Shown: positions 1 through 64,000 of the stretch, one piece after another
How the letters are laid out: the number at the start of each line of letters is the position of its first letter
How positions within the stretch are numbered: the first letter of the stretch is position 1
NCBI GenBank assembly: GCA_965235115.1
Contig: OZ249436.1
Coordinates: 62,001-126,000, forward strand
Length of the DNA stretch: 64,000 nucleotides
Reading direction: 5' to 3'
Source of the DNA: Laetmonice hystrix
Taxonomy: Eukaryota
Program-made: the position numbers and the translations under genes
The notes under the pieces: generated by a model
The model's database searches: none
Told to the model about the DNA's origin: nothing
Seen by the model: only the letters and a program-made list of their open reading frames with translations

Positions 1-3000
1 ATGGAAGTAGATGATAGAAGAAACGGATGGCCTTCCTCCTGGACAGGCGTCCCTATACTACTGGCTACTCGTGTATACAAGCAAACGGTAGAGGAAGGCC
101 AAACAGTACAGGGAGGAATGGCTACAAGGTATACTGTCTGGCCTAGCACCCAAGCGAACACTTCAGTGAGGCCAAAGAGTAGGCCTACAGTGAGGCCAAA
201 CAGTACACTGTGGGGCCAAGCAGTGGGCAAGGCCAACCAGTAGAGTGAGAAATCCTTAAATCTTACCGGCTGGCCTAGTACCCATGCAAACACTACAGTA
301 AGGTAGTGGAAATGAAAGGTACAGGCGAGGAGCATCTAATGTTAAAATCTGGAAAAGATGCTCAAATGGGAAGTGTACACATCACAACCATATATCTGTA
401 GCGAACGTACGAGACCTATACGTTTGACAGTCGTACATCTGGCCTAAGAATTATAGTTTTGGGAGGCTTAGTTTCAATTTGACGTATCAAAAATGTAGCC
501 ATTTTTCGCTTATCATTGCTTTAAGCTGTCTCTCGCCTCAGAGCCACAGGTGCCTGCCAGTACGTGGTGATTCCACCGCTAGCCGGAAGGTAGCAGTGCA
601 GTCGGAGACCCCCCCCCACTTCAGTGGAGTTGTGCTGCACCCTGGTGTTTCTTGCCTGCAATATCTCGGTAGCCTTCCTTTGTTTGTTTGTTACTTGGGG
701 ATGGGATATCTGATATAGAAAAGGTGTACAACGTCATTTTCCATTGTTAACTAAAGCTTTACGGCAAACCGTCACTGGGACGACCTGACAACGTTGTCGG
801 ATGCTTACAGATGGTCTGTAGGGGACATAGATCAGGTGGGAGTAGATGATAGACGAAACGGATGGCCTTCCTCCTGGACAATAAAGGAATGGAAACATGA
901 AACATGAGGCGTCCCTAGACTACTGGCTACTCTTGTATACAAGCAAACGGTAGAGGAAGGCCAAACAGTACAGGGAGGAAGGGTTACAAGGTATACTGTC
1001 TGGCCTAGCACCCAAGCGAACACTACAGTGAGGCCAAAGAATAGGCCTACAGTGAGGCCAAACAGTACACTGTGGGGCCAAGCAGTGGGGAAGGCCAACC
1101 AGTAGAGTGAGAAATCCTTAAATCTTACCGGCTGGCCTAGTACCCATGCAAACACTACAGTGAGGTAGCGGGAATGAAAGGTACAGGCGAGGAGCATCTA
1201 ATGTTAAAATCTGGAGAAGATGCTCAAATGGGACGTGTACACATCACAACCATATATCTGTAGCGAACGTACGAGACCTATACGTTTGACAATCGTACAT
1301 CTGGCCTAAGAATCATAATTTTGGGAGGCTTAGTTTCAATTTGACGTTTCAAAAATGTAGCCATTTTTCGCTTATCATTGTTTTAACCTGTCTCTCGCCT
1401 CAGAGCCACAGGTGCCTGCCAGTACGTGGTGATTCCACCGCTAGCCGGAAGGTAGCAGTGCAGTCGGAGACCCCCCCCCCCCCCACTTCAGTGGAGTTGT
1501 GCTGCACCCTGGTGTTTCTTGCTGCAATATCTCGGTAGCCTTCCTTTGTTTGTTTGTTACTTGGGGATGGGATATCTGATATAGCAAAGGTGTACAACGT
1601 CATTTACCATTGTTAACTAAAGCTTTACGGCAAACCGTCATTGGGACGACCTGACAACGTTGTCGGACCCTTAAAGATGGTCTGTAGGGGACATAGATTA
1701 GATGGGAGTAGATGATAAACGAAACGGATGGCCTTCCTCCTGGACAATAAAGGCATGGAAACATGAAACATGAGGCGTCCCTAGACTACTGGCTACTCTT
1801 GTATACAAGCAAACGGTAGAGGAAGGCCAAACAGTACAGGGAGGAATGGCTACAAGGTATACTGTCTGGCCTAGCACCAAAGCGAACACTACAGTGAGGC
1901 CAAAGAGTAGGCCTACAGTGAGGCCAAACAGTACACTGTGTGGCCAAGCAGTGGGGAAGGCCAACCAGTAGAGTGAGAAATCCTTAAATCTTACCGGCTG
2001 GCCTAGTACCCATGCAAACACTACAGTGAGGTAGCGGGAATGAAAGGTACAGGCGAGGAGCATCTAATGTTAAAATCTGGAGAAGATGCTCAAATGGGAA
2101 GTGTACACATCACAACCATATATCTGTAGCGAACGTACGAGACCTATACGTTTGACAGTCGTACATCTGGCCTAAGAGTCATAATTTTGGGAGGCTTAGT
2201 TTCAATTTGACGTATCAAAAATTAAGCCATTTTTCGCTTATCATTTCTTTAAGCTGTCTCTCGCCTCAGAGCCACAGGTGCCTGCCAGTACGTGGTGATT
2301 CCACCGCTAGCCGGAAGGTAGCAGTGCAGTCGGAGACCCCCCACCCCACTTCAGTGGAGTTGTGCTGCACCCTGGTGTTTCTTGCCTGCAATATCTCGGT
2401 AGCCTTCCTTTGTTTGTTTGTTACTTGGGGATGGGATATCTGATATAGAAAAGGTGTACAACGTCATTTTCCATTGTTAACTAAAGCTTTACGGCAAACC
2501 GTCATTGGGACGACCTGACAACGTTGTCGGACCCTTACAGATGGTCTGTAGGGGACATAGATAAGATGGGAGTAGATGATAGACGAAACGGATGGCCTTC
2601 CTCCTGGACAATAAAGGCATGGAAACATGAAACATGAGGCGTCCCTAGACTACTGGCTACTCTTGTATACAAGCAAACGGTAGAGGAAGGCCAAACAGTA
2701 CAGGGAGGAATGGCTACAAGGTATACTGTCTGGCCTAGCACCAAAGCGAACACTACAGTGAGGCCAAAGAGTAGGCCTACAGTGAGGCCAAACAGTACAC
2801 TGTGTGGCCAAGCAGTGGGGAAGGCCAACCAGTAGAGTGAGAAATCCTTAAATCTTACCGGCTGGCCTAGTACCCATGCAAACACTACAGTGAGGTAGCG
2901 GGAATGAAAGGTACAGGCGAGGAGCATCTAATGTTAAAATCTGGAGAAGATGCTCAAATGGGAAGTGTACACATCACAACCATATATCTGTAGCGAACGT

Positions 3001-6000
3001 ACGAGACCTATACGTTTGACAGTCGTACATCTGGCCTAAGAATCATAATTTTGGGAGGCTTAGTTTCAATTGGACGTATCAAAAATGAAGCCATTTTTCG
3101 CTTATCATTTCTTTAAGCTGTCTCTCGCCTCAGAGCCACAGGGACCTGCCAGTACGTGGTGATTCCACCGCTAGCCGGAAGGTAGCAGTGCAGTCGGGGA
3201 CCCCCCCCCCCGCTTCAGTGGAGTTGTGCTGCACCCTGGTGTTTCTTCCTGCAACATCTCGGTGTCCTTCATTTGTTTGTTTGTTACTTGGGATGGGATA
3301 TCTGATATAGAAAAGGCGTACAACGTCTTTTTCCATTGTTAACTAAGGCTTTACGGCAAACAGTCATTGGGACGACCTGACAACGTTGTCGGACGCTTAC
3401 AGATGGTCTGTAGGGGACATAGATTAGATGGAAGTAGATGATAGACGAAACGGATGGCCTTCCTCCTGGACAGGCGTCCCTATACTACTGGCTACTCTTG
3501 TATACAAGCAAACGGTAGAGGAAGGCCAAACAGTACAGGGAGGAATGGCTACAAGGTATACTGTCTGGCCTAGCACCCAAGCGAACACTTCAGTGAGGCC
3601 AAAGAGTAGGCCTACAGTGAGGCCAAACAGTACACTGTGGGGCCAAACAGTGGGCAAGGCCAACCAGTAGAGTGAGAAATCCTTAAATCTTACCGGCTGG
3701 CCTAGTACCCATGCAAACACTACAGTAAGGTAGTGGAAATGAAAGGTACAGGCGAGGAGCATCTAATGTTAAAATCTGGAAAAGATGCTCAAATGGGAAG
3801 TGTACACATCACAACCATATATCTGTAGCGAACGTACGAGACCTATACCTTTGACAGTCGTACATCTGGCCTAAGAATTATAGTTTTGGGAGGCTTAGTT
3901 TCAATTTGACGTATCAAAAATGTAGCCATTTTTCGCTTATCATTGCTTTAAGCTGTCTCTCGCCTCAGAGCCACAGGTGCCTGCCAGTACGTGGTGATTC
4001 CACCGCTAGCCGGAAGGTAGCAGTGCAGTCGGAGACCCCCCCCCCCCCCACTTCAGTGGAGTTGTGCTGCACCCTGGTGTTTCTTGCCTGCAATATCTCG
4101 GTAGCCTTCCTTTGTTTGTTTGTTACTTGGGGATGGGATATCTGATATAGAAAAGGTGTACAACGTCATTTTCCATTGTTAACTAAAGCTTTACGGCAAA
4201 CCGTCATTGGGACGACCTGACAACGTTGTCGGATGCTTACAGATGGTCTGTAGGGGACATAGATCAGGTGGGAGTAGATGATAGACGAAACGGATGGCCT
4301 TCCTCCTGGACAATAAAGGAATGGAAACATGAAACATGAGGCGTCCCTAGACTACTGGCTACTCTTGTATACAAGCAAACGGTAGAGGAAGGCCAAACAG
4401 TACAGGGAGGAAGGGCTACAAGGTATACCGTCTGGCCTAGCACCCAAGCGAACACTACAGTGAGGCCAAAGAATAGGCCTACAGTGAGGCCAAACAGTAC
4501 ACTGTGGGGCCAAGCAGTGGGGAAGGCCAACCAGTAGAGTGAGAAATCCTTAAATCTTACCGGCTGGCCTAGTACCCATGCAAACACTACAGTGAGGTAG
4601 CGGGAATGAAAGGTACAGGCGAGGAGCATCTAATGTTAAAATCTGGAGAAGATGCTCAAATGGGAAGTGTACACATCACAACCATATATCTGTAGCGAAC
4701 GTACGAGACCTATACGTTTGACAGTCGTACATCTGGCCTAAGAATCATAATTTTGGGAGGCTTAGTTTCAATTGGACGTATCAAAAATGAAGCCATTTTT
4801 CGCTTATCATTTCTTTAAGCTGTCTCTCGCCTCAGAGCCACAGGGACCTGCCAGTACGTGGTGATTCCACCGCTAGCCGGAAGGTAGCAGTGCAGTCGGG
4901 GACCCCCCCCCCCCCGCTTCAGTGGAGTTGTGCTGCACCCTGGTGTTTCTTCCTGCAACATCTCGGTGTCCTTCATTTGTTTGTTTGTTACTTGGGATGG
5001 GATATCTGATATAGAAAAGGCGTACAACGTCTTTTTCCATTGTTAACTAAGGCTTTACGGCAAACAGTCATTGGGACGACCTGACAACGTTGTCGGACGC
5101 TTACAGATGGTCTGTAGGGGACATAGATTAGATGGAAGTAGATGATAGACGAAACGGATGGCCTTCCTCCTGGACAGGCGTCCCTATACTACTGGCTACT
5201 CTTGTATACAAGCAAACGGTAGAGGAAGGCCAAACAGTACAGGGAGGAATGGCTACAAGGTATACTGTCTGGCCTAGCACCCAAGCGAACACTTCAGTGA
5301 GGCCAAAGAGTAGGCCTACAGTGAGGCCAAACAGTACACTGTGGGGCCAAACAGTGGGCAAGGCCAACCAGTAGAGTGAGAAATCCTTAAATCTTACCGG
5401 CTGGCCTAGTACCCATGCAAACACTACAGTAAGGTAGTGGAAATGAAAGGTACAGGCGAGGAGCATCTAATGTTAAAATCTGGAAAAGATGCTCAAATGG
5501 GAAGTGTACACATCACAACCATATATCTGTAGCGAACGTACGAGACCTATACCTTTGACAGTCGTACATCTGGCCTAAGAATTATAGTTTTGGGAGGCTT
5601 AGTTTCAATTTGACGTATCAAAAATGTAGCCATTTTTCGCTTATCATTGCTTTAAGCTGTCTCTCGCCTCAGAGCCACAGGTGCCTGCCAGTACGTGGTG
5701 ATTCCACCGCTAGCCGGAAGGTAGCAGTGCAGTCGGAGACCCCCCCCCCCCCACTTCAGTGGAGTTGTGCTGCACCCTGGTGTTTCTTGCCTGCAATATC
5801 TCGGTAGCCTTCCTTTGTTTGTTTGTTACTTGGGGATGGGATATCTGATATAGAAAAGGTGTACAACGTCATTTTCCATTGTTAACTAAAGCTTTACGGC
5901 AAACCGTCATTGGGACGACCTGACAACGTTGTCGGATGCTTACAGATGGTCTGTAGGGGACATAGATCAGGTGGGAGTAGATGATAGACGAAACGGATGG

Positions 6001-9000
6001 CCTTCCTCCTGGACAATAAAGGAATGGAAACATGAAACATGAGGCGTCCCTAGACTACTGGCTACTCTTGTATACAAGCAAACGGTAGAGGAAGGCCAAA
6101 CAGTACAGGGAGGAAGGGCTACAAGGTATACCGTCTGGCCTAGCACCCAAGCGAACACTACAGTGAGGCCAAAGAATAGGCCTACAGTGAGGCCAAACAG
6201 TACACTGTGGGGCCAAGCAGTGGGGAAGGCCAACCAGTAGAGTGAGAAATCCTTAAATCTTACCGGCTGGCCTAGTACCCATGCAAACACTACAGTGAGG
6301 TAGCGGGAATGAAAGGTACAGGCGAGGAGCATCTAATGTTAAAATCTGGAGAAGATGCTCAAATGGGAAGTGTACACATCACAACCATATATCTGTAGCG
6401 AACGTACGAGACCTATACGTTTGACAGTCGTACATCTGGCCTAAGAATCATAATTTTGGGAGGCTTAGTTTCAATTGGACGTATCAAAAATGAAGCCATT
6501 TTTCGCTTATCATTTCTTTAAGCTGTCTCTCGCCTCAGAGCCACAGGGACCTGCCAGTACGTGGTGATTCCACCGCTAGCCGGAAGGTAGCAGTGCAGTC
6601 GGGGACCCCCCCCCCCGCTTCAGTGGAGTTGTGCTGCACCCTGGTGTTTCTTCCTGCAACATCTCGGTGTCCTTCATTTGTTTGTTTGTTACTTGGGATG
6701 GGATATCTGATATAGAAAAGGCGTACAACGTCTTTTTCCATTGTTAACTAAGGCTTTACGGCAAACAGTCATTGGGACGACCTGACAACGTTGTCGGACG
6801 CTTACAGATGGTCTGTAGGGGACATAGATTAGATGGAAGTAGATGATAGACGAAACGGATGGCCTTCCTCCTGGACAGGCGTCCCTATACTACTGGCTAC
6901 TCTTGTATACAAGCAAACGGTAGAGGAAGGCCAAACAGTACAGGGAGGAATGGCTACAAGGTATACTGTCTGGCCTAGCACCCAAGCGAACACTTCAGTG
7001 AGGCCAAAGAGTAGGCCTACAGTGAGGCCAAACAGTACACTGTGGGGCCAAACAGTGGGCAAGGCCAACCAGTAGAGTGAGAAATCCTTAAATCTTACCG
7101 GCTGGCCTAGTACCCATGCAAACACTACAGTAAGGTAGTGGAAATGAAAGGTACAGGCGAGGAGCATCTAATGTTAAAATCTGGAAAAGATGCTCAAATG
7201 GGAAGTGTACACATCACAACCATATATCTGTAGCGAACGTACGAGACCTATACCTTTGACAGTCGTACATCTGGCCTAAGAATTATAGTTTTGGGAGGCT
7301 TAGTTTCAATTTGACGTATCAAAAATGTAGCCATTTTTCGCTTATCATTGCTTTAAGCTGTCTCTCGCCTCAGAGCCACAGGTGCCTGCCAGTACGTGGT
7401 GATTCCACCGCTAGCCGGAAGGTAGCAGTGCAGTCGGAGACCCCCCCCCCCCCACTTCAGTGGAGTTGTGCTGCACCCTGGTGTTTCTTGCCTGCAATAT
7501 CTCGGTAGCCTTCCTTTGTTTGTTTGTTACTTGGGGATGGGATATCTGATATAGAAAAGGTGTACAACGTCATTTTCCATTGTTAACTAAAGCTTTACGG
7601 CAAACCGTCATTGGGACGACCTGACAACGTTGTCGGATGCTTACAGATGGTCTGTAGGGGACATAGATCAGGTGGGAGTAGATGATAGACGAAACGGATG
7701 GCCTTCCTCCTGGACAATAAAGGAATGGAAACATGAAACATGAGGCGTCCCTAGACTACTGGCTACTCTTGTATACAAGCAAACGGTAGAGGAAGGCCAA
7801 ACAGTACAGGGAGGAAGGGCTACAAGGTATACCGTCTGGCCTAGCACCCAAGCGAACACTACAGTGAGGCCAAAGAATAGGCCTACAGTGAGGCCAAACA
7901 GTACACTGTGGGGCCAAGCACTGGGGAAGGCCAACCAGTAGAGTGAGAAATCCTTAAATCTTACCGGCTGGCCTAGTACCCATGCAAACACTACAGTGAG
8001 GTAGCGGGAATGAAAGGTACAGGCGAGGAGCATCTAATGTTAAAATCTGGAGAAGATGCTCATATGGGACGTGTACACATCACAACCATATATCTGTAGC
8101 GAACGTACGAGACCTATACGTTTGACAATCGTACATCTGGCCTAAGAGTCATAATTTTGGGAGGCTTAGTTTCAATTTGACGTTTCAAAAATGTAGCCAT
8201 TTTTCGCTTATCATTGTTTTAACCTGTCTCTCGCCTCAGAGCCACAGGTGCCTGCCAGTACGTGGTGATTCCACCGCTAGCCGGAAGGTAGCAGTGCAGT
8301 CGGAGACCCCCCCCCCCCCCACTTCAGTGGAGTTGTGCTGCACCCTGGTGTTTCTTGCTGCAATATCTCGGTAGCCTTCCTTTGTTTGTTTGTTACTTGG
8401 GGATGGGATATCTGATATAGAAAAGGTGTACAACGTCATTTACCATTGTTAACTCAAGCTTTACGGCAAACCGTCATTGGGACGACCTGACAACGTTGTC
8501 GGACCCTTAAAGATGGTCTGTAGGGGACATAGATTAGATGGGAGTAGATGATAAACGAAACGGATGGCCTTCCTCCTGGACAATAAAGGCATGGAAACAT
8601 GAAACATGAGGCGTCCCTAGACTACTGGCTACTCTTGTATACAAGCAAACGGTAGAGGAAGGCCAAACAGTACAGGGAGGAATGGCTACAAGGTATACTG
8701 TCTGGCCTAGCACCCAAGCGAACACTACAGTGAGGCCAAAGAGTAGGCCTACAGTGAGGCCAAACAGTACACTGTGTGGCCAAGCAGTGGGGAAGGCCAA
8801 CCAGTAGAGTGAGAAATCCTTAAATCTTACCGGCTGGCCTAGTACCCATGCAAACACTACAGTGAGGTAGCGGGAATGAAAGGTACAGGCGAGGAGCATC
8901 TAATGTTAAAATCTGGAGAAGATGCTCAAATGGGAAGTGTACACATCACAACCATATATCTGTAGCGAACGTACGAGACCTATACGTTTGACAGTCGTAC

Positions 9001-12000
9001 ATCTGGCCTAAGAGTCATAATTTTGGGAGGCTTAGTTTCAATTTGACGTATCAAAAATTAAGCCATTTTTCGCTTATCATTTCTTTAAGCTGTCTCTCGC
9101 CTCAGAGCCACAGGTGCCTGCCAGTACGTGGTGATTCCACCGCTAGCCGGAAGGTAGCAGTGCAGTCGGAGACCCCCCCCCCCCACACTTCAGTGGAGTT
9201 GTGCTGCACACTGGTGTTTCTTGCCTGCAATATCTCGGTAGCCTTCCTTTGTTTGTTTGTTACTTGGGGATGGGATATCTGATATAGAAAAGGTGTACAA
9301 CGTCATTTTCCATTGTTAACTAAAGCTTTACGGCAAACCGTCATTGGGACGACCTGACAACGTTGTCGGACCCTTACAGATGGTCTGTAGGGGACATAGA
9401 TAAGATGGGAGTAGATGATAGACGAAACGGATGGCCTTCCTCCTGGACAATAAAGGCATGGAAACATGAAACATGAGGCGTCCCTAGACTACTGGCTACT
9501 CTTGTATACAAGCAAACGGTAGAGGAAGGCCAAACAGTACAGGGAGGAATGGCTACAAGGTATACTGTCTGGCCTAGCACCAAAGCGAACACTACAGTGA
9601 GGCCAAAGAGTAGGCCTACAGTGAGGCCAAACAGTACACTGTGTGGCCAAGCAGTGGGGAAGGCCAACCAGTAGAGTGAGAAATCCTTAAATCTTACCGG
9701 CTGGCCTAGTACCCATGCAAACACTACAGTGAGGTAGCGGGAATGAAAGGTACAGGCGAGGAGCATCTAATGTTAAAATCTGGAGAAGATGCTCAAATGG
9801 GAAGTGTACACATCACAACCATATATCTGTAGCGAACGTACGAGACCTATACGTTTGACAGTCGTACATCTGGCCTAAGAATCATAATTTTGGGAGGCTT
9901 AGTTTCAATTGGACGTATCAAAAATGAAGCCATTTTTCGCTTATCATTTCTTTAAGCTGTCTCTCGCCTCAGAGCCACAGGTACCTGCCAGTACGTGGTG
10001 ATTCCACCGCTAGCCGGAAGGTAGCAGTGCAGTCGGGGACCCCCCCCCCCGCTTCAGTGGAGTTGTGCTGCACCCTGGTGTTTCTTCCTGCAACATCTCG
10101 GTGTCCTTCCTTTGTTTGTTTGTTACTTGGGATGGGATATCTGATATAGAAAAGGCGTACAACGTCTTTTTCCATTGTTAACTAAGGCTTTACGGCAAAC
10201 AGTCATTGGGACGACCTGACAACGTTGTCGGACGCTTACAGATGGTCTGTAGGGGACATAGATTAGATGGAAGTAGATGATAGACGAAACGGATGGCCTT
10301 CCTCCTGGACAGGCGTCCCTATACTACTGGCTACTCTTGTATACAAGCAAACGGTAGAGGAAGGCCAAACAGTACAGGGAGGAATGGCTACAAGGTATAC
10401 TGTCTGGCCTAGCACCCAAGCGAACACTTCAGTGAGGCCAAAGAGTAGGCCTACAGTGAGGCCAAACAGTACACTGTGGGGCCAAACAGTGGGCAAGGCC
10501 AACCAGTAGAGTGAGAAATCCTTAAATCTTACCGGCTGGCCTAGTACCCATGCAAACACTACAGTAAGGTAGTGGAAATGAAAGGTACAGGCGAGGAGCA
10601 TCTAATGTTAAAATCTGGAAAAGATGCTCAAATGGGAAGTGTACACATCACAACCATATATCTGTAGCGAACGTACGAGACCTATACCTTTGACAGTCGT
10701 ACATCTGGCCTAAGAATTATAGTTTTGGGAGGCTTAGTTTCAATTTGACGTATCAAAAATGTAGCCATTTTTCGCTTATCATTGCTTTAAGCTGTCTCTC
10801 GCCTCAGAGCCACAGGTGCCTGCCAGTACGTGGTGATTCCACCGCTAGCCGGAAGGTAGCAGTGCAGTCGGAGACCCCCCCCCCCCCCCACTTCAGTGGA
10901 GTTGTGCTGCACCCTGGTGTTTCTTGCCTGCAATATCTCGGTAGCCTTCCTTTGTTTGTTTGTTACTTGGGGATGGGATATCTGATATAGAAAAGGTGTA
11001 CAACGTCATTTTCCATTGTTAACTAAAGCTTTACGGCAAACCGTCATTGGGACGACCTGACAACGTTGTCGGATGCTTACAGATGGTCTGTAGGGGACAT
11101 AGATCAGGTGGGAGTAGATGATAGACGAAACGGATGGCCTTCCTCCTGGACAATAAAGGAATGGAAACATGAAACATGAGGCGTCCCTAGACTACTGGCT
11201 ACTCTTGTATACAAGCAAACGGTAGAGGAAGGCCAAACAGTACAGGGAGGAAGGGCTACAAGGTATACCGTCTGGCCTAGCACCCAAGCGAACACTACAG
11301 TGAGGCCAAAGAATAGGCCTACAGTGAGGCCAAACAGTACACTGTGGGGCCAAGCAGTGGGGAAGGCCAACCAGTAGAGTGAGAAATCCTTAAATCTTAC
11401 CGGCTGGCCTAGTACCCATGCAAACACTACAGTGAGGTAGCGGGAATGAAAGGTACAGGCGAGGAGCATCTAATGTTAAAATCTGGAGAAGATGCTCAAA
11501 TGGGAAGTGTACACATCACAACCATATATCTGTAGCGAACGTACGAGACCTATACGTTTGACAGTCGTACATCTGGCCTAAGAATCATAATTTTGGGAGG
11601 CTTAGTTTCAATTGGACGTATCAAAAATGAAGCCATTTTTCGCTTATCATTTCTTTAAGCTGTCTCTCGCCTCAGAGCCACAGGGACCTGCCAGTACGTG
11701 GTGATTCCACCGCTAGCCGGAAGGTAGCAGTGCAGTCGGGGACCCCCCCCCCGCTTCAGTGGAGTTGTGCTGCACCCTGGTGTTTCTTCCTGCAACATCT
11801 CGGTGTCCTTCATTTGTTTGTTTGTTACTTGGGATGGGATATCTGATATAGAAAAGGCGTACAACGTCTTTTTCCATTGTTAACTAAGGCTTTACGGCAA
11901 ACAGTCATTGGGACGACCTGACAACGTTGTCGGACGCTTACAGATGGTCTGTAGGGGACATAGATTAGATGGAAGTAGATGATAGACGAAACGGATGGCC

Positions 12001-15000
12001 TTCCTCCTGGACAGGCGTCCCTATACTACTGGCTACTCTTGTATACAAGCAAACGGTAGAGGAAGGCCAAACAGTACAGGGAGGAATGGCTACAAGGTAT
12101 ACTGTCTGGCCTAGCACCCAAGCGAACACTTCAGTGAGGCCAAAGAGTAGGCCTACAGTGAGGCCAAACAGTACACTGTGGGGCCAAACAGTGGGCAAGG
12201 CCAACCAGTAGAGTGAGAAATCCTTAAATCTTACCGGCTGGCCTAGTACCCATGCAAACACTACAGTAAGGTAGTGGAAATGAAAGGTACAGGCGAGGAG
12301 CATCTAATGTTAAAATCTGGAAAAGATGCTCAAATGGGAAGTGTACACATCACAACCATATATCTGTAGCGAACGTACGAGACCTATACCTTTGACAGTC
12401 GTACATCTGGCCTAAGAATTATAGTTTTGGGAGGCTTAGTTTCAATTTGACGTATCAAAAATGTAGCCATTTTTCGCTTATCATTGCTTTAAGCTGTCTC
12501 TCGCCTCAGAGCCACAGGTGCCTGCCAGTACGTGGTGATTCCACCGCTAGCCGGAAGGTAGCAGTGCAGTCGGAGACCCCCCCCCCACTTCAGTGGAGTT
12601 GTGCTGCACCCTGGTGTTTCTTGCCTGCAATATCTCGGTAGCCTTCCTTTGTTTGTTTGTTACTTGGGGATGGGATATCTGATATAGAAAAGGTGTACAA
12701 CGTCATTTTCCATTGTTAACTAAAGCTTTACGGCAAACCGTCATTGGGACGACCTGACAACGTTGTCGGATGCTTACAGATGGTCTGTAGGGGACATAGA
12801 TCAGGTGGGAGTAGATGATAGACGAAACGGATGGCCTTCCTCCTGGACAATAAAGGAATGGAAACATGAAACATGAGGCGTCCCTAGACTACTGGCTACT
12901 CTTGTATACAAGCAAACGGTAGAGGAAGGCCAAACAGTACAGGGAGGAAGGGCTACAAGGTATACCGTCTGGCCTAGCACCCAAGCGAACACTACAGTGA
13001 GGCCAAAGAATAGGCCTACAGTGAGGCCAAACAGTACACTGTGGGGCCAAGCAGTGGGGAAGGCCAACCAGTAGAGTGAGAAATCCTTAAATCTTACCGG
13101 CTGGCCTAGTACCCATGCAAACACTACAGTGAGGTAGCGGGAATGAAAGGTACAGGCGAGGAGCATCTAATGTTAAAATCTGGAGAAGATGCTCATATGG
13201 GACGTGTACACATCACAACCATATATCTGTAGCGAACGTACGAGACCTATACGTTTGACAATCGTACATCTGGCCTAAGAGTCATAATTTTGGGAGGCTT
13301 AGTTTCAATTTGACGTTTCAAAAATGTAGCCATTTTTCGCTTATCATTGTTTTAACCTGTCTCTCGCCTCAGAGCCACAGGTGCCTGCCAGTACGTGGTG
13401 ATTCCACCGCTAGCCGGAAGGTAGCAGTGCAGTCGGAGACCCCCCCCCCCCCCACTTCAGTGGAGTTGTGCTGCACCCTGGTGTTTCTTGCTGCAATATC
13501 TCGGTAGCCTTCCTTTGTTTGTTTGTTACTTGGGGATGGGATATCTGATATAGAAAAGGTGTACAACGTCATTTACCATTGTTAACTCAAGCTTTACGGC
13601 AAACCGTCATTGGGACGACCTGACAACGTTGTCGGACCCTTAAAGATGGTCTGTAGGGGACATAGATTAGATGGGAGTAGATGATAAACGAAACGGATGG
13701 CCTTCCTCCTGGACAATAAAGGCATGGAAACATGAAACATGAGGCGTCCCTAGACTACTGGCTACTCTTGTATACAAGCAAACGGTAGAGGAAGGCCAAA
13801 CAGTACAGGGAGGAATGGCTACAAGGTATACTGTCTGGCCTAGCACCCAAGCGAACACTACAGTGAGGCCAAAGAGTAGGCCTACAGTGAGGCCAAACAG
13901 TACACTGTGTGGCCAAGCAGTGGGGAAGGCCAACCAGTAGAGTGAGAAATCCTTAAATCTTACCGGCTGGCCTAGTACCCATGCAAACACTACAGTGAGG
14001 TAGCGGGAATGAAAGGTACAGGCGAGGAGCATCTAATGTTAAAATCTGGAGAAGATGCTCAAATGGGAAGTGTACACATCACAACCATATATCTGTAGCG
14101 AACGTACGAGACCTATACGTTTGACAGTCGTACATCTGGCCTAAGAGTCATAATTTTGGGAGGCTTAGTTTCAATTTGACGTATCAAAAATTAAGCCATT
14201 TTTCGCTTATCATTTCTTTAAGCTGTCTCTCGCCTCAGAGCCACAGGTGCCTGCCAGTACGTGGTGATTCCACCGCTAGCCGGAAGGTAGCAGTGCAGTC
14301 GGAGACCCCCCCCCCCCCACTTCAGTGGAGTTGTGCTGCACACTGGTGTTTCTTGCCTGCAATATCTCGGTAGCCTTCCTTTGTTTGTTTGTTACTTGGG
14401 GATGGGATATCTGATATAGAAAAGGTGTACAACGTCATTTTCCATTGTTAACTAAAGCTTTACGGCAAACCGTCATTGGGACGACCTGACAACGTTGTCG
14501 GACCCTTACAGATGGTCTGTAGGGGACATAGATAAGATGGGAGTAGATGATAGACGAAACGGATGGCCTTCCTCCTGGACAATAAAGGCATGGAAACATG
14601 AAACATGAGGCGTCCCTAGACTACTGGCTACTCTTGTATACAAGCAAACGGTAGAGGAAGGCCAAACAGTACAGGGAGGAATGGCTACAAGGTATACTGT
14701 CTGGCCTAGCACCAAAGCGAACACTACAGTGAGGCCAAAGAGTAGGCCTACAGTGAGGCCAAACAGTACACTGTGTGGCCAAGCAGTGGGGAAGGCCAAC
14801 CAGTAGAGTGAGAAATCCTTAAATCTTACCGGCTGGCCTAGTACCCATGCAAACACTACAGTGAGGTAGCGGGAATGAAAGGTACAGGCGAGGAGCATCT
14901 AATGTTAAAATCTGGAGAAGATGCTCAAATGGGAAGTGTACACATCACAACCATATATCTGTAGCGAACGTACGAGACCTATACGTTTGACAGTCGTACA

Positions 15001-18000
15001 TCTGGCCTAAGAATCATAATTTTGGGAGGCTTAGTTTCAATTGGACGTATCAAAAATGAAGCCATTTTTCGCTTATCATTTCTTTAAGCTGTCTCTCGCC
15101 TCAGAGCCACAGGTACCTGCCAGTACGTGGTGATTCCACCGCTAGCCGGAAGGTAGCAGTGCAGTCGGGGACCCCCCCCCCGCTTCAGTGGAGTTGTGCT
15201 GCACCCTGGTGTTTCTTCCTGCAACATCTCGGTGTCCTTCCTTTGTTTGTTTGTTACTTGGGATGGGATATCTGATATAGAAAAGGCGTACAACGTCTTT
15301 TTCCATTGTTAACTAAGGCTTTACGGCAAACAGTCATTGGGACGACCTGACAACGTTGTCGGACGCTTACAGATGGTCTGTAGGGGACATAGATTAGATG
15401 GAAGTAGATGATAGACGAAACGGATGGCCTTCCTCCTGGACAGGCGTCCCTATACTACTGGCTACTCTTGTATACAAGCAAACGGTAGAGGAAGGCCAAA
15501 CAGTACAGGGAGGAATGGCTACAAGGTATACTGTCTGGCCTAGCACCCAAGCGAACACTACAGTGAGGCCAAAGAATAGGCCAACAGTGAGGCCAAACAG
15601 TACACTGTGGGGCCAAGCAGTGGGGAAGGCCAACCAGTAGAGTGAGAAATCCTTAAATCTTACCGGCTGGCCTAGTACCCATGCAAACACTACAGTGAGG
15701 TAGCGGGAATGAAAGGTACAGGCGAGGAGCATCTAATGTTAAAATCTGGAGAAGATGCTCAAATGGGACGTGTACACATCACAACCATATATCTGTAACG
15801 AACGTACGAGACCTATACGTTTGACAGTCGTACATCTGGCCTAAGAATCATAATGTTGGGAGGCTTAGTATCAATTTGACGTATCAAAAATGTAGCCATT
15901 TTTCGCTTATCATTGTTTTAACCTGTCTCTCGCCTCAGAGCCACAGGTGCCTGCCAGTACGTGGTGATTCCACCGCTAGCCGGAAGGTAGCAGTGCAGTC
16001 GGAGACCCCCCCCCCACTTCAGTGGAGTTGTGCTGCACCCTGGTGTTTCTTGCTGCAATATCTCGGTAGCCTTCCTTTGTTTGTTTGTTACTTGGGGATG
16101 GGATATCTGATATAGAAAAGGTGTACAACGTCATTTACCATTGTTAACTCAAGCTTTACGGCAAACCGTCATTGGGACGACCTGACAACGTTGTCGGACC
16201 CTTAAAGATGGTCTGTAGGGGACATAGATTAGATGGGAGTAGATGATAAACGAAACGGATGGCCTTCCTCCTGGACAATAAAGGCATGGAAACATGAAAC
16301 ATGAGGCGTCCCTAGACTACTGGCTACTCTTGTATACAAGCAAACGGTAGAGGAAGGCCAAACAGTACAGGGAGGAATGGCTACAAGGTATACTGTCTGG
16401 CCTAGCACCCAAGCGAACACTACAGTGAGGCCAAAGAGTAGGCCTACAGTGAGGCCAAACAGTACACTGTGTGGCCAAGCAGTGGGGAAGGCCAACCAGT
16501 AGAGTGAGAAATCCTTAAATCTTACCGGCTGGCCTAGTACCCATGCAAACACTACAGTGAGGTAGCGGGAATGAAAGGTACAGGCGAGGAGCATCTAATG
16601 TTAAAATCTGGAGAAGATGCTCAAATGGGAAGTGTACACATCACAACCATATATCTGTAGCGAACGTACGAGACCTATACGTTTGACAGTCGTACATCTG
16701 GCCTAAGAGTCATAATTTTGGGAGGCTTAGTTTCAATTTGACGTATCAAAAATTAAGCCATTTTTCGCTTATCATTTCTTTAAGCTGTCTCTCGCCTCAG
16801 AGCCACAGGTGCCTGCCAGTACGTGGTGATTCCACCGCTAGCCGGAAGGTAGCAGTGCAGTCGGAGACCCCCCCCCCCCCCCCCACTTCAGTGGAGTTGT
16901 GCTGCACACTGGTGTTTCTTGCCTGCAATATCTCGGTAGCCTTCCTTTGTTTGTTTGTTACTTGGGGATGGGATATCTGATATAGAAAAGGTGTACAACG
17001 TCATTTTCCATTGTTAACTAAAGCTTTACGGCAAACCGTCATTGGGACGACCTGACAACGTTGTCGGACCCTTACAGATGGTCTGTAGGGGACATAGATA
17101 AGATGGGAGTAGATGATAGACGAAACGGATGGCCTTCCTCCTGGACAATAAAGGCATGGAAACATGAAACATGAGGCGTCCCTAGACTACTGGCTACTCT
17201 TGTATACAAGCAAACGGTAGAGGAAGGCCAAACAGTACAGGGAGGAATGGCTACAAGGTATACTGTCTGGCCTAGCACCAAAGCGAACACTACAGTGAGG
17301 CCAAAGAGTAGGCCTACAGTGAGGCCAAACAGTACACTGTGTGGCCAAGCAGTGGGGAAGGCCAACCAGTAGAGTGAGAAATCCTTAAATCTTACCGGCT
17401 GGCCTAGTACCCATGCAAACACTACAGTGAGGTAGCGGGAATGAAAGGTACAGGCGAGGAGCATCTAATGTTAAAATCTGGAGAAGATGCTCAAATGGGA
17501 AGTGTACACATCACAACCATATATCTGTAGCGAACGTACGAGACCTATACGTTTGACAGTCGTACATCTGGCCTAGGAATCATAATTTTGGGAGGCTTAG
17601 TTTCAATTGGACGTATCAAAAATGAAGCCATTTTTCGCTTATCATTTCTTTAAGCTGTCTCTCGCCTCAGAGCCACAGGTACCTGCCAGTACGTGGTGAT
17701 TCCACCGCTAGCCGGAAGGTAGCAGTGCAGTCGGGGACCCCCCCCCCCCGCTTCAGTGGAGTTGTGCTGCACCCTGGTGTTTCTTCCTGCAACATCTCGG
17801 TGTCCTTCCTTTGTTTGTTTGTTACTTGGGATGGGATATCTGATATAGAAAAGGCGTACAACGTCTTTTTCCATTGTTAACTAAGGCTTTACGGCAAACA
17901 GTCATTGGGACGACCTGACAACGTTGTCGGACGCTTACAGATGGTCTGTAGGGGACATAGATTAGATGGAAGTAGATGATAGACGAAACGGATGGCCTTC

Positions 18001-21000
18001 CTCCTGGACAGGCGTCCCTATACTACTGGCTACTCTTGTATACAAGCAAACGGTAGAGGAAGGCCAAACAGTACAGGGAGGAATGGCTACAAGGTATACT
18101 GTCTGGCCTAGCACCCAAGCGAACACTACAGTGAGGCCAAAGAATAGGCCAACAGTGAGGCCAAACAGTACACTGTGGGGCCAAGCAGTGGGGAAGGCCA
18201 ACCAGTAGAGTGAGAAATCCTTAAATCTTACCGGCTGGCCTAGTACCCATGCAAACACTACAGTGAGGTAGCGGGAATGAAAGGTACAGGCGAGGAGCAT
18301 CTAATGTTAAAATCTGGAGAAGATGCTCAAATGGGACGTGTACACATCACAACCATATATCTGTAACGAACGTACGAGACCTATACGTTTGACAGTCGTA
18401 CATCTGGCCTAAGAATCATAATGTTGGGAGGCTTATTATCAATTTGACGTATCAAAAATGTAGCCATTTTTCGCTTATCATTGTTTTAACCTGTCTCTCG
18501 CCTCAGAGCCACAGGTGCCTGCCAGTACGTGGTGATTCCACCGCTAGCCGGAAGGTAGCAGTGCAGTCGGAGACCCCCCCCCCCACTTCAGTGGAGTTGT
18601 GCTGCACCCTGGTGTTTCTTGCTGCAATATCTCGGTAGCCTTCCTTTGTTTGTTTGTTACTTGGGGATGGGATATCTGATATAGAAAAGGTGTACAACGT
18701 CATTTACCATTGTTAACTCAAGCTTTACGGCAAACCGTCATTGGGACGACCTGACAACGTTGTCGGACCCTTAAAGATGGTCTGTAGGGGACATAGATTA
18801 GATGGGAGTAGATGATAAACGAAACGGATGGCCTTCCTCCTGGACAATAAAGGCATGGAAACATGAAACATGAGGCGTCCCTAGACTACTGGCTACTCTT
18901 GTATACAAGCAAACGGTAGAGGAAGGCCAAACAGTACAGGGAGGAATGGCTACAAGGTATACTGTCTGGCCTAGCACCCAAGCGAACACTACAGTGAGGC
19001 CAAAGAGTAGGCCTACAGTGAGGCCAAACAGTACACTGTGTGGCCAAGCAGTGGGGAAGGCCAACCAGTAGAGTGAGAAATCCTTAAATCTTACCGGCTG
19101 GCCTAGTACCCATGCAAACACTACAGTGAGGTAGCGGGAATGAAAGGTACAGGCGAGGAGCATCTAATGTTAAAATCTGGAGAAGATGCTCAAATGGGAA
19201 GTGTACACATCACAACCATATATCTGTAGCGAACGTACGAGACCTATACGTTTGACAGTCGTACATCTGGCCTAAGAGTCATAATTTTGGGAGGCTTAGT
19301 TTCAATTTGACGTATCAAAAATTAAGCCATTTTTCGCTTATCATTTCTTTAAGCTGTCTCTCGCCTCAGAGCCACAGGTGCCTGCCAGTACGTGGTGATT
19401 CCACCGCTAGCCGGAAGGTAGCAGTGCAGTCGGAGACCCCCCCCCCCCACTTCAGTGGAGTTGTGCTGCACCCTGGTGTTTCTTGCCTGCAATATCTCGG
19501 TAGCCTTCCTTTGTTTGTTTGTTACTTGGGGATGGGATATCTGATATAGAAAAGGTGTACAACGTCATTTTCCATTGTTAACTAAAGCTTTACGGCAAAC
19601 CGTCATTGGGACGACCTGACAACGTTGTCGGACCCTTACAGATGGTCTGTAGGGGACATAGATAAGATGGGAGTAGATGATAGACGAAACGGATGGCCTT
19701 CCTCCTGGACAATAAAGGCATGGAAACATGAAACATGAGGCGTCCCTAGACTACTGGCTACTCTTGTATACAAGCAAACGGTAGAGGAAGGCCAAACAGT
19801 ACAGGGAGGAATGGCTACAAGGTATACTGTCTGGCCTAGCACCCAAGCGAACACTACAGTGAGGCCAAAGAGTAGGCCTACAGTGAGGCCAAACAGTACA
19901 CTGTGTGGCCAAGCAGTGGGGAAGGCCAACCAGTAGAGTGAGAAATCCTTAAATCTTACCGGCTGGCCTAGTACCCATGCAAACACTACAGTGAGGTAGC
20001 GGGAATGAAAGGTACAGGCGAGGAGCATCTAATGTTAAAATCTGGAGAAGATGCTCAAATGGGAAGTGTACACATCACAACCATATATCTGTAGCGAACG
20101 TACGAGACCTATACGTTTGACAGTCGTACATCTGGCCTAAGAGTCATAATTTTGGGAGGCTTAGTTTCAATTTGACGTATCAAAAATTAAGCCATTTTTC
20201 GCTTATCATTTCTTTAAGCTGTCTCTCGCCTCAGAGCCACAGGTGCCTGCCAGTACGTGGTGATTCCACCGCTAGCCGGAAGGTAGCAGTGCAGTCGGAG
20301 ACCCCCCCCCCCCCACTTCAGTGGAGTTGTGCTGCACACTGGTGTTTCTTGCCTGCAATATCTCGGTAGCCTTCCTTTGTTTGTTTGTTACTTGGGGATG
20401 GGATATCTGATATAGAAAAGGTGTACAACGTCATTTTCCATTGTTAACTAAAGCTTTACGGCAAACCGTCATTGGGACGACCTGACAACGTTGTCGGACC
20501 CTTACAGATGGTCTGTAGGGGACATAGATAAGATGGGAGTAGATGATAGACGAAACGGATGGCCTTCCTCCTGGACAATAAAGGCATGGAAACATGAAAC
20601 ATGAGGCGTCCCTAGACTACTGGCTACTCTTGTATACAAGCAAACGGTAGAGGAAGGCCAAACAGTACAGGGAGGAATGGCTACAAGGTATACTGTCTGG
20701 CCTAGCACCAAAGCGAACACTACAGTGAGGCCAAAGAGTAGGCCTACAGTGAGGCCAAACAGTACACTGTGTGGCCAAGCAGTGGGGAAGGCCAACCAGT
20801 AGAGTGAGAAATCCTTAAATCTTACCGGCTGGCCTAGTACCCATGCAAACACTACAGTGAGGTAGCGGGAATGAAAGGTACAGGCGAGGAGCATCTAATG
20901 TTAAAATCTGGAGAAGATGCTCAAATGGGAAGTGTACACATCACAACCATATATCTGTAGCGAACGTACGAGACCTATACGTTTGACAGTCGTACATCTG

Positions 21001-24000
21001 GCCTAAGAATCATAATTTTGGGAGGCTTAGTTTCAATTGGACGTATCAAAAATGAAGCCATTTTTCGCTTATCATTTCTTTAAGCTGTCTCTCGCCTCAG
21101 AGCCACAGGTACCTGCCAGTACGTGGTGATTCCACCGCTAGCCGGAAGGTAGCAGTGCAGTCGGGGACCCCCCCCCCCGCTTCAGTGGAGTTGTGCTGCA
21201 CCCTGGTGTTTCTTCCTGCAACATCTCGGTGTCCTTCCTTTGTTTGTTTGTTACTTGGGATGGGATATCTGATATAGAAAAGGCGTACAACGTCTTTTTC
21301 CATTGTTAACTAAGGCTTTACGGCAAACAGTCATTGGGACGACCTGACAACGTTGTCGGACGCTTACAGATGGTCTGTAGGGGACATAGATTAGATGGAA
21401 GTAGATGATAGACGAAACGGATGGCCTTCCTCCTGGACAGGCGTCCCTATACTACTGGCTACTCTTGTATACAAGCAAACGGTAGAGGAAGGCCAAACAG
21501 TACAGGGAGGAATGGCTACAAGGTATACTGTCTGGCCTAGCACCCAAGCGAACACTACAGTGAGGCCAAAGAATAGGCCAACAGTGAGGCCAAACAGTAC
21601 ACTGTGGGGCCAAGCAGTGGGGAAGGCCAACCAGTAGAGTGAGAAATCCTTAAATCTTACCGGCTGGCCTAGTACCCATGCAAACACTACAGTGAGGTAG
21701 CGGGAATGAAAGGTACAGGCGAGGAGCATCTAATGTTAAAATCTGGAGAAGATGCTCAAATGGGACGTGTACACATCACAACCATATATCTGTAACGAAC
21801 GTACGAGACCTATACGTTTGACAGTCGTACATCTGGCCTAAGAATCATAATGTTGGGAGGCTTAGTATCAATTTGACGTATCAAAAATGTAGCCATTTTT
21901 CGCTTATCATTGTTTTAACCTGTCTCTCGCCTCAGAGCCACAGGTGCCTGCCAGTACGTGGTGATTCCACCGCTAGCCGGAAGGTAGCAGTGCAGTCGGA
22001 GACCCCCCCCCACTTCAGTGGAGTTGTGCTGCACCCTGGTGTTTCTTGCTGCAATATCTCGGTAGCCTTCCTTTGTTTGTTTGTTACTTGGGGATGGGAT
22101 ATCTGATATAGAAAAGGTGTACAACGTCATTTACCATTGTTAACTCAAGCTTTACGGCAAACCGTCATTGGGACGACCTGACAACGTTGTCGGACCCTTA
22201 AAGATGGTCTGTAGGGGACATAGATTAGATGGGAGTAGATGATAAACGAAACGGATGGCCTTCCTCCTGGACAATAAAGGCATGGAAACATGAAACATGA
22301 GGCGTCCCTAGACTACTGGCTACTCTTGTATACAAGCAAACGGTAGAGGAAGGCCAAACAGTACAGGGAGGAATGGCTACAAGGTATACTGTCTGGCCTA
22401 GCACCCAAGCGAACACTACAGTGAGGCCAAAGAGTAGGCCTACAGTGAGGCCAAACAGTACACTGTGTGGCCAAGCAGTGGGGAAGGCCAACCAGTAGAG
22501 TGAGAAATCCTTAAATCTTACCGGCTGGCCTAGTACCCATGCAAACACTACAGTGAGGTAGCGGGAATGAAAGGTACAGGCGAGGAGCATCTAATGTTAA
22601 AATCTGGAGAAGATGCTCAAATGGGAAGTGTACACATCACAACCATATATCTGTAGCGAACGTACGAGACCTATACGTTTGACAGTCGTACATCTGGCCT
22701 AAGAGTCATAATTTTGGGAGGCTTAGTTTCAATTTGACGTATCAAAAATTAAGCCATTTTTCGCTTATCATTTCTTTAAGCTGTCTCTCGCCTCAGAGCC
22801 ACAGGTGCCTGCCAGTACGTGGTGATTCCACCGCTAGCCGGAAGGTAGCAGTGCAGTCGGAGACCCCCCCCCCCCACTTCAGTGGAGTTGTGCTGCACAC
22901 TGGTGTTTCTTGCCTGCAATATCTCGGTAGCCTTCCTTTGTTTGTTTGTTACTTGGGGATGGGATATCTGATATAGAAAAGGTGTACAACGTCATTTTCC
23001 ATTGTTAACTAAAGCTTTACGGCAAACCGTCATTGGGACGACCTGACAACGTTGTCGGACCCTTACAGATGGTCTGTAGGGGACATAGATAAGATGGGAG
23101 TAGATGATAGACGAAACGGATGGCCTTCCTCCTGGACAATAAAGGCATGGAAACATGAAACATGAGGCGTCCCTAGACTACTGGCTACTCTTGTATACAA
23201 GCAAACGGTAGAGGAAGGCCAAACAGTACAGGGAGGAATGGCTACAAGGTATACTGTCTGGCCTAGCACCAAAGCGAACACTACAGTGAGGCCAAAGAGT
23301 AGGCCTACAGTGAGGCCAAACAGTACACTGTGTGGCCAAGCAGTGGGGAAGGCCAACCAGTAGAGTGAGAAATCCTTAAATCTTACCGGCTGGCCTAGTA
23401 CCCATGCAAACACTACAGTGAGGTAGCGGGAATGAAAGGTACAGGCGAGGAGCATCTAATGTTAAAATCTGGAGAAGATGCTCAAATGGGAAGTGTACAC
23501 ATCACAACCATATATCTGTAGCGAACGTACGAGACCTATACGTTTGACAGTCGTACATCTGGCCTAGGAATCATAATTTTGGGAGGCTTAGTTTCAATTG
23601 GACGTATCAAAAATGAAGCCATTTTTCGCTTATCATTTCTTTAAGCTGTCTCTCGCCTCAGAGCCACAGGTACCTGCCAGTACGTGGTGATTCCACCGCT
23701 AGCCGGAAGGTAGCAGTGCAGTCGGGGACCCCCCCCCCCCGCTTCAGTGGAGTTGTGCTGCACCCTGGTGTTTCTTCCTGCAACATCTCGGTGTCCTTCC
23801 TTTGTTTGTTTGTTACTTGGGATGGGATATCTGATATAGAAAAGGCGTACAACGTCTTTTTCCATTGTTAACTAAGGCTTTACGGCAAACAGTCATTGGG
23901 ACGACCTGACAACGTTGTCGGACGCTTACAGATGGTCTGTAGGGGACATAGATTAGATGGAAGTAGATGATAGACGAAACGGATGGCCTTCCTCCTGGAC

Positions 24001-27000
24001 AGGCGTCCCTATACTACTGGCTACTCTTGTATACAAGCAAACGGTAGAGGAAGGCCAAACAGTACAGGGAGGAATGGCTACAAGGTATACTGTCTGGCCT
24101 AGCACCCAAGCGAACACTACAGTGAGGCCAAAGAATAGGCCAACAGTGAGGCCAAACAGTACACTGTGGGGCCAAGCAGTGGGGAAGGCCAACCAGTAGA
24201 GTGAGAAATCCTTAAATCTTACCGGCTGGCCTAGTACCCATGCAAACACTACAGTGAGGTAGCGGGAATGAAAGGTACAGGCGAGGAGCATCTAATGTTA
24301 AAATCTGGAGAAGATGCTCAAATGGGACGTGTACACATCACAACCATATATCTGTAACGAACGTACGAGACCTATACGTTTGACAGTCGTACATCTGGCC
24401 TAAGAATCATAATGTTGGGAGGCTTATTATCAATTTGACGTATCAAAAATGTAGCCATTTTTCGCTTATCATTGTTTTAACCTGTCTCTCGCCTCAGAGC
24501 CACAGGTGCCTGCCAGTACGTGGTGATTCCACCGCTAGCCGGAAGGTAGCAGTGCAGTCGGAGACCCCCCCCCCCACTTCAGTGGAGTTGTGCTGCACCC
24601 TGGTGTTTCTTGCTGCAATATCTCGGTAGCCTTCCTTTGTTTGTTTGTTACTTGGGGATGGGATATCTGATATAGAAAAGGTGTACAACGTCATTTACCA
24701 TTGTTAACTCAAGCTTTACGGCAAACCGTCATTGGGACGACCTGACAACGTTGTCGGACCCTTAAAGATGGTCTGTAGGGGACATAGATTAGATGGGAGT
24801 AGATGATAAACGAAACGGATGGCCTTCCTCCTGGACAATAAAGGCATGGAAACATGAAACATGAGGCGTCCCTAGACTACTGGCTACTCTTGTATACAAG
24901 CAAACGGTAGAGGAAGGCCAAACAGTACAGGGAGGAATGGCTACAAGGTATACTGTCTGGCCTAGCACCCAAGCGAACACTACAGTGAGGCCAAAGAGTA
25001 GGCCTACAGTGAGGCCAAACAGTACACTGTGTGGCCAAGCAGTGGGGAAGGCCAACCAGTAGAGTGAGAAATCCTTAAATCTTACCGGCTGGCCTAGTAC
25101 CCATGCAAACACTACAGTGAGGTAGCGGGAATGAAAGGTACAGGCGAGGAGCATCTAATGTTAAAATCTGGAGAAGATGCTCAAATGGGAAGTGTACACA
25201 TCACAACCATATATCTGTAGCGAACGTACGAGACCTATACGTTTGACAGTCGTACATCTGGCCTAAGAGTCATAATTTTGGGAGGCTTAGTTTCAATTTG
25301 ACGTATCAAAAATTAAGCCATTTTTCGCTTATCATTTCTTTAAGCTGTCTCTCGCCTCAGAGCCACAGGTGCCTGCCAGTACGTGGTGATTCCACCGCTA
25401 GCCGGAAGGTAGCAGTGCAGTCGGAGACCCCCCCCCCACTTCAGTGGAGTTGTGCTGCACCCTGGTGTTTCTTGCCTGCAATATCTCGGTAGCCTTCCTT
25501 TGTTTGTTTGTTACTTGGGGATGGGATATCTGATATAGAAAAGGTGTACAACGTCATTTTCCATTGTTAACTAAAGCTTTACGGCAAACCGTCATTGGGA
25601 CGACCTGACAACGTTGTCGGACCCTTACAGATGGTCTGTAGGGGACATAGATAAGATGGGAGTAGATGATAGACGAAACGGATGGCCTTCCTCCTGGACA
25701 ATAAAGGCATGGAAACATGAAACATGAGGCGTCCCTAGACTACTGGCTACTCTTGTATACAAGCAAACGGTAGAGGAAGGCCAAACAGTACAGGGAGGAA
25801 TGGCTACAAGGTATACTGTCTGGCCTAGCACCAAAGCGAACACTACAGTGAGGCCAAAGAGTAGGCCTACAGTGAGGCCAAACAGTACACTGTGTGGCCA
25901 AGCAGTGGGGAAGGCCAACCAGTAGAGTGAGAAATCCTTAAATCTTACCGGCTGGCCTAGTACCCATGCAAACACTACAGTGAGGTAGCGGGAATGAAAG
26001 GTACAGGCGAGGAGCATCTAATGTTAAAATCTGGAGAAGATGCTCAAATGGGAAGTGTACACATCACAACCATATATCTGTAGCGAACGTACGAGACCTA
26101 TACGTTTGACAGTCGTACATCTGGCCTAAGAATCATAATTTTGGGAGGCTTAGTTTCAATTGGACGTATCAAAAATGAAGCCATTTTTCGCTTATCATTT
26201 CTTTAAGCTGTCTCTCGCCTCAGAGCCACAGGTACCTGCCAGTACGTGGTGATTCCACCGCTAGCCGGAAGGTAGCAGTGCAGTCGGGGACCCCCCCCCC
26301 GCTTCAGTGGAGTTGTGCTGCACCCTGGTGTTTCTTCCTGCAACATCTCGGTGTCCTTCCTTTGTTTGTTTGTTACTTGGGATGGGATATCTGATATAGA
26401 AAAGGCGTACAACGTCTTTTTCCATTGTTAACTAAGGCTTTACGGCAAACAGTCATTGGGACGACCTGACAACGTTGTCGGACGCTTACAGATGGTCTGT
26501 AGGGGACATAGATTAGATGGAAGTAGATGATAGACGAAACGGATGGCCTTCCTCCTGGACAGGCGTCCCTATACTACTGGCTACTCTTGTATACAAGCAA
26601 ACGGTAGAGGAAGGCCAAACAGTACAGGGAGGAATGGCTACAAGGTATACTGTCTGGCCTAGCACCCAAGCGAACACTACAGTGAGGCCAAAGAATAGGC
26701 CAACAGTGAGGCCAAACAGTACACTGTGGGGCCAAGCAGTGGGGAAGGCCAACCAGTAGAGTGAGAAATCCTTAAATCTTACCGGCTGGCCTAGTACCCA
26801 TGCAAACACTACAGTGAGGTAGCGGGAATGAAAGGTACAGGCGAGGAGCATCTAATGTTAAAATCTGGAGAAGATGCTCAAATGGGACGTGTACACATCA
26901 CAACCATATATCTGTAACGAACGTACGAGACCTATACGTTTGACAGTCGTACATCTGGCCTAAGAATCATAATGTTGGGAGGCTTAGTATCAATTTGACG

Positions 27001-28740
27001 TATCAAAAATGTAGCCATTTTTCGCTTATCATTGTTTTAACCTGTCTCTCGCCTCAGAGCCACAGGTGCCTGCCAGTACGTGGTGATTCCACCGCTAGCC
27101 GGAAGGTAGCAGTGCAGTCGGAGACCCCCCCCCCCCCACTTCAGTGGAGTTGTGCTGCACCCTGGTGTTTCTTGCCTGCAATATCTCGGTAGCCTTCCTT
27201 TGTTTGTTTGTTACTTGGGGATGGGATATCTGATATAGAAAAGGTGTACAACGTCATTTTCCATTGTTAACTAAAGCTTTACGGCAAACCGTCATTGGGA
27301 CGACCTGACAACGTTGTCGGACCCTTACAGATGGTCTGTAGGGGACATAGATTAGATGGGAGTAGATGATAGACGAAACGGATGGCCTTCCTCCTGGACA
27401 ATAAAGGCATGGAAACATGAAACATGATTCGTCCCTAGCCTACTGGCTACTCTTGTATACAAGCAAACGGTAGAGGAAGGCCAAACAGTACAGGGAGGAA
27501 TGGCTACAAGGGATACTGTCTGGCCTAGCACCAAAGCGAACACTACAGTGAGGCCAAAGAGTAGGCCTACAGTGAGGCCAAACAGTACACTGTGTGGCCA
27601 AGCAGTGGGGAAGGCCAACCAGTAGAGTGAGAAATCCTTAAATCTTACCGGCTGGCCTAGTACCCATGCAAACACTACAGTGAGGTAGCGGGAATGAAAG
27701 GTACAGGCGAGGAGCATCTAATGTTAAAATCTGGAGAAGATGCTCAAATGGGAAGTGTACACATCACAACCATATATCTGTAGCGAACGTACGAGACCTA
27801 TACGTTTGACAGTCGTACATCTGGCCTAAGAATCATAAATTTGGGAGGCTTAGTTTCAATTTGACGTATCAAAAATGAAGCCATTTTTCGCTTATCATTT
27901 CTTTAAGCTGTCTCTCGCCTCAGAGCCACAGGTACCTGCCAGTACGTGGTGATTCCACCACTAGCCGGAAGGTAGCAGTGCAGTCGGGGACCCCCCCCCC
28001 CCGCTTCAGTGGAGTTGTGCTGCACCCTGGTGTTTCTTCCTGCAACATCTCGGTGTCCTTCCTTTGTTTGTTTGTTACTTGGGATGGGATATCTGATATC
28101 GAAAAGGCGTACAACGTCTTTTTCCATTGTTAACTAAGGCTTTACGGCAAACAGTCATTGGGACGACCTGACAACGTTGTCGGACGCTTACAGATGGTCT
28201 GTAGGGGACATAGATTAGATGGAAGTAGATGATAGACGAAACGGATGGCCTTCCTCCTGGACAGGCGTCCCTATACTACTGGCTACTCTTGTATACAAGC
28301 AAACGGTAGAGGAAGGCCAAACAGTACAGGGAGGAATGGCTACAAGGTATACTGTCTGGCCTAGCACCCAAGCGAACACTTCAGTGAGGCCAAAGAGTAG
28401 GCCTACAGTGAGGCCAAACAGTACACTGTGGGGCCAAGCCGTGGGCAAGGCCAACCAGTAGAGTGAGAAATCCTTAAATCTTACCGGCTGGCCTAGTACC
28501 CATGCAAACACTACAGTGAGGTAGTGGAAATGAAAGGTACAGGCGAGGAGCATCTAATGTTGAAATCTGGAAAAAATGCTCAAATGGGAAGTGTACACAT
28601 CACAACCATATATCTGTAGCGAACGTACGAGACCTATACGTTTGACAGTCGTATATCTGGCCTAAGAATCATAATTTTGGGAGGCTTAGTTTCAATTTGA
28701 CGTATCAAAAATGTAGCCATTTTTCGCTTATCATTGCTTT
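1..28740. repeat. Tandem satellite array, unit ~838-866 bp, ~34 units with higher-order structure; continues beyond the window's left edge
   Basis: The same sequence and the same spurious ORF set recur every ~840-865 bp (832, 1698, 2535, 3424 ... 28215). Variants differ by SNPs, a 27-bp indel (ataaaggcatggaaacatgaaacatga) and poly-C length. Confidence 0.98.
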
Positions 28741-29114
28741 TCCGTGTTAGGCGGTGGCGGTAGAGTTCGGACGTTGTTTCTTCACTCGGTCTCAGAGGGA
28801 CCCTCCGCAAGGTTTTCCATGTTTCGGTAATTTAGAAGACAGTAACCGATACAGGAGTACCCTGGGAATGATCTACTGGAGGCTGTATAATGGACGAATG
28901 TGCTGTACAGGAGTTCTGTAAGAATTTTTCTCTCTATCCTGGGATATCGTTACAGCCATGTTGGGCATTCCATACCTGGCTGTCACACAGGCAGTACTCA
29001 CCGAACCATACTGCACTTGTATGACCCAAACATAGAACAGTGGAAAGGACTACGTGTACTGAAAACGCACTTTCTATCCCCAACTGAATCCTGAGAAACT
29101 TTATATTGAAAATT

Positions 29115-30356
29115 ATGCCTAGAGGAAAACAACTGCCTTCCTCTCCTACCCAATGTATGGAGGCCACTTCCAAAGATACTGCCCTCATTCTGGAGAAACT
29201 GAATCAACTTAGTGAACTACCTAAACTAATGGAAAGTTTCAAAGACGAAGTCAGACAAGATATTAAAGATATCAAAGAGTCATTGGATTTTTCTCACCAA
29301 GAGATAGACGAATGGAAGTATAAATGTAAGGAAAACGCAGCAGAGATCACGCTCCTAAGAGAGGAGCTAAAAAAAGAAAGGACCCTCAATAAAAAGCTGA
29401 GTAATGACTTGATTGCGCTTAATAGGAAAGTGAACAACCAGGAAGATTATTCACGTAAACATAATCCTCTCTTTGATGGGATTAAAAAAGAGACTGGTGA
29501 GAACTGCAAGGAAATAATTTTGAACCTTGTACGCGATAAGTTACAACTGACCACGGACCTGAAAATTGACCTAGCTCATCGTACGGGTAAGCCTTTCCAG
29601 GGAAAGAACAGGTCAATCATGGCCAAATTCTGCTTCTTGGAACACAGGCAGCTGGTGTGGACCAACAGGACCAAACTAAAGGGAACTAGGCTCTTTATGA
29701 GTGAAGATCATTGCGAGGAAACAAAGAGAAACAAATCTAAACTACTTCCCATTCTTAAAGCCGCCTGGAAGCACCACCATAAGGCGACATTTGTGAAGGA
29801 CGAACTCATAATTGACGGAGTACGATATACCTTAAATTCTTTGCACAAACTACCTCAACACCTGGATCCGGTTAAAGTATCCACACCTGCAGTCAACGAG
29901 AATACTTTAGCGTTTTACAGCCAACTGTCGCCACTATCCAACTTTTATCCTTCGCGATTTATTATAAACGGGAAGGAGTACTCATCATCCGAACAGTATT
30001 TCCAACATTCAAAAGCTCTTGCGTGCGAACAGGACGAAATTGCAGCTGGCATCATGAGTGCCACTGAGCCGGTGATTATCAAAAGGTATGGTGACCAAAT
30101 CAAGGTCAACAACAACTGGAACAGACGTAAACTTTCTGAAATGAAAATCGGCTGTGCAGCAAAGTTTGAACAGAATGCATCCCTTAAGGAATTTCTTATA
30201 AATACTGGAAACAAGAACCTGGTACACGCAGGCATGGCCAGATTCTGGGGCGCTGGTGTTCCACTAGGGAGTCCTAATCTGGTGGACAATAGCTGGCCTG
30301 GTCAGAACAAACTTGGTGATGTTCTTGTATCGCTGCGCGAAACTCTGCAAGGTTAG
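29115..30356 (+). CDS. LINE ORF1p: coiled coil plus L1-type RRM/CTD, fused to a C-terminal NADAR (YbiA/DUF1768-like) domain
   Basis: Open frame; first ATG at 29115. It has a heptad-rich N-terminus, then QEDYSRKHNPLFDGI, AHRTG, RSIMAKF and LFMSED (L1-like ORF1). The C-terminal ~150 aa carry FYSQLSPLSNFY, SSEQYFQHSKA, AKFEQN, FWG and GQNKLGDVLVSLRE (NADAR motifs). Confidence 0.9.
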   Translation: MPRGKQLPSSPTQCMEATSKDTALILEKLNQLSELPKLMESFKDEVRQDIKDIKESLDFSHQEIDEWKYKCKENAAEITLLREELKKERTLNKKLSNDLIALNRKVNNQEDYSRKHNPLFDGIKKETGENCKEIILNLVRDKLQLTTDLKIDLAHRTGKPFQGKNRSIMAKFCFLEHRQLVWTNRTKLKGTRLFMSEDHCEETKRNKSKLLPILKAAWKHHHKATFVKDELIIDGVRYTLNSLHKLPQHLDPVKVSTPAVNENTLAFYSQLSPLSNFYPSRFIINGKEYSSSEQYFQHSKALACEQDEIAAGIMSATEPVIIKRYGDQIKVNNNWNRRKLSEMKIGCAAKFEQNASLKEFLINTGNKNLVHAGMARFWGAGVPLGSPNLVDNSWPGQNKLGDVLVSLRETLQG

Positions 30357-30527
30357 TTTTGTTGGTGAATGTTTATTATGTCCCTTTATGTAGATCTTTG
30401 CATATTAGGATTCCGATGTTACCTAACCTTAAAACTATAACAGTTACCAAGTGTTGTCATAAGGATATTTATTATTGTTGCTTAACTGTATTCTTTATTG
30501 ATACTCATATTCTTGCCAATATTTGAA

Positions 30528-30741
30528 ATGGTATCTGTAAACAACAATTGTCCAAATTGTCAACTCTTGAACTGTTATGTTGACCACTGCCATGTTGTTC
30601 TCCCGTTCATGAATGTGGAAACCGACCTTGAACTCGTTGAGAGATTCCCCACGACCACACTCTGAATGTTTTCGATCTTTATAGTGAAGACAATAATCAC
30701 CATGACCTTATAAAATGGAATGACCCCGATAAAAACTTTTA
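30528..30741 (+). pseudogene. N-terminal fragment of LINE ORF2, separated from the rest by the 30742-38863 insertion; probable frameshift near 30640-30660
   Basis: ATG at 30528 reads MVSVNNNCPNC...LPFMNVETDLEL. A shifted frame from 30662 reads LNVFDLY...WNDPDKNF and joins in frame to YSDLSPTSSNYY at 38864 once the insertion is removed. Confidence 0.75.
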
Positions 30742-31735
30742 TGCAGTCAAACTCGGAGAACGGGAATGCTTTGCTGTAGGTTACATTTTATTCACATACA
30801 TAGTAACCCGTTGATCACCCCATGCAATGGGGGACTCTACAAACATTATAATATGGTAAATCTATATAAGGTGTAACTGATATATGTAACAACATAACAA
30901 TACTATAGTAATATAATACATAACCGATAATACATTATATGGAAATACATAGTCCAAAATACATAGATATAGGTATAGTTATGCCTTATTAGGTGGAGAC
31001 AATGCCCACAACATCCAGGAACCCAAATACATCCCTATCCAACCAAACTGAGAAAAGAACTCGGGCAGCCATGCTGACCCCAAGCCAAACCCAGTAGGTC
31101 TACATAAAAACATAATTTAAACCAGGCAAAGGCGTTGAAACATGGAGGAGTCGGGGCGGAGGTGGGCCGTCTGATTTCCACGAAGCTTCCAAAGGTAGAG
31201 AACTCGACTCTTCTGCTCGGTTGTATTTATACCCTCCGGATCGTCTCCCAAGTCGCCTTCGTCATTTCCGACCCAGACCGCGCGAGAGGCGAGAACCAAG
31301 ATGGTGGTTAACGGGAGTACAGCTATTGTTTACATTACCTCGACAATACATACTGAGCACACGACATGGGTCCTAGATTATGTGCGAGTACCTATACTAA
31401 TATACCTACGCAAACCCCTCGTTTCTCCTCCATAAATGATCCCGGCTCTTTGGCGCCGAGCTCGGATTTATGCAGTCAAACTCGGAGAACGGGAATGCTT
31501 TGCTGTAGGTTACATTTTATTCACATACATAGTAACCCGTTGATCACCCCATGCAATGGGGGACTCTACAAACATTATAATATGGTAAATCTATATAAGG
31601 TGTAACTGATATATGTAACAACATAACAATACTATAGTAATATAATACATAACCGATAATACATTATATGGAAATACATAGTCCAAAATACATAGATATA
31701 GGTATAGTTATGCCTTATTAGGTGGAGACAATGCC
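30742..31735. repeat. 265-bp direct repeat B (30742-31006 and 31471-31735) flanking one copy of the 302-bp repeat A (31169-31470)
   Basis: tgcagtcaaactcgg...gagacaatgcc occurs twice and looks identical by eye. Confidence 0.95.
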
Positions 31736-32497
31736 ACTAAGCGGAATCGAAGATGAAGCTGGAGCCACCAAAGAAGGCAGGAGAAAAGACTCCTAACGCG
31801 ACCCGCTGACACCGCCCCAGGAGCCAAATCTACGCATCACCGTCAGACACAACTTGGAAATTAGGCACAGATCATCTCCTGGCCTAAACGAACGGATAGC
31901 GGAACCCATCATCATCCAGTCCGATTAGGGGCATCTGGTGTACCTGCAACAAGCATATCAAGGCTTTGAATCATAAGACATACGGAAGAAGACCTTAGAT
32001 CCTTGGAGTCAACATCATAACGTCAGGTTAACAAGTTATAACACCCAGCTGCTTGACCAAACAGGAAGCACCCACCATTAAACTCCATTACACCATACTT
32101 ACTTATCCTGGGAAATTGTGATAGACTGAGAAACTGGTGGAAAAACGTGACGGTATCCCATTCTACCACCTGGGACCATACTATAAATATTTAATAATAA
32201 ATAACCGAACCGGGCAACAATCCAAACTTCCTCGTCACTGAACCGTGCGACAAAGCTACCTCGTCACTGCACCGGACAACATTCCAATTAAAGCTTACTT
32301 CATCCACCTCCTTCAACGCGTCGTCTATCTAGCCGCCCCCGAGCACTTACCTACCACTTTGTACGGTACCAAACTAGTACCCACCAGACAGCTACAGAGC
32401 CCAACACTTAATGATACACGGATCGTAACGTAAGCATAAGGTAACGTAAAAAGGGAAGACTACTGGAATAACAAATACTGGAGGTGAAGGACGCGCA

Positions 32498-33510
32498 AAC
32501 GTAGCAGGAACCATGAAAGTCGTAGTCAAAAACCGTGGAATCGGTTCACGCTTGGGAGTCCAACATACATCCAACATCGGATCTCTTGGGCCCGGGAGGT
32601 TTCCCAAAACTTAAAAAGATAACTGATCTCCGTATATACACATACACATAATAACCACATAACCACATCACATACACATAATAACCACAGGATCACATGA
32701 ACAAGTTAAATGCCTTGATATCCGAGACCAACCACAAACATGGGTTAAGCCTATACGCGGCAAGTATTCCACATACCTACAAGAAATACATTCCATAGAG
32801 ATGGTAACTAAAGGAACCACTAAACCAAAACAACCTCTGAACCATACCGAACCTTGAATAATATAATTCGACAGCCCTTCGAACAACATCACAGGTTCAA
32901 AACACGGGGAATTGACTTACCCACATCAGTAAACCTCCAAAGTCAACCGAAGACACATACTCAGCCAAACGTATCAGGAACCATGAAAGTCGTAGTCAAA
33001 AACCGTGGAAACGCTTCACGCTTGGGAGTCCAACATACATCCACATCGGACCTCTCGGGCCCGGGAGGTTTCCCAAAACTTAAAAAGATAACTGATCTCC
33101 GTATATACACACACATAATAACCACATAACCACATCACATACACATAATAACCACAGAATCATATGAACAAGTTAAAGGCCTTGATATCCGAGACCAACC
33201 ACAAACATGGGTTAAGCCTATACACATAATAACCACATGAACAAGTTAAAGGCCTTGATATCCGAGACCAACCACAAACATGGGTTAAGCCTCTACGCGG
33301 CAAGTATTCCACATACCTACAAGAAACACATTCCATAGAGATGGTAGCTAAAGGAACCTCTAAACCAAAACAACCTCTGAACCATACCGAACCTTGAATA
33401 ATATAAATCAACACTCAGCCTTCGAACAACATCCCAGGTTCAAAACACGGGGAATTGACCTTACCCACATCAGTAAACCTCCAAAGTCTACCAAAGACAC
33501 ATACTCAGCC
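32498..33510. repeat. Tandem duplication of ~470 bp, with a further short duplication in the second copy
   Basis: aacgta(g/t)caggaaccatgaaagtcgtagtc begins at ~32498 and ~32968; both copies end in ...agacacatactcagcc. Confidence 0.9.
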
Positions 33511-34395
33511 TTCCATCAGCTCTTATCAGTACAAATGAATGTGTAAATATAGAATACGTCCCACGACCCATGCACCAAAGCCATATGCTCAGCCTGTCGT
33601 CCACCTAAAATGGAAAATAACAAAAGACCGAAGAAACATCTGGCAGAGGAATAATAGTTACTGCCCTATGACAAATACAATCAACTCAATATCAAAAAAT
33701 TGCATAAATTCCGCTTATACATTATGACAAATCAAATTAATCATCCAAAAATACGATAATACTTATTACCTTTATAGTTAACATTGAAATTATATAGTTA
33801 GACGAAATTACGATAAATATATAATATAATTATAGCCCTCAACACAAAGTAAAAACTAAATAGGCAACATTTAACTAAGGTGACAACCCTGACTAACATT
33901 GTTAATAATTCTATCTAAGATACCTAATATTACCAAATTAACAAAATAGTACATTGAAAATTTGACAAGATAATTTACAAAGTTAATGAACAAGATATTT
34001 AAGTGCAGACGGTCCCACCATAGCCCGAAGGCGAGGCAGATCCAAAAAGCGTAAACACATAGTACACACTAAAATACAGTAGAAGTGACCTGACTTACTA
34101 ACACAACCTACCGACCTAAAATGACTTCTTAAACAACTTTAAAACAAGAAAATAAAGATTCAGCCCTAATCCTCGAAAAAGGCAGAGCGGAGGGGACATC
34201 CCCTCGCATCCATATACATAGGTACCCATCGATCACCCATCATGGGGACTAGAAGTACAATGCACCAAAGGATGTGGCAGCCTGCGGAAACCAGGCACAT
34301 CTGCCGTAAAACAACTTGTAATATAACGGGGATGACGGAACCGAAGGGACCACACCGTCGACCCCAAGGTAATCCTATCAAGGGAGGACAGAACC

Positions 34396-35053
34396 CCACG
34401 GAACACGACACCACCCCCCAACCAAGTTAACACAACCACAAGGGAAGGCGGAACCGAAGGGACCACACACCGTCAACCCCACGGAACACGGCCCCATCCC
34501 CCAACCAAGTTAACACAACCACAAGGGAAGGCGGAACCGAAGGGACCACACACCGTCAACCCCACGGAACACGGCCCCATCCCCCAACCAAGTTAACACA
34601 ACCACAAGGGAAAGCGGAACCGAAGGGACCACACACCGTCAACCCCACGGAACACGGCCCCATCCCCCAACCAAGTTAACACAACCACAAGGGAAAGCGG
34701 AACCGAAGGGACCACACACCGTCAACCCCACGGAACACGGCCCCATCCCCCAACCAAGTTAACACAACCACAAGGGAAGGCGGAACCGAAGGGACCACAC
34801 ACCGTCAACCCCACGGAACACGGCCCCATCCCCCAACCAAGTTAACACAACCACAAGGGAAAGCGGAACCGAAGGGACCACACACCGTCAACCCCACGGA
34901 ACACGGCCCCATCCCCCAACCAAGTTAACACAACCACAAGGGAAAGCGGAACCGAAGGGACCACACACCGTCAACCCCACGGAACACGGCCCCATCCCCC
35001 AACCAAGTTAACACAACCACAAGGGAAAGCGGAACCGAAGGGACCACACACCG
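34396..35053. repeat. 83-bp minisatellite, ~8 copies
   Basis: cggaaccgaagggaccacacaccg recurs at 34449, 34532, 34615 and onward. Confidence 0.95.
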
Positions 35054-35443
35054 TATGTTACACCACATTAAGCCCACATCAGCAGAGCCCCGTTATTCGT
35101 AAACACAACACCCCCCCCCCCCACACCCCCCTCCTCCAACACACACACACACACCTCACTAACACGAGGAAGGGTGGGGTGGGGTGGGTCTACAAACTAT
35201 TGGCAAAATACTTAAACGACAAAACCTTTCAGATGAGGTGGTAGCTAAATCTACACGCCTATTAATCAGGGGCAATTAGATTAAATGATGTAAATCCTGA
35301 AACAGAGGGACAGGTAGTCTGCCTAGTAAGGTTCAGGGGACAACTAAACTCAAAAATACAAAATCAAATACTTACAAATGGATAGACTCAAAACAAAGCA
35401 ACCACAAGGAGTGAATACCAAACTACTACATAGAAAACTAGTT

Positions 35444-37378
35444 ACAAGGTGCCATGGGCACAGGAATCCCATTCACCAGGTGAAAGGGATAAATAAAGGT
35501 GCATAATGAAAGACCATATAACTTCCTATTAGTGTTTAATAATAACTATGGCTCTATCTTGAACCATTTACTAGTTATAGCTGTTGGAAAATATAGGTTA
35601 CCTCCTTATGACATCATGACCCTCTGAAAATATCGATGACGTCACTGTGACGTCATGGGTCACGTGACCAAAAAGATAATGGTGCATAATGAAAGAGCAT
35701 ATATGACTTCGTATTACTGTTTAATAGTAACTATGACTCTATCTTCAACCATTTAGAAGTTATAACCCTTAGAAAATCTAGGTGACCTGATGACGTCATA
35801 GGTCACGTGACCTGAAATATAAAGATGCATAATGAAAGAGCATAGCTTCCTATTGGTGTTTAATAGTAACTATGACTGTATCTTCAACCATTTAGAAGTT
35901 ATAACCATGAGAAAATCTAGATGACCTCTTTATGACGTCATAGGTCACGTGACCTGAAAACTAAAAGTTCATAATGAAAGAGTATATGACTTCCTACTTC
36001 CTATTAGTGTTTAATAGATCTATGCCTCTATCTTCAACCATTTGGAAGTTATAGCCCTGGGAAAATATAGGTGACCTCCTTATGACGTCATAGGTCATGT
36101 GACCTAAAAAATAAAGGTTCATAATGAAAGACCATGACTTCCTATTAGTGTTTAATAGTAACTATGGCTCTAGCCTGAACCATTTCCTAGTTATAGCTGT
36201 TGGAAAATATAGGTCACCTCCTTATGACGTCATGACCCTCTGAAAATATCGATGACGTCATTGTGACGTCATGGGTCACGTGACCGAAAAATAATGGTGC
36301 CAAACGGAAGAGCATATATGACTTCCTATTAAAGTTCTATAGTAATTTAGGCTCTATCTTCTATAGTTTCTGACTTACGGCCCTCTAAAAATATCGATGA
36401 CGGCACTGTGACGTCACGGGTCACGTGACTGAAAAAATAATGGTGCCAAATGGAAGAGCATATATGACTTCCTATTCGAATTCTACAGTAACTTAGGCTC
36501 TATCTTCTATAGTTTCCGACTTATGGCCCTTTAAAAATATCATTGACGTCACTGTGACGTCATAGGTCACGTGACCGAAAAAATAATTGTGCAAAACGGT
36601 AGAGCATATATGACTTCCTATTCAAGTTCTATAGTAACTTAAGCTCTATCTTCTATAGTTTCTGACTTATGACCCTCTGAAAATATCGATGACGTCACTG
36701 TGACGTCATGGATCACGTGACCAAAGAAATAATGGTGCTAAACGGAAGAGCATATATGATTTCCTATACATGTTCTATAGTAACTTTAGCTATATCTTCT
36801 ATGGTTTCAGAGTTATACCACTTTATTGCATTATGACCTAATATTTAGATGTTTGAGGTCACGTGACTCAGTAAATATATGGAAAATCGAAAAAATCAAT
36901 GCATTTTTATAAGTGGGCCGCCACTGGGCATCCTTGGTAAAAGTTTCATCCCAATCGGACAAAAATTGAGTGAGGAGTAGGGATTTAAGTGATTTCTTTA
37001 TTTTGACCTAGTTCTTATATAGTTCAAAGGTCAAAGGTCAAACTGCCCTCCATAATTTTGCTAACCCCTTTTCCAATAATGCTGATGGCAATAGATTTTC
37101 AAAAAGTCTAATTTACTATGAAATACAGGCCTATATATCATGACGTATTTTACGTCATTTCGTCATGATGTTACGTCATACGACGTCATGGGTCACGTGG
37201 CCAACTCATCTTCTCAGGGGGAATCTAAGTGCCAAGTTTCATTGAGATATCTTGAAAAATAATACCAATTAGGGTACAAAGTTAACTACAGGAATAATAA
37301 TAATGAAAAAAAAAAAAAAGGAAGACGAAACCATACAATTTCAAAATCCCATTCACCTAGAAGGTGAATGGGATAATA
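35444..37378 (-). mobile_element. Helentron-associated non-autonomous element (HINE/DINE-1-like) carrying an internal ~146-bp tandem array
   Basis: One end has ACAAG, the imperfect hairpin GTGCCATGGGCAC and the subTIR ATCCCATTCACC. The other end has an A-rich simple repeat and the hairpin ATCCCATTCACC-TAGAA-GGTGAATGGGAT. About 9 units (gaaagagcatatgacttcctatt...) lie between. Confidence 0.75.
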
Positions 37379-38561
37379 ACATTGACGAAATCCCCCTACC
37401 ATGCGACTGCATCAATGAACCACACTGAACAGTGAGAGGCACCTGTCCAGTTCCCGATATAATATCAGGGATAAGCCACTCGTTGGCTACAAGAGAAAGA
37501 AAATGATCAGCGACACTAAATTAGAGTCCAACAAGTCAGGTAAAATTACATTCATCAAACCATCTCCAAAGCTTATCAGGTTAAAGCTGGTGCCAATACA
37601 TCCAGATTAATCTGTCCACCGTAAATAAATACTTCTACCCGAATAACAGCACCACATACCGCTCGAATACCAGCGCAGCATACCCACATCCAAAAAGCAC
37701 CCCAAGCAAACGGCAAGAAGCATTGCCGCCAAGCGATAAACACTGTATTTAACATAATCTAGGGAGGGCACTTCGAAAACCATACCAACTGTTGCAATTA
37801 GGAGCAGCAGTAAACGCCTATATAAGACGGGACTAGATAAATTAAAGAACACCCGGCGTGTCAAGTTACAGCAGTTCACTGGTCAAGTCCCAAACCACCG
37901 AAGGACACAACATAACTTCTACCAACCTTCAACCCCACATAGTGAGGACTAGCGAAAAACACCAACTCCACGACAATGTAGGCCTACCTCACACTTTTAC
38001 GAGCCTACCCCCACCATGATACACCACGTGGCAGGACAAACCGTTGTAGGCCTATAAGCTCAACCTTGGTACCGAACGCTATTACCCTACTCAACACGGA
38101 GTAAACCACGGTAAAACAAAACTGAAATTATCGTACCCCCACTACCATTCTGGGACAAATACGTACACAAAATTACACAACATAGCACCGCCGACGTCGT
38201 CAGTCGCCCTCAATGTGTGGTGAACTAAAATAACTACAAACTCATAACACAAATTGTCTACCAGGAGCTTCAAGTAGGCTAGCCGAGCCCGAACCACAAA
38301 GGTCAGGTCGACCACGTGGAAGCGACTGTGCGTGCTGCAACACTGCATGTGACTATTTCAGACACACATAAATACTGGATACCGGTCTATAATACAGCCT
38401 CGAAAGACGAATAACTGGAACTGTTTTAGACATAACACCTGCATATAGGTGTCAAACACAAGGCAAATATAAGAAACAGTCGACAAACCACGTTCCACCG
38501 TATACTTGAAACGAAGTCCCAACCATAGAACGAACTCACCCGATGTGTGGGGAACGAATCA

Positions 38562-38863
38562 GTCTGATTTCCACGAAGCTTCCAAAGGTAGAGAACTCGA
38601 CTCTTCTGCTCGGTTGTATTTATACCCTCCGGACCGTCTCCCAAGTCGCCTTCGTCATTTCCGACCCAGACCGCGCGAGAGGCGAGAACCAAGATGGTGG
38701 TTAACGGGAGTACAGCTATTGTTTACATTACCTCGACAATACATACTGAGCACACGACATGGGTCCTAGATTATGTGCGAGTACCTATACTAATATACCT
38801 ACGCAAACCCCTCGTTTCTCCTCCATAAATGATCCCGGCTCTTTGGCGCCGAGCTCGGATTTA
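38562..38863. repeat. Second copy of the 302-bp repeat A
   Basis: gtctgatttccacgaagc...gagctcggattta matches 31169-31470; I saw one mismatch (ggatcg vs ggaccg). Confidence 0.95.
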
Positions 38864-41792
38864 CTCTGATCTCAGCCCAACTTCTTCCAACTATTATACT
38901 GTTCAAAGTGCCAAAGATGTTTTTGTTCAAAATTCAGACAGTTTATCATTAATATCTTTAAACATAAGAAGCTTACAAAAGAATGCAGACAAGTTATATA
39001 AAATGCTCGATGATTTTGAATCTCAGATTGATATTGTCTGCTTATGTGAAACATGGACTACCGCGTCCAACTGTGATTTATACAACATATCGGTTTACCG
39101 CAGTGTTCATGTATATAGAGCTAAAAGAAGAGGAGGAGGCGTTGCCATATTTGTCAAAGCAGCGATCACATTCACAAAACTTGACCAATACTCCATGCTG
39201 AATGACGATATAGAATGCACCTTCATACAAATCGATAAGAACATTGTCAAGTCTAATAAACATCTCATTATGGGATCCATATATCGTCCACCTTCAGGCA
39301 ACCCAAACAAATTTATTGATTATATAATCGAAATTATATCCTCGTATGACCAGGATAACTACACAATTATCATTGCTGGAGATTATAATCTTGATCTCTT
39401 CAAGCACAAAAGCAGTGATTTAATTAAGCATTTTTTGGACAGTATGATTAGCTCAAACTGCACACCCTGTATTAACAAGGCCACCCGTATAAGTGAGAAT
39501 ACGAAAAGCCTAATTGATAATATTTTTGTAAATGACTTTCAACTTCACAATATCTGTGGCATTATACTCACTGATATATCTGATCACTTCCCAATATTCA
39601 GCATAATGACACTAAGCAGTAAAACTCGGAGTTATAGTCGAATTAAAAGGTTGTTTAACACTGAAAATATCAACTTGTTTATTGAAAAGATAACAGCAGA
39701 AAACTGGGACAATATTTATGAGACTGAGTCAGTACAGTTATCGTACTCCAGACTCCAGGAGAAAATCTGTGATGCTTTCGATACCTCTTTCCCAGTAAGG
39801 ACTGTAAGTAATCGCTATAAAGACAGGCTGCCTTGGATCTCTCAAGACTTAAAGGCAATTATTCGTCAAAAATATTTAGCTTATCTTAAATCTATTGATA
39901 ATCCGACTCTGCATAATGTAATAACGTATAAAAGGTTGAGAAATATGGTTAATTACAAATTAAGAAGAGAAAAAAGAAATTACTCCCTACATAAACTACG
40001 ATCCGCCAAAAATAATCCTAGACTATACTGGAAAAATATAAACGAAATCATTCTTAACAAAACACAAGACGATAACTTTCCTGATACTTTTATCAATACA
40101 GCAGATGGAACTGATATAGTAGATGATGTAGACATTGCAAATAAATTCAATGATTTTTTTGTCAATATTGATCCCCACCTTGAAAAAGATATTCCAAGCC
40201 CTCGTGCAAATATACTTGACACAATGGGTCCTAGAAATGATTATTCTATCTACCTACAACCAACTGATATCGCAGAAGTCACAAGCATTTTCCACCTATT
40301 GAAAAATGCTAGTGGTGGATGGGATGAATTAAATAAGCATATCTTACAATATATAATTCATCTAATTATAGAACCACTGACTTATATAGTGAATTTATGT
40401 TTAACCACAGGTGAATTTCCAAATGACCTTAAAATAGCCATTGTTAAACCATTATTCAAAGCTAACAACAAGAAACATTTTACAAATTATAGACCCATAT
40501 CGTTACTTCCAACAATATCAAATATTTTCGAAAAGGTTATTGCTACTCGGGTTATGAAATTCCTGACTACTCACAATATTCTGTATCCTCATCAATACGG
40601 TTTCAGGCCAAATCATTCCACGGAGCAAGTAGTAATTTCGTTGATAGACAAACTCAGTAAAGCAATCTCCAATAATGAGCATACCGTTGTTGTTTTCCTC
40701 GATTTTTCCAAAGCTTTTGATACTGTTAACTTTGAAATACTTTTGCTCAAACTAGAACACTACGGTATTAGAGGAACCCCACTAACTTTACTAAAAAATT
40801 ACCTATGTAACCGTACACAACAAGTCAAATACAAACAAGTACTTTCGCACCTTTTGAAAACGACGATGGGTGTTCCCCAGGGATCCATAATTGGCCCGCT
40901 TATGTTTCTAATTTATATTAATGATTTACCTAATGTAATAAACAATTCATCAACATTTCTTTTTGCGGATGACACCACCCCTCTCTTTAGTCACCGCTGC
41001 AAACAACATATAGAGTTAACTAACAATGAACTTTCTAAAATGTACACTTGACTCTGCATAAATAAACTTACATTAAACATCAATAAATCAAAATATATGT
41101 TATTTTCTAAAACTCTCTCTGATGTTGATATCTGCATAAACAATACCATGCTTGAATGTGTGAAATCAATCAAATTTCTAGGATATTATCTCGATAATAA
41201 ACTGTCATGGAAAGCTCATATAGAATATATAAGAAAAAAAGTAGCAAAATCATTAGGCATTATAAATAAAATGCGTCCCCTTCTAACCCAAGAAATTTTA
41301 GTAGATATGTATTATACGTTTGTTCACTGTTATCTAAATTCGGGCATAATTATTTGGGGATCGACACATTTAAATAAAATTGACTCGCTCATTAAGCTTC
41401 AAAAGAAAGCTATTCGTCTAATCACAAATTCCGGATATCGAGATCACACTTTACCTATATTCAACAAACTTAATATCTTACCTCTCCAACAACTTTATAA
41501 TATAAATATTATTCTCTTTATGTTTAAAGTCTATAGAGATAAATTACCAACGGTTATAATAAATCACTTTACACAACGCAATAGTCTAACCTTAAGAACT
41601 ACGCGGCAATCAAACCTCTTTGAGATTCCCAATTATATCAACGACACCTATGAAAGATCAATTTTTGTCAGAGGCCCGAAATACTTTAATAGTTTCTATA
41701 GGCAAACGTTTATTGATCTTTCTCTTTCAGTGCCGACATTTAAACGTGCCCTAAAAGTTGGTATTCTTAGAAATGAATTTCCATTCCCTTAG
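38864..41792 (+). pseudogene. LINE ORF2 body: AP endonuclease plus reverse transcriptase, with one in-frame stop at 41049-41051
   Basis: APE motifs: LNIRSL, LCETW, GGGVAIFV, IYRPP, GDYNLD, IDNIF, SDHFPI. RT motifs: NYRPISLL, QYGFR, FLDFSKAFDTV, GVPQGS, LFADDT. ORFs 38829-41051 and 41097-41792 share a frame, and KMYT*LCINKL suggests TGG>TGA. Confidence 0.95.
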
Positions 41793-42020
41793 AGCTGATG
41801 TCTCCCTATCTGTCATACATATATTTTTTGTGTAACGTTATCATTACAAATTTAGATCGTCAGATGTGTAAATTAATAGTTTATCGTACTCTACCACCTC
41901 CACAGAAATGTTTATTACACTGTACATAATTTGTTATAATCTGTGGACTATATATAGCCGACACTCAAGTTGCTTCCTGTCCACTATTCAAATGATACCA
42001 CATGTATTTTGTTTCATTGT

Positions 42021-42055
42021 AATAAATATTTAAAAAAAAAAAAAAAAAAAAAAAA
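42021..42055 (+). other. Polyadenylation signal and poly-A tail of the LINE
   Basis: AATAAA at 42021-42026 and an A-run at 42032-42055, followed directly by satellite sequence. Confidence 0.9.
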
Positions 42056-44035
42056 CCTGTCTCTCGCCTCAGAGCCACAGGTGCCTGCCAGTACGTGGTG
42101 ATTCCACCGCTAGCCGGAAGGTAGCAGCAGTCGGAGACCCCCCCACACACACACACTTCAATAGAGTTGTGCTGCACCCTGGTGTTTCTTGCTGCAACAT
42201 AACGGTAACCTTCCTTTGTTTGTTTGTTTCTTGGGGATGTGATATCTGATATAGAAAAGGCGTACAACGTCATTTTCCATTGTTAACTAAAGCTTTACGG
42301 CAAACAGTCATTGGAACGACCTGACAACGTTGTCGGACCCTTACAGATGGTCTGTAGGGAACATAGATTAGATGCGAGTAGATGATAGACGAAACGGATG
42401 GCCTTCCTCCTGGACAATAAAGGCATGGAAACATGAAACATGAGGCGTCCCTAGACTACTGGCTACTCTTGTATACAAGCAAACGGTAGAGGAAGGCCAA
42501 ACAGTACAGGGAGGAATGGCTACAAGGTATACTGTCTGGCCTAGCACCCAAGCGAACACTTCAGTGAGGCCAAAGAGTAGGCCTACAGTGAGGCCAAACA
42601 GTACACTGTGGGGCCAAGCAGTGGGCAAGGCCAACCAGTAGAGTGAGAAATCCTTAAATCTTACCGGCTGGCCTAGTACCTATGCAAACACTACAGTGAG
42701 GTAGTGGAAATGAAAGGTACGGGCGAGGAGCATCTAATGTTAAAATCTGGAGAAGATGCTCAAATGGGACGTGTACACATCACAACCATATATCTGTAGC
42801 GAACGTACGAGACCTATACGTTTGACAGTCGTACATCTGGCCTAAGAATTATAATTTTGGGAGGCTTAGTTTCAATTTGACGTATCAAAAATGTAGCCAT
42901 TTTTCGCTTATCATTGCTTTAAGCTGTCTCTCGCCTCAGAGCCACAGGTGCCTGCCAGTACGTGGTGATTCCACCGCTAGCCGGAAGGTAGCAGTGCAGT
43001 CGGGGACCCCCCCCCCCCCGCTTCAGTGGAGTTGTGCTGCACCCTGGTGTTTCTTGCTGCAACATCTCGGTAACCTTCCTTTGTTTGTTTGTTACTTGGG
43101 GATGTAATATGTGATATAGAAAAGGCGTACAACGTCATTTTCCATTGTTAACTAAAGCTTTACGGCAAACAGTCATTGGGACCACCTGACAACGTTGTCG
43201 GACGCTTACAGATGGTCTGTATGGGACATACATTAGATGGGAGTAGATGATAGACGAAACGTATGGCCTTCCTCCTGGACAATAAAGGTATGGAAACATG
43301 AAACATGAGGCGTCCCTATACTACTGGCTACTCTTGTATACAAGCAAACGGTAGAGGAAGGCCAAACAGTACAGGGAGGAATGGCTACAAGGTATACCGT
43401 CTGGCCTAGCACCCAAGCGAACACTACAGTGAGGCCAAAGAGTAGGCCTACAGTGAGGCCAAACAGTACACTGTGGGGCCAAGCAGTGGGCAAGGCCAAC
43501 CAGGAGAGTGAGAAATCCTTAAATCTTACCGGCTGGCCTAGTACCCATGCAAACACTACAGTGAGGTAGCGGGAATGAAAGGTACAGGCGAGGAGCATCT
43601 AATGTTAAAATCTGGAGAAAATGTTCAAATGGGAAGTGTACACATCACAACCATATATCTGTAGCGAACGTACGAGACCTATATGTTTGACAGTCGTACA
43701 TCTGGCCTAAGAATAATAATTTTGGGAGGCTTAGTTTCAATTTGACGTATCAAAAATGTAGCCATTTTTCGCTTATCATTGCTTTAACCTGTCTGTCGCC
43801 TCAGAGCCACAGGTGCCTGCCAGCCCGGTCAGGTGTACGTGGTGATTCCACCGCTAGCCGAAAGGGAGCAGTGCAGTCGCCGACCCCGCCGCCGCTTCAG
43901 TGGAGCTGCGCTGCACCCTGGTGTCTCTTACCTGCAACATCTCTGTAACCTTCCTTTGTTTGTTTGTTTGTTACTTGGGGATGGCATACTTGGGGATGGC
44001 ATATGGCATATGTCATTTGCCATTGTTAACTAAAC
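42056..44035. repeat. Terminal, more diverged part of the ~860-bp satellite (remainder of the interrupted unit plus ~2 units)
   Basis: Same unit with private substitutions and insertions (cccggtcaggtg near 43825). Similarity ends after cattgttaactaaa. Confidence 0.95.
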
Positions 44036-45159
44036 CTTAGCCAATTGTAATAATAAATGGCAAATGGCAACTATTCAAAGCATTCGGAACACCGAGCCTT
44101 TTACGATGTAGAGAGACTCGGATACCAATCGGAGGTCGCCATATTGGGTCAGATGGGGTCAGCGCACTATGGGTCATGACCCCCTATTTAGCCAATGGGC
44201 TGCTGGTTGTCCCTCAAAAAAAAGTACGGAGTGAATGTATCTAAGGCCAAGAATGGATATAACCCCCCTGAATGTGCTCATCAAATACCACAGAGAAAAA
44301 GTTCACTATATGATCAATAATATCAGTGTATTATTAGAGAATATCTGCTTAACTTTCCTTGGAAAATCTTAGCCAATATGTTATGTATCACAGGCCTGTA
44401 TTCTGGTCGATTTGGTGGTGCCACCTGGGGTCATGTAACAGAAGCTCCGATAAAATGAAATCTAATCATTCAACCTATACGTAAATTGAGTTTTTATTGT
44501 CGGAAACATGCATATCTAACCTGCCATGCCAAGCAGACATTCGCAGAAATTATTTTAAACATTGAAAATGGCCAAAACATTACATTAAATTATAGAAGAA
44601 AATAAATAGTGGATCATAACCTATATTGTCGTAGCGTCCCATGTAAACAATGGCGGCCACTCGCCAGTGTCTGGGCTGTGGTGCTGTCAATAGACGGCTT
44701 TCTTCGTTAGTTGGCAAAGAAACTGAAACCGAATTTGTCACGGATTGTAGCCTTTCTTGACAATGACATTAGCCATGAAAACGTGAAAACGTGAAAACGT
44801 GAAAACGTGGACTAGGCCTATTCCTTATTTAGCATGCATGATCCGTGCGATAAGAGGATCGAATCAAGGTAGCCTGTCAAACCGTTACACGCCACCGTTG
44901 AATCGTCACACCCGTTTTTCTGTGACGGTTTGAACTTTGACTTCTTTCATTTTACGGGATTGTGATGGTTCATTTTGACCACTTGGCTCTCATGTTAAGC
45001 GTTGAACACACTTGTGTTGAATCCAGTGAAATCAAGGCAAATAATACGGCAAATCCATAGGCTACGCACAGTGGTTCAATATTATGAGCCAGGGCGACTC
45101 GGAGCCCGCGGACCACCGGGGCGCCCTAGCTGTCCCCACCGGCATTCGGGAATATAGGG

Positions 45160-45475
45160 GCCATTTTGAGCATTGCATCTCGGGTACATTTAGCCGGGAC
45201 TCTCGACAGCATGGCAGTGCTTGCAGTATTTTGTCTGCATCAGGCATGGAAGCAACTAAAATAGGCCTACAATGCTTTCCCCGAAGTCAGTGGGCAATAT
45301 TACAATAGTATCATGTCATGATACAACTTAAATTACAACATGATTACAAGTAGGCCTAGTCCTACCATGTGTCGGGCCAGTGTCGTACATGGGCGCGGCC
45401 ATATTGCTTCCCAGAATTTGATAAATTACCGTATTGACGCCCATTTAGGTAAATTGGGTGATTCATTTTTCATTT
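45160..45475. repeat. Dispersed repeat of ~300 bp, copy 1 (copy 2 at ~57469-57760)
   Basis: gccattttgagcattgcatc...ggtgattcatttt is shared in the same orientation. Confidence 0.9.
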
Positions 45476-45494
45476 TTATGTGGCCAGAGAGCCC

Positions 45495-45704
45495 TGACGA
45501 GAGTGGAATATTTTCGGAAATATCCCACTGCTCGGGACGCCTTGGTGTATAGAGTCTACGTATGGTATCACACTGTTGCTCGCGTGGATATCTGAATAAC
45601 CAGATATCCCCTCTCGCAACAGTGTGATACCCTTACATAACACACTGCAGCAAGCCTCCGATCCCGAGCAGTGTAACATTGCCGAAGATATCACACTCTC
45701 GTCA
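45495..45704. repeat. Imperfect ~210-bp palindrome (foldback or MITE-like core)
   Basis: Nested pairs: tgacgagagtg/cactctcgtca, cactgctcggga/tcccgagcagtg, ggtatcacactgttgc/gcaacagtgtgatacc, ggatatctg/cagatatcc. Confidence 0.85.
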
Positions 45705-47087
45705 CACTTTGCTGGGCACAAGCGACCGTCCTCTCGTTCCATTTGGACGTGGTGGACTTGAGTCCTGCTCGATTAGCTTCCATTTTTAAACAAGCGGTCA
45801 ACGTGTCATGCCGTCTATGATCCACTGAGGTGGCCCCGTTGAAAACACTGCAGGGGGTAGATCTATCTGTGTGGGCGTGAGTTTTTTTCCTATTTTCTTG
45901 TTTCTGTAATACTAAATTCGGAATTATTTCGACAATTACGTTCTCTCGGCACTGAACCGCGTCGCTTTGTTTGTACATCTCCAGCTCAGTCGTTCATAGG
46001 GGGCGCTGTATTTTGAGGTCACAAAAAGTGGCCTAATTGCGTATCCCCCCATTCTTGCTGAAGACAAGAATAAAACAAGAATAGTAGAATCCATTCTACT
46101 ATTCTTGCTGAAAGTCGTATGTGGGACCCTTTCCGTTGTCCTTAATGGTGCCCTTCTGTTTATTTTTAAATGTTTTTTTTTCAACACAAGTACATAAAAT
46201 CATTATTCTGCACCAGTACATAAAATTATAATTCCATGATAATATGTCGCATAAGAGCTCACTTCGAGAGAAAATAACGAGAAAATCGAGGTGACAACCG
46301 AGAGGTGCTGTCTATAGCACCGCGATGATAGGTAGGCGTCGCTGTGGCCGAAAAGGTAACAGCGCTGGACGGTGATGCCGCCGTGCATGGTTCGAATCCT
46401 CCCGACGGCAAACACCATAAAGTGGCGATATGCGTATGGCCATGGGGGCCAGAATATCCCACGTGTATACCATTAAATGTGTACTCATCGTACTGCCGAG
46501 CACTGTAGGTCGACTGTATGTGGGAACGAGTGGTTTATATACCTCAGTGTTCTCGTCCTTAATGTTTATTCGTTTTATTTATTAACAAGAACTGTCAGGG
46601 TTAGCTCTACGTATAATGTATATAATGTATAAAATCTATTTTACTTCATCGAGAGCACTCAACCAGAGCCAAAGGTTACATGACCGATATTGTGTAACCG
46701 GTTTACTGAGAAGCCTAGATAGATTTAGAGTAGATTAGATTTTATTGGAACAAAAACTGGACTGGAACAAAAACAATTCACAGGGCAAGGTGATTATTAC
46801 CAGACATGATTTCAATCGATAATTGGCATCAAAAAGTATAAATGACCGCCTCATGTAGACCAAGGGTAATAACATACATTACATTCTGTTCAATTATTTA
46901 GTTATATAGCGTGAATATATCATGGCTATAATTATGGCCATGATTGAACATGTATATATCCATACACTCTTTCTTCATCGGTGATTCTGGACAACATTCC
47001 ACTGTTCTGGTCCTCCGGCAAGTGACGTTGCCATCTCCATATATGTACATGTACATGTATGTATATTTCCTATACACTCAGGCGCCT

Positions 47088-50061
47088 AAGAAGCTGTTGT
47101 TGGATGGGGGGGGGGGCTGAGAGTTGCTGGTCTGTGGTAAGAAGCTGTTGTTGGTTGGTTGGGGGGGGGGGGACTGAGAGTTGCTGGTCTGTGGTAAGAA
47201 GCTGTTGTTGGTTGGTTGGGGGTGGGGGGACTGAGAGTTGCTGGTCTGTGGTAAGAAGCTGTTGTTGGTTGGGGGGGGGGGGCTGAGAGTTGCTGGTCTG
47301 TGGTAAGAAGCTGTTGTTGGTTGGTTGGGGGGGGGGGGGACTGAGAGTTGCTGGTCTGTGGTAAGAAGCTGTTGTTGGTTGGTTGGGGGGGGGCTGAGAG
47401 TTGCTGGTCTGTGGTAAGAAGCTGTTGTTGTTGGTTGGGGGGGGGGGGGGGCTGAGAGTTGCTGGTCCGTGGTAAGAAGCTATTGTTGGTTGGGGGGGGG
47501 GGGCTGGGAGTTGCTGGTCTGTGGTGAGAAGCTGTTGTTGGTTGGGGGGGGGGGGCTGAGAGTTGCTGGTCTGTGGTGAGAAGCTGTTGTTGGTTGGGGG
47601 GTGGGCTGAGAGTTGCTGGTCTGTGGTGAGAAGCTGTTGTTGGTTGGTTGGGGGGGACTGAGATTTGCTGGTCTGTGGTAAGAAGCTGTTGTTGGTTGGT
47701 TGGGGGGGGGGACTGAGAGTTGCTGGTCTGTGGTAAGAAGCTGTTGTTGGTTGGTTGGGGGGGGGGGGGGTGCTGAGAGTTGCTGGTCTGTGGTAAGAAG
47801 CTGTTGTTGTTGGTTGGGGGGGGGGGGCTGAGAGTTGCTGGTCTGTGGTAAGAAGCTATTGTTGGTTGGGGGGGGCTGGGAGTTGCTGGTCTGTGGTAAG
47901 AAGCTATTGTTGGTTGGGGGGGGCTGGGAGTTGCTGGTCTGTGGTAAGAAGCTATTGTTGGTTGGGGGGGGCTGAGAGTTGCTGGTCTGTGGTAAGAAGC
48001 TGTTGTTGGTTGGGGGGGGGCTGAGAGTTGCTGGTCTGTGGTAAGAAGCTGTTGTTGGTTGGTTGGGGGGGGGGGCTGAGAGTTGCTGGTCTGTGGTAAG
48101 AAGCTGTTGTTGGTTGGTTGGGGGGGGGGCTAAGAGTTACTGGTCTGTGGTAAGAAGCTGTTGTTGGTTGGTTGGGGGGGCTGAGAGTTGTTGGTCTGTG
48201 GTAAGAAGCTGTTGTTGTTGGTTGGGGGGGGGGGCTGAGAGTTGCTGGTCTGTGGTAAGAAGCTGTTGTTGGTTGGGGGGGGGGACTGAGAGTTGCTGGT
48301 CTGTGGTAAGAAGCTGTTGTTGGTTGGGGGGGACTGAGAGTTGCTGGTCTGTGGTAAGAAGCTGTTGTTGGTTGGGGGGGGGGGGCTGGGAGTTGCTGGT
48401 CTGTGGTAAGAAGCTGTTGTTGGTTGGGGGGGGGGGCTGAAAGTGGCTGGTCTGTGGTAAGAAGCTGTAGTTGGTAGGGGGGCTGAGAGTTGCTGGCCTG
48501 TGGTGAGAAGCTGTTGTTGGTTGGGGGGGGCTGAAAGTTGCTGGTCTGTGGTAAGAAGCTGTTGTTGGTTGGGGGGGGGGGCTGAGAGTTGCTGGTCTGT
48601 GGTAAGAAGCTGTTGTTGGTTGGTTGGGGGGGGGGCTGGGAGTTGCTGGTCTGTGGTAAGAAGCTGTTGTTGGTTGGTTAGGGGGGGGGGACTGAGAGTT
48701 GCTGGTCTGTGGTAAGAAGCTGCTGTTGTTGGTTGGGGGGGGGGCTGAAAGTGGCTGGTCTGTGGTAAGAAGCTGTAGTTGGTAGGGGGGCTGAGAGTTG
48801 CTGGCCTGTGGTGAGAAGCTGTTGTTGGTTGGGGGGGGGGGGCTGAAAGTTGCTGGTCTGTGGTAAGAAGCTGTTGTTGGTTGGGGGGGGGGGCTGAGAG
48901 TTGCTGGTCTGTGGTAAGAAGCTGTTGTTGGTTGGGGGAGGCTAAGAGTTGCTGGTCTGTGGTAAGAAGCTGTTGTTGGTTGGGGGGGGGCTGAGAGTTG
49001 CTGGTCTGTGGTAAGAAGCTGTTGTTGGTTGGGGGGCTGAGAGTTGCTGGTCTGTGGTAAGAAGCTGTTGTTGGTTGGGGGGGGGGGGCTGAGAGTTGCT
49101 GGTGCTGGTCTGTGGTAAGAAGCTGTTGTTGTTGGTTGGTTGGGGGGGGGGGACTGAGAGTTGCTGGTCTGTGGTAAGAAGCTGTTGTTGGTTGGGGGGG
49201 CTGAGAGTTGCTGGTCTGTGGTAAGAAGCTATTGTTGGTTGGGGGGCTGAGAGTTGCTGGTCTGTGGTAAGAAGCTGTTGTTGTTGGTTGGGGGGGGGAC
49301 TGAGAGTTGCTGGTCTGTGGTAAGAAGCTGTTGTTGGTTGGGGGGGGGCTGAGAGTTGCTGGTCTGTGGTAAGAAGCTGTTGTTGTTGGTTGGGGGGGGG
49401 ACTGAGAGTTGCTGGTCTGTGGTAAGAAGCTGTTGTTGGTTGGTTGGGGGGGGGGCTGAGAGTTGCTGGTCTGTGGTAAGAAGCTGTTGTTGGTTGGGGG
49501 GGGGGCTGAGAGTTGCTGGTCTGTGGTAAGAAGCTGTTGTTGGTTGGGGGGGGGGGCTGAGAGTTGCTGGTCTGTGGTAAGAAGCTGTTGTTGGTTGGGG
49601 GGGCTGAGAGTTGCTGGTCTGTGGTAAGAAGCTGTTGTTGGTTGGTTGGGGGGGGGGCTGAGAGTTGCTGGTCTGTGGTAAGAAGCTGTTGTTGGTTGGG
49701 GGGGGGACTGAGAGTTGCTGGTCTGTGGTAAGAACCTGTTGTTGGTTGGTTGGGGGGGGGGGCTGAGAGTTGCTGGTCTGTGGTAAGAAGCTGTTGTTGG
49801 TTGGGGGGGGCTGAGAGTTGCTGGTCTGTGGTAAGAAGCTGTTGTTGGTTGGTTGGGGGGCTGAAAGTGGCTGGTCTGTGGTAAGAAGCTGTTGTTGGTT
49901 GGGGGGGACTGAGAGTTGCTGGTCTGTGGTAAGAAGCTGTTGTTGTTTGGTTGGGGGGGGGGCTGAGAGTTGCTGGTCTGTGGTAAGAAGCTGTTGTTGG
50001 TTGGGGGGGGGGGGGCTGAAAGTGGCTGGTCTGTGGAAAGAAGCTGTTGTTGGTTGGGGGG
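47088..50061. repeat. Minisatellite of ~42-52 bp with a variable poly-G run
   Basis: Unit ctgagagttgctggtctgtggtaagaagctgttgttggtt(g)n. Confidence 0.97.
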
Positions 50062-50178
50062 CACCCTTACATAGATGGTCCCCACCCTTACATAGATGGT
50101 CCCCACCCTTACATAGATAGTCCCTACCCTTACATAGATGGTCCCCACCCTTACATAGATGGTCCCCACCCTTACATA
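50062..50178. repeat. 21-bp tandem repeat, ~5.5 copies
   Basis: Unit cacccttacatagatggtccc. Confidence 0.95.
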
Positions 50179-50599
50179 AGTAAGTATACGTGGATATCCT
50201 GCATGTAGGCCTGTAGGCTCGAATCGTGGCTGATTTTGCTGAGGCACTCTTGTTGTTTACTTTTACGGCACAGACTGTCAGAATATGATGCCACACAAAC
50301 AGCTATATCTTCGGAGAAATCATCTGCAGCCGCTATGTTGAACGGAACCACCTTGCGACTATAGCTGTTTTCCCTCCGCAAAATGTAGTTCGTAATATTT
50401 CATCAGGTATTTCTCTTGTACGATGAATGTCACTTGGTATAATCTCGGTTTTGGGATTTTGAGGTAAGTTAAATTTTACAGATACCATAGAGGACGGCCG
50501 ACTTTGCAAAAACGGGGTTGAACGCGTAGGGGCCCGATTTTGCCCGTAAAAATTCATGTGTGGAGTCTTGGCGTTAATCCAAAGAGCACATGTATGACT

Positions 50600-51640
50600 G
50601 CATATTCGTGTTGAATAGTATTCATGTTCAATAGCCATGGCTCATCGTGCACCGTTTACGAGTAATATAGGCCTTATGAAATATTGATGATGTCATTATG
50701 ACGTCATACATCACGCTATGTCGCGAATCTTGGTGTCATTTGAAAGAGGATCTATGACTTCTTATTCATGTTCAATAGAAACCATGGCTTTATCTCCCAC
50801 CATTTACGAGTTACGTATTATTGGTATAGTGATGACGTCATTATGACATCGTCTGTCACGCGACGTCATGAATATTGGGGTCAATTGAAAGAGCATGTAT
50901 GACTTCCTATTGACGATCAATAGTAAATATGGCCCTATCCCTATCCCCGTTTTCGAGTTATAGGTCAAAGAAAATACTAATGACGTCATTAGGACGTCAT
51001 ACGTCACGCTACCTAATAAATGTTTGTGTCAATTGAAAGAGCATAATTTATGACTTCCTATTCATGTTCAATAGTAACCATGGCTTTATCTCCCACCGTT
51101 TAGGAGTTATAGGCCTTAGAAAATATTGATGGCGTCATTATGACGTCATACGTCACGGTACGTCATCAAACTTGGCGTCAGTTGAAAGAGCAGGCATGAC
51201 TTCCTATTCGTGCTAAATAGTAACTATGGCACCGTTTCTTAGTTATAAACTCTATATTGACCACTGTTCAAAATAGGTCACGTGAATATAGGTCACATCA
51301 ATTGTAGCAGGGCCGATTCCTTTGAAGCTCTCGTTTTATGGAAAATTAGGGAAGAAGTAGGGATTTAAGCATTTTCTGACCTTTGACCCAGCTTTCAGAC
51401 ATGTCAAAGGTCAAAGGTCAAATATTTGCAAAATATATTAATTAGGTCCTTGCCCAATTCTGACAGAGTCAACTGTTCTTCAAAGGTATATCCATAGTTA
51501 CCTTGAAAAGCATCACAATAGCCAGAATACGAATGACGTCATGCCGTTACGTCATATGACGCCATGACTCATTGTCGGATCACATTTCGTGACTATCAAT
51601 ATGTCCACTAAGTTTGAGTTAGATATCTTGAAAAGCGATA
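50600..51640 (-). mobile_element. Diverged relative of the 35444-37378 element; ends not resolved
   Basis: ~147-bp units (gaaagagcat...tgacttcctattcatgttcaatagtaac) followed by agtagggatttaag, tcaaaggtcaaaggtcaaa and agatatcttgaaa, in the same order as at 36970-37260. Confidence 0.7.
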
Positions 51641-52653
51641 GAGATACGACCCACTGTTTGCTACGCCGACTACAATTTCTAGTTCCCATCCCCTATCCAG
51701 GGGATGGGATCCAACGTGGTTATTTATTTAACGTAGTTATTTTCTTCCTTCCACCGCCATGTTGCAATCAGTCGCCTATGGACAAGGCAGAAGTTAGCCT
51801 ACATGACCGCCCCCCTACCGCCTAGTGACAGCAGCCATAACTATACATTTCTTGGTCATCTCACCGCCGGCAACGGTCCCGGTCTCCCGGTCAAATTCAA
51901 TATATTGAATTCAGCCGGCGGCGGTCACGGCGCCGGGCCGGATTGAATGAAGTGAACGATCTCTGTCCGAAGAGTGCCATTTCGCAGCCACCGTCATTCG
52001 GAAAGACCAAGTCATTTCCGGTTTACTTTCCTTTCGGGAACTGACCTCGGACAGCGAGAACGCCATCTTGCTTAGCTGACGTCACAAAACTACATATGTA
52101 GTTTCAAAATGGCAGGTGTGATGTACACACACAGACATGTGTTCGGGAGAATAAGCCAAATCGGCATCTGGGGCATGAAGAGTGCATGAGCCAATTATTA
52201 TCCAATTGTTTAAAAGTTGACCCTCTAAGCCCCGACCGCCGAGGCCCCCTGGAAGCCCTGGCCGAACCGACCGGCCGATGCGCAGTTTGAGTGAGCGTGA
52301 CCGGCAACTCGCTCACCCCGGGCCCCCCTACTCCCGACTGCACCTGCCAGTGCTGAATGGCAAACGATACTTGGAAACCCCCCTGGATACGCCACTGAAC
52401 CTGTTACTTGTTTGCTCATTATCAACATGTACAGTCGGTGAAAACTTGTTTATATTATGCTCACATCACTAAAACAGTTGGTCAATCGACTGCACCAGAT
52501 TTTTGATCGGTCGGATCAGAGAGCACGCCACATTATCCCAGATTGCCGGCATAGTAAACCCACAGATTACCATATACAAACAGATTGGAAACGGCCATAG
52601 TAATGACGTGAAACAAAGATGGCGTCACAATTCAGTGATTAAAGGCGGAAGGT

Positions 52654-53500
52654 CGTGTGCTACATCTCTCAAATCTCGTGCCAAATCTCGCCATAGTAAC
52701 CAATGTATAAAATACAAACCCATTATATATCAATATTTTGGATTTTAATAGAAAGAACAAGTGTTTTTCAGTTTAAAAACTATATGTCACCATGCTTATT
52801 TTTTTGTAATAAGCCTGCAGGGTTTATAGGAAATGTATGCCTGCGCAAAGCCTTGAATTTACCTTGAAGGCCCCGAGATGAGCACTCAGAGGCCAAGACA
52901 TGGATTTTCTATAGACATCCCACACAAAAGTTAGCATGGCGATATATGCATATTTATACATTTTTATAATCAGAAAAACTTGTTCCTTCTAATAAAATAC
53001 ATAGTATCGATATGTAATGGGTTTGATTTAGTGTAGCACATGACATTAGATCCAGCGAGGGTCCCGTCAAAGCAGACGGTGGCGGCGCCCTGGTGCCGGT
53101 TGGTGTAGGGTTCCAATTTTTTAAAGATCGTAGATCCGCCAAGGCCTATCTACTAGCCGAGGCCTCCTACAAGCCCCAGCCGAACCGACCGGCCAACAAG
53201 CCGGCAGCTCGCTTAGCCTGCCCGGGGCAGTTTGAGTGAGCGTGACCGGCCGGTGTGGCGGTCTGGACCGGCCGGCGTGCCAGACGAGCCGCTTCCGGTA
53301 AGTGCGCATGCGCCGAAATGAAGCCACTACAGTACGGAATACACGGCGTATGAGCCCGACGAGACGTTAGCCCGTCACTTCAGCCGGCCGGCTTAAGGTC
53401 ATGTGCTACATCTCTCAAATCTCGTGCCAAATCTCGCCATAGTAACCAATGTATAAAATACAAACCCATTACATATCAATTTTTGGATTTTAATAGAAAG
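52654..53500. repeat. Local direct duplication of ~100 bp (from ~52655 and 53402-53500), plus rearranged GC-rich blocks at ~52260-52320 and ~53180-53250
   Basis: tgtgctacatctctcaaatctcgtgcc...taatagaaaga occurs twice; gccgaaccgaccggcc and gcagtttgagtgagcgtgaccggc each occur twice. Confidence 0.85.
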
Positions 53501-53771
53501 AAATGAAGCCACTACAGTCTGAAAGTACCGTGCCAGAAGGGCCGGGTGGGCTGAAAGTACCGTGCCACAAGGGCCAGTGGTCTAAAAGTTCCCGTTAAAA
53601 TGGGAACAGTGCAGTGGGTTTCCTGGCGGACATATACAAGGGAGCTGGAAATACTAACTTTATTCCGTAGAATTAATAAGTAAACACACAATCTTAAACT
53701 ACATGTAACGTGCCAGAAGGGCCGGCCAGGTGGTCTGAAAGTTCCGGGCAAATTAAGACTATAGAATCCTA

Positions 53772-54983
53772 CGGTGGCCCATATAGGACATGCGAAAAAT
53801 TTAATATTAATTACGATTTTTTTAAAATATAATATGATTTTTTTCTGTAAAGCTATTTACTTTTCTCCCGAATTACTACCGCGGTTAGAATAATTACCAC
53901 CGCGGTGGAAATGATTACCACCGCGGTGGAAATGATTACCACCGCGGTGGGAATGATTACCACCGCGGTGGGAATAATTACCACCGCGGTGGGAATGATT
54001 ACCACCGCGGTGGGAATGATTACCACCGCGGTGGGAATAATTACCACCGCGGGCCTAGGCCTGTTATCTTCTTTCATACATACACTCCAGTGCTTAAGCC
54101 TGGGCCTAGGCCTTCGATGAGGATAACACGTAGAGATCTATAAGGTCTATCTAGGCCTAGGCCAAGACCTACGCGCATGTATCTTTGCTGTATTAGGCTT
54201 ATGGATTTGTAGGCCTATGTGTTTCAAGAAAGCTTCTATGATAGACTGGTGTCCACTGGAATTGAAGCCTAGCCCCGAGATTACTGCTCGTGATGCCCCT
54301 CCCCCTCTTTTTCATGGCCTTCTTACGCCCAGGGCCATGATGGATATCGACCTAGGCCCACTCTGTGGCAGAACGAAATTAGGCCTAGCCTAGCCGAAAT
54401 CAAACAAATTATGCCGAAATCAAACCTATGGTAAAAATACGCCTTCGTCTCCAGAATATGCCCCCCAACGCCCCCCCCCCCCCCAAAAAAAAAAAACGGG
54501 TCTGAGTTGCTCATGACACGCTGCTAACAATTGCCTGAGCGGTGCAGTCAGGAGCAGCAGGCTACTCTATTCGTTATAGGGGCCTAAATGCACTGCAATA
54601 CCAGAAGCTGCACACAGAAGCTTTCTTGTAATACATAGGCCTACAAATCCATAGGCGCCCGCCTATACAGCAAAGATACATGGGCGTATGCCTTGGCCTA
54701 GGCCTAGGTAGGCCCTATAGATCTCTACGTGTTATCCTCATCGAAAGCCTAGGCCTAGGTTTAAGCACTGGAGGTTAAGTGTGAAAGAAGATAACAGGCC
54801 TAGGCTCGCGGTGGTAATTATTCTCACAGCGGTGGTAATTATTACCACCGCGGTGGTAATTACTTCAACCGCGGTGGTAATTGGGGAGAAAAATAAATAG
54901 CTTTACAGAAAAAAATCATATTATATATTTTTTTTAAATCGTAGTTAGTATTAAATTTTTCGCATGTCCTATATGGGCCACCG
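53772..54983. mobile_element. Foldback-type MITE with TA target-site duplication, ~370-470 bp inverted arms and 21-bp subrepeats
   Basis: TA|cggtggccccatataggacatgcg ... cgcatgtcctatatgggccaccg|TA. The arms pair inward to ~54238/54617, and attaccaccgcggtgg repeats occur in both arms. Confidence 0.9.
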
Positions 54984-56495
54984 TACATTCGCACCTATTG
55001 TTCTTGCGTGAAACTGCCCTGGCATGATGCTTTATGATATCTGTGATATTTTTCATGATGCCCGTAACGGGTATCTATCTAATACATAAGGACTATAATA
55101 TTTCATAATGTCACAGGGATACTTAGTTACTTCCATGTGTCAAAATAGGTACTGCAAATACCATGCAATATACCTCTATGATCCCTTTCGACATGTCAGG
55201 GGCGGATTTTTTTTAATAGAAGCTGTTAGACGCGATTTTTCCGCCTTTTATGGACCCTTTTAGTGCATTATAATTTGTATATTCATCACTCAACTAGTTG
55301 GAACTATAATTACTATTAAACACTGATAGGAAGTACATGCTCTTTCATTTGAGACCAAGATTTATTACGTAGCCTGACGTGTCACCTCATAATTACGTCA
55401 TTTACCTCTTCTAAAGCTTATAAGTCATTAACTGCGCAATATTATACAAATATGGCACTTGGTATCGTGCAATATGAAAATTTATGGCACGATGGCAACT
55501 GATATTGCACGACGCGAGGCTGTTATATTAAACTTACGTTAAAAATGCGTAAGAACCTATTTGCACGCGGGGGTGAAAACACTTGATGGCAGTGCAAAAG
55601 TAATATTGACTGGTCAATATTACTTTTTCCGTGCAATAATAGTTTTATCTGTGATCACGTGACAGGGAACTGACCAATCAGGACAGGGAAAGTGCGGCAG
55701 CCATAAAATAATGAGCCATATTGTTTACCCCACTCAGAACATGTCATATATTACGTGACTCCCCGGGGATGGGATCGTGGTGTCACCACAACGTGTCTAG
55801 TTAAACTTATTTTACCCACAAAAGTATTTGAGTAGATCATACTAGTTGTTTTTTTTAAATCAGTAAACGTACAACATCCCATTGCTCTACAAACGTTGCT
55901 TACACATTATTAACCAATCAGGAATGCTCCTGTATTCACTTCTTCCATTAATGGATTTCTAATGGAAGTAGTGAGCCCAAAGTCAGCTTTTTATAGGTGC
56001 ATATTATGGGGAAACATGAAAAATCGGTATTTTAAAGAACTTTTGCTGTTTTCATGAAGAGATCCTTCATAAAAATTGCTTGGTAAACACAGACAAACCT
56101 ATCAGTTCCATTTTGCGTTAGAAATCGAAGATTTTGGAGCCCCCTTGCTGGCCATCTGGAAAAACGACTCCGCCCACCGTTTGCACGTGGATTTTGTTGA
56201 CACACGTGACACGCAGAACCCTCGCGCATGCTCAGACGGTTTGTTTTGAAGTATGGCTGACGAAGTTACGAACGGTACATGGAGATGGCGAGTATAGGCC
56301 TAAACGCCGAATGTTTCGCGTGTACGTTTAGTTTTATCAGTCAGGAAATTGTCTGACACTCGATCGTCGTGGAAAATTCAGGAAACGATGGCGGCTCGGG
56401 AACGAATCAAGCGTGTCCCTCGTGTCGCCCCCCCCCCCGCATCTACAGGCAGCATAGGCCAGACGCACTCGGTCAAGGTCCCGCTCCAGACACCC

Positions 56496-56761
56496 TGTTG
56501 GACCGCTTTTCGTAAAACCTTCGCAAAACGTAAAAAATCGGGTTAGGGTTAGGGTTAGTTAGGGTTAGGGTTAGGGTTAGGGTTAGTTAGGGTTAGGGTT
56601 AGTCCTACCCTAACCCTAACCCTCACCCTAACATTTTGCGAGAGCCCCCTTTTACGTTTTGAGTCTTTTTTCGTAAAAAAATGTTACGAATTGTGTCATT
56701 TTTTTATTTTTTTGCGTTAATTCTTACGTTTTGTGAAAGTTTTACGATATGCGGTCCTACA
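56496..56761. mobile_element. 266-bp TIR element (TGT...ACA) with 5-bp CACCC target duplication, carrying opposed telomeric repeats
   Basis: CACCC|tgttggaccgcttttcgtaaaacc ... ttttacgatatgcggtcctaca|CACCC. (GGGTTA)n at 56540-56602 is followed by (CCCTAA)n to ~56632. Confidence 0.75.
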
Positions 56762-57468
56762 CACCCCGTCAACGACCCACTTGCCTTGGTTTCCGAGATT
56801 GACTTGCTATCTTTTTTAACTTCTGTATCTTTCTTTCCTTGCCCGGTTCCCTGCCGATTCCGTAAAATATTTTTTGGGTGGCATTCTAATGCCGAACGAT
56901 GCCGAGTGCAGCTACTGAATTGTTTACAACTAAGCGAAGCACGTTACCCAGAACCCACGCTCCAGCGGCAGAGGTCAGAGGTCGTGCATGCGCTGTCGGA
57001 ACAAGTTTGTAGAGAGTGCACACACAGGATGTGACGCAGTACGCGATTACACGGGTTGATGGGAGGTTGTCTCCTAAATTATGGCGGGAGATGTGCTATC
57101 GGGAGAAATCTATAAGTTTGGTAATATAGAACCTACTTGTGCTGCATACGCAGCGAAAACACGTCGGAGGACAAAATGCTATGGTAGGATTATTTTACTT
57201 AGATCTCTAGTACACGGTCATGTTGGATAATAGCCGGAAATCCTCCAAAACGTGTATTTTAGCGTGGCCCTTTAATGGAGGTTTTCACTGTTTGGAGAAT
57301 AAGAAGGAAAAGGGGCAGCTAGTATCGGTCACAAATGGAATATCAATAAATTGAGGGTATTATGTACATAAATAATGGACAAAATTGGCAATAAGCATAA
57401 ATTGTGGGGAAGAAACTATTCGGGATTCCCTCGGCCATATCTTCGAAAGTAGCCTCGGGTGAAATAGG

Positions 57469-57760
57469 CGCCATTTTGAGCATTGCATCGCGGGTACATT
57501 TAGCCGGGACTCTCGACAGCATGGCAGTGCTTGCAGTATTTTGTCTGCATCAGGCATGGAAGCAACTAAAATAGGCCTACAGTGCTTTCCCCGAAGTCAG
57601 TGGGCAATATTACGATAGTATCATGTTCATGATACAACTTAAATTACAAGTAGTCCTACCATGTGTCGTGCATGTGTCGTTAATGGGCGCGGCCATATTG
57701 CATAATGTGATAAATTACCATATTGACGCCCATTTAGGTAAATTAGGTGATTCATTTTTC
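57469..57760. repeat. Dispersed repeat of ~300 bp, copy 2 (copy 1 at ~45160-45475)
   Basis: Direct similarity to 45160-45475. Confidence 0.9.
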
Positions 57761-58250
57761 TTCTTCAAACGTTCCCCTTCATACCAGAAATTTATATTTG
57801 CACATAAAACACCGAAGGAGCAGGTGTCAATAATGCACTACTTCCTGGCTCGATGGGATATGACGGTTCACTCAGTGCCTCGCTACACACCTCCATTTGG
57901 CCATGTATCTGGTTGCCAAACATGGCCAATAATCCACCCGAGGGTATATTCGAATAGTAGGAAGTGACGTCATATATGCCCGAGGGAATCCCGAATGGGG
58001 AGAAACATGGATTTTTTTGCTTTTTTCGAAAGTTATGGATTTCCATTATTTAATGGAAAACTTGCAACCCTGGAACTTACTGAGCGATAATAGGATACAC
58101 CTTCCTTCATATATTTAGATTCAATAAAAAGAGGAAGACAGAGATTCTTTGGACACTGGCATTGACACTCTAGGCCTAATAATTGAAATGTAAATTAAAG
58201 ATCCTCTTTAATCGCAACAAAAATAACCTACTTGTCACTTGGAACTGCTT

Positions 58251-58755
58251 ACCCGGCGTAGACTTACAGGAGGGCCTAGATCTACTACCCGGCGTAGACT
58301 TACAGGAGGGCCTAGATCTACTACCCGGCGTAGACTTACAGGAGGGCCTAGATCTACTACCCGGCGTAGACTTACAGGAGGGCCTAGATCTACTACCCGG
58401 CGTAGACTTACAGGAGGGCCTAGATCTACTACCCGGCGTAGACTTACAGGAGGGCCTAGATCTACTACCCGGCGTAGACTTACAGGAGGGCCTAGATCTA
58501 CTACCCGGCGTAGACTTACAGGAGGGCCTAGATCTACTACCCGGCGTAGACTTACAGGAGGGCCTAGATCTACTACCCGGCGTAGACTTACAGGAGGGCC
58601 TAGATCTACTACCCGGCGTAGACTTACAGGAGGGCCTAGATCTACTACCCGGCGTAGACTTACAGGAGGGCCTAGATCTACTACCCGGCGTAGACTTACA
58701 GGAGGGCCTAGATCTACTACCCGGCGTAGACTTACAGGAGGGCCTAGATCTACTA
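58251..58755. repeat. Perfect 36-bp tandem repeat, ~14 copies
   Basis: Unit acccggcgtagacttacaggagggcctagatctact, no spacers. Confidence 0.97.
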
Positions 58756-59185
58756 TCCGTGTGCTACGTTGAAATCTCGCAATATCACGTTATTTCTCGT
58801 CTTGCGACATCTCGTCCCGTCGTGATACCAAGTCTTGACGCGCCAGCAGAGTTTGGCGCGAGAAAAAGTTATAACAGATGGTTGGAAATATCGATACATC
58901 CCGCGAGACTGCATCTACTCATGCAAACTTCCACCAATTTATATTGATTATACTGTACAAATAATAAACAGCAAAAAGCCGGTTAATTTCTTTATTAAAG
59001 TAATTTCTTTCCAGACTGAAATGTGACATAGATAAAAGAACGAGAAGCCTCGCCCTTATATAACAGTCATGTAGCCTACGTATTATTGCATCTGATACAG
59101 AAAATCAAGGTCAAATTTCTGATCAGGGAAGTAGAACTTTCAACACCCACGAGTCAGAAAACATGTCATCCAAAGGTGCTGACTA

Positions 59186-59390
59186 CGGTGACCCATAAGG
59201 GACATTTAATTTTATTTTAGTACTTATTGTATTTTTATCACTTTCCACCGCGTAGAAAATGTTTTCTACGCGGAAATAAACTTCCCACCGAGGAGAAAAT
59301 TTTTCTCCGCGGAATTATACTTTCGTCCGCAGAATTATACTTTTTTCCGTGGAATTATACTTTTTCCGCGGAATTAAACTTCGTGGGCTG
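59186..59390. mobile_element. Single arm of an element related to the 53772-54983 TA-foldback family
   Basis: TA|cggtgacccataagggacat followed by ~20-bp ccgcgg-centred subrepeats; I found no partner arm. Confidence 0.5.
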
Positions 59391-59398
59391 AGGGTTAA

Positions 59399-60002
59399 GG
59401 ACAAGTGCTAGTGTGAGGCCAAAAATTTTTTTGAGACAGATTTTTTTTAAATTTTGCAGATATTTGCAGTATGTTATCCTCTTTCAAAATTCAGCAAAAA
59501 AAGCATACCTCACCGGCTTAGTTATTTTGTTAAGAGCGTTTGAAGTTGGTATTTTCTACATGTTAATGAATACAGTTTGCAATTTTTTTTTTTTTTTTTT
59601 TTTTACCACTTTTTTTTGTCAGAACGGTGTTATGACAAATAGAAGTGGTTAAAAAAAAAAAAAACTTTGAACCTTTTTTTACTGGTGTAAATGAGCAAAA
59701 GTGAAAATGTTCAAAATCAAACATTTTTTTTTTTTTTTTTTTTTTTTTTACCACTTCTATAACTTGAAGAGCGTTATGACAAATAAAAATGGTAAAAAAA
59801 AAAAAAAAAAAAATTCTAAGCACTAATTATTAATTAACATGACGAACATATCAATTTCAAACGCTCTTAACAAAAAAACTAACCCGGTGAGGTATCATTT
59901 TTTTTGGTGAATTTTGAAAGAGGACAACATACTCTGTTTATCTGCAAAATTTAAAAAGAATCTGTCAAAAAAAATTTTTTGGCCTCACACTAGCACTTGT
60001 CC
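59399..60002. mobile_element. 604-bp palindromic MITE with TTAA target duplication (Kolobok-like GG...CC termini)
   Basis: TTAA|ggacaagtgctagtgtgaggccaaaaa ... tttttggcctcacactagcacttgtcc|TTAA; the arms pair over most of the length. Confidence 0.88.
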
Positions 60003-60559
60003 TTAACTAGGTCTATGTCCAACTTTTACAGTTTTGAGATGAATGGATTTAAAAGTTTGTCTCATTGAATATTGTTACTCAATGGATTTTCAACAAATCC
60101 CTAGAGCTAAGTAAGCAACAATGATAAGAGGCTATCATGCTATGTGGTTATTTCTCATGGAGTTGGCTTCAGTTGTGAGAAACGCCAACAGAAAATTGGA
60201 GATAGGTCTTCGTGATTTTCAGAATGATATAAAGTTTGGAGGTAAATAGTTCTATCTCCATAATAGGTCTTTGTGTATCCAGGGTGAATGAATCACACGG
60301 TTCTATCTCCAATGTAAACGTTTTAAAAACATTGTTAACTACTACAAATCCTATGAACGTTTTACTTTTGTTCAGATATAATATCCAATGACAAATTTAT
60401 GATAGATAATGGCACAAATGACAAACATGAAACAGTAAGAAAAAGCCCATTGACCTGTGGTATTATATACAACAGAAATTTGTAGAATATACCAAATTGA
60501 AATGGTTACATGAAATCCCTGGGCATAATTGATTCGATGTACATTGTTTTTCAAAATGC

Positions 60560-63500
60560 ACCAACTGTTGGGAAACTATTGATAGTTGGGGGGGGGGGGG
60601 TCAAGGTCGGGAACCTATTAATAGATGGGGGGGAAGGTCGGGACGCTATTGATAATTGGGAGGGGGGGGGGGTCAAGGTCGGGAACCTATTAATAGATGG
60701 GGGGAAGGTCGGGACGCTATTGATAGATGGGGGGGGGGGCAAGGTCTGGAAGCTATTGATAGATGGGGGGGGGACAAGGTCTGGAAGCTATTGATAGATG
60801 GGGGGGGGCAAGGTCTGGAAGCTATTGATAGATGGGGGGGGGCAAGGTCTGGAAGCCATTGATAGATGGGGGAGGGGGCAAGGTCTGGAAGCTATTGATA
60901 GATGGGGGGGCAAGGTCTGGAAGCTATTGATAGATGGGGGGGGGCAAGGTCTGGAAGCTATTGATAGATGGGGGGGCAAGGTCTGGAAGCTATTGATAGA
61001 TGGGGGGGCAAGGTCGGGAAGCTATTGATAGATGGGGGGGGGGCAAGGTCTGGAAGCTATTGATAGATGGGGGGGGCAAGGTCTGGAAGCTATTGATAGA
61101 TGGGGGGGGCAAGGTCTGGAAGCTATTGATAGATGGGGGGGCAAGGTCTGGAAGCTATTGATAGATGGGGGGGGGGGCAAGGTCTGGAAGCTATTGATAG
61201 ATGGGGGGGGCAAGGTCTGGAAGCTATTGATAGATGGGGGGGGGGCAAGGTCTGGAAGCTATTGATAGATGGGGAGGGGGGCAAGGTCTGGAAGCTATTG
61301 ATAGATGGGGGGGGGGGCAAGGTCTGGAAGCCATTGATAGATGGGGGGGGCAAGGTCTGGAAGCTATTGATAGATGGGGGGGGGCAAGGTCTGGAAGCCA
61401 TTGATAGATGGGGGGGGCAAGGTCGGGAGGCTATTGATAGATTGGGGGGGGGCAAGGTCTGGAAGCTATTGATAGATGGGGGGGGGGGTAAGGTCTGGAA
61501 GCTATTGATAGATGGGGGGGGCAAGGTCTGGAAGCTATTGATAGATGGGGGGGGGCAAGGTCTGGAAGCTATTGATAGATGGGGGGGGGGCAAGGTCTGG
61601 AAGCTATTGATAGATGGGGGGGCAAGGTCTGGAAGCTATTGATAGATGGGGGGGGGGCAAGGTCTGGAAGCTATTGATAGATGGGGGGGGCAAGGTCTGG
61701 AAGCTATTGATAGATGGGGGGCAAGGTCTGGAAGCTATTGATAGATGGGGGGGCAAGGTCTGGAAGCTATTGATAGATGGGGGGCGGGGGGAGACAAGGT
61801 CTGGAAGCTATTGATAGATGGGGGGCGGGGGGAGACAAGGTCTGGAAGCTATTGATAGATGGGGGGGGGGTAAGGTCGGGAAGCTATTGATAGATGGGGG
61901 GGGGGGCAAGGTCTGGAAGCTATTGATAGATGGGGGGGCAAGGTCTGGAAGCTATTGATAGATGGGGGGGGGCAAGGTCTGGAAGCCATTGATAGATAGG
62001 GGGGGGCATGGTCGGGAAGCTATTGATAGATGGGGGGGCAAGGTCTGGAAGCTATTGATAGATGGGGGGCAAGGTCTGGAAGCCATTGATAGATGGGGGG
62101 GGCAAGGTCTGGAAGCCATTGATAGATGGGGGGGGGCAAGGTCTGGAAGCTATTGATAGATGGGGGGGGGGGGCAAGGTCTGGAAGCCATTGATAGATGG
62201 GGGGGGGGCAAGGTCTGAAAGCTATTGATAGATGGGGGGGGGCAAGGTCTGGAAGCTATTGATAGATGGGGGGGCAAGGTCGGGAAGCTATTGATAGATG
62301 GGGGGGGCAAGGTCTGGAAGCTATTGATAGATGGGGGGGGGCAAGGTCGGGAAGCTATTGATAGATGGGGGGGGCAAGGTCTGGAAGCTATTGATAGATG
62401 GGGGGGGGGGGGCAAGGTCTGGAAGCTATTGATAGATGGGGGGGGGGGGGGCAAGGTCTGGAAACTATTGATAGATGGGGGGGGCAAGGTCTGGAAGCTA
62501 TTGATAGATGGGGGGCGGGGGGAGACAAGGTCTGGAAGCTATTGATAGATGGGGGGCGGGGGGAGACAAGGTCTGGAAGCTATTGATAGATGGGGGGGGG
62601 GGGTAAGGTCGGGAAGCTATTGATAGATGGGGGGGGGCAAGGTCTGGAAGCTATTGATAGATGGGGGGGGGCAAGGTCTGGAAGCCATTGATAGATGGGG
62701 GGGCAAGGTCTGGAAGCTATTGATAGATGGGGGGGGGGCAAGGTCTGGAAGCCATTGATAGATAGGGGGGGCATGGTCGGGAAGCTATTGATAGATGGGG
62801 GGGGCAAGGTCTGGAAGCCATTGATAGATGGGGGGGGCAAGGTCTTGAAGCCATTGATAGATGGGGGGGGGCAAGGTCTGGAAGCTATTGATAGATGGGG
62901 GGGGGCAAGGTCTGGAAGCTATTGATAGATGGGGGGGGGGGCAAGGTCTGGAAGCCATTGATAGATGGGGGGGCAAGGTCTGGAAGCTATTGATAGATGG
63001 GGGGGGGCAAGGTCTGGAAGCCATTGATAGATAGGGGGGGCATGGTCGGGAAGCTATTGATAGATGGGGGGGGGCAAGGTCTGGAAGCCATTGATAGATG
63101 GGGGGGGGGCAAGGTCTGGAAGCCATTGATAGATGGGGGGGGGGCAAGGTCTGGAAGCTATTGATAGATGGGGGGGCAAGGTCTGGAAGCTATTGATAGA
63201 TGGGGGGGGGGTAAGGTCGGAGAGCCATTGATAGATGGGGAGGGGGGCAAGGTCTGGAAGCTATTGATAGATGGGGGGGGGGGGGGCAAGGTCGGGAAGC
63301 TATTGATAGATTGGGGGGGGCAAGGTCTGGAAGCTATTGATAGATGGGGGGGGGGGCAAGGTCTGGAAGCTATTGATAGATGGGGGGGCAAGGTCTGGAA
63401 GCTATTGATAGATGGGGGGGGGGCAAGGTCTGGAAGCTATTGATAGATGGGGGGGCAAGGTCTGGAAGCTATTGATAGATGGGGGGGGCAAGGTCTGGAA

Positions 63501-64000
63501 GCTATTGATAGATGGGGGGGGGGCAAGGTCTGGAAGCTATTGATAGATGGGGGGCAAGGTCTGGAAGCTATTGATAGATGGGGGGGGGGCAAGGTCTGGA
63601 AGCTATTGATAGATGGGGGGCGGGGGGAGACAAGGTCTGGAAGCTATTGATAGATGGGGGGCGGGGGGAGACAAGGTCTGGAAGCTATTGATAGATGGGG
63701 GGGGGGGTAAGGTCGGGAAGCTATTGATAGATGGGGGGGGGGCAAGGTCTGGAAGCTATTGATAGATGGGGGGGGGGCAAGGTCTGGAAGCCATTGATAG
63801 ATAGGGGGGGGCATGGTCGGGAAGCTATTGATAGATGGGGGGGCAAGGTCTGGAAGCTATTGATAGATGGGGGGGCAAGGTCTGGAAGCCATTGATAGAT
63901 GGGGGGGGGCAAGGTCTGGAAGCCATTGATAGATGGGGGGGGGCAAGGTCTTGAAGCTATTGATAGATGGGGGGGCAAGGTCTGGAAGCCATTGATAGAT
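60560..64000. repeat. Minisatellite of ~31-38 bp with a variable poly-G run; runs off the window's right edge
   Basis: Unit caaggtctggaagctattgatagat(g)n. Confidence 0.97.

Follow-up and report, generated by a model that had tools for sequence, protein, structure and literature searches.

The window analyzed here, a stretch of 64,000 nucleotides from contig OZ249436.1 of Laetmonice hystrix, contains on its forward strand a LINE copy embedded in satellite DNA, the first ORF of which encodes a protein with a C-terminal NADAR domain. The features of this copy are as follows (window positions, all on the + strand).

28741..42055, +, entire LINE copy with its nested 8.1-kb insertion, in an array of ~860-bp satellite (delimited by the satellite ends and the contig-8 alignment)
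28741..29114, +, 5' UTR, from the satellite junction to the ORF1 ATG (common to the contig-8 copy from 28748)
29115..30356, +, ORF1p-NADAR fusion ORF (413 aa, open frame)
29217..29456, +, long helix, presumed coiled coil, aa 35-114 (AF2 model, family profile)
29466..29900, +, RRM and CTD of L1-type ORF1p, aa 118-262 (profile versus PDB, Foldseek)
29925..30350, +, NADAR domain, aa 271-412 (Pfam, phmmer, Foldseek, residue tallies)
30528..30741, +, truncated 5' part of ORF2, lacking ~34 nt of the contig-8 sequence at 30640
30742..38859, +, nested insertion, two putatively noncoding elements with identical ends (contig-8 comparison)
38860..41792, +, remaining ORF2 (APE endonuclease and reverse transcriptase), interrupted by an in-frame stop at 41049-41051 (Pfam, ORF list)
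41793..42055, +, 3' UTR, with AATAAA at 42023-42028, then a poly(A) tail of 24 nt at 42032-42055

The LINE copy and its first ORF

Satellite matches stop at 28740 and restart at 42054-42056 (continuity at 10788|10789), and the uninterrupted satellite sequence at the insertion point reads ...GCTTT|AAGCTGTC. On contig 8, a copy with 98% identity aligns to window positions 28748-30741 and 38860-42054; because it joins the equivalent of 30741 directly to that of 38860, the intervening segment is a nested insertion inside ORF2. This insertion comprises a 725-bp part (30742-31466) and a 7,389-bp part (31471-38859), each flanked by TTTA, and its longest open frame, of 132 aa, lies within an 83-bp tandem array. 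The first-pass annotation had described a full-length element whose boundaries are exact. This is right as to the boundaries, but the ORF2 of the window copy is disrupted by the insertion, the ~34-nt deletion, and the premature stop, and the copy is dead. It is one dead member of a poly(A)-type LINE that was active recently. The flanks of the contig-8 copy do not match the satellite of the window; hence, the two copies compared do not share one target site. The window pieces of ORF2 (including the ORFs 38829..41051 and 41052..41792) match the Pfam models Exo_endo_phos (E = 1.9e-13) and RVT_1 (E = 6e-27). Their phmmer matches in PDB are weak and of similar strength to human L1 ORF2p (E = 2.3e-9) and R2 (E = 5.5e-9), and an Atlas search with ORF2 recovered only generic APE-RT clusters.

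The fusion ORF contains AFYSQLSPLSNF, SSEQYFQHSK, AKFEQNASLKEFLINTG, FWGAG, and GQNKLGDVLVSLRE, i.e., all of the motifs from which a YbiA/NADAR domain had been proposed on reading the sequence. The profile search that had been suggested for the C-terminal ~150 aa gave a clear match to the Pfam NADAR model (PF08719) over aa 271-412 (E = 3.2e-31; 109.2 bits against a cutoff of 35.1), covering positions 10-163 of the 163 in the profile and far beyond chance expectation. With phmmer, the window NADAR domain recovered the PDB entries 8bau (E = 1e-10) and 2b3w (E = 1.3e-9). The N-terminal half of the protein, by comparison, returned nothing except coiled-coil noise in single-sequence searches of Pfam and PDB, and the Pfam L1 ORF1 models matched in 0 of the 30 aligned family members, all 30 of which matched the NADAR model. 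The ORF1 identity of this part is thus visible by profile only: a profile of these 30 sequences recovered, in addition to 8bau (E = 3.3e-29) and YbiA (2b3w; E = 1.3e-26), the human LINE-1 ORF1p structures 2ykp/2yko (E = 3.1e-14), 2ldy (RRM-CTD; E = 3.3e-9), and 2w7a (RRM; E ~1e-5 [9.9e-6]), the coiled-coil end of L1 ORF1p being aligned with the profile from its position 70.

Structure prediction, likewise proposed beforehand, points the same way. The AF2 model of the 413-aa protein (pLDDT 90.1, pTM 0.70) has a single 80-residue helix at aa 35-114, a region with weak coiled-coil-type matches in the sequence and profile searches, and its C-terminal part has a predicted YbiA-type fold with a helical core and small flanking sheets. 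Foldseek ranked 8bau first (E = 1.3e-10, TMt 0.72), 2b3w second (E = 4.6e-9, TMt 0.75), and, for the ORF1 part, a chain of the L1 ORF1p trimer next (2yko_A; E = 3.3e-7, target-normalized TM 0.71), so that both profile and fold bear out the earlier reading of the N terminus as a normal coiled coil/RRM/CTD ORF1. On the evidence of sequence profiles and the predicted model, the protein is an L1-type ORF1p joined in frame to a YbiA-family NADAR domain.

Human LINE-1 ORF1p (2YKP/2YKO; RRM, 2W7A; RRM-CTD, 2LDY) shares with the window protein the long N-terminal helix, the RRM, the CTD, and the position upstream of an APE-RT ORF2; identity is ~15-17%, and the human protein ends after the CTD without an enzyme domain. 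Esterase, PHD, and CCHC knuckles, reported as accessory modules of LINE ORF1 (Khazina and Weichenrieder 2009), are likewise attached to a nucleic-acid-binding first ORF but differ from NADAR in fold and chemistry.

Family size, prior description, and selection

A search of the genome with the fusion gave 103 scored matches from 862 candidates (29-97% identity); 74 of the 103 span at least residues 76-409 without a stop, and the Pfam NADAR profile gave 150 scored matches of 741 candidates, mostly within frames of 400-480 aa. An APE-RT ORF2 lies directly downstream in all four of the loci that were extended, whose ORF1 identities are 97%, 54%, 37%, and 32%, and the same order holds in the window once the nested insertion is removed. 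Together with the poly(A) tail and the satellite-embedded position of the window copy, this upholds the proposal that the domain is cargo of the element rather than a neighboring host gene. Among public proteins, 698 cluster representatives were recovered at E <= 1e-30, and 136 of the best 150 of them run from RRM to NADAR in one stretch. A homologous-protein search gave 11 matches, and two clusters with NADAR in the Atlas include a few members recorded as Annelida. Of ten public clusters that were looked up, one has a species name, Haliotis rufescens, and is a host protein with multiple NADAR domains. The fusion is therefore a large family conserved in many copies.

The first-pass annotation had entertained the possibility that such a fusion is undescribed. 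It had in fact been noted: PMC12477816 (Genome Biol 2025), in one paragraph and one supplementary alignment, reports a YbiA-family NADAR domain in ORF1 of several Tx1 LINE families (Repbase families) of Crassostrea gigas. Going by that description, these oyster elements share with the window element the presence of this domain within an invertebrate LINE ORF1. Insertion at one specific repeated target, which characterizes the Tx1 clade, was not found for the window LINE in the two copies compared. What our analysis adds to that account in PMC12477816 is the size of the family, the selection on it, the tallies of catalytic residues, a His sub-clade, and a Gypsy parallel in an animal genome.

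Three families that share a His variant of the active site (that of the window, L006, and L008; see below) have pairwise pS values of 0.77-0.90, i.e., their synonymous sites are saturated, and pN values of 0.27-0.29 over the ORF1 region and 0.24-0.29 over the NADAR region. The domain is under purifying selection. We accordingly regard the NADAR domain as very probably a selected, functional part of ORF1p. One could instead take the domain for a captured host fragment that hitchhikes without function for the element, and host proteins of mollusks in which NADAR is repeated many times, such as P0012 of Haliotis rufescens (a 4,240-aa multi-NADAR protein), could be a source of it. However, its preservation in frame across families with saturated synonymous sites, the recurrence of the architecture among the public representatives, and the conservation of catalytic residues already strongly disfavor this passenger status, to which we assign a very low probability. 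Three findings had been named in advance as fatal to the first-pass proposal, namely, the lack of a NADAR match, the lack of the domain in other copies (a one-off capture), and neutral evolution; none of them was encountered, in view of the profile match, the presence of the domain in many copies and diverged families, and the purifying selection.

Active-site residues and candidate activity

To compare active sites, 155 sequences were aligned with hmmalign, and their positions were referred to 8bau as numbered in PMC11543638. The residue equivalent to E43 is E in 152 of 155 sequences, and that equivalent to K50 is K in 135 and R in 9; W89 and W133 have W equivalents in 149 and 144 sequences, respectively. 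At the E125 position, 140 of the 155 have E and 4 have H, and at the D130 position, 117 have D and 23 have N. The reference structures, 8BAU (Phytophthora nicotianae NADAR with ADP-ribose) and 2B3W (Escherichia coli YbiA), share the fold of the window model (TM 0.72-0.75) and differ in that the window domain is fused to a retrotransposon RNA-binding protein. The window protein retains equivalents of the 8BAU residues E43, K50, K75, G78, W89, and W133 but has no match for R79, Y84, and D86. In particular, window residues E293 (29991-29993) and K300 (30012-30014) align with the catalytic Glu/Lys pair E43/K50, which corresponds to E88/K95 of the E. coli C7 NADAR.

E125 and D130 of 8BAU are retained by the ORF1-NADAR family at large, but E125 is replaced by His in the window clade. 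The last-strand Glu at this position defines the YbiA family, as against Asp in BC4488 and His in phage NADARs; in the window protein it is occupied by H371 (30225-30227). The His is common to the window family and two families at ~55% identity, which form one clade (branch support 99/92), and it arose within the ORF1 family. Given the 140 E, the 4 H, and the single His clade, the ORF1 NADARs taken together belong to the YbiA type, and the window clade is a variant with His, as in phage NADARs. The window copy additionally has A375 (30237-30239), which is private to it, since Asp is present in 7/7 other copies of its family; with H371 in place of Glu and A375 in place of Asp, the domain of this particular copy may be impaired.

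The His variant is itself compatible with activity, judging from phage gp30.3-type NADARs, which have His at the YbiA-Glu position, one phage-encoded NADAR being reported to hydrolyze guanosine-ADPr in vitro (PMC11125620). These proteins (PMC11125620, PMC11825919) are parasite-borne like the window domain but stand alone and are described as countering a known DarT1 by erasing guanine ADP-ribosylation; we liken them to the window clade on the basis of published descriptions. T4-like phages are reported to use NADAR against DarTG1, in the manner of orphan antitoxins (PMC11825919). Our search of phage records found NADAR homologs in 479 of 50,697; no T4-like phage is among the 25 matches listed, and Escherichia is absent from the ten commonest organism names.

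A noncatalytic reader, which would bind ADP-ribose or poly(ADP-ribose) and direct the RNP to DNA breaks marked by PARP or to ADP-ribosylated partners, might be suspected from the absence of the YbiA Glu in the window clade and also of the Asp in the window copy, and likewise from four public multi-NADAR proteins (P0013, P0015, P0109, and P0147) that are without an E43-type Glu and a Glu-type last-strand motif in the stretches viewed. The family-wide retention of the catalytic set (both Glu positions as above, and K or R in 144/155 at the K50 position) is unexpected for a mere binder, and the reported in vitro activity of His-type phage NADARs (PMC11125620) also speaks against a reader, making it an improbable account. 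We consider it somewhat more likely than not that the domain is an active hydrolase.

The conserved residues indicate that the domain is likely an enzyme yet do not fix its substrate, which leaves room for a hydrolase or N-glycosidase that acts on something else and tidies the element RNA without any role in counter-defense. The substrate could be a by-product of RNA processing that derives from NAD or ADP-ribose, an RNA 5' end of the NAD type, ADP-ribose linked to cytidine, or a nucleotide in small-molecule form. For the oyster elements, PMC12477816 suggests that the domain processes the RNA intermediate; the title of a 2026 paper reports reversal of cytidine-ADPr by NADARs (PMC12945103); and a further, metabolic role is known for YbiA of E. 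coli, which is described as an N-glycosidase on riboflavin intermediates (PMC11125620, PMC11543638). Against this, guanosine-ADPr is the one nucleic-acid substrate on which all four assayed NADAR subtypes are reported to act (PMC11125620), NADARs are reported to be inactive on RNA and DNA ADP-ribosylated at phosphate ends (PMC11833690), and a metabolic role is of no obvious use to a retrotransposon. We consider such another substrate unlikely, though the most serious of the competing accounts, and a base-ADP-ribosylated nucleic acid a reasonable candidate, at a little under an even chance, by analogy with characterized NADARs. The specificity of NADARs is narrow and not readable from sequence, given that YbiA and the phage NADAR reportedly failed to rescue cells from DarT1 in vivo despite their in vitro activity (PMC11125620).

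A possible role on the RNP and parallel captures

The best explanation of the fusion, which we hold with about as much belief as doubt, is that it provides an RNP-borne eraser of guanine ADP-ribosylation. By homology with L1 ORF1p, from which both trimer formation and coating of RNA in cis are extrapolated, the protein would coat the RNA of its own element and accompany it to the site of insertion. Many copies of the hydrolase would thereby line the RNA template, close to the cDNA being made and to the target DNA at its nick, where the NADAR domain would most likely cut ADP-ribose from guanine bases of the element RNA or DNA. Removal would keep an ADP-ribosylated template from blocking reverse transcription, and the erased mark would be nucleic-acid ADP-ribosylation by a host or foreign ADP-ribosyltransferase. 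Removal of ADP-ribose from guanosine in RNA is reported for NADARs (PMC11833690), and the counter-defense role would extend to ORF1p what is described for characterized NADARs (PMC11543638, PMC11125620, PMC11833690). Three Pfam transferase models, PF22596 (Scabin-like), PF03496 (ADPrib_exo_Tox), and PF01375 (Enterotoxin_a), had 0 matches in the genome and were equally silent in all 14 control genomes, and they are thus uninformative about a writer.

The hydrolase could also act on proteins: where host PARPs that restrict the element have modified ORF1p, ORF2p, or host factors, it would strip off the ADP-ribose. The general logic of ADP-ribosylation in antiviral defense would accommodate this, as would the co-occurrence of macro domains with NADAR in nidoviruses (PMC11848433, PMC12377751); in the passages cited here, however, the substrates of NADARs are all bases, and protein de-ADP-ribosylation by a NADAR does not figure, rendering action on proteins decidedly improbable.

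An eraser of guanine ADP-ribosylation has further context in other parasites that have acquired the domain. In the same genome, a Gypsy Pol is ordered protease-NADAR-RT-RNase H-integrase. In a tree drawn with midpoint rooting and no outgroup, examined for a transfer between the LINE His clade and the Gypsy element, the Gypsy NADAR domain falls outside that clade at an unresolved position. An Ectocarpus Gypsy Pol is also reported to carry NADAR (PMC12477816), as are polyproteins of invertebrate nidoviruses, one of them from an oyster (PMC11848433, PMC12377751). Like that of the window LINE, these are independent captures by RNA-based parasites, but in other lineages and with Pol or the replicase polyprotein, not ORF1p, as the carrier.

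On a broader and more speculative view, which we rate as rather unlikely, base ADP-ribosylation would be an unrecognized restriction of retroelements and RNA viruses in lophotrochozoans, against which NADARs were captured independently as counter-defense by LINE ORF1p (in hundreds of families), the Gypsy Pol of the same genome, and invertebrate nidoviruses, with convergence on the His type in the LINE clade, Gypsy, and phages.

To our knowledge, the well-studied LINE ORF1 proteins are regarded as RNA-binding chaperones without enzymatic activity. A conserved and apparently active hydrolase on ORF1p would imply either that the RNA or DNA of retroelements becomes ADP-ribosylated in these animals or that the elements depend on such chemistry to handle their RNA. 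The fusions also provide naturally occurring NADARs on an RNA-binding scaffold, with Glu and with His active sites, as material for the study of substrate specificity. The presence of NADAR in LINEs, an LTR element of the same genome, and nidoviruses, together with its use by phages against DarT1, makes nucleic-acid ADP-ribosylation as an animal defense against such parasites a possibility that a simple enzyme assay could test.

Domain composition of the fused protein

The first-pass annotation had read one frame of the window as a LINE ORF1p continuing without a stop into a NADAR (ADP-ribose/YbiA-type hydrolase) domain. This in-frame fusion is confirmed by sequence, profile and predicted-fold matches. 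The frame spans 413 open codons and is preceded by an in-frame stop 27 nt 5' of the ATG, and all of the NADAR motifs quoted in that annotation lie within its last ~150 residues. Pfam PF08719 matches aa 271-412 (E = 3.2e-31; 109.2 bits versus a cut-off of 35.1), covering profile positions 10-163 of 163, and phmmer searches of the PDB with the domain retrieved 8BAU (Phytophthora nicotianae NADAR; E = 1e-10) and 2B3W (E. coli YbiA; E = 1.3e-9), both solved YbiA-type structures. The N-terminal 270 residues by themselves gave no Pfam or PDB match. The profile of the family alignment A1 (30 members, 11 from the window's own genome and 19 public representatives) recovered human LINE-1 ORF1p (2YKP/2YKO; E = 3.1e-14), in an alignment that runs from the coiled-coil end through the RRM into the first part of the CTD, together with the isolated RRM-CTD 2LDY (E = 3.3e-9) and the RRM 2W7A (E = 9.9e-6). 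The AlphaFold2 model generated from A1 (mean pLDDT 90.1; pTM 0.70) contains a single 80-residue helix at aa 35-114, followed by an alpha/beta region at 118-262 and, C-terminally, a domain made mostly of helices. In Foldseek searches of the PDB, the model best matches 8BAU (top hit; E = 1.3e-10; TM 0.72 normalised to the target) and 2B3W (TM 0.75), and L1 ORF1p trimer chains are also among the best hits of the model (2YKO_A; E = 3.3e-7; TM 0.71).

The LINE copy and its surroundings

The copy and its flanks are laid out as follows.

1-28740: satellite, unit ~860 bp, with higher-order variants
29115..30356, + strand: ORF1-NADAR
30640: ~34-nt deletion
30742-38859: 8118-bp nested insertion
41049-41051: in-frame stop in ORF2
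42054-44038: the same satellite again, beyond the LINE

Exact boundaries and full length had both been claimed for this element. The insertion indeed splits the satellite (copies 92-99% alike) cleanly at ...GCTTT/AAGCTGTC, and the LINE ends 3' in AATAAA and a 24-nt poly(A) tail; no target-site duplication was seen flanking it. Full length did not hold. The contig-8 copy, 98% identical, has the canonical order of ORF1-NADAR, a ~175-nt spacer and then the first ATG of an ORF2 of 1059 aa with APE and RT domains; against it, window position 30741 joins 38860 directly, and the window copy thus differs from full length in three ways, namely, the deletion, the nested insertion and the stop. Its ORF1-NADAR remains open despite the damage to ORF2. 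The ORF2 matches human L1 ORF2p weakly (E = 2.3e-9), about equal to its match to R2; a pattern search found no C-terminal CCHC motif in ORF2, and no common target was seen between the two copies compared (window and contig 8).

The nested insertion comprises two non-coding elements (725 bp and 7389 bp) lying head to tail within ORF2, which share identical ends (start TGCAGTCAAACTCGGAG..., end ...GCCGAGCTCGGA) and are each bordered by TTTA (TTTA-e1-TTTA-e2-TTTA). The longer one contains, at 34392-35054 and 35626-36816, 8 tandem copies of an 83-bp unit (98% alike) and 146/292-bp repeats rich in TGACGTCA palindromes, to which a 145/297-bp array at 50619-51230 is related. Minisatellites occupy 47087-50061, 58250-58759 and 60593-64000; they include strongly G-skewed ones with G9-11 runs (units of 48 bp x 57 copies and 34 bp x 99 copies) and a 36-bp array (14 copies, 99% identity).

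Spread, constraint and active site

The fusion is not a one-off capture, as many copies in the same genome and many public representatives carry it. A six-frame search of the 627-Mb genome gave 103 scored matches among 862 candidates (29-97% identity), 74 of which, by hand count, are free of stops over residues 76-409 or more. Pfam NADAR alone scored 150 of 741 candidates, mostly in open frames of 400-480 aa, and the RRM-CTD part alone scored 150 of 396, about two-thirds of them (hand count) in frames of at least 380 aa. An ORF2 with APE and RT lies directly downstream in all four loci that were extended (ORF1 identity 97, 54, 37 and 32%). Beyond this genome, a threshold of E<=1e-3 admits 13,978 cluster representatives and one of E<=1e-30 admits 698; the best 150 comprise 136 in which one stretch extends from RRM to NADAR, 5 multi-NADAR proteins and 9 fragments, most of which cross the CTD-NADAR junction. 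In the ESM Atlas, a few members of two look-alike clusters that contain NADAR are recorded as Annelida.

Several further observations concern the distribution of the domain. The public representatives P0012, P0013, P0015, P0109 and P0147 carry 3-7 tandem NADAR repeats; P0012, the one named cluster among 10 looked up, comes from Haliotis rufescens, is 4240 aa long and has 7 of them. In the inspected repeats of the other four, other residues stand in place of the first catalytic Glu and of the Glu motif in the last strand, and these repeats therefore look non-catalytic. Near-identical ORF1-NADAR copies lie on the same strand 7.6 kb apart on contig 11 (16139946 and 16147522) and 75 kb apart on contig 18 (12303406 and 12378000); such pairs may have arisen by tandem or segmental duplication of entire elements. 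A phage collection of 50,697 records has homologues of the window NADAR (28-38% identity) in 479, mostly from Staphylococcus, Bacillus and Streptomyces phages, several being annotated 'GTP cyclohydrolase'.

Between the window family and two ~55% relatives, pS is saturated (0.77-0.90), and Nei-Gojobori pN is 0.27-0.29 for ORF1 and 0.24-0.29 for NADAR; near-identical copies have too few changes for informative pN/pS. Constraint is equal on the NADAR and RNA-binding parts, and a neutral-passenger reading of the NADAR domain is strongly disfavoured.

Active-site residues were placed via HMMER alignments to 8BAU (chain index = paper numbering + 2), whose numbering was checked at K75, G78, R79, V81, Y84, D86, W89, R93, E125, D130 and W133 (PMC11543638). 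The window protein retains E293 (=E43), K300 (=K50), K323 (=K75), G326 (=G78), W335 (=W89) and W378 (=W133); H371 occupies the place of E125, the YbiA family-defining residue, and A375 that of D130.

Residues at 8BAU positions in the window protein and 154 representatives of 250-760 aa (n=155; the length filter removed 6 of 160)
E43: E 152/155
K50: K 135/155, R 9/155
W89: W 149/155
E125: E 140/155, H 4/155
D130: D 117/155, N 23/155
W133: W 144/155

A375 is private to the window copy (Asp in 7/7 other copies of its family), and the NADAR of this copy may be impaired. H371, found throughout the window family, recurs in the two ~55% families; in a tree built from 56 NADAR domains (63 before removal of 7 near-duplicates), the three families group together as a single branch (support 99/92), a clade that is a His variant by its residues. 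His at this position marks phage gp30.3 NADARs, and guanosine-ADPr was hydrolysed in vitro by each of the four NADAR subtypes tested, among them the phage one (PMC11125620). With the catalytic residues kept and the phage type active in vitro, ORF1 NADARs taken together appear to be catalytically competent.

Two matches in the same genome sit in ~1650-aa frames, one on contig 8 (28856722; ~1649 aa) and one at L035 (contig 1, 23016500-23023499; ORF 2815-6999 +). At L035, an LTR element of the Gypsy type has a gag-like ORF followed by a Pol with, in this order, aspartic protease, NADAR, RT, RNase H and integrase. Its NADAR (Pfam E = 1e-29), between protease and RT, is 35% identical to that of the window and carries a His where 8BAU has E125 (LVHACRDKFWG); the tree sets it apart from the LINE His clade without otherwise fixing its place. 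It is a second NADAR capture in the same genome.

Proposed role of the ORF1 NADAR

The ORF1-NADAR architecture is already in print, as a remark: one relevant paper on NADAR and retrotransposons among the matches listed (PMC12477816; Genome Biol 2025) notes YbiA-family NADAR in ORF1 of several Crassostrea gigas LINE families of the Tx1 type. By homology with L1 ORF1p, many copies of the fusion protein would bind the RNA that encodes them and go with it to the target locus on the chromosome, where the NADAR would act on the element RNA, nascent cDNA or nicked target; erasure of guanine ADP-ribosylation would keep template and product copyable. Characterised NADARs take ADP-ribose off N2 of guanine in DNA (PMC11543638; PMC11125620) and off guanine in RNA (PMC11833690) and are inactive on thymidine-linked or phosphate-end ADP-ribose. 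From this specificity, we favour the ORF1 NADAR as a candidate RNP-borne eraser of guanine ADP-ribosylation, on circumstantial grounds; its rivals are action on another N-glycosidic or RNA-linked substrate, a non-catalytic reader of ADP-ribose and action on proteins. The eraser reading is backed, again circumstantially, by conserved chemistry and by NADAR acquisition in other RNA-based and DNA parasites: besides the Gypsy element at L035, Ectocarpus Gypsy elements have NADAR in Pol (PMC12477816), invertebrate nidoviruses, including an oyster one, have acquired it (PMC11848433; PMC12377751), and T4-like phages deploy it against DarTG1 (PMC11825919). Searches of the window's own genome for a writer of the mark, with three Pfam toxin-type ART families, gave 0 matches, with controls equally silent. 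The ORF1-NADAR finding is real and conserved, and biologically suggestive; on a bold reading, nucleic-acid ADP-ribosylation would be an anti-retroelement restriction in these animals.

Follow-up and report, generated by a model that had tools for sequence, protein, structure and literature searches.

A non-coding split-direct-repeat family in Laetmonice hystrix, probably a non-autonomous tyrosine-recombinase retroelement, inserts precisely at TTT

To our knowledge, non-autonomous derivatives of tyrosine-recombinase retrotransposons are seldom documented, and the textbook cases are TOC1 of Chlamydomonas reinhardtii and SIRE of Trypanosoma cruzi. TOC1, said to have been described by Day and colleagues in 1988, reportedly spans 5.7 kb and has a split-LTR layout. 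Ngaro and PAT elements are taken to follow the rule that the terminal triplet equals the triplet of the circular junction and that insertion takes place at an identical genomic triplet without duplication. PMC3266345 documents it for DIRS1-like elements. In the available sections of three sources, Ngaro, PAT and VIPER have A1-[ORFs]-B1A2B2 as their defining order, and isolated AB repeats also occur (PMC8547959, PMC4157794, PMC6681497). PAT-like and Ngaro elements are distinguished, in the section available from PMC4157794, by a methyltransferase domain, which PAT has and Ngaro does not, and by a zinc finger in Gag. SIRE is described in an excerpt of PMC6681497 as a short non-autonomous unit, the counterpart of the A2-B2 region of VIPER. 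For DIRS-1, an excerpt of PMC7192593 describes an internal complementary region that is essential and a reverse transcriptase that acts in trans.

Here, we analyzed a window of 64,000 nucleotides of L. hystrix DNA (assembly GCA_965235115.1, contig OZ249436.1, positions 62,001 to 126,000), in which a split-repeat element occupies positions 30738-38862 (Table 1). On the plus strand its parts follow in the order B, 162-bp spacer, A, B, interior and A, which on the minus strand reads A..B-A-spacer-B. Repeat mapping recovered the exact A...BAB arrangement that an initial annotation had reported for the minus strand, together with the single mismatch between repeat copies (one in A, none in B) and the tandem duplications that it had seen in the interior. 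Of its lengths, 302 bp for A (301 nt with the terminal TTT, plus one chance base) and 162 bp for the spacer hold, and 265 bp for B is corrected to 266-269 nt, depending on whether TTT is counted (269 nt with it). The outer B opens on the plus strand with a terminal TTT (30738-30740), and the inner A and inner B overlap by a single TTT (31467-31469), forming the internal junction ...CTCGGA TTT ATGCAG.... The interior, much of it tandem duplication of variable copy number, holds an array of eight 83-bp units at 34392-35054 and a duplication of ~470-540 bp at 32496-33510.

Table 1. Positions, in the window, of the element's parts, associated motifs and host LINE.
Feature	Position	Strand	Remarks
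Host LINE, left part	29106..30737	+	Paralogues continuous across the insertion site
Host LINE ORF1, NADAR domain	29106-30356	+	PF08719, E 3.3e-31
Repeat B, outer copy (B2 if minus is sense)	30738..31006	-	269 nt identical to 31467-31735, 0 mismatches
AATAAA	30787..30792	-	49 nt before element end; motif only; possible polyadenylation signal if minus is sense
Unique spacer between A2 and B2	31007..31168	-	162 bp; repeats end exactly at both borders
Repeat A, inner copy (A2)	31169..31469	-	1 mismatch (31241) to 38562-38862
Repeat B, inner copy (B1)	31467..31735	-	Forms internal junction with inner A
Interior part 1, non-coding	31736..35437	-	
Nested insertion, other non-coding repeat, foreign to the family	35438..37374	.	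1,937 bp
Interior part 2, non-coding	37375..38561	-	
Repeat A, outer copy (A1 if minus is sense)	38562..38862	-	Terminal TTT at 38860-38862 (+ strand)
TATAAATA motif in outer A	38624-38617	-	Motif
Host LINE, right part, ORF2 endonuclease and reverse transcriptase	38863..41792	+	PF03372, E 1.9e-13; PF00078, E 6e-27

Ngaro, PAT-like and VIPER elements have this architecture; Ngaro and PAT are told apart by genes, which are absent here. Ngaro elements, such as those of Cafeteria burkhardae, zebrafish and sea urchin, have the order A1-[interior]-B1A2B2, a length of ~6 kb and isolated AB repeats, all as in our element, which differs from them in having no ORFs (PMC8547959, in the section available). 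VIPER/SIRE likewise shows A1..B1A2B2, in which a short unique stretch separates A2 from B2 (PMC6681497, excerpt); however, this spacer is 162 bp in our element and ~30 bp in SIRE, and here the full-length form is itself non-coding. In DIRS1-like elements, in contrast, the terminal repeats are inverted and there is an internal complementary region, whereas the repeats found here are direct, and repeat mapping revealed no inverted repeat pair in the element. In architecture and description, rather than in compared sequence, the element resembles TOC1, likewise a large, non-coding, recently active DIRS-order element with split terminal repeats and borrowed enzymes. TOC1 has an autonomous relative, TOC3, whereas none was found for the Laetmonice element.

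The length of 8.1 kb given by the initial annotation is correct for this copy and not for the family, whose canonical element is ~6,188 bp (~6.19 kb); the window copy is longer only because of the nested insertion. This insertion is missing from all six other complete copies examined (L031-L036), and in L031 and L032 the empty site joins ...catagaaa directly to ataacatt.... A contig from sequencing runs also connects 35435 directly to 37375. The insertion carries subterminal inverted repeats that form hairpins, as well as 146/292-bp tandem repeats bearing TGACGTCA motifs.

Searches for further copies with A and B, as proposed in the initial annotation, showed that the layout recurs across the 627-Mb genome. 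We counted 57 occurrences of the 31-nt internal A/B junction and 189 of the A end, with no occurrence of either reversed control, and all 40 scored matches (of 615 candidates) to a 567-bp A+B query were 91-100% identical. Both B copies were in register at all 30 loci fetched around the A+B junction, one of which is the window; at all 30 the boundary between element and flank fell on the identical base. The whole element was present in six of six ten-kb loci, and every copy examined showed the split layout A1 ... B1A2 ... B2 with B1 and A2 contiguous. The perfect identity of repeats might suggest that the assembly is wrong here or that a segment was duplicated locally, but the structure is found on many contigs, at dozens of loci whose flanks are unrelated, and contigs from sequencing runs reproduce the parts of the element; we regard the probability of either as negligible. 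Recurrence at independent loci excludes chance or assembly error as the origin of the layout. Near-identical copies lie elsewhere in the genome (99.7-99.9% over 4.7 kb), as a non-autonomous Ngaro/PAT-type element would predict. Subfamilies differ by up to ~4-5% substitutions plus indels (88.7-93.6% BLAST identity), and judged by sequence identity the family comprises at least three subfamilies (~89-100%).

The element ends with TTTATGCAG... and ...CTCGGATTT, and its internal junction reads GGATTTATG; TTT is thus present at both ends and only once at the junction. Nine paralogous LINE loci were fetched, of which seven span the insertion site and two stop short. All seven spanning loci read aaaaact TTT actctg, and since these empty paralogues hold one TTT, the insertion was precise and produced no target duplication. 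The trait tested for the order (terminal trinucleotide equal to junction trinucleotide, genomic TTT target, no duplication) is present, and through its empty sites the family demonstrates the 3-bp crossover rule cleanly. Target sites had A at -7 in 28 of 30 loci and A at -6 in 26 of 30, which defines the target motif AA-N5-TTT.

LTR retrotransposon termini are typically TG...CA. A rearranged non-autonomous LTR element (LARD/TRIM-like), with A+B as one LTR, would share the direct repeats at the ends, a few hundred bp long, the identical pairs and the multi-kb non-coding interior; however, every copy has the order partial-spacer-full-interior-partial instead of LTR-interior-LTR, the constant TTT equals the internal junction where a variable 4-6-bp target duplication would be expected, and the termini are TTTATG...GGATTT. 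We therefore consider this explanation very improbable. Membership in LARD/TRIM is contradicted, as two complete LTRs and a variable 4-6-bp duplication are absent, and in none of the copies examined did A+B act like an ordinary LTR flanked by target duplications.

The element lacks coding capacity, in agreement with the earlier observation that gag, RT/RNaseH and recombinase ORFs are missing. The longest ATG/GTG/TTG-initiated ORF is 91 aa and the longest stop-to-stop frame 132 aa. Open frames of 45 aa or longer numbered 70; 66 of them were scanned (four redundant frames of the 83-bp array were omitted), and none contained a Pfam domain above cut-off (best 17 bits versus 26.6). A six-frame search of the genome with PF00589 listed no match inside the element, so that ORF, Pfam and PF00589 searches found neither RT/RNase H nor tyrosine recombinase in it. 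Reading the interiors of twelve copies, some full-length and some partial (window, L031-36, L068-69, L082-84), showed all of them to be non-coding, as were the older subfamilies. Genes concealed by introns, unusual coding or strong divergence would make this an autonomous element, and the large interior, conserved at 84-91% between subfamilies, agrees with that; nevertheless, the short open frames, the lack of any frame at the Pfam cut-off or any PF00589 match, and the variable tandem duplication of much of the interior make it a highly unlikely explanation. Because RT/RNase H and recombinase are absent, the element can only be a non-autonomous derivative and never an autonomous member, and its enzymes must come from elsewhere.

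The paired repeats evolve together. A1=A2 and B1=B2 with 0 differences in five of seven complete copies (the window has one mismatch and L035 is truncated), and B1=B2 in 24 of 30 loci, with the length variant (269-276 nt) matched within each element. Between copies, by comparison, L036 and the window are separated by 11 substitutions and 9 gap columns in repeat A and by 13 substitutions and 17 gap columns in repeat B, and copy-specific indels are common to both members of a pair. Since the members of a pair agree within each copy, down to these indels, the repeats are regenerated each cycle, and the family adds direct evidence that such repeats are re-homogenised every cycle.

The family also adds an abundant solo form. 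Thirteen of 14 unpaired A ends belong to solo B-spacer-A units of ~740 bp, which parallel SIRE, contain the spacer conserved in full copies, and have the same ends and target motif as full copies. In every subfamily the solos are scattered among the full copies, and they do not make up a separate young clade, which fits an origin as recombination products. These units bear on a DNA-only alternative, in which a Crypton-like non-autonomous element, or two recombinase substrates united as a co-integrate, would be moved as DNA circles by a tyrosine recombinase without reverse transcription; a mini B-spacer-A (~0.74 kb) and a maxi B-interior-A (~5.45 kb) would be joined head to tail via one TTT. 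The common free mini units would suit it, as would the failure to find an RT-encoding relative and the TTT crossover without target duplication, which any tyrosine-recombinase element would show; Cryptons, moreover, have on either side short direct repeats reflecting target microhomology, according to the section available from PMC13465315. However, concerted A1/A2 and B1/B2 with copy-specific indels are unexpected from DNA cut-and-paste, the composite is unchanged at 57 junction-bearing loci, the solos lack the young clade, and long split direct repeats are known from retro-type families and not from Cryptons in the same excerpt (PMC13465315). This alternative thus appears improbable. Membership in Cryptons proper was rejected, as the TTT microhomology is present but the long split direct repeats (269 + 301 nt) contradict it.

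Taken together, the element is likely a non-autonomous tyrosine-recombinase (DIRS-order) split-direct-repeat retroelement that would move through RNA and circular intermediates. The Ngaro/PAT-type reading offered initially agrees with the layout, the lack of genes, the TTT rule, the precise insertion and the concerted repeats, and the element exemplifies a known kind rather than a new one. The TATA and AATAAA motifs and the G+T skew favour the minus strand as sense, and transcription is probably from that strand. On the DIRS-order reading, a transcript would start near TATAAATA in A1 and end past AATAAA in B2, and would therefore lack the outer parts of A1 and B2. An autonomous Ngaro/PAT-like element would supply in trans the reverse transcriptase that makes the cDNA; the B1-A2 junction might then act as template or bridge, restoring the lost ends and setting the end-to-end junction, the expected consequence of which is the observed identity within pairs. 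Finally, a tyrosine recombinase acting in trans would carry out strand exchange between the TTT of the junction and one in the genome with AA 6-7 bases upstream, and the observed outcome is the precise insertion with TTT at the ends. Later recombination between paired repeats may yield the solo A-spacer-B units. As a separate observation, the whole-length identity of A1 and A2 exceeds what a simple end-repair model strictly needs, which counts against this reading.

An intact Ngaro-type element, whose ORFs are gag-like, RT/RNase H and recombinase, is present in the genome, which also has at least 94 recombinase (PF00589) matches. An active autonomous partner, which the initial annotation took to be implied, did not emerge: no autonomous relative sharing the element's termini was found in the genome, no similarity to the element appeared in the 1.2-kb stretches lying downstream of 20 recombinase loci, and of the 100 A ends listed (of 189) none had one of the 94 listed recombinase matches within 10 kb. 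The B1/A2 junction of the intact Ngaro shares the 9-nt core GGATTTATG with the element, and there is no sequence similarity to it beyond this core. Local alignment to the C4 Ngaro gave only a match centred on the junction, with a score that 2 of 500 shuffles reached, and a further search found no closer relative. The core lies in the plus orientation, which speaks against minus as sense; if minus is sense, the core is opposite in orientation to that of the resident Ngaro. It is conceivable, though rather unlikely, that the family persists without a cognate autonomous element, being either mobilised by a heterologous Ngaro that recognises little besides the ~9-bp core or a mini (0.74 kb)/maxi (5.45 kb) co-integrate; if so, the site of the recombinase would be much smaller than assumed, and trans-mobilisation within the DIRS order much more promiscuous. 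The family is a convenient natural substrate for studying recognition by DIRS-order recombinase and reverse transcriptase.

The host differs from that of TOC1. The element is inserted precisely into a TTT within another mobile element, a LINE whose ORF1 carries a NADAR domain, and the L. hystrix genome carries such LINEs as reported for oyster. The 1.9-kb nested insertion arrived after the element had entered this LINE. The 8-kb 'non-coding' block is therefore a nested stack of LINE, split-repeat element and hairpin-ended repeat, which is relevant to genome annotation. The ATG of LINE ORF2, at 38829, falls within repeat A by chance.

Comparison of the repeats with one another bore out exactly the A...BA-spacer-B layout that the initial annotation had read on the minus strand, on which the element runs A1 - interior - B1 A2 - spacer - B2, with a single TTT (31467-31469) common to the inner A and the inner B as their only overlap. 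No inverted repeat pair was found within window 29000-41000. The tandem duplications seen earlier in the interior were also recovered (83 bp × 8 and a duplication of ~470-540 bp). In the element, ATG/GTG/TTG-initiated ORFs reach at most 91 aa and stop-to-stop open frames at most 132 aa. In a Pfam scan of 66 of its 70 open frames of ≥ 45 aa (the other 4, from the 83-bp tandem array, are redundant), the curated cut-off was reached by none (0/66), in line with the earlier statement that gag, RT/RNaseH and recombinase ORFs are lacking. No Rfam family match was found across the whole window. The element is built and works like a DIRS-order split-direct-repeat retrotransposon except in coding capacity, and for want of that capacity it is a non-autonomous derivative. 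Layout, lack of coding, insertion mode and matched repeats collectively support the non-autonomous Ngaro/PAT-type reading first proposed, with the assignment made at the level of DIRS-order split-direct-repeat elements, as Ngaro and PAT are not separable in an element that has no coding sequence.

Features of the element, its host LINE and the C4 Ngaro (positions are those of the window)
Feature	Position	Description
Repeat B, outer	30738-31006	identical to 31467-31735; 269 nt, 0 mismatches
Unique spacer	31007-31168	162 bp
Repeat A, inner	31169-31469	matches 38562-38862; 301 nt, one mismatch (31241)
Repeat B, inner	31467-31735	269 nt, same sequence as 30738-31006
Duplication, interior	32496-33510	~470-540 bp
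Tandem repeat, interior	34392-35054	83 bp, 8 copies
Repeat A, outer	38562-38862	301 nt, pairs with 31169-31469
Host LINE	29106-30737 and 38863-41792	interrupted by the element
C4 Ngaro ORF, 515 aa		gag-like, no Pfam match
C4 Ngaro ORF, 744 aa		RT/RNase H; RVT_1, E 5.4e-10
C4 Ngaro ORF, 356 aa		recombinase

When the assembly (627 Mb, 35 contigs) was searched with a 567-bp A+B query, 615 candidates were returned, and the 40 that were scored were all full-length at 91-100% identity. Both B copies stood in the same register at 30/30 loci cut around A+B matches, the window being one of the 30; the genome search with A and B that had been suggested at the outset thus yielded further copies with the same layout. 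The whole element, with identical first and last base, was present in six 10-kb loci. Two of these (L031 and L032) share 99.75-99.87% identity with the window copy across 4.7 kb, and older subfamilies stand at ~98%, 95% and 89-91%. A 30-nt A-end word occurred 189 times in the genome (92 forward, 97 reverse; reversed control 0) and the 31-nt internal A|B junction 57 times (control 0). Paired A ends were spaced 4.76-4.85 kb apart in an older subfamily and 5.1-5.6 kb apart in the window type, apart from a few outliers. Two element copies lying 42 kb apart (L006 and L007; G000:C12:23340195 and 23298057) have identical left flanks and are therefore a segmental duplication including the element, not two separate insertions.

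Window 35438-37374 (1,937 bp) was missing from all six of the other whole-element 10-kb loci, so the window copy carries a nested insertion and the canonical element is ~6,188 bp. The 8.1-kb size reported initially is thus the real span of this copy but not the size of the family, the excess being the nested insertion. The joint 35435>37375 in sequencing-run contigs (4 runs, one sample) corresponds to the element without it. The nested insertion itself is non-coding and interrupts an A|A step, or T|T when read from the opposite strand. Near-identical hairpins (ATCCCATTCACC...GGTGAATGGGAT) occur near both of its ends, and it contains 146/292-bp tandem repeats with TGACGTCA palindromes, features reminiscent of non-autonomous Helentron-type rolling-circle elements. 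A second array at window 50619-51230, with 145/297-bp tandem repeats and GATGACGTCAT-type motifs as in the nested insertion, is probably another copy of the same repeat family.

Every copy of the element starts with TTTATGCAG..., all right ends read are ...CTCGGATTT except that of the truncated L035, and the internal A|B junction is CTCGGA-TTT-ATGCAG, with a single TTT. The interrupted host LINE has an ORF1 (29106-30356) with a NADAR domain (PF08719, E 3.3e-31) and an ORF2 (from 38863) with endonuclease and RT domains; in Crassostrea gigas, Tx1 LINEs are reported to carry NADAR in ORF1 (PMC12477816). At least seven paralogs of this LINE exist at 89-98% identity. Nine paralogous loci were fetched, and all seven that span the site read ...aaaaact TTT actctg..., with no other sequence separating the flanks, which demonstrates that the element inserted precisely, at a TTT. 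The joint 30737>38860 in sequencing-run contigs (4 runs, one sample) likewise corresponds to the empty LINE paralogs. TTT now stands at both ends of the element, and no other duplication was made on insertion, which matches the insertion signature described for the DIRS order. Among 30 target sites with both flanks read (18 from full copies, 12 from solo units), A was present at -7 in 28 and at -6 in 26.

Within single copies, the two A's match identically, and so do the two B's, even where subfamilies diverge. In L036, one of the whole-element loci, A has 11 substitutions and 9 gap columns relative to the window and B has 13 and 17, while internally A1 and A2 (309 nt) and B1 and B2 (276 nt) are identical. 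B1 equals B2 exactly in 24/30 loci, and the others show 1-2 differences or a deletion (L028/L035). The length variants of B (269, 271, 272, 273, 274, 275 and 276 nt) are copy-specific, and the two B's of an element share theirs. Matched A1/A2 and B1/B2 pairs of this sort would not result from plain cut-and-paste of DNA; identical pairs are expected if each cycle copies one member of a pair from the other. The paired repeats fit the DIRS model, in which the internal junction serves in copying one repeat from the other, and such a role was shown experimentally for the internal complementary region of DIRS-1 (PMC7192593).

A ends without a partner or junction were also sampled (14 from the 100 listed of 189). 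Thirteen of them proved to be B-spacer-A units standing alone (679-774 bp), with TTT ends and the target motif as in the full element, and the remaining one is an outer A that has interior sequence on its upstream side. At the search stringency used, these counts suggest ~57 junction-bearing elements versus ~75 solos. A tree of B-spacer-A sequences places the solos among full copies in all subfamilies, which fits repeated A1 × A2 recombination, as for solo LTRs. The solo units resemble the 'isolated AB repeats' described for Cafeteria Ngaros (PMC8547959) and are comparable to the SIRE of VIPER (PMC6681497).

PF00589, the tyrosine-recombinase domain, has at least 94 matches in the genome (98 of 152 candidates scored), and none of these lay within 10 kb of an A end among the 100 A ends listed. 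A blastn comparison with the element found no similarity in the 1.2 kb of downstream sequence taken from each of 20 representative PF00589 loci, and five of the families represented have split repeats of their own. Copies with odd A-to-A spacing (6.06, 6.18, 7.0, 10.6 and 10.96 kb) were rejected as the partner, as they hold no long open frame; they are nested insertions or carry extra internal duplications. L047 (G000:C1:56912000-56920999), a locus with a 1,442-aa recombinase ORF, is unrelated to the element. In this frame Pfam recognises nothing but a tyrosine-recombinase domain at the C-terminal end; direct repeats of ~500 bp, 7 kb apart, flank it, with inverted repeats inside, and several copies have frames of 1,411-1,451 aa. 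A gapped-motif search for diverged junctions returned only L100, on C5, plus four members of the C4 Ngaro family, and L100 was discarded as an old degenerate copy of the element family. Copies with RT-RNaseH-YR ORFs, which the initial annotation had proposed to look for, did not appear: none with the element's termini was present among the copies and loci examined. The autonomous partner is thus presumed, and was not found among these recombinase loci.

One of the five families with split repeats is represented by the C4 Ngaro (L085 and L056; G000:C4:39772367-39777467), an apparently intact Ngaro-type element of ~5.1 kb with the layout A1...B1A2B2, repeats 99-100% alike and a junction present in at least four genome copies. 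Its B1|A2 junction is GGATTTAT|GAACATG, and the 9-mer GGATTTATG is common to the plus-strand junction of the element. A junction-centred local alignment of the two scored 13, a score attained by 2/500 shuffles, and tblastx and blastn gave nothing above chance, with no likeness beyond the junction core. The crossover of the C4 Ngaro seems to be (T)TAT, not TTT as in the element.

Since the layout is the same when read on either strand, it does not reveal the sense strand. The minus strand is favoured by two motifs, TATAAATA at 38624-38617 in A1 and AATAAA at 30792-30787, 49 nt short of the end of B2, and by its G+T-richness (plus-strand A+C = 65%), which has the same direction as in the sense strand of the C4 Ngaro. 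The place of the short spacer, which lies between A2 and B2 as in VIPER if minus is sense, also speaks for the minus strand. The orientation of the junction-core match to the C4 Ngaro and TATATAAG at 30863-30870 speak for the plus strand.

The closest known cases are TOC1 and SIRE/VIPER. TOC1 is described as 'the active nonautonomous DIRS retrotransposon' (PMC9940879), and the RT of DIRS-1 acts in trans (PMC7192593), which makes trans-mobilisation of the element plausible. A literature search, with Repbase outside its scope, found no animal family of such a non-autonomous DIRS/Ngaro kind, and we do not claim that the present family is undescribed. The value of the element lies in its clean empty site, its AA-N5-TTT target, the concerted evolution of its repeats and its missing partner.

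Other repeats were also observed in the window. Its first ~28 kb (array listed as 1-~31000) is a tandem satellite of ~835-870-bp units, with at least 36 copies (e.g. at 45-344 and 907-1206) 97-100% alike and variant units alternating in a higher-order pattern. Two long G-rich minisatellites with extreme GC skew lie at 47087-50061 (48 bp × 57) and 60593-64000 (34 bp × 99), the latter continuing past the window end. A 254-aa open frame at 58183-58947 is built from 14 copies of a 36-bp repeat (99% alike) and matches the Pfam LED repeat (PF20854, E 3.7e-17).
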